The notes under the pieces were generated by a model, which saw nothing but the letters and a program-made list of their open reading frames with translations, did no database searches and was not told the origin of the DNA. A stretch of 64,000 bases of DNA from Amphiscolops sp. MND2022 (taxonomy: Eukaryota). This document shows positions 1-64,000 of the stretch, in pieces (the stretch's first letter is position 1; the number at the start of each line of letters is the position of its first letter). Where the stretch lies: contig OZ076409.1 in assembly GCA_964187785.1 (NCBI GenBank), positions 23,934,001-23,998,000 of the forward strand, read 5' to 3'. Both the position numbers and the translations under genes were made by a program.

Positions 1-1
1 C

Positions 2-574
2 GTACTTCAAAAAACGGCCAAAGAAGCCTTCGGATCTGAAGCCCAACAATTCATTGACAAGGCAATATACGCAAAAATGCCAGATCATGTAAAAAAGATA
101 CTAAACAGGGCGTATCTCGAAGACAAGCCATATAATGACATTGTGCTACACTTGGAAAGAGAAATGAGGCTTAACGGCCTTGGGGCGCCAGATGAAGTAA
201 CACTGGTACCACTAAATAAAGTAGAACCGGCCCCAACAAAAACTGAATCCAAACAAGTCGACAGCACGACGCAAAATGTCAAAAAGGGATATTGCTTCTA
301 CTGCAACAAATTTGGACACTACAAAGCGGAATGTAGGAAAATGAAGAGAGATAAATGAATGCAGATCAGGAAGAACAATGGTCAAACCAACTCTAGTGCA
401 GGCAAATCGCTTAAATGCGACACATGCGGCAAACCTCACAAAATGGAAGATTGTTGGAACGGAGCCAACTCTGCCAACGATCCACGACCTAAGCGTCACA
501 ATAACCCGGAATCAAAAAGGGACGTTCCCGTCCAACCAACGACAGCTAACTCTGTCATTGAATCAAAAAACTAA
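2..574 (+). pseudogene. gag: Gypsy gag C-terminus with two zinc knuckles, interrupted by in-frame TGA at 356-358
   Basis: CFYCNKFGHYKAEC (CCHC) and CDTCGKPHKMEDC; ORFs 77..358 and 359..574 are in the same frame. Confidence 0.9.
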
Positions 575-624
575 ATACGCCGCGCCTGCGCTTCGGGGAA
601 ACAGTAGACGCGAGGGCGTATTTA
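565..624 (+). promoter_or_regulatory. -1 programmed ribosomal frameshift signal (slippery heptamer plus stem-loop)
   Basis: A-AAA-AAC at 565-571 is in gag phase directly before the gag TAA; TAAATACGCC (572-581) pairs with GGCGTATTTA (615-624); the -1 frame is open without stops from 568 into the protease ORF at 1054. Confidence 0.85.
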
Positions 625-3600
625 ACAAACGATCCCCCTACAATTTACACCAACGATACAACTATTGAATGCGATGGAACTCCAACAGAGGACTGGCTGA
701 GACGTCAGGCACTCGCCTCCATACGAAGACCCCTCTTACAAACTGAAACGGATCAGACACAAGATGGGGATAATGGCGACGACCACACACAACCACCAAA
801 CCTTCTCATCCAGCCACCCCTCACCAATACAACACAATCCACCGCAACCCAAATCGAACAAACCGAAAAGGCCCGGGACGACCAACCATCGTCAACACAG
901 ACAAAGGAAGATACCCACGGCTCCACCCAAGTACCTATCTTCCCAGAGGATTTCCCCACATCTCTTAACTCTATCAAAGAGTATGTCACTGAAAAAGATG
1001 GAGAGACGTACTTACCACTCCACTCGACTATAGTCCTAAAGAAAAAGAGAAGAATGCTCTATTTACCACTCGAATTCGGAGAAATCACCATGGACGGACT
1101 TGTCGACTCAGGTGCGTTCATCAATGCTATGTCCTGGTCAGACTATAATGCCATCAAGATGAATACCGATAGTTGTGTCATAAAAGAATACCCACAACCT
1201 CCTTTCAAAATTGAATGCGCAAACGCACAACTAGAACAACCAATAGCCACCGCGGATATTCAGTTTAATATCGGGACATACACTTTCACAGATACCTTCG
1301 TCATCTTATCGAGAACGTCATTCCCTATCATAGGATTAAACTTCATGAGAAATCACCAAGCAGTGATCGACACTGCCAACGGGACGATCAATTTCCCGCA
1401 CGTCGAAATGACGTTAGCCATGACAGACGAAATGAAAAAATGCAACCCAAAACCGCTTCAAATAATGGCAGAAGGACATCAGACACTGCCGCCTCAACAG
1501 ACAACAACAGTAAACGCAATAGTCATAACCACAAACATGCATGACGTCACTGGTGCGGTACAACCACTACCACAATTTGATGAAACAGCAACAATCATTG
1601 TTGCACCAGCTCTGGCGACAGCCCATAACAAAAGGCTCAACATCAGAATCGCCAACCTAACGGATTTCCCTCATACAATAAAGAATCATACAAAGCTGGC
1701 AGAACTACAAATCCTCAAACCTGAGGACACGAAACAAATACGACCAGTTGACGCCGCCGCACTCAAATTGTTAGAAGATCCTTATGACACACACATGTAC
1801 ATTAACGAACTTATGAAATCAAATGAACATGAACAAAGCGATGAAAACCTCTGGTTCCCCACACCCGAGAATCCAGGGAACGAAGAAGAACATACGCCAA
1901 TCCAACGTCGGATCTTGAAGGAAATCCGTGAACTCATCCAAAAGGAAAACTTAGATCCAACCAAAGACCCAGAATCAAGACAAAAATTCCTTGACATGTT
2001 CCAGTGGGAAGGCTCCCAAATCGAAGGCAATGACAGGAAGCAACTTGAACAAACAATAATCGAATACAACGACATTTTTGCGCGTCATCGCCTTGACATT
2101 GGAATCAACAATAGCTTCAAAGTCAAATTAACTCCGAAAGACGAGCGTCCGATTTACACGCAAAGTTTGCCGGTACCAATCAATTTGAAAGAAGACCTAA
2201 CAGTCGAATTGGCGCTAATGCACAGGTACGGCATAATAACGACCCTACCATTTTCAAAGTATGCAAGCCCAATTTTCGCACAGAGGAAACCAAATGGCAA
2301 ATTGCGTCTACTTGTCGACCTGCGAAAAATAAACGCACTAATCTCAGATGACTACATCAACAATAACCATCCAGTTAGCACCTTGTCAGATGCGGCTCAA
2401 CACCTAGCTGGTAAAAAGCTATTTTGCAAATTAGACTGCTCTCAAGCATACCACTGCTTACAAATGGCAGATCAAAGATCCATCGAAATGCTGGCGTTTA
2501 ACTTCGCAAGCAGGACGTTTGCCTACAGACGCTTAGCACAAGGACTGAGCAGGGCTCTGTCGGCATTTTCAAGTTTCATGAGAGAATACTTAGACAAAGT
2601 GATCAAAGCCGACCAGTGCGCACAATATGTGGATGATATCGGGATCGCAGCCAATTCAGTGACGCAACTGATACGTAACATCAAAGCCGTTTTCGAATGC
2701 ATCAGACAAGCGGGGCTTAAACTAACCATGAAAAATGCCATTTCGGGGTGACTGAGGTTGAATTTCTTGGAAGAACAATCACTCCGCAAGGAATTGCCCC
2801 CCAAGACCATAAAATACAAAAATTTCTGGCAAATGTACGATTTCCAAAATCAAAAAAGCAGGTACAAAGATACATTGGTTTTGTCAATTATTATCGCAAT
2901 TACATCCCGCGATTATCTGAAAAATTACTCGGATTCTATGAATTGTTGAAAGCAGATAAACAAATCAAAATCACAGAAGAACTACTTGACCATTACAAAG
3001 CTATCAACGCAACACTGGCGCAAGCTTGCGGTTTGGCACTCAAACAACCAATCACAGGACGACAGTACGTCCTGATGACGGACGCCAGTTTCCGAGCCTC
3101 CGGCTATGCACTAATGATTGAGGAAAACAACGACAAAAAACTCAATTCAAAAAAGAAGACATTTGCGCCGGTCGCATTCGGATCGAAAGTATTTTCCCCA
3201 GCTCAACTAAAAATGTCTATTTACTGCAAAGAATTCCTAGCAATTTACCATGCATTTCTAGAATACAGCCATATATTGTGGGAAGCAACGCTACCAACAC
3301 TCGTAATGACCGATAACAGGTCAGTCACGCGCTTCTTTCAAACAAAAGCCATACCGCCTACGCTGTGGAACGCGTGTGACTATGTGCTACAATTCAACTT
3401 TCACATAATGCACGTCGCTGGTACGCAAAACACTGCAGCCGATTTCTTATCACGCATTGAACTTACCCCCAAAGAACGCGTTGAATTGAAAATAAGAGAG
3501 GACATTACAATCAGGCCCATCCAAGTGAATCTCCAATCTACGGACGTCGCGGATGAGGAACAGCTTTTCTTCCTTCCGGATGAAACAATTGAAACAGAAG

Positions 3601-5501
3601 AAGAAATCCTATTGCAGAAGGAACAAGCTAGACAAAATGCGCGCGACGAAGAGACGCCCAAAATTAAACTAGCCATCAAAGAAACCACCCCAATTCCAAT
3701 AAATAAAGCATCTTATACCTTTGGAGCAATAAAAGAGGATGCTCGCATCAGAGTCGAACAAGATTCAAACCTAGTTTTCAAAGCAATCAAAAAGAAACTG
3801 ATTTCTGAAGATTATGACAAACACCTATTACAAACTGATCCGACAGCCAAACGCCTTCTAGTCCACGAAAGCAGACTAATTGTCAAAGATGGAGTATTAA
3901 TGCGAAAGTACTACGGCGAATGTGGACAAGTTACCCACCACCAAATATTAATTCCCGAACACTTGGTTACAGAACTCTTGAAGGCAATACATGGACAAAT
4001 GGGAAAACACCCGGGGATTACAAAAATGATTCAAGAATGCCGATCAAAGTACTATTACCCCGGCCTAGCAAAAAGAATCAGACAGTGGGTAATGCAATGC
4101 GAAGACTGCATCAAATACAAACGAATCAACAACAGCCAAATCAGATCGAAAATGATCAACAATACGGAACACGTCCTTGGTCCGGAGGACATTCTTGAAA
4201 TTGACATACTACCAAATTTGCCAAGCTCTGCAGGATACCAGAACATCGTTACGATGATCGACGTATTTTCACGTTACCTATTTGCATATCCAACACAGAA
4301 TGTCACAGCGAAAACAATCGGACGATGCATTGTCGACGTTATGACAAGACATGCATACTTGCCAACACTAATCCTATCAGACAAGGGCTCACAATTTCGA
4401 TCAGAAGTCGTCACAGAAATAGCCCAAATACTCAAGATTCAAATCCGCCACGCGTCTACAAAACATGCACAGACGATCGGAATTTTAGAAAGAACACACG
4501 CGTCAATCAAAACCGCACTAAAAATTTCGACGGGTGAACGACGTTCAATGTGGCACAAGTATGTCCAAATAGCTGTAATGAACTACAATACAACATACCA
4601 CGAGACTCTGGGCTGTGAACCATCTACAGTATTCCACGGACGAATACCCTACAATGTCCTCGACCTAAAATTGGGGATCAAGCCAAAGTGGAAAACAACG
4701 CCCAACTCAGACATAGCAGAGCAAATACAAAAACAAATAGACGAGGTACGAGCGACAGCGAAGGAAAATATAATGCTATCCTACCTCAAATATAAAAAAT
4801 AATACGACCGCAAAGCGTCTGCAGCTCCACTGAAGATCAACGATTATTGTTACATACTCAATCCGAAAGCCGACAACCAGTCGACGAAGTTTGCGTTCCA
4901 AGACTGCATATGGACTGGCCCGTACATAGTGATCAAAGTGCTTTCCAATAATAACTACACAATACGCAAACTTGGCACAAGATATACACAAACACTACAC
5001 AGAATTCGCATACGACCTTACGTGCCAGAACAACGCTTGCCTGACGTCACAGTACGAGCCGACAATTACCTTCCCGATCCAGATGTCAAAATTTCACACA
5101 ATGAGTGGTACGCAGTCTCATGGGAAATGGATTTCGGGAAACAGATCGACGAGCACGAGTCGCGAGAAAACGAAAACAATCATCAACAACCAGTCACACA
5201 AGAGGTAGCGAACACGCAGGACGAAACGGCGACGCAACAAATACTGGACAACAAACCTGAAACTACGGACGACAAAGCGCCGCCATCTCCGGACTTTTCA
5301 AATCTTACTACAGACGTGGGGGATAATCCATATATACGGCGCCCCCCACCCATTGAAAACCCACCTATTCCCCCAAAATCGCCGCCTACAATAGTTGGAT
5401 ATAATCCAAGGAAAATAGCGAAATACAATCTACGACCTAATCCCAAACCCAATACTAATCCTGACTTTAGAAGACTTGACGCTATCACTACGACTCACTA
5501 G
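568..5501 (+). pseudogene. pol: Gypsy pol (protease, RT, RNase H, integrase); frameshift near 2730 and premature TAA at 4800-4802
   Basis: LVDSGA protease; QYVDD RT; MTDAS RNase H; H..HPG..C..C zinc-binding domain and IDIL/SDKG/ILER integrase core. A 1-nt loss breaks the LTxEKCHFG motif; 4929..5501 continues in the same frame as 2748..4802. Confidence 0.95.
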
Positions 5502-5784
5502 AAAGGGAAAAGAGCACCATCAAGTGTCCAGATCGAACCGACCTGACGACTTTAATTACTGGCATACTAAGGCCTCTTTTTCTTGATTTTCTTTGACTCC
5601 AATTTCTTTTCTACTATTTTGCTGGGGAGTCAATCACTATCAGCTAATTTTAAAATCCAGCAAAATAAAAATAGCCAAAAGGCAACGACTACAATCAAAT
5701 AAATAAAAACTGCAATAAAAGAAGCACAAAAGACTACTACTAAAGTTTAACAACAACAGTTGTATCAAGTCTCGACTACACATC

Positions 5785-8700
5785 TTAGTGACTCTTGGAC
5801 TTGGGACTCAATCGTTTTCCAATCGACTTCACACTTTTTGGCCCCTCGTGTGACTGATCTTTAGAGGACTCTTTCTCTGCGCTTTTATTTGACGCTTCTT
5901 TCTTACCAACAGACGCCTTCTTGACGGGCTTCAGCTCCTTTTTCTGCCCAAGAATAGCAGCCAAGGAAGACTCCGCAGTATAAGTACGTTGCCTTGACGT
6001 CCCAGCATCGGAACCAGACCCAGGAGAAGCAATGGCAAATGAGGTAGCAGGCAGCACACCACCACGAGGAGAACTGCAGACACTTGACCCACCCGAACCA
6101 CCAGACTCCGAAAAACGAACTTGGCGCGGCTGACGGTTGGCACTATGAAGCTGCTTCGTGGCTTCACTTTTCTTGCGGCTCAGATAGGCATCAAAGGCTG
6201 AAGAATAATGACGCACAAAGGCCGAACGATCGCCACATGACACACTCTCCCAAGGGTCAAAACTGGCACAAGACATGAAACCCCGACTGCTGGCTATGGC
6301 ATCGCGAACGCTTTCCATGGTTCCCTGAGTGAAGAAAGCGCCCTGCTTGTACCCGGGAGAAGACACAAGACTTTGGACGCCCCTCAGAGACGACGTCACG
6401 ACGGAAACAGGAACGGCACAGTCCTTGAGATCAATTTCAATGTCAGGCATCTTTCTGCGAGGGCGATCCACTACCAAGCAGCACACTTTCAGTACCCGGA
6501 CGAGGCTTCTCCGTGACATGAAACTGTAGTCCGAAAGCAGATACTCAGTAACATCTTCGATCTGCTCCGCACTTCGCTCTGACTCCTGATGCCGCGTCCT
6601 AGCATCGACGACGAATGTGGCGAACTCCTCACGACTCGACTGTGCATCACTGCTGGAGAGACAGCCACATCGCTCGAGAACGCGAACCAGACGAGAGAAC
6701 AGCTGAAAGACATGCTGGTCGTCGCCCTCAAGGAGCAGCTCAGGGCAAAAGCAATACAACCCCTGGAAGAAATCCGAGGACACAACCTGCTGACCCAAGA
6801 TGACGTCCACCAGCCGGTCCACAAATTCCCGACAACGATTGCGGAACTCACGCGCCTCATCAGTGTTTGAACGATGTAGTTCAGCCCCAAACTCGTAACT
6901 CTGCAAGAAATCGTCAGTACTGACTTTTTCGAACGCTTGCAACTTGCTGGGCTCCATATATGACTCCCAATCATTGAGAGCAGGCAGACTGGACACCTTG
7001 CGACTGCGGATGAGCAAGCAGTACACGAACTGACACACTTCACTGTAGGCATGAAAGGCGTAATCACTACGTCCGGCCTTTTGTTTGACGAAAGTGCAAT
7101 GATCTAAACACAACAGACGGCTGTACACATATTACCAAGACTATGATACCTAGACGACAACCCGATGACGACGATGATCAGCCACCTAGCATACCAAACG
7201 AGCTACTATGCCAACAAAAAAAAACAAAAAAAAACAAAAAAACAACCAAAAACCAAGAATAGCGAAAGAAAGTCACAGGAAAGTACAACTTACAAAGATC
7301 CACAACGTGCAGCAGCATTCCCAGTCGCAGTTCGTTTGTCGTCTCGGAGTAGACGAGCGTGTCTGTGCCTCGCATCTAAATAGCAACAACAAGATGACTA
7401 TTTCGCCAAACCCACAGAGAGACGACACCCCACCGCAAGAATACAAAACAGCACCCTGAAACAAAACTATACCCACCTTGTCAGCCTCGCTCTTGATGTG
7501 TCGGGGACCAGTGTACCGAACGTACTCCCGGACGGTATCCCAAATGGAAACCAACTCAGCCACGACACCAGGCAGTTCGGCGAACGTCACCTTTCCAGCG
7601 ACCACACAACGGCGAAGTTCGGGAAGGTCCTCCATCCAGGGCTCCTGCAAAGCCCCACGAAGACGCACCATCAAGAAGTCGACCATGGTGGTGACTTCTA
7701 ACATCCCGAAGATCTCTTGATGGGCAACTCGATAGCAGTGGAGGAACACATCAGAGGAGAATTCCCGAGCATACACCAAACGATGCCCGTCACTGCGTTC
7801 GTCGTTGACTACCCGCAGGAAGGATGGACTAGCACCACGAATGCTGATAGGGAGAGAAGCTGGGGACAGACTGGTGACGATACGTGACAGTGACGACAGT
7901 TCGGACTGGGGCACTCGCTGACCTAAGGGCTCGACATTGATGCAGATGTCCAGCAAAGTATTGCCCTCCCAAGTCGAAACGAAGCAGTACTGGCCATCGG
8001 CATGCTCCTCAAACCGTACACTGTAGCAGTTGAAGGTCGTCACGCGAGAGATGATGGAGCGCAGGACCCGAGGAAAGAGAGCACGACAAATCAACGACTA
8101 AAACACAAACGCACCAACTCACTCAGCAGATGCACAAACCCACCTACGCCGACCACAAGACGTCCACATACAAAAGAAACAGCACATGATGAGGAAAAAC
8201 AAAACAACTCATCTCTATGAGGATTACTAACCAGTGTCTCAGGACGATTCCAGTGAAGATTATATAGGGGATTGTCAGGCCCCAGAGTGGCACGGAAGTT
8301 GCCCCACAGCTTGCGGAGCAAAACGTAGCTACCACCCCACCTGCATAGCTCTGCCACACAGTTTACCATTGTCAGCAGAGGAATCGTCGAATCCACCCGA
8401 GTACAAGACGGCAGCAAGTCCTCAGGGAAACTGAATCCCTCATTCTTCTCCACTGCATCTTGCCCCAGGTACTCGGCCCGCTGGTCTGACGTCAGCTCGA
8501 GAGGCTTCATCAGCTGATCGAACACTGGCAGACCTTGCTGAACCCGGTAGGCCACATCTCGAGTCCAGTGGCGATCGCCGGAGTAGTGTCGGATGAACTC
8601 CCTTGCCCCGCGTGACTGCATGGAGACATCCCGCTTGCAAATCATGCAGTGGAAGTGAGTGGCCGACCCGTTGCTGGCTCCACTGACAAACAGACTGAAG

Positions 8701-9958
8701 ATAGGATGGTCTCCCACCATATCTTTTCGGAGATGATGACGGCTGCTATACTTCTTGACGGGGGTCTCACGCAAAGCAACCGCCTCCAAACTGCTCTCCA
8801 TCCGAGACATCAGATCTTGCATTCCTACAAAACGACATAACGACGGATTAGCACTAACCAGACTATACCTACAGAAATAGCACAACCAACAAATGCCTAG
8901 ATGTACACTACAGAACCCATTTCAACGTGATGCAGATAACGACTACAGTCATGACAAGGTATACTCACTTGCTAGTACGGGACCAACTCCAGAAGGCTCC
9001 GCCCGGGCCACGTCCAAGTCACTAGCACCAGAAATCCCTTGAGCGGCACAATCTCCAGATTCTACGAAACAAACCAAAGTCACATTTGAATAGCCTATCT
9101 AATAGCCTACCCAACACCCAAGAACGAAGAATTTTATTACCGCTCACAGTAAGCTGCGCAAGATGCAGATTCGCCGTCTGCACGCGCACCTGACGCTTCC
9201 TTTTTCCAGATGAGCCTGTCCCAGCCCTTTCTGCAGCAGTGGACGCAACTATAACGTCAACATGTATCACCAAACAATCAAACAGGGAAATACCTCAAGA
9301 CCAAACAAAATATATCAACCTTACCTCTTTTCCTGGAATCGGAAGGCGTCAGTCCACTGAATGTTTTCCCGAACCCAGTCAGGAAAGGAGTCAACTGAGG
9401 TGAGCTGGAGGTCTGCCCAAGGATCCCAGCTCCTGAAGATTCCGCCCCGAAGACGTCATCTTTCTCTCCGGTGGGGGATACTACCTCGCCTCCGCAAGGA
9501 GAACCAGAGAGCAAGCCCGTAGGATTGACGTCAGGCCTCGAACCTGACGCGACAGGGGTTTCTCCACCAGCAGGGACAGCAGCAGACGACCCACAAGGAA
9601 CACTCTCGAGCTCAGCAGAAGGCGTCACAGGAGAAATGGTCGCAGGAGGAACGCCCACTTCAGCACCAGCAAGAGGAGTAGTCATCACCTTGGGCTCTAG
9701 AAAAGAAAAGGTACATTCCCAGCATCGACGCGTCAAGAAAATCTAAGCTGTGAAAATATGAATCAGAAAAGGCCTATCTGGTAGTAGTATTATTCACAAA
9801 AGCTTAATGGATCAGGGAATGAAATACTCACCAACAGCCCGAGGTCGAATGTCATCCGCGTCACTCTGACGCATGTCTCCCTCCGAGAACACGTATTGCG
9901 TCTCGTGACCACTCTGGGCCCCGGGATCAACTGAAGGGACAGTGGGACGTGAATCCAT
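5785..9958 (-). CDS. Spliced antisense gene, 8 exons, ~1104 aa; BED-like zinc finger and hAT-transposase-like body
   Basis: Proposed exons 9958-9832, 9696-9325, 9248-9141, 9061-8969, 8824-8232, 8097-7477, 7375-7294, 7103-5785. All introns are GT-AG and all phases are compatible; total 3315 nt open to the stop. CMIC-x15-H-x5-H finger in exon 5. Exon 3 boundaries are the least certain. Confidence 0.75.
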
Positions 9959-10030
9959 CGTCAAATAGCTCAGAATCTGAAAACAAACCCGAAGATGAAG
10001 ACAACAACCAAAATTGATGTCATTATAACA

Positions 10031-10360
10031 GTGACAAAACTTAAAGTTAGCAAGCCACCAACGAAATTGACGCTGGCATAACGTCAGTACCAAAAAGTTG
10101 ATTAAAAATCAGCGAAATTGACGTCGGCATAACGTCGACAAAAAGGTTATTGGGTTATTAATCCTATAACCTATAATGACGTCATCACAACGGTGACAAA
10201 ACAAAAGTTAGTTAAGCTAACGAAAATGACGTCAGCATAACGTTGACAATCTTGGCTAAGCGGATTAATTTAATTTGCAGCCAATAAAAAGCGGCGTTGG
10301 AATAACGTCAACACCTGAGGATTGAAAAGGATTAAAATGATTGAATAGCCAATCAGAATG
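10031..10360. promoter_or_regulatory. Putative bidirectional promoter with repeated GACGTC/CATAACGT motifs and CCAAT boxes
   Basis: CGAAAwTGACGyyrGCATAACGTy at ~10062, ~10113 and ~10221, plus a degenerate copy at ~10290; GCCAAT near 10280 and 10348; lies between two divergent ORFs. Confidence 0.5.
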
Positions 10361-10469
10361 GAGGGATTTATCCCAATATTCTCCTTAATCCTAATTAATC
10401 CTGAATTCATTGAGGAACAATCAAAAGATAAAAGTCAGCTGCAAAGAAAGAAAGAATTGCTTGAAGAAA

Positions 10470-11234
10470 ATGACCCATCTACTGGAAATATACGAGCTAA
10501 TAGACATCTCGTCAGATAGTGAAGACGAAACAGAGGCGTCGGAGAGATCATCAACTCCCCTTCCCAGTGGGTCACTACCCAATATTAGAGTCATCCTAAA
10601 TGTTTCAAATTCATCCGCCAGAGCAGTAGCTGACGAAGAAGAGTACTTCGACGTCTCAGCGGACTCGTTAGAAGCGGACTGCAAGAGGATGCGGCTGAGT
10701 TCGTCTTTCGAATCCCTAGAATCAGGAGAACTTAACAACGCTTCGCCGAAGTCTGAATACAGCTCAATGAAGGAGAGTCCAGACAGTCCGGACGAACAGG
10801 AAGAGGACGACAATAAATCGAACCCTGAAGTGTTCGTGGTGGAAGGCCATCGTGCACCAAGCCCACAATCGATCACGAGCTGCATTATCAACGAATATTT
10901 GGAGGAAATCCACAGGGAAGAGGACAATATTCTTCTTTTCGAGACACCCCCAGGCCCACTGAAGAGAGTAATTCCACGTCCGATTAGTCCACTAAACGAC
11001 TTGGAAAAGCAAGCAGCAATACGGTCAGCGGCAGTGAAGCGTACTCCAGGAGACGACAAAGGAAACAATCAATATCAGCCGTTCCAGTTTCGCCAACCCG
11101 GGAGAGTTATACGACCCATGACAGTGGCCCTGTCACAGTCCGCTCCCGGACTGGATTGTGGATGTAGACGGATTGGGTTCGGACGAGGACACGGCTGTAC
11201 AGCGAAACTTTCGAAAAGGTATTTTGGCTACTGA
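10470..11234 (+). CDS. Acidic Ser/Glu-rich 254-aa accessory protein of unknown function
   Basis: Intact ORF from ATG 10470; low-complexity S/E/D composition; N-terminal LIDISSDSEDE. Confidence 0.6.
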   Translation: MTHLLEIYELIDISSDSEDETEASERSSTPLPSGSLPNIRVILNVSNSSARAVADEEEYFDVSADSLEADCKRMRLSSSFESLESGELNNASPKSEYSSMKESPDSPDEQEEDDNKSNPEVFVVEGHRAPSPQSITSCIINEYLEEIHREEDNILLFETPPGPLKRVIPRPISPLNDLEKQAAIRSAAVKRTPGDDKGNNQYQPFQFRQPGRVIRPMTVALSQSAPGLDCGCRRIGFGRGHGCTAKLSKRYFGY

Positions 11235-13067
11235 CTTGAACTTTCATACAAATGTTAGAATAAACTGTGACTAAAAGTACGTCTAACGTGCGCAAAGTTT
11301 AGATGAAAATGAGAACAGAAACTAAAATGAGCAAAAATGATTTCACACACTTCCGGTAGGACGTTTTCATCTCGTCAAAATAGAAACATTCGCCACCTGA
11401 AAACTTAATTAAGAATACGTCTTGAAATAAAGACCATAGACCGATCTAAACAAAAATATACCCAAAATCACCACTGGAAAAAGGACATCATCTGGATCTA
11501 AAATAGAAAGTACATTGAGATGACACACTGAAATATCCACTCCTTTTCTAAGAAAGGCGGCTTAATTGCACTTTGAACAGCAATTAGTACGGATTAGGAC
11601 GTCGGCACTGCGCTAGGTAAACAAAATAAAGAATACATGTATATTAGACGTCGGTAAGAAGCAGACTTGAAACTATATAGTGTGACGTCACCGTTCCGTC
11701 CGCGCTCACTAGAGAACCATTCCAATTTACCGCCTATATTAGTGACACTACTTAAAATCATTCCAATTTTCCGCCATAGTGACGTCACGGTATTGCCTTC
11801 TCGGCGCGGACTAATTCTTACTTCAAATTTACGTCCGCGTTACGTCCAATACCGGTGGTCTATAGCCAATCTTAATACGTACGTCCACGTTACGTCCGAA
11901 ATCCATCAAAATAGTTGGTTTAACCCATCCAATTCAGTGGAATGAATATTAATATGTCGGATTTGACGGAAAAGAAACGTTTAAAGATGTTTTAGAAATC
12001 TACGAGGTTAAGGATAAAACTTGATAATTTACGTCCTGTTCCCGTCAATAAAAATACTAATCTTTTGGAATCACATTGTAAAATGACCCGATTAGGATTT
12101 CCATATTCTTCATAATTAAAGTCACAGTTTATTCCAAAAAGGGGAATGTTATTAATGTACATTTTATGCTGTTTGAAGCAGACCATAAATATGATTGTGT
12201 GTAACCTGACGTCAATCTGACGTATCTGAAAAGTTATGGGCTATGAACCAGCAAAGATTATATTTTAATAATGAGGTCATATTTTTGTAATATTCATATT
12301 CGTGTTTTCCCCCAATATAACTGTGCTTGTTGTTGTTTTTATACATCTCATTGTGATCATTTTCATACTACTTTTGGCAACTGACTGTTTCACTTTTATT
12401 AGTTCAATCCAACGACGTTAAGACGTCAAAGTTTAAACTCGAGTATGAATGAATTCAATTATGAAATTCATACTCGTTAATACCTTTGATTTTAACACGT
12501 CATAGCTCCGTCCACCTTTTCAGCCAATTTTGTAGAAGCCAAGAGCTGTTGCCAAATCATTCTAGTTTTCTAATGTAAACGTTGGTGTTACGTTAATTTG
12601 GTTTAATTACTATTTATCTGAATTGGGAATTCAACTCAAAAATTGAAGCTAATTCCATAGCTTTGTCTTTACTTTTCCTAGCATCATTGGAAATTCCAAA
12701 GCTGAAAACATTAGTCATAGCATTTCCTTCAAGTAAAAATTCAAAATCAGGTATTAGTTGTTCACGTCGGCGTCATCTCCGCGTCATTTTCCTACGAACC
12801 AAAGCAGTAAAACAGGGAATCATTTCCGGTTTGACAGACTGAAGTAATATCTACTTCCTGCTTGGGAGGAAAGCAAAGGACGCCGAGCTGAAATGATATG
12901 ATCGTGGTTGATGACTAATGCTAGATTGAAATTGTCGTGTCTTAAAAATTGACGAGTTATCGAGGTAAAATTGGGAACAAAATGATTTTTTCATCGAAAA
13001 TACAGGAAATGACTAATTGTTCGAGGAAAATTAGGATTTTAATCGTGATCAAATGATGCTAGGAGGA

Positions 13068-13106
13068 TATATATAGGATGATTTTCATTGACTCAGGGAC
13101 TCAGTC
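13068..13106 (+). promoter_or_regulatory. TATA box and initiator in the LTR
   Basis: TATATATA at 13068-13075 and TCAGTC at 13101-13106, followed by ATG at 13223. Confidence 0.5.
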
Positions 13107-13222
13107 TTTTGCAATTGTTTAATTCAGTTGAATTCTCAATTTCGCTAAACTCTCATCTCAACTAACTTTGTTGAAAATTGTCTTTGGAAAAATCAATTCT
13201 TCAAGATAAAGTTTTCTTCAAA

Positions 13223-13616
13223 ATGTCTACAACTAGAAGCCAGAAAAGAAGGAATGAGCAACAAGGCGACAAGGACGTAAGTGAAGGTTTTATTTCACCG
13301 ATAGTGGTAGAAAATCCGCGTTCTTCAAACCAGGACGTAGACGTGTCGGGTCCTTCCAGACCAAAATCTCCTCGAATTGAAAATAGTTTCTTGGAGAGTT
13401 TAAGGGCATCCTTGAAAGATGAGATAACATCAGAAATTAAGACTCTTCTTGCCGAATCCCAGAGAGAGATGTTGAAACTACTAAAACCTGAAACAAGGGG
13501 AAGCATCAGGGAGAATACTGAGGAAGAAGTAGAAGAGGAGACTAGAAACTTTTATACCCCTACAAAGTCAGTGAGAATAAGTTCAACTCAAAACGACTCG
13601 ATAGCATGTCGTAACA
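13223..13616 (+). CDS. LTR-encoded ORF start, probable gag N-terminus truncated at the LTR end
   Basis: MSTTRSQKRR... followed by coiled-coil-like LESLRASLKDEITSEIKTLL; the frame stays open across the terminal AACA and stops only in flanking DNA at 13672. Confidence 0.55.
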
Positions 13617-13783
13617 CACGTTATCCAATTTCAGTGGAACGTGGTGTGAAGAATAAGCTGTATATTCTCTAAACTCACCAGTTGAGTTTAGAATCAGTTA
13701 ACTGATTCTAAACTCAACTGGTGAGTTTAGAGAATATACAGCTTATTCTTCACACCACGTTCCACTGAAATTGGATAACGTGT
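13616..13783. repeat. Perfect spacerless palindrome, 84-bp arms
   Basis: Centre GTT|AAC at 13699/13700; arms complementary out to 13616/13783. Confidence 0.95.
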
Positions 13784-13856
13784 TAGACACACTTTTGTTC
13801 ATTTTGCTAAGTTCTCCAGAGAATCATTCAAATTTTGTTTCGGAAAAAACGTGATT

Positions 13857-14154
13857 GGCAATTGGTTATGCATTGGATCTCGGAACTGCAGTTTTGCTCG
13901 CTCAAGGTCACGAAAATCTGATTGCATACCGTTCCGCTTTTCACTTGTTTTCGCTAACAAATGCGTATTGTATCACTACCACATGACTGAACTAGTGATG
14001 TGAAATTTCACATCACTAGTTCAGTCATGTGGTAGTGATACAATACGCATTTGTTAGCGAAAACAAGTGAAAAGCGGAACGGTATGCAATCAGATTTTCG
14101 TGACCTTGAGCGAGCAAAACTGCAGTTCCGAGATCCAATGCATAACCAATTGCC
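13857..14154. repeat. Perfect spacerless palindrome, 149-bp arms
   Basis: Centre AAA|TTT at 14005/14006; GGCAATTGG...CCAATTGCC ends. Confidence 0.95.
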
Positions 14155-14727
14155 TGCAAATGATTTACCGGGAGGCAGCAGAACTATCAGAGGAAAAATT
14201 TGATTTTATACACCAGCACACGGAAGTACGAACACAACCGAAGTAATAAGAATTGTAACATAGAGTCTGAAGAGCAGTTTGAACATTTATAATACAGTTT
14301 TAAGGCCTTGTTCAGTGGACTTCCGTACTTTGGTACAAAGACGTCTAAAGTTCTGGCACACATTCGAGTGCAATTTTTTGGCACGACTAAAAATTCGTTC
14401 TTTTTCTCAGTTCCTCATTGTTTTTTACGGACCAATCACTTTCGTAAACTTTCATCTTAAGAATTGCTCAAAATTGTTTCCTTGGCCGTACTTGCAGAGT
14501 TTGGCGGGTTCTTTGCTTCCTTGCGTCCTGAGCGAGACTTGGGCTGTTTCTGACCGATTAAAATAAGTATCGGATAATGTAGTCAATAGTTTTAATGAAG
14601 AAACATTCAAGCATGTTTCTAGATCACTGGCGGCATTTATTGTGTAGAAGAAAAATTATATTCTGTGTTTTTTTTTACAAATTCTGCCAAATCTCCAAAA
14701 TTAGTCGCGTTCTGTCAGTTGCAATTT

Positions 14728-14812
14728 GAGGCACGACGGCTCAGTTGGTAGCGCATCCGCCTGTCAATCAGTAGATAGTGGGTTCGAATACCACCTCCGT
14801 CTGATTTTTTTT
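14728..14812 (+). pseudogene. tRNA-derived SINE head or tRNA pseudogene (GTC anticodon-like loop)
   Basis: A box GGCTCAGTTGG, loop CTGTCAA, B box GGTTCGAAT with GTGG/CCAC T-stem, downstream T-run; acceptor and anticodon stems pair poorly. Confidence 0.6.
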
Positions 14813-15624
14813 GACAAGGCGGAAAATATCCCGGTGTTCAGCGGGCGTCTTTATTCAATTGAATTATTTTGTCACTTTACTTCGTATTTGGAAATGGACG
14901 AAAAGGACTCTAAAGTTTTTGTAAAGACGTCCTGCATTAAAATACGGAAAATCTCGAAGTGCTACTGCGCCTTCGTTAAGATCGTTTTTGGATTATTTTT
15001 CCTCCGAGGAGTTAACGACAATACATATCCAGACAATTCTTCTCAGCAACTCCTTAGGTAATAGGAAATCATTAATTTGTTACAGCAGTACCCATTTTGC
15101 TGTGGAATTTCGATTCTTTGGAGAACTACGAATAATTCAGCAGAAGCTTCCAAAAATTGATGATTGCGACCTTGTTTTCAGTTTTGCGATTGTATCGGCA
15201 TTTTGGTTGGTGTTAATTGACTACGTTATGCTAAATTTTTATTCATGGAACCATACGGATCATAAACTGAACCATATTTGAGTCTGTAATGTTTCATGAA
15301 ATCATGTTGAACATAATATATGGAAACAGGTTAATCACAGACAACCATACATGGTCCAGAGTAGGTCAGTCTGGAACCATAAACCTTTATGGTCCAGTGT
15401 ATGATCAGCCTGGGATCAGCTTTTCTTTATTGTGGCAGAGTATGATCAACCTGTTGTCGTATGGGTTGATTCCAGTTATTAACTCCAGATAACAGAAAAC
15501 TTCAAAATAGTTTGGAGAAAAGCTTCAAACAGAGCACACAGATCCAAAGGGGAAAAATCTTTGTAAACATGAACACACTTAGCCCTGCACGATATTTGAA
15601 TCCTAGTTCCTAGCAAGGACCTCT

Positions 15625-15920
15625 CAGTTTTTTTCGGCATTGTGAGATTTTTCGGAAATTTTTTTCACCATTTTTTTTACCTTTCAATTTTTTGATGTTC
15701 TGCAACAATGGATGTTAAAAAATGCGAAATGATCCCCTTTTAGAGCGGCAGGGGCCCGTGCTAGCCCCTTTCCGTCGCGAAGCCAGTTCCGTCGTTTGGG
15801 TTTTTTTGTGAGTTTGGAACTTTTTGTGAGTTTGATACTTTGAGTTTTTTGACACTTTCATGTCCTTTTGCTATTTTTGAGCATAAGATATGGCGCCGAC
15901 TTATGCCGTTCCCGGCTTGG
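15625..15920 (-). repeat. Short interspersed repeat related to 17612-18089, in opposite orientation
   Basis: Shares the ATATGGCGCCGACTT end motif and TTTTTCGGCA-type internal blocks. Confidence 0.5.
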
Positions 15921-16518
15921 TTTCAGAACACGATGACTAAAAACACGGACTAGACAGGAACTACCCATGAAGACTACCTTGAAGTTGTCAATAGAAAAGA
16001 CGGGATTTTGTTGCTTTCTTTTTTGATGCTCAAATTGGCTGAATCAAGGAATTGAAATTGTAATAAATACTTACGTAATAAGCAGCACTTACAAATTTGG
16101 AAACAACTTTTGACAACAGAGTGAACAAACAATGTGAGAAGAACACTAGCCATACAAGTTTATGAGGGGAATTATAAATTTCAGTATTTTCAGTAAATTT
16201 CAACAGTCACTTTGGCCTAATTGCTACTTCCGGGGTTGACCAATTCAAGCATCCTCATCGGTGGTCATCAATGATTGTTTCATGACTTTCTATGAAACAT
16301 TTAAAATTCTGTTATCCAATGAAACATGCTCTAAAGTTACGCTTCGATTGAAAACGTTCAACGATATAACAATATAACGTTGAACAATGTTCAATAAGGA
16401 ACAAATTTTTCACGAATTGAAATTTAGAACTGTGTTTTGAAACCAATGACCATCGATGATTATCCATATAAAGCCAAGAGGTCATCATTCAAGGTCAACC
16501 AGAGGAGGTCATGTTTGT

Positions 16519-17603
16519 CTAGAAGGTGACCTGAGACAGGACCATTTGTTCCTGCTTCTGACCTGCGGGTATCTGTCTTCTGCCCGGGCCAGCCTCGTCG
16601 TTGAAGGCGGTGGCGTAGGGGGCCGGCATCCTTTCCTTCCTCTTGATATTATCCCCGTCCGAGGAGCCTACTTGGTCGATGGTACCCCAGGGCACCCCTT
16701 TAGACCTTCAGGCAGGAAATGTAATTTTACAATTTCAGCATTATACAATTGCAGAAATATACATTTAGAAAATAGTGAGTGCTACGCATAGCTTGATGAC
16801 TTTGCCTTTAGTTTTGAATTGATTTGTAATCGAATTTCTATGTTTACATAAGGCTGTTTTATTTCTATGTTTATTAATATTTTGTTCAATGCTTTTAGAT
16901 AATGTACGGAAAAGATCTAGAACTGCAAAATAAGTTGCATGTAATATTTTGCAGTTATTGTAGATCTTTTCCGTACAATATCTAAAAGCATTGAACAAAA
17001 TATTAATAAACCCAGCCTTTTGTAAACAGAAGTTTAATTACAAATCAATTCAAAACTAAAACCAAAGTCATAAAATTATGAGTTGCATTCACAGTTGAAA
17101 ACTGCAGTTTTCAAGAAATTGGTGATTAGGTCTAGGCAGTGTTTAAATTCTCTGATTTTTCTCGAAACAGCCAAAATTGTGTTCAAATGTTTCAGATGGC
17201 TCAAAAAATGAATTTCAGTAACACTCTGTACCCTTGTACCTGCTTAACCCAGTTCATGAGAGAACTTTTTTCTAAAACTCGAGAACGTCATCTTAAATTT
17301 TTGTCTTATTTACTATCTGAAATAACAACGCCTGCCTTTCTGCCATGTTTCTCTGCTTGTGGTGGTCCTGTGCCACTTTAAATCCAGGGTTGTCGTCGTA
17401 GAAGTTCTTAATTCTGCTCAGCTCCGAGTTCACTTTGTGTGCGTTCTCACTCTGTTTTCTGTTGAAGTTAGCTTCCGCACTCGACTCGTTGGCTGCCCCG
17501 GTCCCTCCTCCCCCGTAGCTCTGTCTATTCAAAGACCTGTTTAAATCGTCAGAGGTGGCCCCCGCCGTCACACCCCAAGGGCAGTTGATTGCAGATGTGG
17601 GAT
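16519..17603 (-). CDS. Probable last two coding exons of a host gene (17603-17336 and 16705-16519)
   Basis: Two GC-richer islands in AT-rich DNA; TTTTCCAG acceptor before 17603. The joined frame reads ...CPWGVTAG...RNMAER|SKGVPWGT...QVTF*. This requires a GC donor and an AAG acceptor. Confidence 0.45.
16775..17092. repeat. Diverged foldback/MITE-like palindrome
   Basis: GTTTATTAATATTTTGTTCAATGCTTTTAGATA pairs with TATCTAAAAGCATTGAACAAAATATTAATAAAC; imperfect pairing extends ~150 bp each side of ~16939. Confidence 0.8.
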
Positions 17604-17611
17604 CTGGAAAA

Positions 17612-18089
17612 CAACAAACACGACGAGAACGTCTAAAGTCGGCGCCATATAAAAAAAAACTTTTGGAAAAAACTTATAATTTTTGAAAAATTTTTTCTTT
17701 CAAAAAAAGTTGCATAGTGCCGAAAAATGTAAAAGGGGGGATTACATTTGGGATGTATTAACATACATTCAGTTGCAAAATATGAAAAAACTCGAAGGGG
17801 GGACCCTTTTGGAACATTAAAAATTTTTTCGAAAAAAAGTCGCACAGTGCCGAAAAAATCCAAAAGGGGGACCCTTTAGGCACGTCCGGTTTTGTAGGTT
17901 TCCTTGAAAAAGTGAAAAAATGAAAGGGGGGCCCTTTGGACTAAGTCTACCTTGGCCGGACTTGGCCTCAGGTGGTTTCAGGATTGTTTCTAAAAAGTGG
18001 ACCGATCAGTGTGAGGATTGTAGTCTGAAAAAAACAGTCACTGCTGTAGTCGGGCATTTTTCCCTTAATGGAAAAGCGCCGACTGAAAA
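17612..18089 (+). mobile_element. Non-autonomous Helentron-type (HINE/DINE-1-like) element
   Basis: Subterminal inverted repeat AGTCGGCGC (~17637) / GCGCCGACT (18076-18084); the 3' copy also forms a local hairpin with AGTCGGGCA; A-run ends; internal AAAGGGGGGACCCTTT subrepeats. Confidence 0.5.
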
Positions 18090-18472
18090 CATGTGATGTT
18101 TCATGAAGTTAAAAACTATTATATAATTTCATCATACTTTGTAATAGCCAATATTTCTGTCGATGCTTCTCGCAACGACCATTCATCGAAACCGAGAACT
18201 CCTATGTGAAAACTCAACCGAAAACTCAAGTCACTCGGCTTCGCCAACTGCGATCATAAGGTAATCGGTTGTAAAGTTATAAATATCAAGGATTTACACA
18301 ACCTTTATACTTAGAGCGTTACAATGAATTGTTTGTGAAGCGGAATAGTTTGAGTTCGAAGTAAGTCTTTAAAAGGTGCAATTGATGTAGTGCAATTTTA
18401 AATAAAAAACGGATAAACGGAGCTGAATGGTTTGCCATGCCGAGAATCATTCCATGATCATGGAAAGATATC

Positions 18473-18672
18473 NNNNNNNNNNNNNNNNNNNNNNNNNNNN
18501 NNNNNNNNNNNNNNNNNNNNNNNNNNNNNNNNNNNNNNNNNNNNNNNNNNNNNNNNNNNNNNNNNNNNNNNNNNNNNNNNNNNNNNNNNNNNNNNNNNNN
18601 NNNNNNNNNNNNNNNNNNNNNNNNNNNNNNNNNNNNNNNNNNNNNNNNNNNNNNNNNNNNNNNNNNNNNNNN
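18473..18672. other. Assembly gap (200 N)
   Basis: N run. Confidence 1.
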
Positions 18673-18826
18673 AACGATTCATGGATGATCATAGATGAAA
18701 AGCCATGATGCCATGGTAGATTGTGAATGAAAATCCAAGACGATATGTTATTTCATATCGAACATTGTTTTTAATTACAGCGTTATGAAAATGATTCAAT
18801 AAGTTAACTTCAAAGTCGTTTTTGGC

Positions 18827-19130
18827 TGTTGCTCTTTAAAATAGCAAATGAAAGCGTATTGCAAAATGAAAGTGTTTGAAATTTCTCAATTCTAATGTTC
18901 AACTTCCAATGTTCATGCCTTTGCTATCTCGGAATCTGATATTTCCTTTATTCAATATTTTGATCACATTTGTTCAAATGTTATGAAATCTTTTCCGACT
19001 TTGTCAAAAAGTGGGTTGTGTTTTACCGCTGATTTAAACAGTTGACGTTGGTTCTTCACCAAATACAAGATTGAACTCTCTCATTTTTTGCCAAATGAGA
19101 TATAGATTCTTTATTTCTATATTGCTTTCA
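18827..19130 (+). repeat. BEL 5' LTR
   Basis: TGTTGCTCTTT...TTGCTTTCA; 3 substitutions versus the 3' LTR. Confidence 0.97.
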
Positions 19131-19147
19131 TGGTGGCCATAGAGAGG
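19131..19147 (+). promoter_or_regulatory. Primer binding site, possibly tRNA-Ile-like
   Basis: TGGTGGCCATAGAGAGG directly after the LTR; TGGTGGCC matches the 3' end of GGCC-starting tRNAs. tRNA identity is tentative. Confidence 0.7.
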
Positions 19148-19891
19148 CCTGGTTCAGTCCTTGTCCACTGAAATAATTACCGAAACAGGCTGCCCCATAA
19201 ATTGCTGCTCCATAATACTGCTTCCTAAATTGCTCCATTATCGATTGCAATCCCTTGGGTTCGACTTGAAATGCTGCAGACTTGATTTATCGTGGAAGGC
19301 AACTTATTGCATCCGTGTATTTAACAATTGCTAACCCCTTGAAACAGACCCAGAAGCTTTTCATCTGAAATCACTCAAAAGTTGTCGAATTAGCTGTTCA
19401 ATGAACAATTCCTGCAAAACCATCTGAATTAGTTGTTGGGTGGATAAATTCTTCAATCTACAATTCCGATGGCAGTACAAAACTGAACCAACATTGACTC
19501 GAATACAAGCTCTTATTGAAAAAAGAACTCGTTTCATCTTTATTTGAAATCTTTTTATTTCAATCTTTTATTGTCTACCAACTTCTGTCGTTCTCGAATT
19601 GTCTGCTCTCACAATAACTTCATAACAACAGATAACTTGAACACTGCCAATTTCAGTTGAACTGTTTAATCAGTTCTGAAAATCTTGGAACATTTCCACT
19701 TACAGAAATTGGAATTTGGTAGACAAAAAATTCAAACAATAGCAAGGCCTGAAATCTGACATGAAACATTTCCTTAAATTCGAACTTGCATCGATTACGT
19801 TCCGGAAAAACTAAATCTGACAAAAGTAAGTCTTGCTGTGAAAACATTCCGTATTAAAATTCATTTCGTTCAGTCTGTGAAAAAAAAACTA

Positions 19892-20510
19892 ATGGTATTT
19901 ATTGTAGCGGCAAGTTCCGTAGATCATGCCCTCGAAACCCTAAACCCCGAAAACCGAAAAAACTATAACGAAAGAGTTTACTCTCTTCCGGGCCTAAGCC
20001 TTAATGTAAATACAAAAAACCCGAAAAAGATCGTTCAAAACTTGCTCTCTAAAGAACTTTCCGACAAAACTGACATCGTTATTTGGCACGATGTGTTAAA
20101 TAATAGCATTTCCAAGCACGAGAGCAATAACTTCCGTCCTTTAACTGTTCCGCAATTGTTGGAGATTTTGAAATTCTTCGAAAACAAGCTCCGGGCTCTT
20201 GTGTATTGCCACCGTTTCCGTACCCCGAACATTTTGCCGAATTTGAAGGAAATTGAAAAAACAACAAACATTAAAGTGTTCAGTATCGTTGATGATTTCA
20301 TTTCAACGAGAAAACAGAAAGATCCTGATTTTCTTAAAAAAACTTAAGGCGTTACACCAGAGCCCCGAGATTGAGTTGAAGCATATTGACTTTCTCCTGC
20401 GGAAGGAGAGCGAGCTTAACAGCATAACCGATAAAAGCCGCCCCAAGCGGCCCAGTAAGCGCGCCCGAAAAGCTATTCAGAAAGCAGCCGCTGCTGCTCC
20501 GTCGTCCTAA
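19892..20510 (+). pseudogene. SGNH/GDSL-hydrolase-like extra ORF (~205 aa) of the BEL element; one extra A at ~20340
   Basis: FIVAASS (block I-like), SLPG (II), IVIWHDVLNNSI (III), ALHQS (V); removing one A from the 7-A run fuses 19892..20347 with the 20253..20510 frame. Confidence 0.65.
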
Positions 20511-21001
20511 ACTCCCTTCTTCAATCTTTACAGTGCTGTAGCAACGGTGTCCAGACTTCATTGTTTGGTTGAAGTTCCTACAGCCATTTCGTCTGTTTTC
20601 TGAGTTGCGTCCGTACTTTACTGTCCGGTTGATACTCAGAAACAACTTTCCTTTTCCCTCCTCGCCGTGTAGACTGTGTCCGGACTTAACTGTCCGGTTG
20701 AGGTCTTTTCGGTCTTCCTCGATTTTCGAGCACCAAAAAAAGGACAAATTGTCACCTCTTGAGGCAACGCGCGTTCTAAAAACCTTGTTTCGTCCCATCA
20801 ACTGCAGTATTGTAGTTGGTGACTACTCTCAAAGAAAACAAACATCACCAACACGCTTCAGCTCCAATATCCCTTTCAGTCAGCTGTGTCTGAGCTCAAT
20901 TGCTTAGTTGACACTGCAATAGAGCTTCTTTGTGAGCATTTGTGACCGAACACAGGCCGTAAATAACGAGTTTTATTCTTGTTTCGGCAATTTTGAGAAC
21001 A

Positions 21002-24000
21002 ATGGCTGAACCGATGCAAGAAAAGGTTCGAAAACTATTCGAAAGCCGTTCCAAGGCGGAAACTGAACTACGAAGAGCCCAGCAAAAAGTTCAAGATGCC
21101 GTAGAAGATGGAGAGCTACGCGTCCGCGTGGAGCGACTTGTAAGTTCATGTGAGGAAGCCATGACAACGTTGCTTTCAAAGCATGACCTTTTGTTAAACT
21201 TGGCTACGAAAACAGAAGACCCGTCGCTAGTCAAGCACGATTTGGAATCTTGGTTGAGCGAAGTGACTACACAAAACGACACAATTCTGAAAAAGGCTCG
21301 TAGTTACATCGATGAATGTCCGAGTGTCGATGTAGCATCTGAACCGTCTACGGCAGCCACTCCAAAAAATAAGCAACCAAGCAAAACATCAAGTGCAAAA
21401 ACGTCGCGTCAATCAAGAACATCTAGTCAAAGACAGAGGGACTTGTTGATTGCAAAACAACGTAAAGAAGAAATAGAGAAACAAAACGAAGCAGCGCTTC
21501 GAATAGCAAAGCAACAGCAAGAACTAGAGCTTGAATGTCTCCAACAGGAACAAGAGTTTCTACGTATTAAAGCTGAACGACTAAGAAAAGAACAAGCACT
21601 CAGAGTTGAAGAACTACAGGAGGAAAACCGGAAAAAACTTGCTGAGGCAACCCTCACTGAGCTCGAACTGAGAGATGACTTGTCCGATTCCCAACTCATT
21701 TTGGAGGAAACGTTGTCGCAGCTTTCATCCAAAGCCGACGGGACAGCACGTGTTAAAGACTGGGTAAACAACTCACCTGTTGTTAACGCATCTGCTCCTA
21801 CGAACACCGTGACTGGGACCATGCCAGAACAGGAAGCAATTGTTTTGCCTGTTACAACTACAAGTCCAAGCATTGAACCAATAGTTGGAATTGCAAATGT
21901 ACACACTGTATCCGCTACAGCGTCGACATCAAATAATGCACCCGCAATGCAACTACAGAACATTACCGTTCCACAAGCAACCATGGGCGCGGCCCATTTA
22001 CCTGTCAATCCTCCGGTGATGAGTACACCGACGACAAATGCATTTGCGCCACCCATCGTGCCAACCGTAATGGTGCAGTCACAACCGTTAACCGTACCCG
22101 CAAGCCATGTTTTACCGAATTTGTCTGCATGGACGTTTCCACCTGCCACCAACAACGCGCCGACAGGTGTGATTCCCGTCACCACTTCGATTCAAGTAAC
22201 ACCAACGTTACCTAAAGCGGTTCCAACTACCACTGGTAATCCCACTCCAACACCCGTTATTCCAGTCACTGCAGGAGGAACTGTGTACTATCTCAGTCCA
22301 TCGTCCCTGGCTACCGTAACAATGCCTACTAGTGCACCACTTCCGACCGTCTCTACTATTTCACCAACCGCATTGACATTTACATCGTCTCCAACAATCG
22401 CCCCTCCGACAAGCACTTTCACAGTTCAAGATCTGGCACAACTGTTAATGTCATCGAAAAAGGACCATCTTCCAGAATGGAAACTGGCTCAGTACAGTGG
22501 GGATCCACTTCAATGGCACGAGTGGTTCGGCCAGTTTAAGAGTGCCATTGACTCAGCGCCTTTAACCGATGACGTGAAACTGACTTACTTGAAAACCTTG
22601 GTTTCCGGCAAGGCAAAGACGGCAATTGCTGAATTTGCTTACTGTGGCGCCATGTACAAGGACGCCTTGAAGACATTGGAGCGCAAGTTTGGACAACCAC
22701 AGACCGTTGTGAGCGCTTATTTAGACAAACTTGCAAACTACCCACCAGTCAAAATGCACAATAGTGACAGCATAATAAGCTATTCGGCAACAGTTTCGTC
22801 ACTCGTGGGAGTCTTCCGGTCTCTAAACTATTTACAAGATCTGTCAAGTGCTTCCCTGCTAGGCCAAGCCATTCAGAAACTTCCGCCCAACCTGAAGGAA
22901 GCTTGGTCAATGAATACTGTGAAACGAAATCTGGACCGGCCAACATTGATTCATTTCAATGACTGGCTAAAGGAGAAAGCAGAAGCGCATGAAAGAATGA
23001 AAGCCACTTCCAGTAAGCCCAAAGCCGAAGACGTTCCTGCTTCAACTGTAACCAAGACCAAAACAGGAACCAAGGTTTTTGCCGCGACCACCAGTAATCA
23101 AGTAACTACTGAAACCAAACCAAAAGGTGACAGACACTGTGTAGCCTGCAAAGACAGTCATCCGCTTTGGCGTTGTCCAGTTTTCCGCCAAAAAACACCA
23201 ACAGAGCGAACTAAGTTAGCCGCGGAGGGCAAGCTCTGCTTTTCTTGTCTCAACGAAGGGCACGCCTTCCGCCAATGCCCCCAACCAAGACAATGTACTA
23301 AGGAAGGCTGTAGTAGCTCTCACAATACTTTACTGCACGGCTCCGACAGAATATTTCCACGAAGAACATCAAATGAAGAAAGCAAAAATAACAAAGTTGA
23401 TACTGGTAGATCATCCAAGGTCAGTCAGAAACAATCCAGCAGCGAGAGTTCCGGCATGCCTTCCGTGTCCGACGTCAAAGGTTTGTTACAGATTACGGAA
23501 GTTGAGTTAGAATATCCGTCGTGCTCGGAAAAGGTACTTGTCTTGTGTGACTCAGCTTGTAGTCACTCTTGGATTTCGAAAAAACTGGCTGACAGACTCC
23601 AGGTTAAAGGCTCTCCAACTAAATTAACTGTCCACGGGATAAACTCCCAACAACTGATAGACACGGAAACAGTTGAACTCAAGTTGACACCCGTTCATTC
23701 AGGTGGCTCTTGTTCATCCTTTGCCGTGAAACCATTTGTTCGAAACGACTTGAAAATCGGAAACGATTTGATAGACGTCGAAAATCTGAAAACTAAGTAC
23801 CCGCACTTAGAACCGGTTCCCCTGAGCAAGTACAGCTATGCCGATGTTGAGATGATTCTTGGCCAGGATGTTTTCCATTCTATCCGCCCATTGGAGTACT
23901 TCGAATCCGACCGTGCGAATACTCCAATAGCCGTTCGTTTACCGTTGGGTTGGGTATTGAGTGGTCCACTTCCTTCAGCCACGGGTCTTTTCTCGACTTG

Positions 24001-27000
24001 TTTCAAAGCTGTTGCTAGCTCTGAAAAGGATTCAATTCTCGCCGAACAACTTCGTAGCTGGTATGACATGGAGTCATATGGAGCTCACAAACAAGCTGAC
24101 TCTCGTTCCGCCGCCGATGCGCAAGCGATGAAGATTCTCGAAGAGACAACATTCAATGATGGCTGCCGTTACCAAGTTGGAATGTTGTGGGCCGACAAAG
24201 AAAGTACGTTGCCGAACAACTACTTCTCGGCTCTCGTTCAAATGAAATCGTTAGAGCGTCGCCTTGGAAAAGATCCTCAACTGAAAGAAAGCTACAGCAA
24301 AACAATCCAAGAGGATATTGCAAAAGGGTATATTGTTAAAGTCGATAAATCCGAGTGCTTCCGAACCGACAACTGTCGTGAGTGGTACTTGCCACATCAT
24401 CCCGTGATCCATCCGCACAAAACCCGGTAAAGTTAGAAGAGTTCTCAATGGTGCTGCGAAGTTCCACGGGTATTCTCTAAACAATGTTCTTTTGACCGGC
24501 CCGGATATGCTGCAAAACTTGATTCACATCCTTTTCAGATTCCGTCAGTACCCCAACGCCGTATCCGCCGACATTGAAGGAATGTTCCTACAAGTAGGAG
24601 TTATTCCGAAAGACCAGCCATCCATTCGTTTTTTGTGGCGGGAAGATCCATCAACCGAAGTTTCTGTGTTTCAATACGTCAGACACATCTTTGGCGCGAA
24701 GGACTCTCCGACTTGCGCAAATTACGCTCTGAAGAGAACCGCAACAGACAACGCTGACATGTTCCCAAAAGCCGCTCAGAGCGTGCACACCAACTTCTAT
24801 ATGGACGACTATCTCGAGTCGAGCCCAACCGCGGAAGAAGCTGCCCAAAAGGCTAAAGACTTGGTGAAAATGCTTTTATTAGGCGGTTTCAAACTCACCA
24901 AGTTCGTATCAAACGACCCGAAGATTTTGAATCGAATTGAACCGGATTCAGAGAATCAAAGCAATGATGGAAAACAATTACCGACACAGGACGAGTCTTC
25001 CCACGTCCTTGGCCTCAAGTGGAATCACAAATCAGACACACTTGTTGTCAGTCGAGGTACAACGCCGGACACTCAACGAACTGTCAGTCAAAGAATCGTG
25101 TTGAGTCTGGTCTCTGCGTGTACGACCCTATTGGTCTCGTAGCCCCGTATACAGTTAAGGCTCGACTTCTCTTGAAAGACATTTGGAGACTGAGTGGTCA
25201 GAAATGGGACGACGTCCTACCAGACGACATCATGACCAAGTTTACAGCGTGGAGTTCTGAACTGAGATCCCTTAGCCAGATTGTCATACCGAGAAGCTAT
25301 TTCCAGCAAAATGTCGAGCGTTTGGAACTACACATGTTTGGGGACAGTTCGCAAGACGTGTTCAGTGCCGTGGCTTTTCTGAGAGGAAAGATCGTTTCGG
25401 AACATGGCAGCTCAACAGAGTTAGCTTTTGTTTTCGGAAAAGCACGTGTTGCACCAATGAAAGCCTTGACAATCCCAAAGCTGGAACTCCAAGCTGCTCT
25501 ACTTTCTGCGAGGCTCAGAAATGACATCCAAAAAGCCTTGACTCTGAAAATAGAAAAGACTTTCATGTGGACCGACAGCACTACCGTACTCCAATGGTTA
25601 CATTCTCTCGAGAAGCAACCAGTTTTTGTCGCAAACCGAGTTGCGGAAATTTTGGAGTTTACAACTGTAGACGAATGGTTTCACGTTCAGTCTGCCGACA
25701 ACCCTGCGGACGCAGGAACGAGAGGTTTGTCTGCTAAAGAACTCCTTGCAAGTTGTTGGTTGAAAGGACCCAGCTTCTTGAAAACTTCTGATTGGCCTTT
25801 CAAGCCATGCGAAAACTTCCGAACGAAACTGAAGCAAGCGAAACCGGATCCGAATGATGTACGAATGACAGAGTCGTGGACAATGTTAATCGCACACCAA
25901 ACTGCCATTGCAGAAACGTTTCAGTGGCAGAAGTATTGCTCATACGAGAAACTCCTGCGCATTACCGCCTATATGCTTCGTCTTTTGTTGAAGAGTAACT
26001 TGTATAAGAGTAAAACTGGTGGCATCACTGATCCCGCAGAACTTGAAAATGCTGAACTACATCTCTTTTACTTGGTTCAGACCGAGTCCTTTGCAACAGA
26101 AAAAAGTAATCTCTTCAAGTCCTCGCCGCTTAGCGGTAAGTCTAAAATCGCTCAATTTTCTCCCTTTATTGGACCAGGCGGTCTTTTAAGAGCTTCGGGA
26201 CGAGTGAAACAACTCACGATTGCTACGTTTGATGTGAAACATCCCATCATACTGGATGCCCGTCATCCGTTGACAAAACTACTGTTGGAGCACTTGCACA
26301 CACAACATTGTCATCAGGGTGTTGACTACCTCCGAGCATTGGTGCAGCAGCGATTTGCTGTAGTCAAGTTGAGAACCGCCCTGAGAACCATTGTTTCGAG
26401 ATGCGTTGTTTGTCGCAAACGAAGAGCCGAAACTCTGACTCCTATAATGGCGGACCTGCCCCGTGAAAGACTTGCGTTCAAAGAACCACCGTTTTCAAAC
26501 ACTGGCGTCGACTACTTTGGACCTTTTTTTGTATCTGTGAAGCGTTCTACTGAAAAACGTTGGGGTTTTCTCTTCACATGCCTCACGACTCGAGCTGTTC
26601 ACTTGGAAGTTGTCCCAAGTATGGACACCAGTAGCTGCGTGATGGGAATTGAAAGGTTTTACGCCCGTCGTGGCATCCCCTCAGTTATTTGGTCCGACAA
26701 TGGGACAAATTTTGTAGCTAGTGAGAAAGAACTCCTGTTTAATATCAAGAATTGGAACCAGCAAGTCCTCGGAGAAGCACTCGTGAGGAAAGGAATAAAA
26801 TGGAAGTTTAATCCACCTAGTGCTCCGCATCACGGAGGTGTTTGGGAACGTGTTGTCCGAAGCTTCAAACACGTCTTTTACGCTGTCCTGGGAAACCGCC
26901 GATTGACAGATGAAGTTTTGATGACAACGTTCTGCTTGATCGAACAATGTCTCAACGCTCGTCCAATTACACCAGCTTGTACCAACCCAGCAGACTTAGA

Positions 27001-27385
27001 TGCACTAACCCCAAATCATTTCCTACTGGGAACCGCCAGTTCAACGCTACCTACTCATTTTCACGCCGAAGTAGATCATCGAAAGCGGTACGTTCGTGCC
27101 CAAGCGTACTCAGACGCTATTTGGAATCGTTGGCTCAAGGAGTACATTCCAAATCTGAATCACCGTTCAAAATGGTGCAAGTCGCCCAACAGAGAACTCA
27201 AGACCGGAGATCTTGTTTGGATAGTTGAGCCAACTGCACCTAGAGGACACTACCCGCTTGCCCGTGTTGTGAAGTTAAACTTCGGCACTGATGCCGTCGC
27301 CAGATCCGCTGAAGTCAAAACATCAACTGGTAACCTCGTTCGTCCCGTTGTTAAGCTCGCCCCTGTTCTCCCCGTTCCCGAATAA
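21002..27385 (+). pseudogene. gag-pol: BEL/Pao gag-pol polyprotein with two single-base frameshifts (~24421 and ~25117)
   Basis: YSGDPLQWHEW gag domain, three Cys/His knuckles, LCDSAC protease, YLPHHPV and YMDD RT, FGDSS and TIPKLEL RNase H, GVDYFGP/SDNG/WER integrase, LTPNHFL C-terminal domain. Confidence 0.95.
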
Positions 27386-27516
27386 ACTACATTTGTTTCG
27401 TTTCACCGTATTTTACTATATTTCATGAAAAACTTCCGTTTACTATGTTTCCTGAATCGTTTACGAATACAAAATTGAAAAAAAAGTTTTGTTCGATTCT
27501 TTCTCCACATCTTCTT

Positions 27517-27528
27517 GGGCCCGGAGGA
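27517..27528 (+). promoter_or_regulatory. Polypurine-tract-like sequence
   Basis: GGGCCCGGAGGA immediately before the 3' LTR. Confidence 0.6.
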
Positions 27529-27832
27529 TGTTGCTCTTTAAAATAGCAAATGAAAGCGTATTGCAAAATGAAAGTGTTTGAAATTTCTCAATTCTAATGT
27601 TCAACTTCCAATGTTCATGCCTTTGCTATCTCGGAATCTGATGTTTCCTTTATTCAATATTTTGATCACATTTGTTCAAATGTTATGAAATCTTTTCCGA
27701 CTTTGTCAAAAAGTGGGTTGTGTTTTACCGCTGATTTAAACAGTTGACGTTGGTTCTTCACCAAATACAATATTGAACTCTCTCATTTTTTGCCAAACGA
27801 GATATAGATTCTTTATTTCTATATTGCTTTCA
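27529..27832 (+). repeat. BEL 3' LTR
   Basis: 304-bp direct repeat of 18827-19130. Confidence 0.97.
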
Positions 27833-28119
27833 TTGGCAGTGTAAAAGATTTTAATTTGTAGTCTTCTGAACATTTTGCAGGAAACCATTTTGTAAACAAA
27901 ATTCAATACATTGGAACCATCCCGATTGATTTTTGCTGAAAAGCATAAATTTTCACCACAGGACAAAAAAATTAACCAGTTTTTCCTCGGAAAATGATTT
28001 TCAAACCAATTCGACAAAAACTTCTGAGGTGATGGAACTGAGTCGAATTCCTCCGGAGCCTTCTATGCTCGCAAAACGCTTTGTGTTTGCTAAAAACCAA
28101 AAGAGACTTCAGTTTCAAG

Positions 28120-28242
28120 AAGCTGAAGTCGATTAGTGCCGAAAAAAGGGGACCCTTTGACCTTTGCAAGCATAATTTTTTTGGTTTAGTGCCGGACTCG
28201 AACCCACAAAATGCAGAGGAACTCACCTTTACCTCTACGCTA
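28120..28242 (-). repeat. tRNA-derived SINE-like head abutting the array
   Basis: Minus strand reads TAGCGTAGAGGT (A box, 28242-28231) then GTGGGTTCGAGTCC (B box, 28207-28194). Confidence 0.55.
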
Positions 28243-31200
28243 GGTGGTCAAGGGGGATGCCCATCAGAAAATATTGCGAGGCCGGGGAGGGTCCCGAGAG
28301 CCGAGCACATTCTATCAATTCCTACCTTCAGGATTGCGAAGTATTTTAACCGATCTCGAAATTCACCCGTAGGATTTGTCTGAAACTTTGCATGTGGCTT
28401 TATCTCAAAAATTTAAGAAATTTTTTCTCCTGACGTTTTTCCAGGAAAATTCATTTTGTAGGGTTTTTTTGGGTTTTTTTGGTTTTTTTCATCTTTTTTC
28501 ATCTTTGATTAATCAATGACCGAATCAAAGGCCATTTTCACCATGAAGGAAAGCCCGTAGCGGCAAAGTGCACTTTTATGAAAATCATCAACGGTCAACG
28601 GTCTTTCGAACGGTCCGAAAAAATTTCCCCCCGGGGGAAACCAAAGTGCCGAAAAGTGCCAAAATTATTTTTTTGACTGAATCACTTTGATCAAATTGAT
28701 GATTTGTGCAGCCGGAACGGTCCGCACGGTCTCGGACAATAAGGTCAAAAATTGTCAGCATCCAATGGGGGTTCCAAAAATGTAATTCGTTGACCTGTAG
28801 GAGACATCAGAAAAAAGTTGATTTTTTGGGGTATATGTCATTATGAGTGATTGGATGAGAAATAATTGTATCACTTTCAGTTGGATATGATGCAGCACAG
28901 GAAGCAGCTGCAGCAAACTTGAAACTGATTATGGGGCTGGGGTTTACCCTCTGTATCGAGCAAAACAGCCCTAGGGCATAAGTTGTGCCAAAAAATGCCT
29001 CAAAGTGATGATTAGGTTATTGCAAATCGTTCAGCAAAATTTATTGTCACCGGTGTTCCGAGAGTTGCGCAGCATCTCGCAGGAACAACGGTGCTTGCTT
29101 AGAAAGCAAAAAACCACAAAATCCCTTGAGTTAAGTTGACGGCAGTCACCATAGACATTCACTCGTCAGGGTGATGATATTTATCGTTCAATCCCAGAAT
29201 AACTTACAAAAAATTGCTAGCCTCAATATTTCTTTTTCATACTCCATTAGCAAAGGTTGCGCTGTTAAGTTTAGGCCTTTTACTAGCAGTGCTCTAAATC
29301 GCTCCATCGCTAGGTGGTCAGGGGCGTTGTACCCCACAGGGAATGGAGCGAGGCGGGGGAGGGGCCCCGAACCGAGCCCATTATATAACATCATTTTGTT
29401 ACTATACCGAAACGGGGGGTTGCGGAGACGATCTTGGAAATGAGCCGTTAGAAATTGATGAAACTTTGCATGCGGCCATATATGGAAATTCTAAGAATTT
29501 TTTCCTGCTGACACTTTTTCCGCACAGGTCTCCTTTATGGGTTTTTTTGGGTTTTTTTGCTTTTTTTAACATTTTTTAACATTGATTAATCAATCACCGA
29601 ATCAAAGGTCATTTTCAGCATGAAGGAATGCTTGTAGCGGCAAGGTGCACTCTTATGAAAATCATCAACGGTCAACGGTCTTTTGAACGGTCCAAAAAAA
29701 TTTTCCCCCGGGGGCATACAAAGTGCCAAAAAGTGCCAAAATAATTTTTTGGGCTGAATCATTTATATGAAATTGATGATTTGAGCAGCCGGAACGGTCC
29801 GCACGGTCTCGGACTATTATACCGAAAATTGTCAGCATTCAATGACGGTTCCAAAAATATATCTTGTTCACCTGTAGGGGTTCTCAGAAAAAAGTTGATT
29901 TTTTGGGGTGAGGGCTTGATGAATGATTGGATGAGAAAAAATTGTATCACGTTGAGTTGGATATGATGCAGCACAGGCAGCACTTGCAGCAAACGTGAAA
30001 CTGATTAGAGGGCAGGGATTAATTCTCTTTACCGAGCAAAATAGCCCTTGGGCATAACTTGTGCCAAAAAATGCCTCAAAGAATTAATTTACTTTTTGCG
30101 AATCGGTTAGCAAAATGCAGTATCACCGGTGTTCCCAGAGTTGCGCAGCATCTCGCAGGAACAACGGTGCTTGCTCGAAGAGCAAAAATTCTCATTATAC
30201 CTTTTTGTTAAGTTGACGGCAGTCATTATATACAATTACCTGGCAGGCTGATGATATTTATCGTTGAATCCCGGAATAACTTACACAAAAGTGGTAGTCT
30301 CAATAATTCCTTTTGCTTCTCCATTACCAAAGGTTGGTCCCTTTTGCTCAGGCGTTTTACTAGCAGTGCTCTAATTACCTCCACTGGGTGGTCAGGGGCG
30401 TTGTACCCCACAGGGAATGGAGCGAGGCGGGGGAGGGGCCCCGAACCGAGCCCATTATATAACATCATTTTGTTACTATACCGAAACGGGGGGTTGCGGA
30501 GACGATCTTGGAAATGAGCCGTTAGAAATTGATGAAACTTTGCATGCGGCCATATATGGAAATTCTAAGAATTTTTTCCTGCTGACACTTTTTCCGCACA
30601 GGTCTCCTTCATGGGTTTTTTTGGGTTTTTTTGCTTTTTTTAACATTTTTTAACATTGATTAATCAATCACCGAATCAAAGGCCATTTTCGGCATAAAGC
30701 AATGCCGCTAGCGGCAAGGTGCACTCTTATGAAAATCATCAACGGTCAACGGTCTTTTGAACGGTCCAAAAAAATTTCCCCCCGGGGGCATACAAAGTGC
30801 CAAAAAGTGCCAAAAGAATTTTTTGGGCTGAATCATTTATATGAAATTGATGATTTGAGCAGCTGGAACGGTCCGCACGGTCTCGGACTATTATACCGAA
30901 AATTGTCAGCATTCAATGACGGTTCCAAAAATATATCTTGTTCACCTGTAGGGGTTCTCAGAAAAAAGTTGATTTTTTGGGGTGAGGGCTTGATGAATGA
31001 TTGGATGAGAAAAAATTGTATCACGTTGAGTTGGATATGATGCAGCACAGGCAGCACTTGCAGCAAACCTGAAACTGATTAGAGGGCAGGGATTAATTCT
31101 CTTTACCGAGCAAAATAGCCCTTGGGCATAACTTGTGCCAAAAAATGCCTCAAAGAATTAATTTACTTTTTGCGAATCGGTTAGCAAAATGCAGTATCAC

Positions 31201-31457
31201 CGGTGTTCCCAGAGTTGCGCAGCATCTCGCAGGAACAACGGTGCTTGCTCGAAGAGCAAAAATTCTCATTATACCTTTTTGTTAAGTTGACGGCAGTCAT
31301 TATATACAATTACCTGGCAGGCTGATGATATTTATCGTTGAATCCCGGAATAACTTACACAAAAGTGGTAGTCTCAATATTTCCTTTTGATTCTCCATTA
31401 CCAAAGGTTGGTCCCTTTTGCTCAGGCGTTTTACTAGCAGTGCTCTAATTACCTCCA
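28240..31457 (-). repeat. Three tandem ~1074-bp units
   Basis: Period 1070/1074/1074; the second and third are nearly identical, the first is more diverged. Confidence 0.9.
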
Positions 31458-34400
31458 CTGGGTGGTCACGTGTTGTCCCACTGCAATAATGTGCGAGGCC
31501 GGGGAGGGACCCGGGACCGAGCGCGTTATATAAGGATCTCTATATACTACCCGACACCTACGCGTGGGAAGGTTATTTTTTAAATGAGCCGTGAGAATTC
31601 CTTGAAAATTTGCATACGGCCATTTCTCCCAATTCTAAGAACTTTTTTCTGCTGACGTTTTTCCCAGAAACTTGTCCTTCATGGTGTTTTTGACAAAAGT
31701 TCGGATATAACGAATTTTTGTTCGGATATAACGTTTTTCTTTAATAACTTTTACACGGTGCACGCTAGCCCAAATGGGCATACTAACAGAAAGTTGTGAA
31801 ATGTGGCGCGTCAAATGATAGTGCCAAAAAAGTGCCGCTGGTGGCACTAAAAGTGCCAAAAAATGCCAAAATGTAAAGTATCACCAGTATCACCTGTACT
31901 TATAGGTCATTTTAAGCACGTTAAACGGTCCGAACGGTCTCGGACCATAAAGTCAAAAATTTTTAGCATTCATTGAGGGTTTCAAAAATATAATTTATAC
32001 ACCTGTAGTGGTCGTAATAAAAAATTCGATTTTTTGGGGTGTATGGCATGATGAGCAATGATGAAATTTTTTATACAGTACTTTTCATTCAATTACTCAC
32101 CACGCAGCACCAGTAGCAGCGGAAGTCATTTTTATGAAAAGTATCAGGGGGCTGGGGTCTACCCACGGTACTATCGCAAAGTAGGCCTGGGGCAATGATT
32201 GTGCCAAAAAATGCCTTATAGTGAGGAATGAGTTTTTGCAAATCAGCTCATTTTTACAAACATGTGAATTCCTCGCCAGCAACGGTCCGCACGGTCTCCG
32301 ACAACCAGGTCAAACAATGTCAGTGAGCTCTGGCGTTACCGAAAATGACATTGGTTAACCTCTGGGGGGCCTCTGAAAACATTTAATTTTTTGAGTCACG
32401 ATCCGAGTTGATGTAATACGTCGTATGAACATTTCATAATCATGTTACTCATAACCAAGTACAGTTAGCACTGTGGGTCATCTTTATGAAAATGAACATT
32501 GGCCACTGGTCTAACGATTGAGTGCAGAAAACACAGCCTAGTTGCCATTGTCAAAGGAAAAAAACTCCAGAAGTGTTTTTTTCAATTTTTCATGTCGACT
32601 CGGAGTCACAAAATGGTGATTTTCTCTTCAGGAACAGTCCGAACGGTCTCGTACCATAAGATCAAAATTTGTCAGTGTAACATGGTGGCGCCCAAAAACA
32701 CATCAGAACAAGTGTAGGTAGCTCCTGAACGAATTTCGAATTTTTACGTGGGTTAGAGAGTTATAGTGTCACTTCGTAATAACATTTCGGATATGCATAT
32801 CTCCTGCCAGAGTCCAGATAGCATTATGGGTCATCTTTTCAAAAATGAACATGGGCCACTGGTCTACCGAATGGTAATAAAAAGTTTTCAATAAGTGCTG
32901 CATGGCGTGAATAAAAGGCCAAGATGAGGTATTTAGCATTTTTTTGCATGACTCGGACCTACAAAAAGCCCATTTCTGCTCCAACAACGGTCCGTACGGT
33001 CTTCGACCATAAGTTCAAAAAGTGTCAGTGTGCTATGATGACGCTCAAAAACTCATCAGTACACTTGTAGAGTGCTTCTGAAAAAATTTAGAATTTTTAG
33101 GTGAGTCCGAGAGTTATAGAGAGTCATGTTGTCACATCGTAACTACATTTCGGGTATGTATATCTCCTAACACAGTACAGATAGCAACATGGGTCATCTT
33201 TTGGAAAGTGAACGTGGGCCACTGGTCCACCGAATGGTGATATAAAGTTTTCACCAAATGCTACAGGGAGTAATAAATGTGCTTACATGCGTTACATAGC
33301 ATTTTTTCAGGCGACTCGGACTTACAAAAAGGTCATTTGCTCGCGAACAACGGTCTGTACGGTCTCCGTCCATAAGGTAGAAAATTTTTCTTGAGCTATG
33401 GTGACGCCCAAAAACCCATCAGTTTAACTGTAGCATGCGTCTGTAAAAATTTGGAATTTTTGTGCTCACAAAGTGAGATTTTGAGTTTCGAAAAACAATT
33501 TTTCACGCAAAAAACATGTTTTTCAGTGCCCAAAATCAATTTTTAAATTACAATAGCCACATAAAATGTTGTTTTGCATAACATGGCACGTGGATAGCAT
33601 AAGCAAAGTGGCCACTGTGATTTTGGAGTCATTTTTAAAAAATCAACTGCCATTAGACGTTACACAAGAGATAATGATACTGTACATATCGATACTTTGG
33701 TTGATTGGAAAATAGCTAAATGGCTTTTTCAGTCAATCAAGACTCTTTTTTGTTCACAACCAAGTGTACAGCTGACGTGGAACACATATTGACCTTCCAC
33801 AATGGTTATATTGCGATTTTGAGTGACAAAATCCCCGTTGACAAACAAAAATCCAGCCTAAAATTTGTTTCTAATTCAATTTTTGAAGTATAGGACCGCC
33901 AATTTTTGCCCACAAACATCAACTAACCTATTTTCTTGGTCTAGTGGTATTAAAAAAACGCAACTGGGCATTGACATGACACTGACACTATCATTCGAGT
34001 AGTCATGGGCAACAATATTTACTAATCGATAGGACAATTCGTCGAAAATTCATACAATATCACATTTTTGGCGGAGTCGAATTGACAAAATGCAGCTTTA
34101 TCACCAACTATTGGCTTCTAATACAATCCACGAGCACTATAATTTAGGAAAATGATGTTTACAGAACTTTCAAGGTAGTTTTTCAGAATCTGAGGTGCCT
34201 AAAAATATCAAACTGAGTAGACGCATATTTGCAACTTCAGCTTTTTTCCGGATGTGTTACCACTTTTTTTGGTATCGGCTGCCTTACTAGGGCTGTTTTT
34301 GGTCTAACACTAAACCGGAGGATCAACCAAGGTAGATACCAGACTTCACAAATCAATGGAAGGAATTTCGACATGTCAAATGTAGTGATGAGAGGAGATT

Positions 34401-37400
34401 TTTTCCAAAAATTTCTGTTATTTGTCACGTTCCATTATTCTTTTTTTCATCGGTCCTTGTCGGTTATGGTATTAACGCTCAACAACGACCTCACAGACAA
34501 CAAACAACTTGTTTAGTGTTATAAATAGTTTTTATAATACAACCATGCTCGGTCTGGACAGATTTTTCATCCCATTCGTTCTTAACAAGAAAAATTTTTT
34601 CCACAAAAACCCTATTTTTGTCAGGTAAAAAATTGATTTCCGGTGTTTTGAACAACATTATTGTGTCTGACGTAACCTGTGGCCTCCAAAATACTGAAAA
34701 ACAGATGTATTACTGGTATCAAAGGCTTCAGTGACATGTGAGCCACAAAAACACGTTTCGCAAAGAAAAATTCAACTTTCAAGTAAAAATTTCGATGACA
34801 CATTTTCACAATAAAAACAGAATAAAATAAAAACTTACGTAGTTCCCGTCAATGACTAACAATATAGCATCAGTGTTGCGAATATGGGGTCTCCAGAGGG
34901 TTGAATATGCAAACTGTGGTGCATAAAGCATTGTGTAACACAAAACTTACCATAGTACTAAAATATTATCATCAGAATTTTAGCAGTTTCCCTCTAAAAC
35001 TTGATAGTGTAAACATTAATCAGCAGTTGAATTAGTAGGGTTATACAACTGTGGATCTGTTTCAAAGTCTATGATCTTCCCGTTGTTCCAAACTCCTCTG
35101 TTACTGCTGAAAAGAGTCATTTGTTTTACAAGCAATGTTCCTTAAATGTTAAATTAGCAAAGACTGAAGCAACTTTATAGTAACTAAATAAAATTCCACT
35201 CTCACTACTTGCACTTTGCAGACTCTATAGACTTGACAACCTACTCACATTGATGACGTTTGCTTATTATACGATTCACATTGAACCATGCATTTTTGGA
35301 ACGAGCTTATAACTTATAAGTGAATCTTGTGATAGCCTTCCAAGTTGGCCTTCGGCCAACTTGGAAGGCTATCACTACAACCAACAAAAAACAAGAACCC
35401 CTCTTCATCCTGTTCACTTGTGGACAGTATTTTTGAGCCTTCCACTGTGTCTGTATTTGATAACATGTAATAAGCTGACACTTTCATTTCGTTAATGCTT
35501 ATCATCACTGAATTCAAACACAACATTTTTTCTTGGTGTCTGTCAAAAATACCTAAACAAATCAAAACATTCAGATTCTATGAATCCGTGGTATGTCCAG
35601 TCGTTTTACTATGTCCTCCGTTATTGGCTTCAGGAACCCCGCATCCCCTCCACCTGACAATACGTTAGATCTTCTGTTAAAAGCTTTCATGAGTAGTGTC
35701 AAAGTGCCAACAAACTCTAATTGAGTGTCAGCATTCAAAATTTGTTTAAAGGACGGGAATAATCATGGTAATCATAGTGTAAAAAAACTTACCGAAAACG
35801 AATGAAAGAAAGTTCTGCGGCATACATAACACAAAAAGTCTTTCAATAAGTTATTCATTGCTACTTTTTTAAAAAATCTTCTCGTTTGTTGTTTAATTTC
35901 TGAAGGGTGAGTCAAATTTTCACCTCTTCCCCAATGTCATCGCATTCGAATGGGATGGAATGGGGTGTTTTGATCCAATACTAACCACCTCAATGGCTAT
36001 TACTTTGTATCCTAACAGTACCAAGGAATTGAAGAAATCGCTCTGCATTAGTGACAATTTCATTTGTAGAAAAGTTTCATTGTCACTGATGTTATAGCAA
36101 TGGTGTTTCGAGGTTTGCATCATCTTGCATGATCAACGGAGTCTTCTTCAAGGAAAAGCTCAAAATACCTTGTCTTTGTTTCAACTGCCTTCATTGTTGT
36201 CAATTCTGTGGCATGCTGGTGATGAATTTTATAGTTGCTTCCATGACAAATTGAACCAAAACAGGTAGCGAAATGTACAAGAAAGATTTGCAATCTTTAT
36301 AAACAAACGTCTCATCCTTTGCTTTAGGCCGCCCTCTAGTAGTGCTCTAATTACCTCCGCTGGGTGGTCGGGGCGATATTCCCTGTTTAAATTTGCGGCC
36401 GCGGGAGACGGGACCCGCCGGCCGCACCTTTGGCCTTTGACGCTCTAGCTACATACAAAAACACGGCCTCAAAACAGCGATTTTCGAAATGAACCGTTAG
36501 AATTGGATGAAACTTTGCACACAGATAGAAGAGCAAATTCTAAGAACTTTTTCTTGCTGACACTTTTTCGAAAAAAATGTCCGTCATAGGTTTTTTTGCG
36601 TTTTTTTGGTTTTTTCAACTCGTGATTTATCACTCACAGGTTTAAAGGCCATTTTCACTGTGAAGCATTACAGATAGCGACACAAAACACTTTTATGAAA
36701 ATCATCAACGGTCAACGGTCTATTCAACGGTCCAAAAAAATTTCCCCCAGGGGGCAACTATAGTGCCAAAAAGTGCCAAAAAATTTTTTCGGACAGTATC
36801 ACTTCAACAAAATTGATGATTTGAACAGGAGGAACGGTCCGCACGGTCTCGGACCATAAAGATAAAAATTGTCAGTGAGTTATGGTGACGACCAAAATGA
36901 CATCGGTTGACCTCTAAGAGGCCTCTGGAAAAATTTGATTTTTTTGAGTCACGGTCCGAGTTGATCTGTTGCGTTGTATGAACATTTCATAATCTTGTAA
37001 CTCATACCCGAGTACAGATAGCACCGTGGGTCATCTTTATCAAAATGAACGTTGGGCAGCGGTCTAACGATTGGGTGCAAAAAATATACCTTAGTTGCCA
37101 TAGTGAAAGAAAAAATTATCCAGAAGTGTTGTTTTCAATTATTGATGTCGACTCGCAGTTACAAAATTGTGATTTTCTGTTCAGGAACGGTCCGAACGGT
37201 CTCGGATCATAAGATCAAAATTTGTCAGTGTGACATGGTGGCGCCTAAAAACACATCAGAACAGTGGTAGGAAGCTTCTGAACAAATTTCGAATTTTTAC
37301 GTGGGCCCGAGAGTTATAGTGTCACATCGTAACTACATTTCGGGTATGCATATCTCCTCACAGAGTACAGATAGCATCATGGGTCACCTTTTCGAAAAAG

Positions 37401-40400
37401 AACGTGGGCCACTGGTCTATCGATTGGTTATAAAAAGTTTTTAATTACTGCTGCACGGCGTGAATAACATGCCAAGATGTGGTATTTAGCATTTTTTTTC
37501 ACGACTCGGACCTACAAAAGGCCCATTTCTGCTCCACCAACGGTCCGTACGGTCTTCGACCATAAGGTCTAAAAGTGTCAGTGTGCCATGGTGACGCCCA
37601 AAAACCCATCAGAACACTTGTATAGTGCTTCTGAAAAATTTTGGAATTTTTAGGTTAGTCCGAGAGTTTTAGAGAGTTATGTTGTCACATAGTAAGTACA
37701 TTTCGGGTATGTATATCTCCTGACAGAGTACAGATAGCATCATGGGTCACCTTTTCGAAAAAGAACGTGGGCCAATGGTCTATCGATTGGTTACAAAAAG
37801 TTTTCAATTTCTGCTGCACGGTGTGAACAATATGACAAGATGTGGTATTTAGCAATTTTTTGCACGACTCGGACCTACAAATGGCCCATTTCTGCTCCAC
37901 CAACGGTCCGTACGGTCTTCGACCATAAGGTCAAAAAGTGTCACTGTGCTATGGTGACGCCCACAAACCCATCAGTTCACTTCTAGAATGCTTCTGAAAA
38001 AATTTGGAATTTTTAGGTGAGTCCGAGTGTAATAGAGAGTTATTTTGTCACATCGTAACTACATTTCGGCTACGTATATCTCCTGACAGAGTACAGATAG
38101 CAACATGGGTCATCTTTTGGAAAGTAAACGTTGGCCACTGGCCTACCAAATGGTGATAAAAAGTTTCCACCAGTTGCTACAGGGAGTGATGAAAATGCTT
38201 ACAAGTGTTACTTAGCATTTTCTCAGGCGACTCGGACTTACAAGAAGGTCATTTGCTCGCCAACAACGGTCTGTACGGTCTCCATCCATAAGGTCAAAAA
38301 TTTTTCGTGGGCTTTGGTGACGCCCAAAAACCCATCAGTTTACTTGTGGGATCATTCTGTAAAAATTTAGTGTTTTCTTGCAGACTGTGTTGCATATTAC
38401 ATTGGGAACCGTGTTTTTTGCTCAACAAAATCATGTTTTTGAGTGCCGAAAAACAATTTTTAAAGCCCAGTAGCCACCTAAATTGTTCTTTTGCATAACA
38501 TGGGATGTGAATAACGTAAAGAAAGTGCTCACTGTAGATTTGGAGTCGTATCGGAAAAATCAGCTGCCATTAGACGTTACATTACAGAAAATCGTAGCTT
38601 ACATATCGATATATGGGTTGAGTGAAAATCATCTAAAGTGCTTTTTCACTCAATCAAGACTCTGTTTTGGTCATAACTAAGTGTACAGCTGACGTGGAAC
38701 ACATAATGACCTTTGACAATGGTTACATTGCGAATTTGAGTGCCAAAAGCCCCGTTGACAAACAAAAATTCGAGATAAAATTTGTTTCCAAATCGTTTTT
38801 TGACGTATAGGACCACCAATTTTTGCCCACAAACATCAACTATCCACTTTTGTTAGTCCCGTGGCATGTGAAAAAGACAACTGGGGCTTGACAAGGCACA
38901 TACACTATACTTATAGTAGTCATGAACAACAATATTTACTATTCAACAGTGAAATTCTTCAAAAATTGATAAAACATCCAATTTTTGGTGGAGTCGAATT
39001 AAGAAAATGGAATTTTATCAGCAACTTTTGCTTTCTAGAGCAACCCACTGGCACTGTAACTTAGGAAAATGATGTTTACAGAAGTTTCAAGGTCATTTTC
39101 AGAGTGTGAGGTACCTAAAAATATCATACTGAATAGACGCATGATTTCTACTTCAGAATTTTTCCGGATCAGTCACCACTTATTTGGTATCGGCGGTCCT
39201 ACTAACACTGTTTTTTGTCTAACAATAAACCTGAGGATCAACCAAGATGGTCACCAGACTTTTAAAAACAATGCAAGGCATTTCGACATGTCATGAGTAG
39301 TGATCAGAAGAGATATTTCTCAAAAATTCATGTTTTGTGTCATATTTAATTCCACCTTTTTTTAATCGCTGCTTGTCGGTTATGGTATTAACGCTCAGCA
39401 ACGAGCATACTGACAACAAACAACTTGTTTACAGTTATAGAAAGTGTTTATAAAACTACCATGCTTGTTCTTGACAGATTTTTCAACCCATTCGTTCTGA
39501 ACATGAATAAATTTGTTCCCAAAAACCCAATTTTTGCATGGGCGAAAATTGAATTTTTGTCTTTTGAGCAACAATATTGTGTCTAACATAACCTGTGGCC
39601 CTCAAAATACTCAAAAACGAAAGTGTTACTGGTTTCAAATGCTTCAGTGACATGTGAGTCGCGATAACACGTTTTGCAAAGAAAATATCAACTTTCCAGT
39701 GAAATTTTCGAAGAAACATTTTCACAATAAAACTGAATACATAGAAAAGCTACCTATTTCCCCTCAATTACTATTGATGCAGTATCAGTGTTGCGAATTT
39801 GAGGTCTATAGTGGGATGTATGGGACAACTGTGGCGCATAAAGCATTGTGCAACACAAAATTTCTCAAAGTACTCATATGTTTTCACTATACTTTTTGCA
39901 CTTTATCTCTACAATCTGATGCTGTAAACATCGTTCAGCAATTCCATTCAATAACCAAATTAAACACTAAATATCTGTCAAAGTGATTATTCTTTCACTA
40001 TTTTTAAAAATCCCCTGTTTCCGTTCAAACATGTCACAAGTTGTACATGTCAAAGTTCAGTATTACATGAAATTACGAAGACAGAATTGCCTTAACGTAA
40101 GCTAACCAAATTTTAAAAGCCCTGAAACCTTACTCACAGCCATGACGTTTGTTCATTAGAAGATTATGATTCAACTATGTTTTCTTTGGAAACAATTGAT
40201 AACTGAATCTTGTGATAGCCTTTGAAGTTGACCTTGTGTCAACTTGCCAAGGCTATCACTGCACAAAACAAAAAACAGGACTTGTTCATCTTCCCATGTG
40301 GCTGTTGGCAACCTTGCTAATTATTCCTTTGTCCCTTTGTTTTATAACATGTACTCAGCTGACGTTCACATCAGTATTTGATGACTACCAATAATTTCAA

Positions 40401-41295
40401 AGACTGTATTTTTTCTTTTTGTCTGTGCAAATGTTTCCTAAAATACCAACTCCAAACTGATAATATTTATGTAGAACGTTTATGGAACGTCTATTGAACT
40501 CTGTTCTCCTTTGTCCACTCCACAAAATCCCCTATCTCCTCCACCTTACAATAAATCATATGTTTTGTTGAAGGCTTTGATTAGTAGCGTCATAGTACAA
40601 AAAAAATCGGATGGAGTGTATGCATTTAATATTATTTAAAATTAGCGAATTGTGGTTAAAAATTATGCACAAGTTAAAATACTTAATGAAAATACACATT
40701 GTTTTGTAAATCACATAACACAAAATTCAATTGAAAATTGGTTCAACCCCTAATTTTTCCAAGTAATTTTTTTAGCGATTGTATAATAAATTCAATTTGT
40801 AAATTAAACAATAACTTTTTTTCACTTACCATATAGCAACCTTTAAATTCTCAGTTCTCTAGTGCCTCAAATTCAGGTATTGTTTGTTCGGAACTTAGTT
40901 TACTTGACTTCTTTTTCTGTTGATCGTTTTTTTGAATCCAACAATTTGAAACACATAACTTACTTTCATCTCCTTCTCTGTGAAAACAAATGTAATATCT
41001 GAAGTGTAAGTTCCGCGGCCAAATCTTTTTTTTTCAGAGCAACATACAAAACAAAATGATCAGTTTTTTTCCTGTTTACTAAACATTCCTGCTGAGATAC
41101 AAAGAATTGCAACCGCCGATGGTGCTAATTTTTGATTTGGTCTGAAGCTCAATATCGATTTGGTCAAACGGAACTACATGTTTACATGTTCACCGGTTAA
41201 CAACTACCCTTTTCTAAATACGTGAAGGAATCACACGATCCTTGTCCATCCTTGTGACAACTGCTTAATCCTCGTGGTTTGTTTAGCCTCCAGCG
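31458..41295 (-). repeat. Two tandem ~4.9-kb units, each with five ~355-bp internal subrepeats
   Basis: Colinear homology of 31458-36359 with 36360-41295; AACGGTCnnnACGGTC at ~31925, 32281, 32634, 32986, 33349 and ~36833, 37186, 37539, 37902, 38265. Confidence 0.85.
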
Positions 41296-44200
41296 CTAGG
41301 TGGGCGGGGATTTCACCCCAAAAAAAACTAGAGCGGCGGGTAGGGTCCTGCCGCGAACTCCCAAAACAGCTAACGCTTATAAGAAAAAGCACACCCTCAA
41401 CAGCCTATTTTAAAATCTAACCGTACGATTCTTCTCATTTTTTGCATGCGGCCCTAATTTGCCCATACGAGACGAAGTTCCTGCTGACGTTAAGCCCTAA
41501 AAACATTATAAAAAAAGTTATGGCCAATTTTTGGTCCCCATTAGATGTAAAAATCATGAAATTTTTCATAAAAGGGCAAATATCTCTAAATGCAATAATT
41601 TTTCGATTTTGACTGTGAAACAAGCTCGGAACCTTCATTTCGTGACCGTGGCAATGCACTAAGCACAAAAGACGTAATTTTTTAACATTTTTTGAAAATT
41701 CGACAAACTCGATTTTTTTTTCACTACTATCAGTACCTCATATGTCAAAAACACCTCTGAAAAAGTTTTTTATTTGCTTTAAATTGGAAACCTTGGTATT
41801 CATGGTTTCTGATGGAACCTACTCGCTGCCACAGACTCAACAGTGAGCATCAATTGTGAAATTAAAATTTTTTTCGATGTCATAAGTGTTTCACAAGGTT
41901 TTCATAACTTAGTAATAAATTACAAGTTGATCATTTTCAACATAATATTTTTGTCGAGACATGTCAAATATAGTCTAAATGCTCACGAACGGTCCTACTG
42001 GCAACGTAGGAACCATTTATATTTTAAAAAAAGAATTTTAAAAAATTTTTCACCTGGTCTTCAGTCATTTTTCAGACATTCGGAACTTAACTTAGAAAAT
42101 TTTCGTCTCAAATACCCAATTTTGGTAAAGTCGAAATTTGAAATTCAGCTTTTGAAGCTAAATTATTTACTCTGACGTAACCAGTGGGGCTAATGATACT
42201 CAACAACACAGTTGAGACTGTTACCAGTGGCTCCAATGACATATGAACCGCGATAAGACGTTATTCAGAGCAAAACCCAAACATCGAAGTAAACATCTCG
42301 GAAGCCTGGGATCACAAGGAGAAGTGATTACCTCAAAAAAATACTATTTTTTGTCAATTACTATGTACACAGTATGCGTTGGGCAAGTTTCATTACTAAC
42401 ATGAGGGTTTTGAAGAAATTCGGTTGCTCAAGGCGTGGTATGGGACACAATTCTCTCATATACAACTAATTTTCCACAAACTTTTGGAGTATTATCTCTA
42501 AACGATAACTTAACTAAACTCTTTTTCATACCTATTTCAGTTATTAGGATATAGATGAACCCTGTTGTTGATAAGAAACCCTCAAATGTTATGTTTTTAA
42601 AAAAATTACCTTCGCATGTGTTACATTTGTAGCATGAAAAAAAGCAGACGTCTAAAAATACGCAATTTTACAAAGATAGGATTGCGATTATTGTACCCAA
42701 AAAATTTTAACTGCTTCTAACGCCCTCTTACGTACTGAAAATGATTGAAAAAACCGTTTACAATGCGCACATTAGCTTTTTCTACGTTCCAGGATGCACA
42801 ACTTTAGCACATTTTACATGTAGCTGTTAACTGATTCTTGTGATAGACTTTCAAGTTGGCCTTGTGTCAACTTGGCAAGGCTATCACCACAAAAAACTAT
42901 GAACAAAATTACTTCTCGTTTATAAGACAATGCTGTTGATGATTAACTTCGTGATTATATCCCACCGTTAGTACCATCCAGCAGGTCAGATAACAAATGC
43001 ATTCAGTCTTCGATAAAAACCTATGAAATCAAAAACATTTTTTATCGTTTTTTTTCTAAAAGTAGAATTTTATTTTATTACCAACCTAAAAAACTCTAAC
43101 TTTCACATTCGTTACCGTTATCAGCCACACCAATCGCGTGCGGCCTCGCAGTGTTAGTAGTACAACGCCACATAGCGTTCCGACGCCCACCGTCTGTGGG
43201 CATGCCGAGGCATGCCCTTCGACGACGTATGGCAAATTCGCCCCTGCGAGGTCACTACCGCGGTAGCAGCTAGGTGGGCGGGGAAATTTCACCCCGTTTG
43301 TATTCGGCCGACGGGTAGGGTCCTGGCGGCCGACGATCCGCCTTAAGCTAGCGGTATGTAGCAGAAATTGCAAAAAAAAAGACCTAAAATTTAATCTAAC
43401 CATTAGAATTTGCTCAAAATTTGCATGCGGCCCTCAAATCCTATTGCAAGACGAAGTTCCTGCTGACGCTAAGCGTTCTATAGACTTTATAAAAAGTTAT
43501 GGCCAATTTTTTGTTCAAAATTTCAACATTTTTGGGAAATTTCTAATTTTTCACTTAATATCTCTAAATGTGTTAATTTTTGGACTTTGACTGTGAAACA
43601 AGCTTGGAACCTTCATTTCGTGGCTGTGGCATTGCACTGAACACAAAAGATGTAAAGTTTTTACATTTTTCGAAAATTCGAGATTTTTGAAATTTTTTTC
43701 ACTACTATCAGTACCCCATATGTCAAAAACACATCAGAAAAAAATTTTTATTTGCTTTAAATTGGAAACCTTGGTATCCATGGTTTCTGTCGAAACCTAC
43801 TCGCTGCCAAACACTCAACAGTTTGCATCCAGTGTGAATTTAAAATTTTTTTCGAGGTCTTAGGTGTTTCACAAGGATTTCTCAACTTGGTTTTAATTTA
43901 CAAATTGGTCATTTTGAACACAATATTTTCATCGAGGCTTGTCGGCTATAGTCTTAATGATATAGAACGGTCCCACTGGCAACGTAGGAACCATTTACAG
44001 TAATAGAAAGTTTTAAAAAAATATTTTCACCCGGTCTTCAGTCATTTTTCAGTCATTCGGAACTTAACATAGAAAAATTTCGACCAAAATACCCATTTTT
44101 TATCAGGTCGAAAAATGAAATAAGGATTTTTAAGCAAAATTATTAACTCTGACGTAACCCATGGGGCCTATGATACTCAAAACAACAATTGACACTGGTA

Positions 44201-47200
44201 TCAAAGGCTCCAATAACATATGAGTCGCGATAAGACGTTATTTTGAGCAATACGTCTCAATTGAGGTAAAGATCTCGCAAGCCAGCGATCACTGTGAAAT
44301 GTGATTTCATCAAAAATTTACTCATTTTTGTCAATCACTATGTGCAGAGAGTGCGTAGGATGAGTTTCAGCACTATAATGAGGTTTTTGATGTAATCGGC
44401 CTGCTCAAGGGGGTGTATGAGACATTTTTTTCCCATATAGTACTATATTTTCCAAAATTTTTAGCCCATTATCTCAAAAACCTAACTTCGCAAAATGCTT
44501 TCAACTACTTTATTCTAAGGTTAGAATATGAATGAACACTGTGGTTGATCAGAACCTCTCAATTTTTTTTGTTTTCCGAAAAAATACCTTCGCATGGGTT
44601 ACATTTATGGCAGAAGAGAAAGCAGAAGATAAAAAATACGCTATTTTGCTAAGATAGAAACGCAATGATTGTNNNNNNNNNNNNNNNNNNNNNNNNNNNN
44701 NNNNNNNNNNNNNNNNNNNNNNNNNNNNNNNNNNNNNNNNNNNNNNNNNNNNNNNNNNNNNNNNNNNNNNNNNNNNNNNNNNNNNNNNNNNNNNNNNNNN
44801 NNNNNNNNNNNNNNNNNNNNNNNNNNNNNNNNNNNNNNNNNNNNNNNNNNNNNNNNNNNNNNNNNNNNNNNNATGACTGAAGACCGGCTGAAAAATATTT
44901 TTTAAAACTTTCAATTACTATAAATGGTTCCTACGTTGCCAGTGGAACGGTTCTAGAACATTAAGGCTATAGCCGACAAGCCTCGATGAAAATATTGTGT
45001 TCAAAATGACCATTTTATAATTTGAAACTAAGTTGTGAAATCCTTGTGATTCACCTATGACTCAGAAAAATTTTTTATTTTCACATTGGATGCAAGCTGT
45101 TGGGTGTTTGGCAGCGAGTAAGTTCTATTAGAAACCATGGATACCAAGGTTACCAATTTAAAGCAAATAAAAATTTTTTCTGAGGTGTTTTTGACATATG
45201 GGGTACTGATAGTAGTAAATAAAATTTCAAAAATGTCGAATTTTCGAAAAATGTAAAAACTTTACGTCTTTTGTGTTTAATGCAATGCAATAGACACGAA
45301 ATGAAGGTTCCGAGCTTGTAAAACAGTCAATGTCTAAAAATTACTGCATTTTAAGATATTAGCCAATTTCTAAAAATTTTTTTGAAAATGTTCAATTTTT
45401 CGACCAAAAAACGCCCATAACTTTTTTTATAATGTTTCTATCGCTTAACGTCAGCAGGAACTTCCATTCGTATGCAAATTTTAGGGCCGCATGCAATCTA
45501 CGAACAAATTCTAATGGTTAGTTTTTAAAATCGGCGTTTTTGTGGGCTTTTTGCGCTAAACAGCAAGCTTCATGATTAAGGACGGCCGTCAGGACCCTAC
45601 CCGCCGGCCGGGGACAAACGGGGGGAATAACCCCGCGCACCTAGCCGCTACCGCACTCCAGAGTGCGGAAAAGGCTCATTTGGTATACGTCGTCGAAGGG
45701 CATGCCTCGGCATGCCCACAGACTATGGGCGTCGGAACGCTATGTGACGCGGCGTTGTAATAAGGACATACATTGCGAGGACGTTGGGGATGGCTGGGGA
45801 TGATAACGGTCGAAAAGATAGACGTTATACTTCCTAGTGGTTTTAATTATTCCAATTAGGTTTTTTTAATTATTTGTTTTTATTTTTTGTAAACAAAAAA
45901 AAAGAATTTTCTTCAAGTTCATACATTCTTATCAAACACTGGAAGCAATCGTTAGCTGACCTGATGGAAGTATCTTACGATATGATCGAATTACGAAAAT
46001 AGGCATCGACAGCAAAATCAAACTAACAAATGGTAATTTTGTTTATAGTTTTTTGTGGTGATAGCCTTCCCAAGTTGACACAAGGCCAACTTAAAAGGCT
46101 ATCACAAGATTCAGTTTAAAGCTACATGTAAAATTTTCAAAAAAAGTGCAGTCTGGATTGTAGAAAGAGTACATGTGAGGACTGTGAACGGTATTTCCAA
46201 TCCTATTCGATCCATAAGGTTGCGTTAGAAGTATTTAAAGGGTATTTAGGCACAATCATCGCGTTTCTATCTTAGCAAAATAGCGTATTTTTTATCTTCT
46301 GCTTTCTTTTCTGCCATAAATGTAACCCATGCGAAGGTATTATTTCGGAAAACAAAAAAATGAGAGGTTCTGATCAACCACAGTGTTCATTCATATTCTA
46401 ACCTTAGAATAAAGTAATTGAAAGCATTTTGCGAAGTTAGGTTTTTGAGATAATGGGCTAAAATTTTTGGAAAATACAGTACTATATGGGAAAAAAATGT
46501 CTCATACACCCCCTTGAGCAGGCCGATTACTTCAAAAACCTCATTATAGTGCTGAAACTCATCCTATGCACTCTGTGTACATAGTAATTGACAAAAATAT
46601 GTAAACTTTTGGTGATCTCACATTTCACTGTGATCCCAGGCTTCCGAGATGTTTACTCCGATTTAGAGGTTTTGCTCTGAATAACGTCTTATCCCGACTC
46701 ATATGTTATTGGAGCCACTGGTATCAGTCCCAACGGTGTTGTTGAGTATCATGAGCCCCACTGGTTACGTCAGAGTAAAAAATTTTGCTTCAAGTGCTGA
46801 AATTCAAATTTCGACTTCACCAAAAATGGGTATTCGAGACGAAAATTTTCTAAGTTAAGTTCCGAATGACTGAAAAATGACTGAAGACCGGGTGAAAAAA
46901 TTTTTTTAAAACTTTCTATTACTATAAATGGTTCCTACGTTGCCAGTGGGACCGTTCTATAACATTAAGACTATAGCCGACAAGCCTCGATGAAAATATT
47001 GTGTTCAAAATGACCAATTTGTAAATTAAAACCATGTTGAGAAATCCTTGTGAAACACCTAAGACCTCGAAAAAAATTTTAAATTCACACTGGATGCAAA
47101 CTGTTGGGTGTTTGGCAGCGAGTAGATTCCGACAGAAACCATGGATACCAAGGTTTCCAATTTAAAGCAAATAAAAAATTTTTTCTGATGTGTTTTTGAC

Positions 47201-49623
47201 ATATGGGGTACTGATAGTAGTGAAAAAAAATTCAAAAATCTCGAATTTTCGAAAAATGTAAAAACTTTACATCTTTTGGGTTCAGTGCAATGCCACAGCC
47301 ACGAAATGAAGGTTCCAAGCTTGTTTCACAGTCAAAGTCCAAAAATTAACACATTTTGAGATATTAAGTGAAAAATTAGACATTTTCCAAAAATGTTGAA
47401 ATTTTGAACAAAAAATTGGCCATAACTTTTTATAAAGTTTATAGAACGCTTAGCGTCAGCAGGAACTTCGTCTTGCAATAGGATTTGAGGGCCGCATGCA
47501 AATTTTGAGCAAATTCTAATGGTTAGATTAAATTTTAGGTCTTTTTTTTGCAATTTCTGCTACATACCGCTAGCTTAAGGCGGATCGTCGGCCGCCAGGA
47601 CCCTACCCGTCGGCCGAATACAAACGGGGTGAAATTTCCCCGCCCACCTAGCTGCTACCGCGGTAGTGACCTCGCAGGGGCGAATTTGCCATACGTCGTC
47701 GAAGGGCATGCCTCGGCATGCCCACAGACGGTGGGCGTCGGAACGCTATGTGGCGTTGTACTACTAACACTGCGAGGCCGCACGCGATTGGTGTGGCTGA
47801 TAACGGTAACGAATGTGAAAGTTAGAGTTTTTTAAGTTGGTAATAAAATAAAATTCTACTTTTAGAAAAAAAACGATAAAAAATGTTTTTGATTTCATAG
47901 GTTTTTATCGAAGACTGAATGCAATTGTTATCTGACCTGCTGGATGGTACTAATGGTGGGATATAATCACGAAGTTAATCATCATCAGCATTGTCTTATA
48001 AACGAGAAGTAATTTTGTTCATAGTTTTTTGTGGTGATAGCCTTGCCAAGTTGACACAAGGCCAACTTGAAAGTCTATCACAAGAATCAGTTAACAGCTA
48101 CATGTAAAATGTGCTAAAGTTGTGCATCCTGGAACGTAGAAAAAGCTAATGTGCGCATTGTAAACGGTTTTTTCAATCATTTTGAGTACGTAAGAGGGCG
48201 TTAGAAGCAGTTAAAATTTTTTGGGTACAATAATCGCAATCCTATCTTTGTAAAATTGCGTATTTTTAGACGTCTGCTTTTTTTCATGCTACAAATGTAA
48301 CACATGCGAAGGTAATTTTTTTAAAAACATAACATTTGAGGGTTTCTTATCAACAACAGGGTTCATCTATACCCTAATAACTGAAATAGGTATGAAAAAG
48401 AGTTTAGTTAAGTTATCGTTTAGAGATAATACTCCAAAAGTTTGTGGAAAATTAGTTGTATATGAGAGAATTGTGTCCCATACCACCCCTTGAGCAACCG
48501 AATTTCTTCAAAACCCTCATGTTAGTAATGAAACTTGCCCAACGCATACTGTGTACATAGTAATTGACAAAAAATAGTAATTTTTTGAGGTAATCACTTC
48601 TCCTTGTGATCCCAGGCTTACGAGATGTTTACTTCGATGTTTGGGTTTTGCTCTGAATAACGTCTTATCGCGGTTCATATGTCATTGGAGCCACTGGTAA
48701 CAGTCTCAACTGTGTTGTTGAGTATCATTAGCCCCACTGGTTACGTCAGAGTAAATAATTTAGCTTCAAAAGCTGAATTTCAAATTTCGACTTTACCAAA
48801 ATTGGGTATTTGAGACGAAAATTTTCTAAGTTAAGTTCCGAATGTCTGAAAAATGACTGAAGACCAGGTGAAAAATTTTTTAAAATACTTTTTTTAAATA
48901 TAAATGGTTCCTACGTTGCCAGTAGGACCGTTCGTGAGCATTTAGACTATATCCGACATGTCTCGACAAAAATATTATGTTGAAAATGATCAATTTGTAA
49001 TTTATTACTAAGTTATGAAAACCTTGTGAAACACTTATGACATCGAAAAAAAATTTTATTTCATAATTGATGCTCACTGTTGAGTCTGTGGCAGCGAGTA
49101 GGTTCCATCAGAAACCATGAATACCAAGGTTTCCAATTTAAAGCAAATAAAAAACTTTTTCAGAGGTGTTTTTGACATATGAGGTACTGATAGTAGTGAA
49201 AAAAAATCGAGTTTGTCGAATTTTCAAAAAATGTTAAAAGTTTACGTCTTTTGTGCTTAGTGCATTGCCTCGGTCACGAAATGAAGGTTCCGAGCTTGTT
49301 TCACAGTCAAAATCGAAAAATTATTGCATTTAGAGATATTTGCCCTTTTATGAAAAATTTCATGATTTTTACATCTAATGGGGACCAAAAATTGGCCATA
49401 ACTTTTTTTATAATGTTTTTAGGGCTTAACGTCAGCAGGAACTTCGTCTCGTATGGGCAAATTAGGGCCGCATGCAAAAAATGAGAAGAATCGTACGGTT
49501 AGATTTTAAAATCGGCTGTTGAGGGTGTGCTTTTTCTTATAAGCGTTAGCTGTTTTGGGAGTTCGCGGCAGGACCCTACCCGCCGCTCTAGTTTTTTTTG
49601 GGGTGAAATCCCCGCCCACCTAG
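41296..49623. repeat. Large inverted duplication of 2-kb units around the gap
   Basis: 41296-43269 is a near-identical reverse complement of 47652-49623; 43270-44672 matches the 3' parts of 45645-47651 and 50895-52900. Confidence 0.9.
44673..44872. other. Assembly gap (200 N)
   Basis: N run. Confidence 1.
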
Positions 49624-52600
49624 CGGGAAAAGACTGTGTGGCATTGGGTATTTGGCATACGTCGTCGAAAGGCATGCCTCGGCATGCCTACGGACGGTGG
49701 GCGTTGATGTTTGGATGTGGAAGTCGGCTAAACAAGAAGAAACACTTAAGACAAAAACCATTCAATCTGACTAAAGTTTTAGTATTTTTTGCTGTAGCGA
49801 TTCGGCAAACGCAACTCACACTTGTTTACTTAGTTAAGTCCATCAAACATGTGAACTTTACAAGGCATTTGGCAACGTACATTCCCATCTCCCCTGAGAG
49901 GGAGATGGAATGTACTCAACTGCATAAGATTCTAAGAGAAACAAAGACTTGTATGAAATATATCACAGTTTCTAATAAGTCCCAAATACATCCGCTATAC
50001 ACTACGGGAATGTACACATACTTCAGACATCCCGACTGACCCATCGGAACCTTTTCCAGATTCTTTTCATGCGTTATTGTTTGAAAATTAATGAAAATTA
50101 GGATTTTCACTACTGTGATCACGTGTTATACGTTACTCAAAAGATCATAAGTCAACATCAAGTAAAGATAAAAAGACGTTCTAAACGGCATTTTTCTCGC
50201 CAAGTGCAGGGCTTTCCACAGGCATTCACTTGCAATACTAGTTGTGTGGAAGTTTCTTCACTTTGAGCGGCCTGAACTTTTTTAGAAAAAATTTGAAAAT
50301 ATTTGAAAAACTTCTAAGTCCCATAACTTTTCACTGGGGAATGCTGGAACGCTGAAACCTCGTATTTAGGGCCAAATGGTTTTGTTGGAAGGAAATTGGG
50401 CCAGGGGAGGCCTTTAGGAGAGGGTCTCGAAAAAAATTTGGGCAAAAAACGGTAGAGATAGACTGCATTTGCGAAAAATTTCGCCGGAAAAACGTCAATT
50501 TCTCCACATGTGATTATCCGATTTCCTTCAAACTTACTGTGTGCACTGCTCTAACAGTCTGCTGCAGGTTTGGGTCCTGAAAAATTGTGCTCCGAGCCCT
50601 GTCTGAGGAGATAATGTCACATTTTTGGTCAAAAAGTGAAAATTTCGTCATTTTGGGGTCCGTTTTTTTCATATATCTCGTCTCACAATGAAACCAGGAG
50701 AAAATGACCTCCTACACTTTTTCATTGCTCGCCAATTGGGGGCCACATGCAAATTTTCAGGAAAATCGTACGGGCCAGTTTTGAGATCGTCTCCGATTCG
50801 GGCCATTTGCCGGGAGTATATTTTCACCAGGTCGGCGCAGGACCCTACCCGCGCCTCAGGGCTAAAAGTCCATCTAAAAGACGCGGCCACCTAGCTGCTA
50901 CCGCACTCCAGAGTGCGGGTAAGGCTTATTTGGCATACGTCGTCGAAGGGCATGCCTCGGCATGCCCACAGACGGTTGGCGTTGATGTTGGTATGTGGCG
51001 TTGTTATACAAATCACAGGGTCATGACATAGGCTCAGATCATGGGTTACGGAAGACTGATAACGGAAGAGAAAACAAATGTGATAGTATTCAAAGGTTAG
51101 AAGTTGTTATTTATTATTTAGAAATAAAATTATTTACCAAATAATAAACAAAAATGTCTTCGAGTTCATAGGTATTTTTTCAAACTCTGCATGCTATCGT
51201 CAGCTGACATGATGGAAGATACTAACGGTAGTATACAATCACGAAAATAGGCATCGACAGCAAAATCCGATTAACAAATGGTAGTTTTGTTTATAGTTTT
51301 TGGTGGTGATAGCCTTCCCAAGTTGACACAAGGTCAACTTAAAAGGCTATCACAAGATTCAGTTTAAAGCTACATGTACAATTTTCAAAAAATGTGCAGT
51401 CTGGATTGTAGAAAGAGTACATGTGAGGACTGTGAACGGTATTTCCAATCATATTGGGTCCATAAGGTTGCGTTAGAAGTGTTTAAAGGATATTTAGGCT
51501 CAATCATTGCGTTTCTATCTTAGCAAAATAGCGTATTTTTTATCTTCTGCTTTCTCTTCTGCCATAAATGTAACCCATGCGAAGGTATTTTTTCGGAAAA
51601 CAAAAAAAATTGAGAGGTTCTGATCAACCACAGTTTTCATTCATATTCTAACCTTAGAATAAAGTATTTGAAAGCATTTTGCGAAGTTAGGTTTTTGAGA
51701 TAATGGGCTAAAAATTTTGGAAAATATAGTACTATATGGGAAAAAAATGTCTCATACACACCCTTGAGCAGGCCGATTACATCAAAAACCTCATTATAGT
51801 GCTGAAACTCATCCTACGCACTCTGTGCACATAGTGATTGACAAAAAATGAGTAAATTTTTGATGAATTCACATTTCACAGTGATCGCTGGCTTGCGAGA
51901 TCTTTACCTCAATTGGGACGTATTGCTCAAAATAACGTCTTATCGCGACTCATATGTTATTGGAGCCATTGATACCAGTGTCAATCGTTGTTTTGAGTAT
52001 CATAGGCCCCATGGATTACGTCGGAGTTAATAATTTTGCTTGAAAATCTTAATTTCATTTTTCGACCTGACAAAAAATGGGTATTTTGGTCGAAATTTTT
52101 CTAAGTTAAGTTCCGAATGACTGAAAAATGACTGAAGACGAGGTGAAAAATTTTTTTAAAACTTTCTATTGCTATAAATGGTTCCTACGTTGCCAGTAGG
52201 ACCGTTCTAGAACATTAAGGCTATAGCCGACAAGCCTCGATGAAAATATTGTGTTCAAAATGACCAACTTGTAAATTAAAACTAAGTTGTAAAATCCATG
52301 TGAAACGCTTATGACCCAAAAAAAATTTTTATTTTCACATTGGATGCAAACTGTTGGGTGTTTGGCTGCGAGTAGGTTCCGACAGTAACCATGGATACCA
52401 AGGTTTCCAATTTAAAGCAAATAAAAATTTTTTTCTGATGTGTTTTTGACATATGGGGTACTGATAGTAGTGAAAAAAATTCAAAAATCTCGAATTTTCG
52501 AAAAATGTAAAAACTTTACATCTTTTGTGTTCAGTGCAATGCCACAGCCACGAAATGAAGGTTCCAAGCTTGTTTCACAGTCAAAGTCCAAAAATTAACA

Positions 52601-55279
52601 CATTTCGAGATATTAAGTGAAAAATTAGAAATTTCCCAAAATTATTTAATTTTTGAACAAAAAATTGGCCATAACTTTTTATAAAGTTTATAGAACGCTT
52701 AGCGTCAGCAGGAACTTCGTCTTGCAATAGGATTTGAGGGCCGCATGCAAATTTTGAGCAAATTCTAATGGTTAGATTAAATTTTAGGTCTTTTTTTTGC
52801 AATTTCTGCTACATACCGCTAGCTTAAGGCGGATCGTCGGCCGCCAGGACCCTACCCGTCGGCCGAATACAAACGGGGTGAAATTTCCCCGCCCACCTAG
52901 CGCTGCAGGCTTGTGTCAAAATAGGGCCGCTTAAAGAGATTGAGTTGATAAATTGAGAAGTCAATGAAGGTGATTTTCAAAGAAAAACTGTGATGAGGTT
53001 TTCAATCAAAAGTTGGTATTGCTCGTTTTGGCTAAGTACCTTGGGTTAATTTAGTTTCCAATCCTGGTGATCGGAGCAAATATGGAAGATAAAATGTGTT
53101 ACTTATTGAACTTGCGTACTCAGAGAGAAGCCTAGTAGGTGGTTTCATGACAAATGTCATCAAGTTTTCCACGGTGTGAAATAGGAGGTCGCTTTTGGAA
53201 CACTTAAAAGATCTCCAAGTCCTCGTACCCCTTTTTTTTACAGAAGTCAAACCAAAACCCCAAGGAGGAGTCGGAAACTAATTTGTTTATGTTTGTTTCG
53301 ACAGTGACATAAAATGGTACAGAAAAAGGCATTTAGTAGTTTTGACCTTTGGTGAGTACATTCTCATCTCCCCCGATGGGGAGAGATGAGAATGTACTTA
53401 CGTGTTTCTCTATAACTGATGGTTTATACCATCAACACTTATCAAAAGAAGTGAAACAACTTTGAAAGACCTTTGCACTAGACAACTGTAATTGAGGATA
53501 AGTTGAGGTTCATTGCATGTATTCCAATGAGTTTTTGACGAGACTTACGTTCCATTTACACACTTTGACTTCTTAACCTCAAATCAAGCTCCCATTTAAA
53601 GAATCATAAGTCAACATCAAATTACGATAAAGAGACGTTCTAAACGGCATTTTTCTCCCCAATTACTGGGCTTTCCACATGCATCCACTTGCAATCCTAG
53701 TTGTGTGGAAGTTTCTCGACTTTGGGCGGCCTGAAGTTAAAAAAAAATTTTGAAAAAATTTCAAAAATTTTCTAAGTTCAACAAATTTTACCCGGAGAAT
53801 GCTATAAAGCTAAAACTGCGGCAAATGACCCCAATCGTTTTGTTGAGACGAAATTAGCCCATGGGTTACCTACTGGGCGTCTTTTTAGAAAAAATTTGTG
53901 CTGAAACGGCAGAGATAGACTAATTTGTCATTTTTCAAACAAAATTACTCATAAACTCCGCATTTTTCTCTTTCCGGCGATGTTTTACAGAAACTTTTAC
54001 CAATACCTATTTGTTGCACAATCACGGACAACAAAAACAAAAAGGTATAGAATTGTGCTGAGAAGCTTGTGTATGGAAATATGGGCCATTTACTACAAAC
54101 TCACTGTTAGTGAATTGTTGTTCATTTTTTTTGTGATTTTTCAAACTCTTATAAGTCCATGTCAAGTTGTCGGAAACGGGCGTTCTATAGCTCATTTTCC
54201 TCATCACTTCATGCACTCTCCGCATGCATTCACTTGCAATCTAAGTTGTGTGGACGAAGTTTGACTTTTTTGGCAAAAAGTGTTAGGTCCCGAAAAAAAA
54301 GTCCTATTTGTACAAAAAAAACTGTCCAAAAAGCACATAATTACATCTTAAAAACGTCTTAAAAAGCCTTGGATAGTGTTGCTGCACTACATAGCGGCAA
54401 TTGAACAGCTCTGGGGCTGAATAAAAGCAATTCGGTAAGTTTTAGATGAGACTTAGCTTTCAATTTAGGTTTTTTCTTAATTTCACCACATAGCAAGCAC
54501 ACACTCAAATTGTCATAAGTCAACGTCAGGTTAAGCTACAGAGTCGTTCTATAGCTCATTTTTCTCGTCTATTCAAGCACTTTCCACATGCATTCACTTG
54601 CAATACTAGTTGTGTGGAAGTTCCTTGACTTTGGGAAGCTTGAAGAAAAAATTATTTTTTTTTGAAATTTTTTTGTAAAAATTCTAAGTCATTTATCTTT
54701 TACCCGGGGAATGCTGGAACGCTGAAACTTCGGCAAATGGGCCAAATGGTTTTGCTGGGAGGTAATTCAGCCAGGGGAGGACTTTAGACGAGGTTCTAGA
54801 AAGAAATTTGGCCGAAAAACGGCAGAGTCATACTAGTGTGTCAAAATTTTTTTCAAAAAATCGATGGTTTTTCGGTTATTTCTCAGTCAATTTTCATCCG
54901 ATCTCAACCAAAATTTGTCTACGAGTTCTACTCGAAGTGCCAAACAACTTTACCTATACAAACTTTTTTCGATCCGAGCACCCTGGAAAAAGTTATAGCC
55001 GATCAAAAATAAAAAAGTCAAAAAATGGCCATTTTTCACTCAGAAAATGTCATTTTTGACCAACTTTTTGAGTTTTCCCGGAAAAATGGCAGTAGGAATT
55101 AGTTCTTGTATTGGAATTTGGGAGCTACATGCAAAATTTGAGCAAAATCGTACGGGTGGTTTTCGAAATCAGCATTACACTGGTGCGTTTCTAACAGTAA
55201 GTTTTCCATAAGGGGTGCCGCCAATCAGGACCCTCCCCGAGGCGGCGGAAGAGGTTGGGAGAGCGCCCCGACCACCTAG

Positions 55280-58200
55280 CCCGGGATGTACGGGCGTCGT
55301 TTGGGTATGTATTTGGTATACGTCGTCGAAGGGCATGCCTCGGCATGCCCACAGACGGTGGGCGTTGATGTAAAGTGTGTGGCGTTGACGTTAATTAAAC
55401 TAAAATATGACGTTTCAGCTTCCATAATGAAATGTAATATTCAATTTGAACTTTTATAAATCTGTTACAAACATTCCAATTAATACCATTTGTTAGGTAA
55501 ATAGGTTTTCTGGCATTTAGGACACATTTTGTATGGAAAAAACCATTTTTTTCAACAATTTGCTCACTATGATTCTAATAACGGAATCATGACGGCATAG
55601 TTTTTGTCGTTGATACACTGTTGATGAAGCTCTAATTGGTACTAATGCAATATATACCTACCCAAAAACACTCTTGATTAACGATTTCAGAAGGATAGCG
55701 CTTCCAAGTTGACACCAGGCCAACTTGAAAGGCTATCAAAATGTAACGGTTATGTTGGTTGAGGTTTCGGAGTCTCTGAAACTATATGGAAAAACTTTAA
55801 TTTTTAATAATAGTCCATAATAGTCGACAAAAGTACGCCGAAAGACATTTTCAAACCAAAAACCTATCCTGTGTCCAACGGTTTGGACTTCCGGTGCTAT
55901 ATACCCCGTTACCCCCCACAAGGTTTCATGACTATGTTCACTATTGCAGACCGTCGAAACACCTAATAGATACTTTTATCTACAAAATACTAAACATTTG
56001 AACCCAATAGACACAAAATTTGACCATTTCCGGTCGTTTACGGTACCAGGGGGACTTTAGGGTCAACATAACGGTTATTTCTGAATGCTCGCCTCACGTC
56101 CTCCCTTACCTCATATAGTGTCCAAGCACCTATTACCACTCCTTCCGCACCTAAATACACTTGAAAAAGTATAAAAATTGCAATTTTACCCACATAACGG
56201 TCATTTCCGGTCCCAAGGGGTAACGGGGGGTGACTGAAACTATATCCCCCAACTCGTCTCATTGAGTACTACAATAAGTTACCTGACGTTCCCCGGCTGG
56301 GACCGACCCTTTGGGCTCAAAAAGTGACATTTCCGGTCACATAGCGGTTAGGCTGGGGGGCCAAGTCGGTAACGGTGATAGATAGCGGAAATCTGTTTGC
56401 CCCCCTGAAGGCACCATATCATGGGTATGAAACCTTGTAGTAGTGATGGACACGATTGCTCCACGCGTTCACGAGATATTTACCCCTCAATGCCCATTTT
56501 ACGGTTTTAGCACTAAAAAAAGGAGGCGGAAGCCCCATTTCCCGCTAACGGGTTGGTCCAGGGGGTCCCAAACTACATGTTTCCGATAGGTCCTTGTCTA
56601 AACCTACTTTTGTTATATAACACCCGACGCGCTACTCCCACTCCTTCACACCGGAAATAGCGGTAAAACGTGGAGGGGGGCATTTTACACGCTCATATAA
56701 CGGTCATTTCCCGTCCGGGGGGTAAATTGAGTTTGGCAAACTACTTGTCCCCCACTTCGTCTCAAGGCCGTCCCCAATACATCACCTAACGACCCCGCGC
56801 TCAGACGACTCCTTCCGGGTCAAAAACCTGCGTTTCCGGAAAAATAACGGTTTGAGCGGGGGGGTACTTGGAGATAGCTTCAAGATAGAAAAATTTGGTT
56901 TGGACCTTCGGGGCCCCTGCAACACGGTCAAGAAACTTTTAGCAGGGTTCCAAAGTTTTAAATCAACAGAAAAAAAGTTATGCGACCGGATATAACTTTT
57001 ACCCCCAAAATGACCCCTAACGGTCGCCCGTGTACCCCGTCAAAATATTTCAATCACGCTGGAACCCGGTGGGGGGCGCTAATTTTCGGAAAATCTGGTG
57101 GGGGCCGCTCCAACTTTAAAATCCTATGGTTAGATCACGAGATCCCGAAATTTTTGCAAGATTTCCTATCGATAGCTATTAGAGTTAAAATCGGATTCAG
57201 GACCCTACCCGAATCCTCCAATATATTTGTTGGGGTTACCCCCCCGCACCTAGCTGCTACCGCGGGTGGGTGTAGATATGGAGGGTGTTTGGTATACGTC
57301 GTCGAAGGGCAAGCCTCGGCATGCCCACGGACGGTGGGCGTTGATGTAAAGTATGTGGCGTTGACGTAAATTAAACTAAAACGTGAGGTTTCAGCTTCCA
57401 TAATGAGACCTAATAAAAATGTTGATCTTCTTTTTCATTGTTATTTAGTTTTAGTCAATACCATTTATTGTTTTATTCAATTTGGTGGCATTAGGACACA
57501 TTTTTAATGGAAAAAATCAACTTTGAAAACAATTTGTTAACTAATATTTTTATAACGGAATTATCACGACATCGTTTTTGCCGTTGGCAAACTGTTGATG
57601 AAGCTCTAATTGGTATTAATGCAACATATACCTACCCAAAAACACTCTTGATTAACGATTTTAGAAGGATAGCCCTACCAAGTTGACACCAGGTCAACTT
57701 GAAAGGCTATCAAAATGTAACGGTTATGTTGACTGAAGCATTGGAGGTCCCTGAAAATAATGTGAAAAAATTTTATTTCCGAAAAAAGTCCGTATTAGTT
57801 GATATTCTGACGATTCAACCCACAAAACTATGCCTAAAGACATTTTGAAACCAAAAAACCTATTCTGTGACCAACGGTTTGGACTTCCGGTGCTATATAC
57901 CGTTACCCCCCACAAGGTTTCATGACTATGTTCACTTCTGGAGGCCTTTAAAACACCTTCCAGATACTTTTATCCATAAAATACCAAACATTTGTACCCA
58001 ATAGACACAAAATTTGGCCATTTCCGGTCGTTAACGGTACCAGGGGGACTTTGGGGTCAACATAACGGTTATTTCCGAATGCTCTCCTCACGACCTCCAT
58101 TACATCATATAGTGTCCAAGCACCTATTACCACTCCTTCCGCACCTAATTGCCCTTCAAAAAGTACAAAAATCGCAACTTTACCCACATAACGGTCATTT

Positions 58201-59247
58201 CCGGTCCCGAGGGTTAACGGGGGGTGACTGAAACTATATCCCCCAACTCGTCTCATTGAGTACTACAATAAGTTACCTAACGTTCCCCGGCTGGGACCGA
58301 CCCTTTGGGCTTAAAAAGTGACATTTCCGGTCACATAGCGGTTAGGCTGGGGGGCCAAGTCGGTAACGGTGATAGATAGCGGAAATCTGTTTGCCCCCCT
58401 GAAGGCACCATATCATGGGTATGAAACCTTGTAGTAGTGATGGACACGATTGCTCCACGCGTTCACGAGATATTTACCCCTCAATGCCCATTTTACGGTT
58501 TTAGCAGTAAAAAAAGGAGGCGGAAGCGCCATTTCCCGCTAACGGGTTGGTCCAGGGTGTCCCAAACCACATGTTTCTGATAGGTCCTTGTCTAAACCTA
58601 CTTTTGATATATGGCACCCGACGCGCTACTCCCACTCCTTCACACCGGAAATAGCGGTAAAACGTGGAGGGGGGCAATTTTCCCGCTCATATAACGGTCA
58701 TTTCCTGTCCGGGGGGTAAACTGAGGTTGACAAACTACATGTCCCCCACTTCGTCTCAAGGCCGTCCCCAAAACATCACCTAACGACCCCGCGCTCAGAC
58801 GACTCCTTCCGGGTCAAAAACCTGCGTTTCCGGAAAAATAACGTTTTGGGCGGGGGGGTACTTGGAGATAGCTTCAAGATAGAAAAATTTGGTTTGGACC
58901 TCCGGAGCCCTTGCAACACGGTCAAGAAACTTTTAGCAGGGTCCCAAAGTTTTAAATCAACAGAAAAAAAGTTATGTGGCCCAATATGAATTTTACCCCT
59001 AAAATGACCCCCTAACGGTCGCCCGTGTGGCCAGAAAAAAATTTTCCGGGGTATGGAACCCGGTGGGGGGCGCTAATTTTCGGAAAATCTGGTGGGGGCC
59101 GCTCCAACTTTAAAATCCTATGGTTAGATCACGAGATCCCGAATCCTATCCAAATTTTCTTAACGAAAGCTGGCAGCACTGAACTCGGATTCAGGACCCT
59201 ACCCGAATCCTCCAAAAATTTTGTTGGGGTTTCCCCCCCGCACCTAG
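55280..59247 (+). repeat. Two tandem ~2-kb units of a distinct subfamily rich in AACGGT / TTTCCGG motifs
   Basis: 55280-57253 and 57254-59247 are colinear and nearly identical over their 3' ~1.3 kb. Confidence 0.9.
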
Positions 59248-61219
59248 AAAAAATTGGGCGCCCTGTGGCGCTAATGGGCATACGTCGTCGAAGGGCATGC
59301 CTCGGCATGCCCACGGACGGTGGGCGTTGATGCGAGTATGTGGCGTTGACGTTACAGAAGTAACGTTGAGCTGATGGTGTGTAAGGTGGTTAGTAGGGAA
59401 AGTTTGGAGTGAAAGAGAAAGAAACCAGTCTAAATATTAGTTGGCTTGCGCGACAGCCTAGAAAACATTGTATAAAAATAAAATTGCGCCATTGTGCGTG
59501 TCATTTAGCGGGTACATTCTCATCTCCCCCACAAAGGGGGAGATGGAATGTACGCAACAGTTTTGTGCTATCGGATGAATAAGACGGTATCAAAACGGTA
59601 TCAAAGTGGGTCAAAAGACTCTAAATGGCGTTGCTGCACTAGACAACGGCAATTTACCAGCTCTGGGGTTGACTGGACGTATTCCGATTTGTTTTCAAAG
59701 AGACTTACGTTTTTTGATTTTTTAGCACATAGGAAGCTCACACTAAAAATGTCATAAGTCAACGTCAGGTTAAGCTACAGAGTTTTATAATAGCTCATTT
59801 TCCTCGTCTATTCAAGCACTTTCCACATGCATTCACTTGCAATACTAGTTGTGTGGAAGTTTCTTGACTTTGGGAGGCCTGAAATTGAAAAAAAAAATTT
59901 TGAACATTTTTTGAAAAAATTCTAAGTCATTTATCTTTTATTCGGGAAACGCTGGAACGCTGAAACTGCGGCAAAAGGGCCAAATGGCTTTTTTGGGATG
60001 TAAACCGGCCAGGGGAGGCCTTTAGGCGAGGACCTGGAAAAAAATCTGGGCAAAAAACGGCAGAGATAGACTGGGTTTTCCAAAAAAGTCGACAAAATGC
60101 GCCAAATTTCCGATTATTACTCATCCAATTTTTATCCGATTTGGACGAAATTTTGTTCACGCACTCCCCTTTTAGTGCTGAGTAATATTGCTTTTCACGT
60201 GCGACCCGCTCCGAGCACCTCGAAAAAAGTTATGGACCGTCAAATTGGAAAAAGACAATAAAAACGCAACAATGGGCATTTTAAACGCAATTTTGGTCAA
60301 CATAAAATATTTCAATCGAAAAACGCCACTAGGAAAAAGTTCTTATAATCTTTCAAGGAGGCCCTGTGCCAAATTTGAGCGAATCCTACAGGCTGGATCC
60401 TGAGATCTGAGAATTGTGATAGGTTTTGCATAGTATGAATTCCGGTTAACAGCCGCCCGGGGCCCCTCCCCCAGCGGCAAAGATTTTGCTGAAAAAAAAA
60501 ATTCCCGGCCACCTAGACGTGGACGGCAAAACGAAGAGTCCAGTAGGCGGGAAAGTGTTAATAAGGAAAGTTACTCACGTGATTGGAGAAGTCGTCGTCA
60601 GTCGGGTGTTGGTTGGTGGTTAATTAGTGGTTAATGATGTTAGAGAATGCGGAGGAGTTGTCGTTACATAAGTTTTCTCAAAATCAAAAAAATAGAAAAT
60701 CGCACGGTGTCCACCCTCTGTAGTAGAACTTTGTGCGATACTCAACAAAGTAACCTAATGCAAAGAAGACTGGAACCACGCTTATCGTCGATTCAACTTA
60801 GTCAGACTGTTTTACCCAAACCTTATTGATAACTTAATGTAACGAAAATCAGAATGATGCTAAAACTTTAGGTGTAATTAAATGGAACTGTTCATGATTA
60901 AATCCTAATTTCTTAAAGCTGCAATGAGTTGGAAAAAAGTTGAATGAAGTTTTAAAAAGTTTCAATTAGGCCTAAAAACTTTTTAGTTACGTTTTTTAGC
61001 CAGATAGTTCCTTGTAAGAAACTGTCGATAGTTCCCTGGAATTCCCTGGAGAAACTGGAATTTATTTATCAAATAATACGAACAAAAAATGTGTACAAAC
61101 GAAAACAAAAATGCATCTTATTTGGAGTTTTAATTAAAGTGAACAACTGAAGGCACTCAGGTCTCCCAAATTGTTCACAATAACAGCGCAGGAACTTTAT
61201 TTGCATGAGTTTCACTTGG

Positions 61220-62278
61220 CTAGTGACTGGAGGCACTCAGGTCTCCCAAGCCACTAACCACTGCAACACTGCTTCCACTTCCTGATGTGACAGCTTCTCC
61301 TCTGTACTTCTTCCCAAGTTGCTGGTCTGTTAAGGGTCCTTCTGGATGCAGAGCGGTGACGTGGAAGTTCTTGTTCTCGACCGCCGTTCCTTCTTCGTCA
61401 GACGCCGGCTTAAACCAACCCGAAATCCTAAAACCCTCCCCTGCATTGACTAACCCAACCATTTCCTGAACAATTGTATCAATCCTAAAGCGATCCAACC
61501 TATCCGAATCTGACTTCAATTTCCTAGCTTCTTGCGTTATAAAAAAATCCGTAGTAAATGAGGAATAAATAGTTAAAAAGTCTTCGTTATTTACGCGCTG
61601 GTTCAATTCCGGACAAGTAAATTCAATTAAAAGCACCCAAGTTTTTTTAGCGAGTGTCTCGACACAACCGCACGGCTCGTGGTACGTCTGACCGTCGCAT
61701 AGTTTGCCAGCACAGACATTGTCTGCGATGACGGCAGAGTCAACCGTGACGTGGTTAGAGACGAACGAGAAAAACCTAAATTCCAGAGATGTTCCTTCGA
61801 CGTCGTATGGCGGCAGCGTGATCAACTGATTGAAGGTCGTTGCGGGTATCAGCGGCTCCCTGGTTGATATAAGTGCTGTTCCTCCTCTTGCAAGTTGTCC
61901 TTCCAGGCTTGGTTTGATGATGGTAACGGCCGATCCAGGTTTGAGTTGTTCAAAGTACCGGAAGATGATCCTTGATTCCTCACTGTTAGCTGTGAAAATA
62001 GCTATAACTGCTGACGTTCCGGGTACTCCTAGCACGATAAAACGGTGGTACTTCTCAAGCTCCATCTTCCTCCCTGCTTGTCCGTATCCTTTTGTTTGTT
62101 TAGTGTAAGCAATCTTCTTCGTAGGCTGGCTTACGTAGAGTAGCACAGCTTGCATCATAGATAATCGAGGCGTTGTCGGTGCCGGGCATAGTAAGTCTTC
62201 AAGTGCAATTAATGCGAAGTTCACGAGTAGAGCTCGAGCTTGAGCGATCGTGAGAGAAGCTTTGAAAAAGCCAGGCAT
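61220..62278 (-). CDS. Intact 352-aa protein with Cys cluster (CAGKLCD...PCGC), possibly tandem OB-fold/ssDNA-binding
   Basis: ATG at 62278 just after a TTTTGCAG acceptor; beta-strand-like hydrophobic pattern; GFRISGWFK motif. The fold assignment is a guess. Confidence 0.65.
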   Translation of the reverse strand: MPGFFKASLTIAQARALLVNFALIALEDLLCPAPTTPRLSMMQAVLLYVSQPTKKIAYTKQTKGYGQAGRKMELEKYHRFIVLGVPGTSAVIAIFTANSEESRIIFRYFEQLKPGSAVTIIKPSLEGQLARGGTALISTREPLIPATTFNQLITLPPYDVEGTSLEFRFFSFVSNHVTVDSAVIADNVCAGKLCDGQTYHEPCGCVETLAKKTWVLLIEFTCPELNQRVNNEDFLTIYSSFTTDFFITQEARKLKSDSDRLDRFRIDTIVQEMVGLVNAGEGFRISGWFKPASDEEGTAVENKNFHVTALHPEGPLTDQQLGKKYRGEAVTSGSGSSVAVVSGLGDLSASSH

Positions 62279-62381
62279 GCTTAATCTGCAAAAGCTATAC
62301 AAAAGGTTAGACAATTGCAGGAAGGAATTTCCAGGACGACCGTTACAACTGTACACTATATACAAATACAGAATTAAAGAC

Positions 62382-62558
62382 TGATAAAACTAAGTTACTA
62401 CTGGATTGAAGATAAATCTTTGATAAAGCTAATTTACTACTGGATTCAGAATAAATCTTTGATAAAGCTAATTTACTACTAGATTCAAGATAAATTTTTG
62501 ATAAAGCTAATTTACTACTGGATTCGAGATAAATCATTTATAAAGCTAATTTGCTACT
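62382..62558 (+). repeat. 39-bp tandem repeat, ~4.5 copies
   Basis: Unit TGATAAAGCTAATTTACTACTGGATTCAAGATAAATCTT. Confidence 0.9.
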
Positions 62559-63358
62559 AAAGGAAATGAATATTAAAAGCTAACTATCTTCAGCTCAACT
62601 GTACAGATTCTAACTACTTGCAGGCAAACAGTATTTACATTAAGGTCCCTTCAGCTAAACAAAAGGAAAAGAATGAACAAGAAATTCCAATGAAATCTGA
62701 TCGGATTTTTGATTATACTGGACTGAATTTTGACATTGATAACAAATATTAAAAACAAATACGATTGGATCTGAAATCGCAATTTAATAAAGTTATACGT
62801 TGAATAAAAATTACAGACAATTTTAGAAAAATTCCAATTTTTGGAAAAATTTTTTTGAATGCGTAATTAGATTTCTGTCATTCTTTTCGTTTTGTTGAGC
62901 TGAAAGGTTTAATTTTTTTGGTTTTTTTGTATTTTATATTTTTTTTGGTTTTTTAGGAGGGGTTTTAAATTTTTTTTTGCTTTTTCGGGGAACTTTTGTA
63001 ATTTTTTTGAGAATTTGTGTTTTCTGTTTCAACCACAAAGGCGCGCAAATTGTGAGACAGCTGCAGTAGAAGACGAAATGAGCGCAAGAAGTACACGAAG
63101 TAATGGCAAGCAGAACATCCCGAAATCAACTGACAGCTGGCAATCCTGTTTCCAGGCCAAATGTCCTCTTGTCGATCTCCGTGCTTCCACAGCCTGAAAA
63201 GAACCGTTCTAACAAGAATAAAGGAAACAAAAAAAACGACAAAGAGGACGGGGGGTCAGTTTAAGCCACTAAAGGGCTTAAACTGACAGAAAAGCGAAAA
63301 ATGGCAAAAAGAGCGAAAATGATTGAAATTGAGGTTGAAATGCATGAAGAAAGGCATT

Positions 63359-63979
63359 TTAGCCGTAAAATTTCACGATTTTTCCTATCGACATTTTCAG
63401 TGAGTCCGCGGTCTGATGTGCTGGATCAAAGGGCACGAAGGAGGAGTTTGACAAGTTCAAATCAAAATACTCGAAATTCTGTTTTATCATATCATTTATC
63501 TCTTTGTCTAGATTGCTTGAGAAGAGTCGCTCAGGGTCCCCTTTTTTTCTGTTTGTATTGTGAGGTAATTTGAAAGCATCTTCTTTTTTCCTGCGACATA
63601 GAACGACAACAAATCGACCGGGACAATTTCTCTGCATACGTAGTAACTTTCTTATAACAACGCGAGGGGTAAGAGGTAAACAATTCGGGGGTGCATGAGG
63701 CGGTAAAGTGAGGGAATTCATTATTGCATCGAAGTATATGACTAGAGTATGGGGTCTGAATTTCAAAGCATCTGTAAACAACTTCTCCAAATTCTTCTCG
63801 TTATTGGGGTGATTGAATCGAGCTCCTCCTTCGGCGAAATTTTTATAAACTATGTGATGTGGAACTTGGGGACAATGGGCCCGGATGTTGCAGGGCCCCT
63901 CGCAGTTGCAAGACTCCCACGGCTGCCTCTCAAAAGAGACGAGGTTGCTAGCTCCTACGAGGGCGACTCTTGAAACCAT
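63359..63979 (-). CDS. SGNH/GDSL-hydrolase-like protein, 206 aa
   Basis: VALVGASN (block I Ser), AEGG (II), LVIYFDAIMNSL (III), DPAH (block V DxxH). Confidence 0.75.
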   Translation of the reverse strand: MVSRVALVGASNLVSFERQPWESCNCEGPCNIRAHCPQVPHHIVYKNFAEGGARFNHPNNEKNLEKLFTDALKFRPHTLVIYFDAIMNSLTLPPHAPPNCLPLTPRVVIRKLLRMQRNCPGRFVVVLCRRKKEDAFKLPHNTNRKKGDPERLFSSNLDKEINDMIKQNFEYFDLNLSNSSFVPFDPAHQTADSLKMSIGKIVKFYG

Positions 63980-64000
63980 ACTTTCAACCTGAAGAGCAGG

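What the first reader, a model, noticed from the sequence alone, without database searches (positions are those of the whole stretch)
5785..9958. Gypsy element carries an intact 8-exon antisense gene resembling a dead hAT transposase
Seen: five or more separate minus-strand ORFs join via seven GT-AG introns into one ~1104-aa frame, while gag-pol has three lesions. By-eye similarity to hAT transposases: BED-like finger, PDNPLYNLHWNRPET (cf. PDS..L.L.RTK), YSVRFEE where FSL..DE carries the first catalytic Asp, FRNRCREF...LYCFCP, and no evident ER.FS catalytic motif. Known: introns oriented antisense to the genomic RNA survive retrotransposition. Inference: a DNA-transposon gene domesticated by a retrotransposon as a DNA-binding regulator, targeting factor or anti-silencing factor.
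Basis: partly seen in the sequence, partly recalled or inferred. Interest (0 to 1): 0.8.

Follow-up and report, generated by a model that had tools for sequence, protein, structure and literature searches.

The report
Retrotransposon carries a disarmed DNA-transposase gene
A whole family of copy-and-paste jumping genes in this genome carries, on its opposite strand, a conserved eight-exon gene that likely descends from the cutting enzyme of an unrelated cut-and-paste transposon, appears to have lost its cutting site, and is predicted to act as a DNA-binding regulator that helps the element stay active.

Summary
Observation confirmed. Eight minus-strand exons (9958-5785) joined by seven GT-AG introns give 1104 aa with no stop. 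They lie between pol and the 3' LTR of a young Ty3/Gypsy element (LTRs 2486 bp, 99.7% identical; 5-bp TSD). It is not a nested hAT: no TIRs flank it, and 39 of 40 sampled copies sit antisense behind pol, down to 26% identity. Seven distant copies encode exons 5-8 as one ORF, which confirms junctions 5-7. dN/dS is 0.02-0.08 between neighbouring subfamilies. The exon-6 model shows an RNase H-like start followed by helices. Its top Foldseek hit is a hAT transposase in two libraries (E 0.012-0.014, below significance); no sequence method detects hAT. A CCHH finger is conserved, but the DDE triad is not. The 'intact versus three lesions' contrast is chance. Verdict: an old, selected accessory gene of a Gypsy clade, probably a dead hAT transposase (~0.8). 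Function is untested; a DNA-binding anti-silencing activator is most likely (~0.4).

The parts
9832..9958 (-). exon 1 (ATG at 9958)
9697..9831 (-). intron 1, unusually conserved (80-92% across alleles)
9325..9696 (-). exon 2, S/P/G-rich, fast-evolving, probably disordered
9141..9248 (-). exon 3, basic KRKR cluster (candidate nuclear localisation signal, inferred)
8969..9061 (-). exon 4
8232..8824 (-). exon 5: zinc finger plus helical region (inferred DNA-binding/dimer domain)
8568..8648 (-). C-x2-C-x16-H-x5-H finger; the four ligands are conserved in near and distant clades
7477..8097 (-). exon 6: predicted RNase H-like strands 1-4, then long helices; best structural match Hermes residues 155-355
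7294..7375 (-). exon 7
5785..7103 (-). exon 8: all-helical region, no ER.FS motif, basic S/G-rich tail, stop at 5785-5787
10010..10245 (-). five ~22-nt repeats with a TGACGTCA-like core, ~50-58 nt apart, upstream of the ATG (candidate promoter or binding array, inferred)
10395..11234 (+). second accessory ORF (279 aa, acidic/S-rich, no Pfam match); its last 34 codons lie in the LTR
11131..13616 (+). 3' LTR (TG...CA), 99.7% identical to the 5' LTR, which lies upstream of the window (-2952 to -468)
13617..13621 (+). 5-bp target-site duplication CACGT
1..571 (+). 3' part of gag, with a premature stop after 355
562..5501 (+). pol (PR-RT-RH-IN, Gypsy order), broken in two places

Best explanation
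This is a spliced antisense accessory gene that a Ty3/Gypsy clade carries between pol and the 3' LTR; it likely descends from a hAT DNA transposase that lost its catalytic triad, and it most likely works as a nuclear DNA-binding protein that keeps its own element transcribed against host silencing. Shown: gene structure, position, spread through three Gypsy sub-clades, purifying selection, conserved CCHH finger, and no conserved DDE at the expected places. Inferred: a hAT once inserted antisense into an ancestral element and lost its TIRs and catalysis. Its introns survive reverse transcription because the genomic RNA is the other strand. It is transcribed from the repeat array upstream of exon 1. 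The finger and scaffold bind element DNA as an oligomer, and the disordered ends recruit or block chromatin factors, much as VANC does for VANDAL elements. Selection acts while elements replicate, not after insertion. Odds: hAT origin ~0.8, catalytically dead if hAT ~0.9, activator/anti-silencer role ~0.4.
For: Position and strand kept in 39 of 40 sampled elements, and the same three groups appear in the RT and exon-8 trees. dN/dS is 0.02-0.08 at dS 0.8-2.5. The exon-6 model has helix-b1-b2-b3-a-b4-a then long helices. Foldseek ranks Hermes 1-6 in the PDB (E 0.012-0.038, prob up to 0.94) and a hAT protein first in BFVD (E 0.014, prob 0.90). Of the rows listed, only Hermes aligns over the whole exon-6 model (4-207 to 155-355). 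For an 890-aa relative, all seven named ESM Atlas rows include hAT-related families (cosine 0.79-0.82, a lead only; for one row, DUF7963, the link is not shown). The finger ligands and basic clusters are conserved. The gene is far more diverse than pol (54-67% vs 94-97% aa) and is shuffled among backbones, as expected of a specificity factor in a conflict. Equal break rates in pol and in the gene point to element-level selection.
Against: No structural hit reaches E<=0.001. In VIA-align, Hermes ranks 25th (Z 5.6, rmsd ~16), below eL38 and glucokinases. The exon-8 model gave no clear match. Pfam, PDB sequence profiles, and hmmsearch/hhalign against host hAT ORFs found nothing. Alleles are not locked to one LTR or upstream-repeat type: the window's backbone occurs with 98%, 67% and 57% alleles, which argues against a strict VANC-like lock and key. 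Nothing here tests DNA binding, localisation or silencing.
Confidence: 0.42

Rival explanations
1. Self-restraint factor: the protein (or its antisense transcript) represses the element's own LTR and limits copy number, as antisense genes of some retroviruses modulate sense transcription.
For: Antisense orientation and DNA-binding anatomy fit equally well. Domesticated transposases often act as repressors (own knowledge).
Against: Deep allele diversity and shuffling beyond that of pol fit conflict with a host better than self-damping. The families are abundant and recently active (LTR identity 98-100% in most rows).
Confidence: 0.17
2. Integration-targeting tether: it binds chromosomal DNA or chromatin and the element's integrase, and steers insertion sites.
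For: Transposase scaffolds bind both DNA and protein (own knowledge). It is kept in cis in 39 of 40 sampled elements.
Against: Integrase stays 94-97% identical while alleles diverge to ~55% and swap freely, which is hard to square with a tight interface. The TSDs read show no shared motif by eye.
Confidence: 0.14
3. RNA-handling factor (Rev/CERV-like): it binds genomic RNA, perhaps at the conserved intron-1 block, to export or protect it.
For: Intron 1 is more conserved (80-92%) than its flanking exons. CERV shows that an LTR element can need a spliced accessory protein for export (PMC10309623, abstract).
Against: No covariation in the block (0 of 16 predicted pairs) and no Rfam match. The transposase-type scaffold suggests DNA binding.
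Confidence: 0.12
4. Not hAT-derived: a captured gene with some other RNase H-like or unrelated fold plus a zinc finger; the hAT hits are the best of weak matches.
For: No significant sequence or structure hit. eL38 and sugar kinases score higher Z on the first 110 residues.
Against: hAT comes first in two Foldseek libraries and in the named Atlas rows. The order finger, helices, RNase H-like start, helical insertion follows the hAT layout (own knowledge).
Confidence: 0.15
5. Nested, still-independent hAT insertion, or a host-domesticated single copy.
For: The window's copy is unbroken while its gag-pol is broken.
Against: No flanking TIRs. Same site and strand across Gypsy clades whose RTs are 79-100% identical. 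Break rates are equal to pol. Every sampled copy lies in LTR-element context.
Confidence: 0.02

Closest known systems
Retand/Tat plant Gypsy elements with antisense TRP28 ORFs (PMC11963269; abstract, Discussion and passages read)
   Same: Long pol-3'LTR region with a lineage-wide antisense gene predicted to bind DNA, often beside tandem repeats; function unknown.
   Different: TRP28 is reported as confined to flowering plants, with no similarity to other TEs; the word 'intron' does not occur in that paper. Here the gene has 8 exons, ~1100 aa, a CCHH finger and a hAT-like fold.
Hermes/hAT transposases and domesticated hAT genes (ZBED, ZNF862, FAM200, DAYSLEEPER)
   Same: N-terminal CCHH finger, then a predicted RNase H-like fold interrupted by helices; best structural hits are hATs.
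   Different: No TIRs or 8-bp TSD, no conserved DDE, no Pfam hAT domain. Domesticated by another mobile element rather than by the host.
VANC anti-silencing proteins of VANDAL (Mutator-like) elements (PMC5735166; abstract read)
   Same: TE-encoded accessory protein that diversifies between related elements, with short repeats in non-coding DNA as candidate targets.
   Different: No homology was seen. The carrier is an LTR retrotransposon; alleles are not locked to one repeat or LTR type; activity is untested.
PMD-A domains of plant Gypsy elements (PMC5418596; passages read)
   Same: Chromatin-related domain carried by a Gypsy lineage and related to domains found with DNA transposons.
   Different: PMD is not a transposase scaffold; there the MULE copies were captured from host genes.
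CERV of Cer1 (PMC10309623; abstract) and ORF3 captures of rotifer LTR elements (PMC5408684; abstract)
   Same: Accessory genes of LTR retrotransposons; CERV is spliced and nuclear, and rotifer ORF3 types are shared between TE classes.
   Different: The abstracts describe no antisense or transposase-derived gene; the rotifer ORF3s are env, GDSL esterase or DEDDy exonuclease.

Membership tests
Ty3/Gypsy LTR retrotransposon (carrier) | Two LTRs with TG...CA ends and a short TSD | tested here: met
   2486-bp LTRs, 99.7% identical, TSD CACGT
Ty3/Gypsy LTR retrotransposon (carrier) | pol order PR-RT-RH-IN | tested here: met
   Pfam Asp_protease (weak, E 0.003), RVT_1, RT_RNaseH, Integrase_H2C2, rve in that order
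Ty3/Gypsy LTR retrotransposon (carrier) | PBS after the 5' LTR and PPT before the 3' LTR | tested here: inconclusive
   TGG-starting PBS-like site present; the 25 nt before the 3' LTR are not purine-rich
hAT DNA transposon (as an element) | Terminal inverted repeats and 8-bp TSD around the transposase gene | tested here: not met
   No inverted pair at the gene's two flanks among the 25 longest of 64 short pairs; copies lie in LTR elements
hAT transposase (as a protein) | N-terminal BED-type CCHH zinc finger | tested here: inconclusive
   C-x2-C-x16-H-x5-H conserved across clades, but no Pfam zf-BED match
hAT transposase (as a protein) | RNase H-like domain interrupted by a helical insertion | tested here: inconclusive
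   Topology fits, and hATs rank first in two Foldseek libraries at E 0.012-0.014; VIA Z 5.2-5.6 with rmsd ~16 over 166-171 residues, rank 25
hAT transposase (as a protein) | Catalytic D, D, E (Hermes D180, D248, E572; PMC2533014 passages) | tested here: not met
   End of strand 1: position 30 variable (E/V/R/K), position 31 mostly D/E. After strand 4: G in 76 of 80 near and 7 of 7 distant rows. No ER.FS and no conserved acid in exon-8 residues 211-228. The mapping is inferred from topology and alignment range.
hAT transposase (as a protein) | C-terminal hATC domain PF05699 | tested here: inconclusive
   No Pfam hit in 44 exon-8 members or in the full-length relatives; exon-8 model pTM 0.40, no clear match
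hAT transposase (as a protein) | Oligomerisation and sequence-specific DNA binding | not tested
Retand-type TRP28 antisense gene | PF04195 Transposase_28 domain | tested here: not met
   No Pfam-A match in exons 2, 5, 6, 8 or in relatives
VANC-type anti-silencer | Binds own element's motifs and removes silencing in trans | not testable with these tools
   Repeat array present; allele and repeat type only partly linked, with clear recombinants

The most novel reading that the evidence does not exclude
A retrotransposon lineage has domesticated the transposase of a DNA transposon into a multi-allelic, intron-bearing counter-silencing factor. Alleles are swapped among elements like a cassette, in an arms race with host silencing. 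Spliceosomal introns were gained or lost inside the retroelement lineage itself (introns 5-7 present in two clades, absent in a third).
Probability: 0.35. Interest if true: 0.9.

Novelty: new variant of a known kind. Interest (0 to 1): 0.8.

Why it matters
Transposase domestication is normally done by hosts. Here the domesticator appears to be another mobile element of the other class, and the gene has been kept through the radiation of a large, recently active Gypsy clade. It gives a rare handle on what the antisense accessory genes of LTR elements do, an open question since the plant Retand ORFs: the transposase-like scaffold predicts DNA binding, and a natural allelic series (26-99% identity) on near-identical backbones allows specificity to be tested. 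It is also a natural system for intron gain or loss inside a retroelement.

Tried and rejected
No RNA holder was listed for 5700-10100; this is no evidence either way. The search for homologous proteins for longer relatives of exon 8 gave nothing. The Atlas search with exon 6 alone gave only unnamed hits at 0.81. Pfam, PDB-sequence, hmmsearch and hhalign tests against hATs were blank. DUF4371 found no match in the own genome, and the control genomes were also blank, so that search is uninformative. The exon-8 model matched only generic helical bundles. The JGI metagenome scan confirmed no relative among 456 pattern hits. An RNA structure in intron 1 got no covariation support. A gag-pol-less copy that keeps the gene is a one-off: 1 of 40 scored matches spans its junction, so it is not a non-autonomous family. 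Mantel tests of allele against LTR, upstream repeats and pol gave rho 0.36-0.59, but close kin inflate them; they were not used as co-evolution evidence. Earlier findings: none returned. One paper search on a recalled guess at the host taxon was seen as a listing only and not used; the host is not identified here.

Full report
OBSERVATION. The minus strand holds eight exons (9958-9832, 9696-9325, 9248-9141, 9061-8969, 8824-8232, 8097-7477, 7375-7294, 7103-5785). They join through seven GT-AG introns of 76-190 nt into 3315 nt, 1104 aa, with no internal stop. In 8 sister copies, 54 of 56 projected introns keep GT-AG. Introns 2-7 fall to 45-70% identity in the distant copies and take indels of any length. 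Exons 5-8 keep frame except for one insertion and one 1-nt loss. Exons 2-3 are the least secure. Independent support for junctions 5-7 comes from 7 of 7 distant elements, which encode exons 5-8 in one frame: the projected gaps are 0 nt and 78-84 nt, and exon 7 is 82 nt. No transcript data were available.

CARRIER. The gene lies between pol (Pfam PR, RT, RH, IN in Gypsy order) and a 2486-bp 3' LTR at 11131-13616. That LTR is 99.7% identical to a 5' LTR just upstream of the window, with a CACGT duplication. Over 15 copies (4 of 19 left out: the yardstick copy, two without most of pol, one badly decayed), breaks run at 36 in 69.6 kb of pol and 8 in 18.2 kb of exons 5+6 (p=0.85). Copies therefore decay evenly after insertion, and the window's copy is not specially preserved.

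SPREAD. The genome (1.07 Gb, host not identified) gave 96 of 96 scored matches to exon 8 at 67-100% identity, and further groups; these counts are lower bounds. I examined 40 elements: the window plus 39 picked by hand from the hit lists, favouring open frames, so not a random sample. Of these, 39 have pol on the opposite strand upstream, and 39 have a flanking direct repeat of at least 500 nt (in one row the script picked a neighbouring repeat, and that copy's LTR pair is seen). No TIR pair flanks the gene. Trees of 35 copies (exon-8 tree in quick mode only, midpoint root) show the same three groups for RT and exon 8. The gene thus seems older than the split of these sub-clades, whose RTs are ~80-88% identical while the gene is 26-52% identical. 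Inside the window's group, RT/RH/IN stay 94-97% identical while the gene falls to 54-67%, and alleles are shuffled: two copies with identical RT carry 98% and 57% alleles. A profile search of 1.84 billion representatives gave 842 hits at E<=0.001. Two of them match this genome at only ~50% and ~36%, which suggests related elements in other genomes (inference; their context could not be seen).

SELECTION. Window versus neighbouring subfamilies: dN/dS 0.02-0.06 (exon 5), 0.08 (exon 6) and 0.05-0.07 (exon 8), at dS 0.8-2.5. More distant pairs are saturated or give 0.11-0.27. pol gives 0.02-0.07 over the comparable pairs.

PROTEIN. Residues 1-230 and the last ~130 are S/P/G-rich with basic clusters. 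Exon 5 holds C-x2-C-x16-H-x5-H, whose ligands are kept in all clades examined. The exon-6 model (80 sequences, pLDDT 76.5, pTM 0.47) reads helix, three strands, helix, strand, helix, then long helices. Foldseek ranks Hermes transposase chains 1-6 in the PDB (E 0.012-0.038) and a hAT protein first in BFVD (E 0.014); none passes E 0.001. VIA-align puts Hermes at rank 25 (Z 5.6, rmsd 15.7, 166 residues), below eL38 and glucokinases, but Hermes is the only listed chain covering model residues 4-207 (Hermes 155-355). For the 890-aa relative P0342, the named Atlas rows are hAT-related families at cosine 0.79-0.82, a lead only. Against this: no Pfam, PDB-sequence, hmmsearch or hhalign signal, and no clear match for the exon-8 model (pTM 0.40). 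Hermes needs D180, D248 and E572 (PMC2533014, passages). At the positions inferred to correspond: the end of strand 1 has a variable residue followed by a mostly acidic one; the site after strand 4 is G in 76 of 80 near and 7 of 7 distant rows; and exon 8 has neither ER.FS nor a conserved acid at 211-228, which the model shows as coil. I conclude probable hAT ancestry (~0.8) and loss of catalysis. The motif likeness to ZNF862/ZBED-type hATs is recalled and comes from no call.

MECHANISM. Shown: an old, selected, antisense, intron-bearing gene fixed in a Gypsy clade, more diverse than pol and exchanged between backbones. Inferred: an antisense hAT insertion lost its ends and catalysis; antisense introns are not spliced from the genomic RNA and so persist; five TGACGTCA-core repeats upstream of the ATG (similar clusters in most sister copies) drive or regulate it; the protein binds element DNA and counters silencing. 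I put this role at ~0.4, self-restraint at 0.17, integration targeting at 0.14 and RNA export at 0.12. The lack of a strict link between allele and LTR or repeat type is the main point against a VANC-like lock and key.

KNOWN AND NEW. Antisense accessory ORFs behind pol are known from plant Retand elements (PMC11963269; abstract, Discussion, passages). Gypsy-borne PMD domains (PMC5418596, passages), CERV (PMC10309623, abstract), rotifer ORF3 captures (PMC5408684, abstract) and VANC (PMC5735166, abstract) are the nearest analogies; PMC6431247 (passages) added nothing. Six full-text searches of the held library (listings and abstract starts) showed no report of a hAT-derived or multi-intron antisense gene in an LTR retrotransposon. 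Subscription papers, Repbase reports and supplements were not seen and could hold one. Rated a new variant of a known kind, interest 0.8.

Noticed in passing
window 10395-11234 (+): A second accessory ORF of 279 aa whose last 34 codons lie in the LTR. It occurs as types ~45% identical, with dN/dS 0.2-0.3 and no Pfam match, and assorts independently of the antisense allele (Mantel rho 0.02).
   Followed up: partly
window 9697-9831: Intron 1 is 80-92% conserved even between alleles ~55% identical in protein, and holds three palindromic words. No Rfam match, no covariation; plus-strand fold z -1.97.
   Followed up: partly
window 7376-7476 (-): Intron 6 folds into a long hairpin, z -4.84, better than all 200 shuffles.
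   Followed up: no
L114, L116, L118, L120, L122, L124, L126 vs window: One sub-clade lacks introns 5-7 that the other two sub-clades have; direction of change not rooted. Some distant database proteins end at exon-8 residue ~203, hinting at a further intron there.
   Followed up: partly
window 11106-11130: No purine-rich polypurine tract directly before the 3' LTR; the 279-aa ORF runs through this spot.
   Followed up: no
L038-L039 (G000:C2:68.10 Mb): A copy lacking all of gag-pol but keeping both LTRs (99.4% identical) and the antisense gene region; its junction was found once among 40 scored matches.
   Followed up: yes
window 13616-13783 and 13857-14154: Two perfect palindromes (168 nt; 149-nt arms with no spacer) directly beside the element's 3' end.
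   Followed up: no
window 20963-27385 (+): Three long ORFs that look like a BEL/Pao element (by recalled motifs; not scanned).
   Followed up: no
window 28300-38400 and 41300-60100: Arrays of ~1075-nt, ~355-nt and ~2-kb repeats, the latter partly inverted.
   Followed up: no
L033: One close copy has a 2.1-kb tandem duplication within the antisense gene.
   Followed up: no

Follow-up and report, generated by a model that had tools for sequence, protein, structure and literature searches.

A conserved palindrome in the 3' ends of divergent Helitron-like elements that form scrambled arrays in Amphiscolops sp.

Units and palindromes in the window

The window analyzed here is a 64,000-nt stretch of the Amphiscolops sp. 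MND2022 genome (contig OZ076409.1, positions 23,934,001 to 23,998,000). From position 28244 onward it contains repeat units that, judged by their sequence, are non-autonomous Helitron-like elements, followed at the right edge by part of an autonomous element. The features are as follows, in window positions unless prefixed by C1.

28244..41299, plus strand: further palindrome-less members of the same array, with 1,070- and 1,074-nt units at 28244-30387
41300..43273, plus strand: complete unit in the opposite orientation, 98.9% identical to 47648-49619
43198..43217, plus strand: palindrome in the oppositely oriented unit 41300-43273
43274..44672, plus strand: 5' portion of a unit truncated at the assembly gap
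44873..45640, minus strand: 5' portion of a unit truncated at the assembly gap
45641..47647, minus strand: 2,007-nt non-autonomous unit reading GTG...CTAG, with CTAG at 45641-45644 and the subfamily tip at 45645-45685
45698..45717, minus strand: conserved 20-nt palindrome within the RTS (3' end) of unit 45641-47647, candidate p53-site match 19/20
47575..47647, minus strand: example of a 5' end (LTS), with GTG start, G4...C4 hairpin and covarying stem around a conserved loop motif
47648..49619, minus strand: non-autonomous unit, 1,972 nt, tip at 47652-47691 identical in two other arrays
47704..47723, minus strand: palindrome of unit 47648-49619
49620..50890, minus strand: non-autonomous unit, 1,271 nt
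49670..49689, minus strand: palindrome, A...T outer-pair variant
50891..52896, minus strand: non-autonomous unit, 2,006 nt
50948..50967, minus strand: palindrome of unit 50891-52896
52897..55275, minus strand: palindrome-less unit of the same kind, 2,379 nt
55276..57249, minus strand: non-autonomous unit, 1,974 nt
55331..55350, minus strand: palindrome of unit 55276-57249
57250..59243, minus strand: non-autonomous unit, 1,994 nt
57307..57326, minus strand: palindrome with one mismatch, unit 57250-59243
59244..60512, minus strand: non-autonomous unit, 1,269 nt, with a 98% identical copy bearing the same tip 14 Mb away
59293..59312, minus strand: palindrome of unit 59244-60512
60513..64000, minus strand: 3' part of the autonomous element, 13,675 nt (13.7 kb) in full, continuing to G000:C1:24008187, no 3' palindrome
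61220..62278, minus strand: 352-aa second ORF of the autonomous element, its product predicted to have an OB-fold (RPA/MCM10-like) and to bind ssDNA
C1:24000047-24007180, minus strand: open frame of 2,377 codons in the autonomous element, Rep-PIF1-GIY-YIG transposase

Beyond 30387, the first of these regions consisted of longer units carrying internal 353-363-nt repeats. The arrays flanking the 200-N gap at 44673-44872 face opposite ways, which may be real or a scaffolding choice. Unit 45641-47647 was 98% identical to copies in two distant arrays. Units of many subfamilies are joined end to end in these scrambled arrays, and one such array measured ~6 Mb.

All eight hairpins listed in the initial annotation were real, with stems starting at the positions given above. 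The copy at 49670 had an outer A...T pair, matching the compensatory change claimed for it, and the copy at 57307 contained the reported single mismatch. The stem started at +46 to +54 from CTAG (a gap of 45-53 nt), as had been described, and the placement of the junction about midway between two hairpins was roughly right, since at the opposite end the conserved loop motif stops 37-41 nt before CTAG. The TTGGyATACG border, read literally, was present in five of the eight copies and failed in the remaining ones. Genome-wide, a 22-nt pattern of the exact palindrome core gave at least 4,388 matches versus 0 for the reversed-pattern control, indicating that the hairpin occurs far above chance. 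The conserved palindrome sat 34-61 nt from the 3' end of the units. It was absent at five window junctions of the same kind (52897, 60513, 41296, 29310, and 28240), in 19 of 46 family representatives, and in the window's autonomous family, whose 3' end showed no fold (z 0.39). None of the three palindrome-less ends examined folds, and 12 of 33 segment types folded with z below -2. When positions 41000-64000 were searched for structured RNA, nothing in Rfam matched at E ≤0.5.

Element ends, target sequence, and the variable tip

On the transposase strand, the elements read GTG...CTAG and were inserted after CTNG and before (G/A/T)T without target duplication. Of 225 unit 3' ends, 205 were CTAG and 15 CTGG, the latter going together with its subfamily; the other five were CTTG or CTCG, in part bases belonging to the target. 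At the 5' end, the loop motif was also found at 45590, 49569, 50838, 52845, 55226, 57198, and 59192, and reversed at 41343 and 43318. The stems around it covaried, such that 53 of 97 variants paired over at least 5 bp, compared with 9% of mismatched arms. The hairpin had initially been taken for the left-end recognition structure. Because the autonomous partner is coded on the opposite strand, the hairpin lies near the 3' end, and relative to the transposase ORF it marks the 3' (right) end. Furthermore, in a relative from another organism, known from a metagenome contig, the 5'-end motif likewise lies upstream of the ORF, which also counters the left-end reading. The end at which transposition starts was assigned from the direction of the ORF, and Helitrons can have this direction reversed. 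Other parts of the initial reading held: the structures mark the ends of a rolling-circle element, and a circle junction would be expected to read as the joint does, CTAG↓GTG (arrow, point of nicking or insertion). We conclude that the hairpin belongs to the 3' end of elements from a divergent Helitron-like family of rolling-circle transposons lying in end-to-end scrambled arrays.

Two empty-site comparisons showed that the filled sites equal the empty site plus GTG...CTNG. The first empty site was CTTG↓GTC, its key being matched in 8 of 11 other copies, and the second was mostly CTAG↓TTG (9 of 11 shown, five with CTAG). At locus L179, CTTG stood on the 5' side and CTAG at the element's own end; these unlike tetranucleotides indicate that no target duplication occurred, and together with CTGG following its subfamily, they rule out a four-base duplication. 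After genomic 3' ends, the first base was G/A/T in 30/30 and the second T in 29/30. In these 30 genomic-flank loci, the 5' end lay within the initial sequence in three, and 20 loci were re-examined with more flank; CTNG preceded 13 of the 15 5' ends having non-unit flanks. Ordinary DNA contains ~4 target-like sites per kb. Since ends reading GTG...CTAG fit the insertion rule CTNG↓(G/A/T)T, every joint between units matches the target in full. Within one end class, another unit (CAC) adjoined 877 ends, compared with 32 whose flanks were plainly genomic (non-C third flank base). Loss of solo copies could inflate such an array excess.

The segment between CTAG and the palindrome varied by unit, as had been stated, with lengths of 22-49 nt and 71 distinct forms among 122 junctions. 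This variation in sequence and length between two conserved flanking blocks had suggested captured target DNA or a guide directing insertion, and some tips may indeed stem from ancient 3' read-through to the next CTNG. We now consider capture or guiding highly improbable. The segment went with its own unit body (AMI 0.68; 0/1000 permutations as high) far more than with the other neighbour (AMI 0.18; 44/1000 permutations), and the exact segment was common to another unit in 98 of 156 units. Many segments had a common core and differed by small changes. Two segments were searched genome-wide and gave 109 matches in all, 33 at ≤1 mismatch for the tip of unit 49620-50890 and 76 for that of unit 57250-59243. 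Thirty of each were inspected, and all 60 lay at element ends directly after CTAG; no free-standing match or unique spacer matching DNA outside the arrays was found among them. A search of the autonomous ORFs revealed no RNA-guided nuclease domain. Solo and array-edge units kept CTAG beside the variable segment, indicating that units begin at CTAG and not at the hairpin. By these sequence comparisons, the segment is each subfamily's own inherited tip, neither a guide nor captured target, and at the sequence level this is the outcome that the initial annotation had named as refuting its guide or capture idea.

The autonomous partner and its place among Helitrons

The transposase of the autonomous element contains a Rep domain (PF14214, E 5e-10; HUH with two Tyr), in which motifs 1-3 are visible, fused to a PIF1 helicase (PF05970, E 6e-11). 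Pfam and PDB sequence searches with the second ORF gave no match; its OB-fold was predicted from an 18-sequence fold, a single-sequence fold having given pLDDT 32. Autonomous partners sit inside the same arrays and have the same ends. Four such families, ~30% identical and sharing one orientation, were found in these arrays, three of them carrying the palindrome. Relatives combining this Rep motif with GIY-YIG were numerous, at 46 representative proteins with E below 1e-30, indicating that the lineage is not confined to one genome.

In phylogenetic analysis, the long branch formed by the transposases was separate from the references included for HLE1 and HLE2, and they were split from Helraiser-like references of the same genome (branch 1.49, support 99.9/100). 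The Rep tree was unrooted and had five HLE2-like references, and this separate branch is compatible with a sister or nested HLE2 position. The final tree contained 38 of 76 rows, near-duplicates and every second database match having been left out; the first left out 14 of 58 proteins that had no anchor motif. The HLE2 marker DUF6570 was absent in the query and in all 20 relatives searched, and was present in four other RepHels of the same genome (L209, L210, L211, and L214). A long-branched offshoot of HLE2 is possible. Our verdict is that the elements represent a new variant of Helitron. A literature search found no earlier description, which is weak evidence as most subscription papers and Repbase lay outside its reach.

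The following comparisons refer to the available portions of the cited papers. Canonical Helitrons (HLE1, Helraiser; PMC4778049, PMC5876387, PMC11417382) share with these elements the Y2 Rep and PIF1 helicase, 3' CTAG/CTGG (fitting HLE1 CTRR), a 3' palindrome, head-to-tail joints, absence of target duplication, and an RPA-like ORF downstream of the transposase. In contrast, HLE1 elements start with TC instead of GTG, insert at A↓T instead of CTNG↓DT, and carry EWQKRG as motif 2 instead of EFQ-x(4-7)-N-x-P-H-x-H; the C-terminal GIY-YIG, mixed-family arrays, and separate Rep-tree branch also set the present elements apart. HLE1 has a short hairpin 10-12 nt before the 3' end; the conserved palindrome here lies at 34-61 nt, and some of the segment types fold. 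HLE2 elements (Helentron, Helitron2, FoHeli; PMC11417382, PMC5148889) likewise have hairpins at both ends and a large transposase; according to the same sources, a GIY-YIG domain occurs in one HLE2 family of moss and FoHeli1/2 have a longer target preference, TNAT. However, the T↓T insertion and AP endonuclease of HLE2 were both lacking here, and some subfamilies showed, by eye, an 8-nt terminal match, where HLE2 has 12-16 nt asymmetric terminal inverted repeats.

Third-clade Helitrons of Paramecium (PMC13085455), compared by description, similarly lie outside HLE1 and HLE2, with fixed-orientation, sequence-specific targeting and an end tetranucleotide echoing the target, but their CCAA end and telomeric-repeat target were not seen here. 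GIY is not mentioned in the text or readable supplements of that source, and a motif search there was blank. IS91 (PMC5876387, PMC10288648) resembles the elements in its Y2 HUH, fixed orientation beside a tetranucleotide, and absence of duplication, but is bacterial and has no helicase, whereas PIF1, GIY-YIG, and an OB-fold ORF are present or predicted here. Replitrons (PMC10288648) also use HUH, insert their left end just 3' of a short target, and are flanked by short direct repeats; however, they are Y1 without helicase, and the repeated tetranucleotide here is half target and half element.

Role of the palindrome and growth of the arrays

Because the palindrome is missing from the window's autonomous family and 19 of 46 representatives, elements can stop at CTAG without it. 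With little better than even confidence, we favour the view that the palindrome signals stopping or recognition once it lies on the displaced single strand, and that the 22-49 nt between it and CTAG may drift freely in each subfamily. A possible but less probable alternative is that it is kept as double-stranded DNA bound by a p53-family protein of the host, a link that would connect the elements to DNA-damage or germline signalling. The p53 consensus consists of two RRRCWWGYYY decamers with a spacer of 0-13 (PMC3485254), and the palindrome fits two such decamers at 19/20 bases with spacer 0. Both outer-pair variants retain this match, such sites arise about once per Mb in shuffled unit DNA, p53-family genes (PF00870) are present in the genome, the 2-nt loop is too short for the 9-bp stem, and several families dispense with the palindrome in the end reaction. 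However, the match was noticed post hoc and is uncorrected for the many motifs that a palindrome could match. The invariant stretch exceeds the 20-mer, running from 9 nt before to 6 nt after it, and the single non-consensus base is itself invariant. Furthermore, the outer pair changes jointly (A...T in 25, A...C or G...T in none of 206 sampled copies), though perhaps by one event, and none of the 19 palindrome-less representatives contained another p53-like site at ≤3 mismatches. The p53 reading applies to the palindrome alone and can hold alongside the array mechanism below.

The genome patterns point to self-targeting of joints. Units are probably copied singly by the divergent Rep-helicase-GIY-YIG transposase with a preference for joints between earlier units, and the arrays are likely scrambled because each copy inserts at such a joint. 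One nick-site rule would govern starting (CTNG↓GTG), stopping (CTAG↓DT), and target choice; the joint CTAG↓GTG, equal to the circle junction, would be the best target, and each insertion would create a new joint. Neighbouring 5'-end stem-loops may add to the preference. Copies at least 99% identical shared a neighbour in 0 of 26 pairs, and 97% identical copies shared none in 144 of 169. Among adjacent pairs, 156 of 206 were under 80% identical and 3 of 206 were 99% identical, which rules out rolling-circle concatemers as the main source.

The same elements and six-base target rule could, on the other hand, operate without joint preference, seeded arrays growing in the manner of satellite DNA by unequal exchange, gene conversion, or rolling-circle multimers while solo copies are lost. 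Several observations fit such growth. Of 126 units, 84 had their best match within their own array, same-family adjacency exceeded shuffled order in two of three arrays (p 0.01-0.03), and the 6-Mb array showed zones of 2-kb versus 1.3-kb units; this local enrichment and zoning count against free targeting of any joint, which does not predict them. At least one neighbour was in common in 25 of the 169 pairs at 97% identity, and unit ends were mosaic within families, indicating recombination. For unit 57250, 2 of 29 other copies had the same upstream unit at ≥99%, and these two near-identical dimers indicate that some dimers move or duplicate together. Tandem Helitron arrays are also cited for plants and bats in the available part of PMC5876387. 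Nevertheless, we judge this alternative unlikely, as the youngest twins had no common neighbour, identical adjacent units were rare, unit-order triplet repeats were not above shuffle in three arrays (p 0.07-1.0), 215 units fell into 66 families at 90%, and single empty sites held small arrays of 3-8 mixed units. A centromere model with one array per chromosome was unsupported, the matches listed showing one dominant array, on C1 (70.5-76.5 Mb).

Insertion at joints, if these are true preferred targets, would make this a eukaryotic single-strand transposon that generates safe landing sites for itself and builds up megabase arrays one cassette at a time. It would also provide a direct path from transposon to satellite-like DNA and a candidate tool for site-specific integration without double-strand breaks. 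Searches for TC...CTRR or TT ends would miss such elements. More speculatively, and with low confidence, the elements may form a widespread third Helitron lineage with fused GIY-YIG, in which an IS91-like nick rule targets their own joints and unrelated families cooperatively build cassette-like arrays of up to 6 Mb; the shared 3' module would plant thousands of p53-family sites, by which DNA damage or the germline would be coupled to mobilisation, and for the largest array a function in the chromosome, for example as a centromere, is conceivable. The autonomous elements are intact and recently copied and their target is defined, which makes the way Helitrons choose targets accessible to direct testing.

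Unit polarity, the palindrome and the variable segment

Chains of 1.0-14.8 kb units meeting at CAC|CTAG joints were observed in the window and nine other regions. At 90% body identity, 215 complete units fell into 66 families, and the family order along the arrays was scrambled. The last unit of the window is an autonomous element with the following features.

60513 onward (13,675 nt, past the window edge), minus strand: autonomous element
Within it, minus strand: RepHel open frame of 2,377 codons with Helitron Rep, PIF1 helicase and a C-terminal GIY-YIG match
Within it, minus strand: second protein of 352 aa with a predicted OB fold

Every autonomous copy with both ends located showed the same polarity; therefore, the coding strand reads from GTG to the palindrome, the variable segment and CTAG. 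The initial annotation had taken the palindrome as the left end, which the ORF direction in the autonomous copies reverses, making it the 3′ end. 8/8 palindromes were located where it had placed them, the A...T outer-pair variant at 49670 and the single mismatch at 57307 were confirmed, and the CTAG-to-stem gap, measured at 45-53 nt, agreed with its spacing.

A 22-nt palindrome-core pattern had 4,388 exact matches across the 1.07-Gb genome, and the reversed-pattern control gave 0 matches there. The 206 copies in fetched DNA comprised 173 perfect G...C, 25 perfect A...T and 8 damaged variants. Among 29 family representatives, the 35-nt block around the palindrome varied only at its outer pair and at a single flanking base. 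The palindrome was absent from 19/46 family representatives, indicating that it is not essential. By analogy to the Helraiser terminator, the model for this reading (PMC5876387), we lean slightly toward the palindrome serving the displaced strand as a signal for stopping or recognition. A rather doubtful alternative is that it may be a putative site for a host p53-family protein: such genes exist in the host genome, and 19/20 bases agree with the two-decamer consensus, with no spacer (consensus from parts of PMC3485254), but this match was noticed after the fact. Separately, a tandem cluster of ~19 p53-domain (PF00870) matches, many interrupted by stops, was seen at G000:C2:2333777-2360487 of the assembly, with additional p53-family matches on contigs C4, C13 and C26.

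The 5′ end carries its own stem-loops. Folding was stronger on the coding strand (z -3.1 vs -2.1), and the stems covaried, with pairing of at least 5 bp in 53/97 variants vs 9% in mismatched-arm controls. The loop motif and stem were also found upstream of a ~40% identical relative on a metagenome contig (L217). Tandem repeats of 353-363 nt occupy window positions 32254-38376, within long units without the palindrome.

At 146 junctions with both units known, the class of the variable segment followed its own unit body (AMI 0.68, 0/1000 within-array permutations) far more closely than the other neighbour (AMI 0.18, 44/1000). Mean segment identity was 0.84 for the same body with different neighbours and 0.63 for different bodies with the same neighbour. 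Two window segments gave 33 and 76 genome matches, none of those inspected being free-standing; all 60 inspected lay directly after CTAG, and 59 lay ahead of a palindrome. The proposal that the segment is a guide or captured target is thus refuted, and the segment is a subfamily tip. Some tips carry a second small hairpin near CTAG (12/33 types at z < -2 vs mononucleotide shuffles).

Transposase, second protein and lineage

The GIY-YIG match of the window RepHel (E 4e-4) was just under the Pfam cut-off. The model of the 352-aa protein (pLDDT 81) matched RPA OB folds (Foldseek best E 1.7e-4) and the MCM10 OB fold (Z 9.3, rmsd 3.8, 115 aligned). Four autonomous families, mutually ~30% identical, reside inside these arrays, those of 2,350 and 2,603 codons being known from one copy each; the palindrome is present in three, not in the window's own.

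A profile-free search (E 0.001 or better) recovered 409 representative proteins. Among 20 long relatives scanned, 14 contained GIY-YIG and 0 contained DUF6570, and the common motif 2 was without the RG of HLE1 (canonical Helitrons) and HLE2 (Helentron/Helitron2). In an unrooted tree of 38 sequences and 236 columns, with few references and with relatives picked by likeness to the query, a branch of 1.49 (support 99.9/100) set them apart from the RepHels of this genome that are Helraiser-like or bear DUF6570. The elements are Helitron-like. They differ from HLE1 by 5′ end, target and position in that unrooted, reference-poor tree, and from HLE2 by target and missing DUF6570; insertion beside a tetranucleotide resembles IS91 (parts of PMC10288648). 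The portion of HELIANO consulted lists clusters left unclassified, and a single moss HLE2 family that carries GIY-YIG.

Helraiser-like HLE1 and DUF6570-bearing HLE2 elements also occur in the genome (L212, L209-L211, L213); matches to JAB and AP endonuclease occur in one of them, and OTU in another. A small contig (L214, G000:C1762) carries an odd RepHel, with HLE1-like motif 2 and DUF6570, distant in the tree; this contig is possibly foreign DNA. In metagenome relatives L215-L217, a GIY-YIG-like part with altered-looking catalytic positions comes after the main frame, and the short break between them is likely an intron.

Target rule and array growth

The initial annotation raised whether solo units start at CTAG or at the hairpin. 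Where genomic DNA flanks the palindrome end, as at 10/181 hairpins and at 32 genome-wide, CTAG is kept there. Empty-site relatives of a solo unit in a Gypsy element and of an eight-unit array in another repeat read CTTG|GTC and CTAG|TTG. At locus L179, CTTG precedes the GTG start and CTAG closes the unit's own end, which rules out the terminal tetranucleotide as a target duplication. Genomic 3′ flanks start with G/A/T and then T in 29/30, and non-unit 5′ flanks end in CTNG in 13/15, ~3 of which may be unrecognised unit ends. Insertion follows the rule CTNG|DT, and the joint CTAG|GTG itself conforms to it. At L186 / L161 (G000:C4:63901824), a young copy is reduced to its last 177 nt, with CTAG joined precisely at the target and the cut 5′ side repeating the first 9-12 nt of the target; this structure suggests that the 3′ end is joined first. 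Further short pieces with the 3′ end only were L175, L183, L187 and L193.

In the parts of the sources consulted, tandem Helitrons (PMC5876387), a tendency of maize Helitrons to insert near other Helitrons and telomere targeting by Paramecium Helitrons (PMC13085455) are already known. Within a literature of incomplete coverage (including parts of PMC11417382, PMC5148889, PMC4778049, PMC3288121, PMC13286980, PMC13565253 and 10.64898/2026.09.17.752431), no account was found of megabase arrays in which mixed families join at a target that regenerates itself.

On contig C1, same-strand joints were present in 12/12 samples at 70.6 to 75.8 Mb and 0/8 outside; array matches span 70.46 to 76.5 Mb, and around 76.05 Mb a small patch lies on the opposite strand. 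More arrays, several close to contig ends and with both orientations, were seen at G000:C2:102.1-103.9 Mb, C3:2.3-3.4 Mb, C9:3.40-3.47 Mb and C4:77.1-77.3 Mb. Window 18673-44672 is a 26-kb contig flanked by two 200-N gaps, and its array runs opposite to the one right of 44872, possibly through an inversion during scaffolding. Window positions 562-5501 and 18824-27833 hold pol frames of Gypsy type and a BEL/Pao LTR element (308-nt LTRs, 98.7% identical).

For one end class, CAC adjoined 877 ends and the third flank base was non-C at 32, a count omitting flanks with a third-base C other than CAC; target-like sites in ordinary DNA number ~4 per kb. Twins at least 99% identical had a common neighbour in 0/26 pairs, and adjacent pairs were at least 99% identical in 3/206. 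Insertion of single units at joints fits the end counts, twin neighbours and adjacent-pair identity. Against this reading, families are locally enriched, unit ends are mosaic, neighbours are shared in 25/169 pairs at 97% and two dimers recur. Therefore, local hopping, read-through of the CTAG end or recombination also contribute to array growth.
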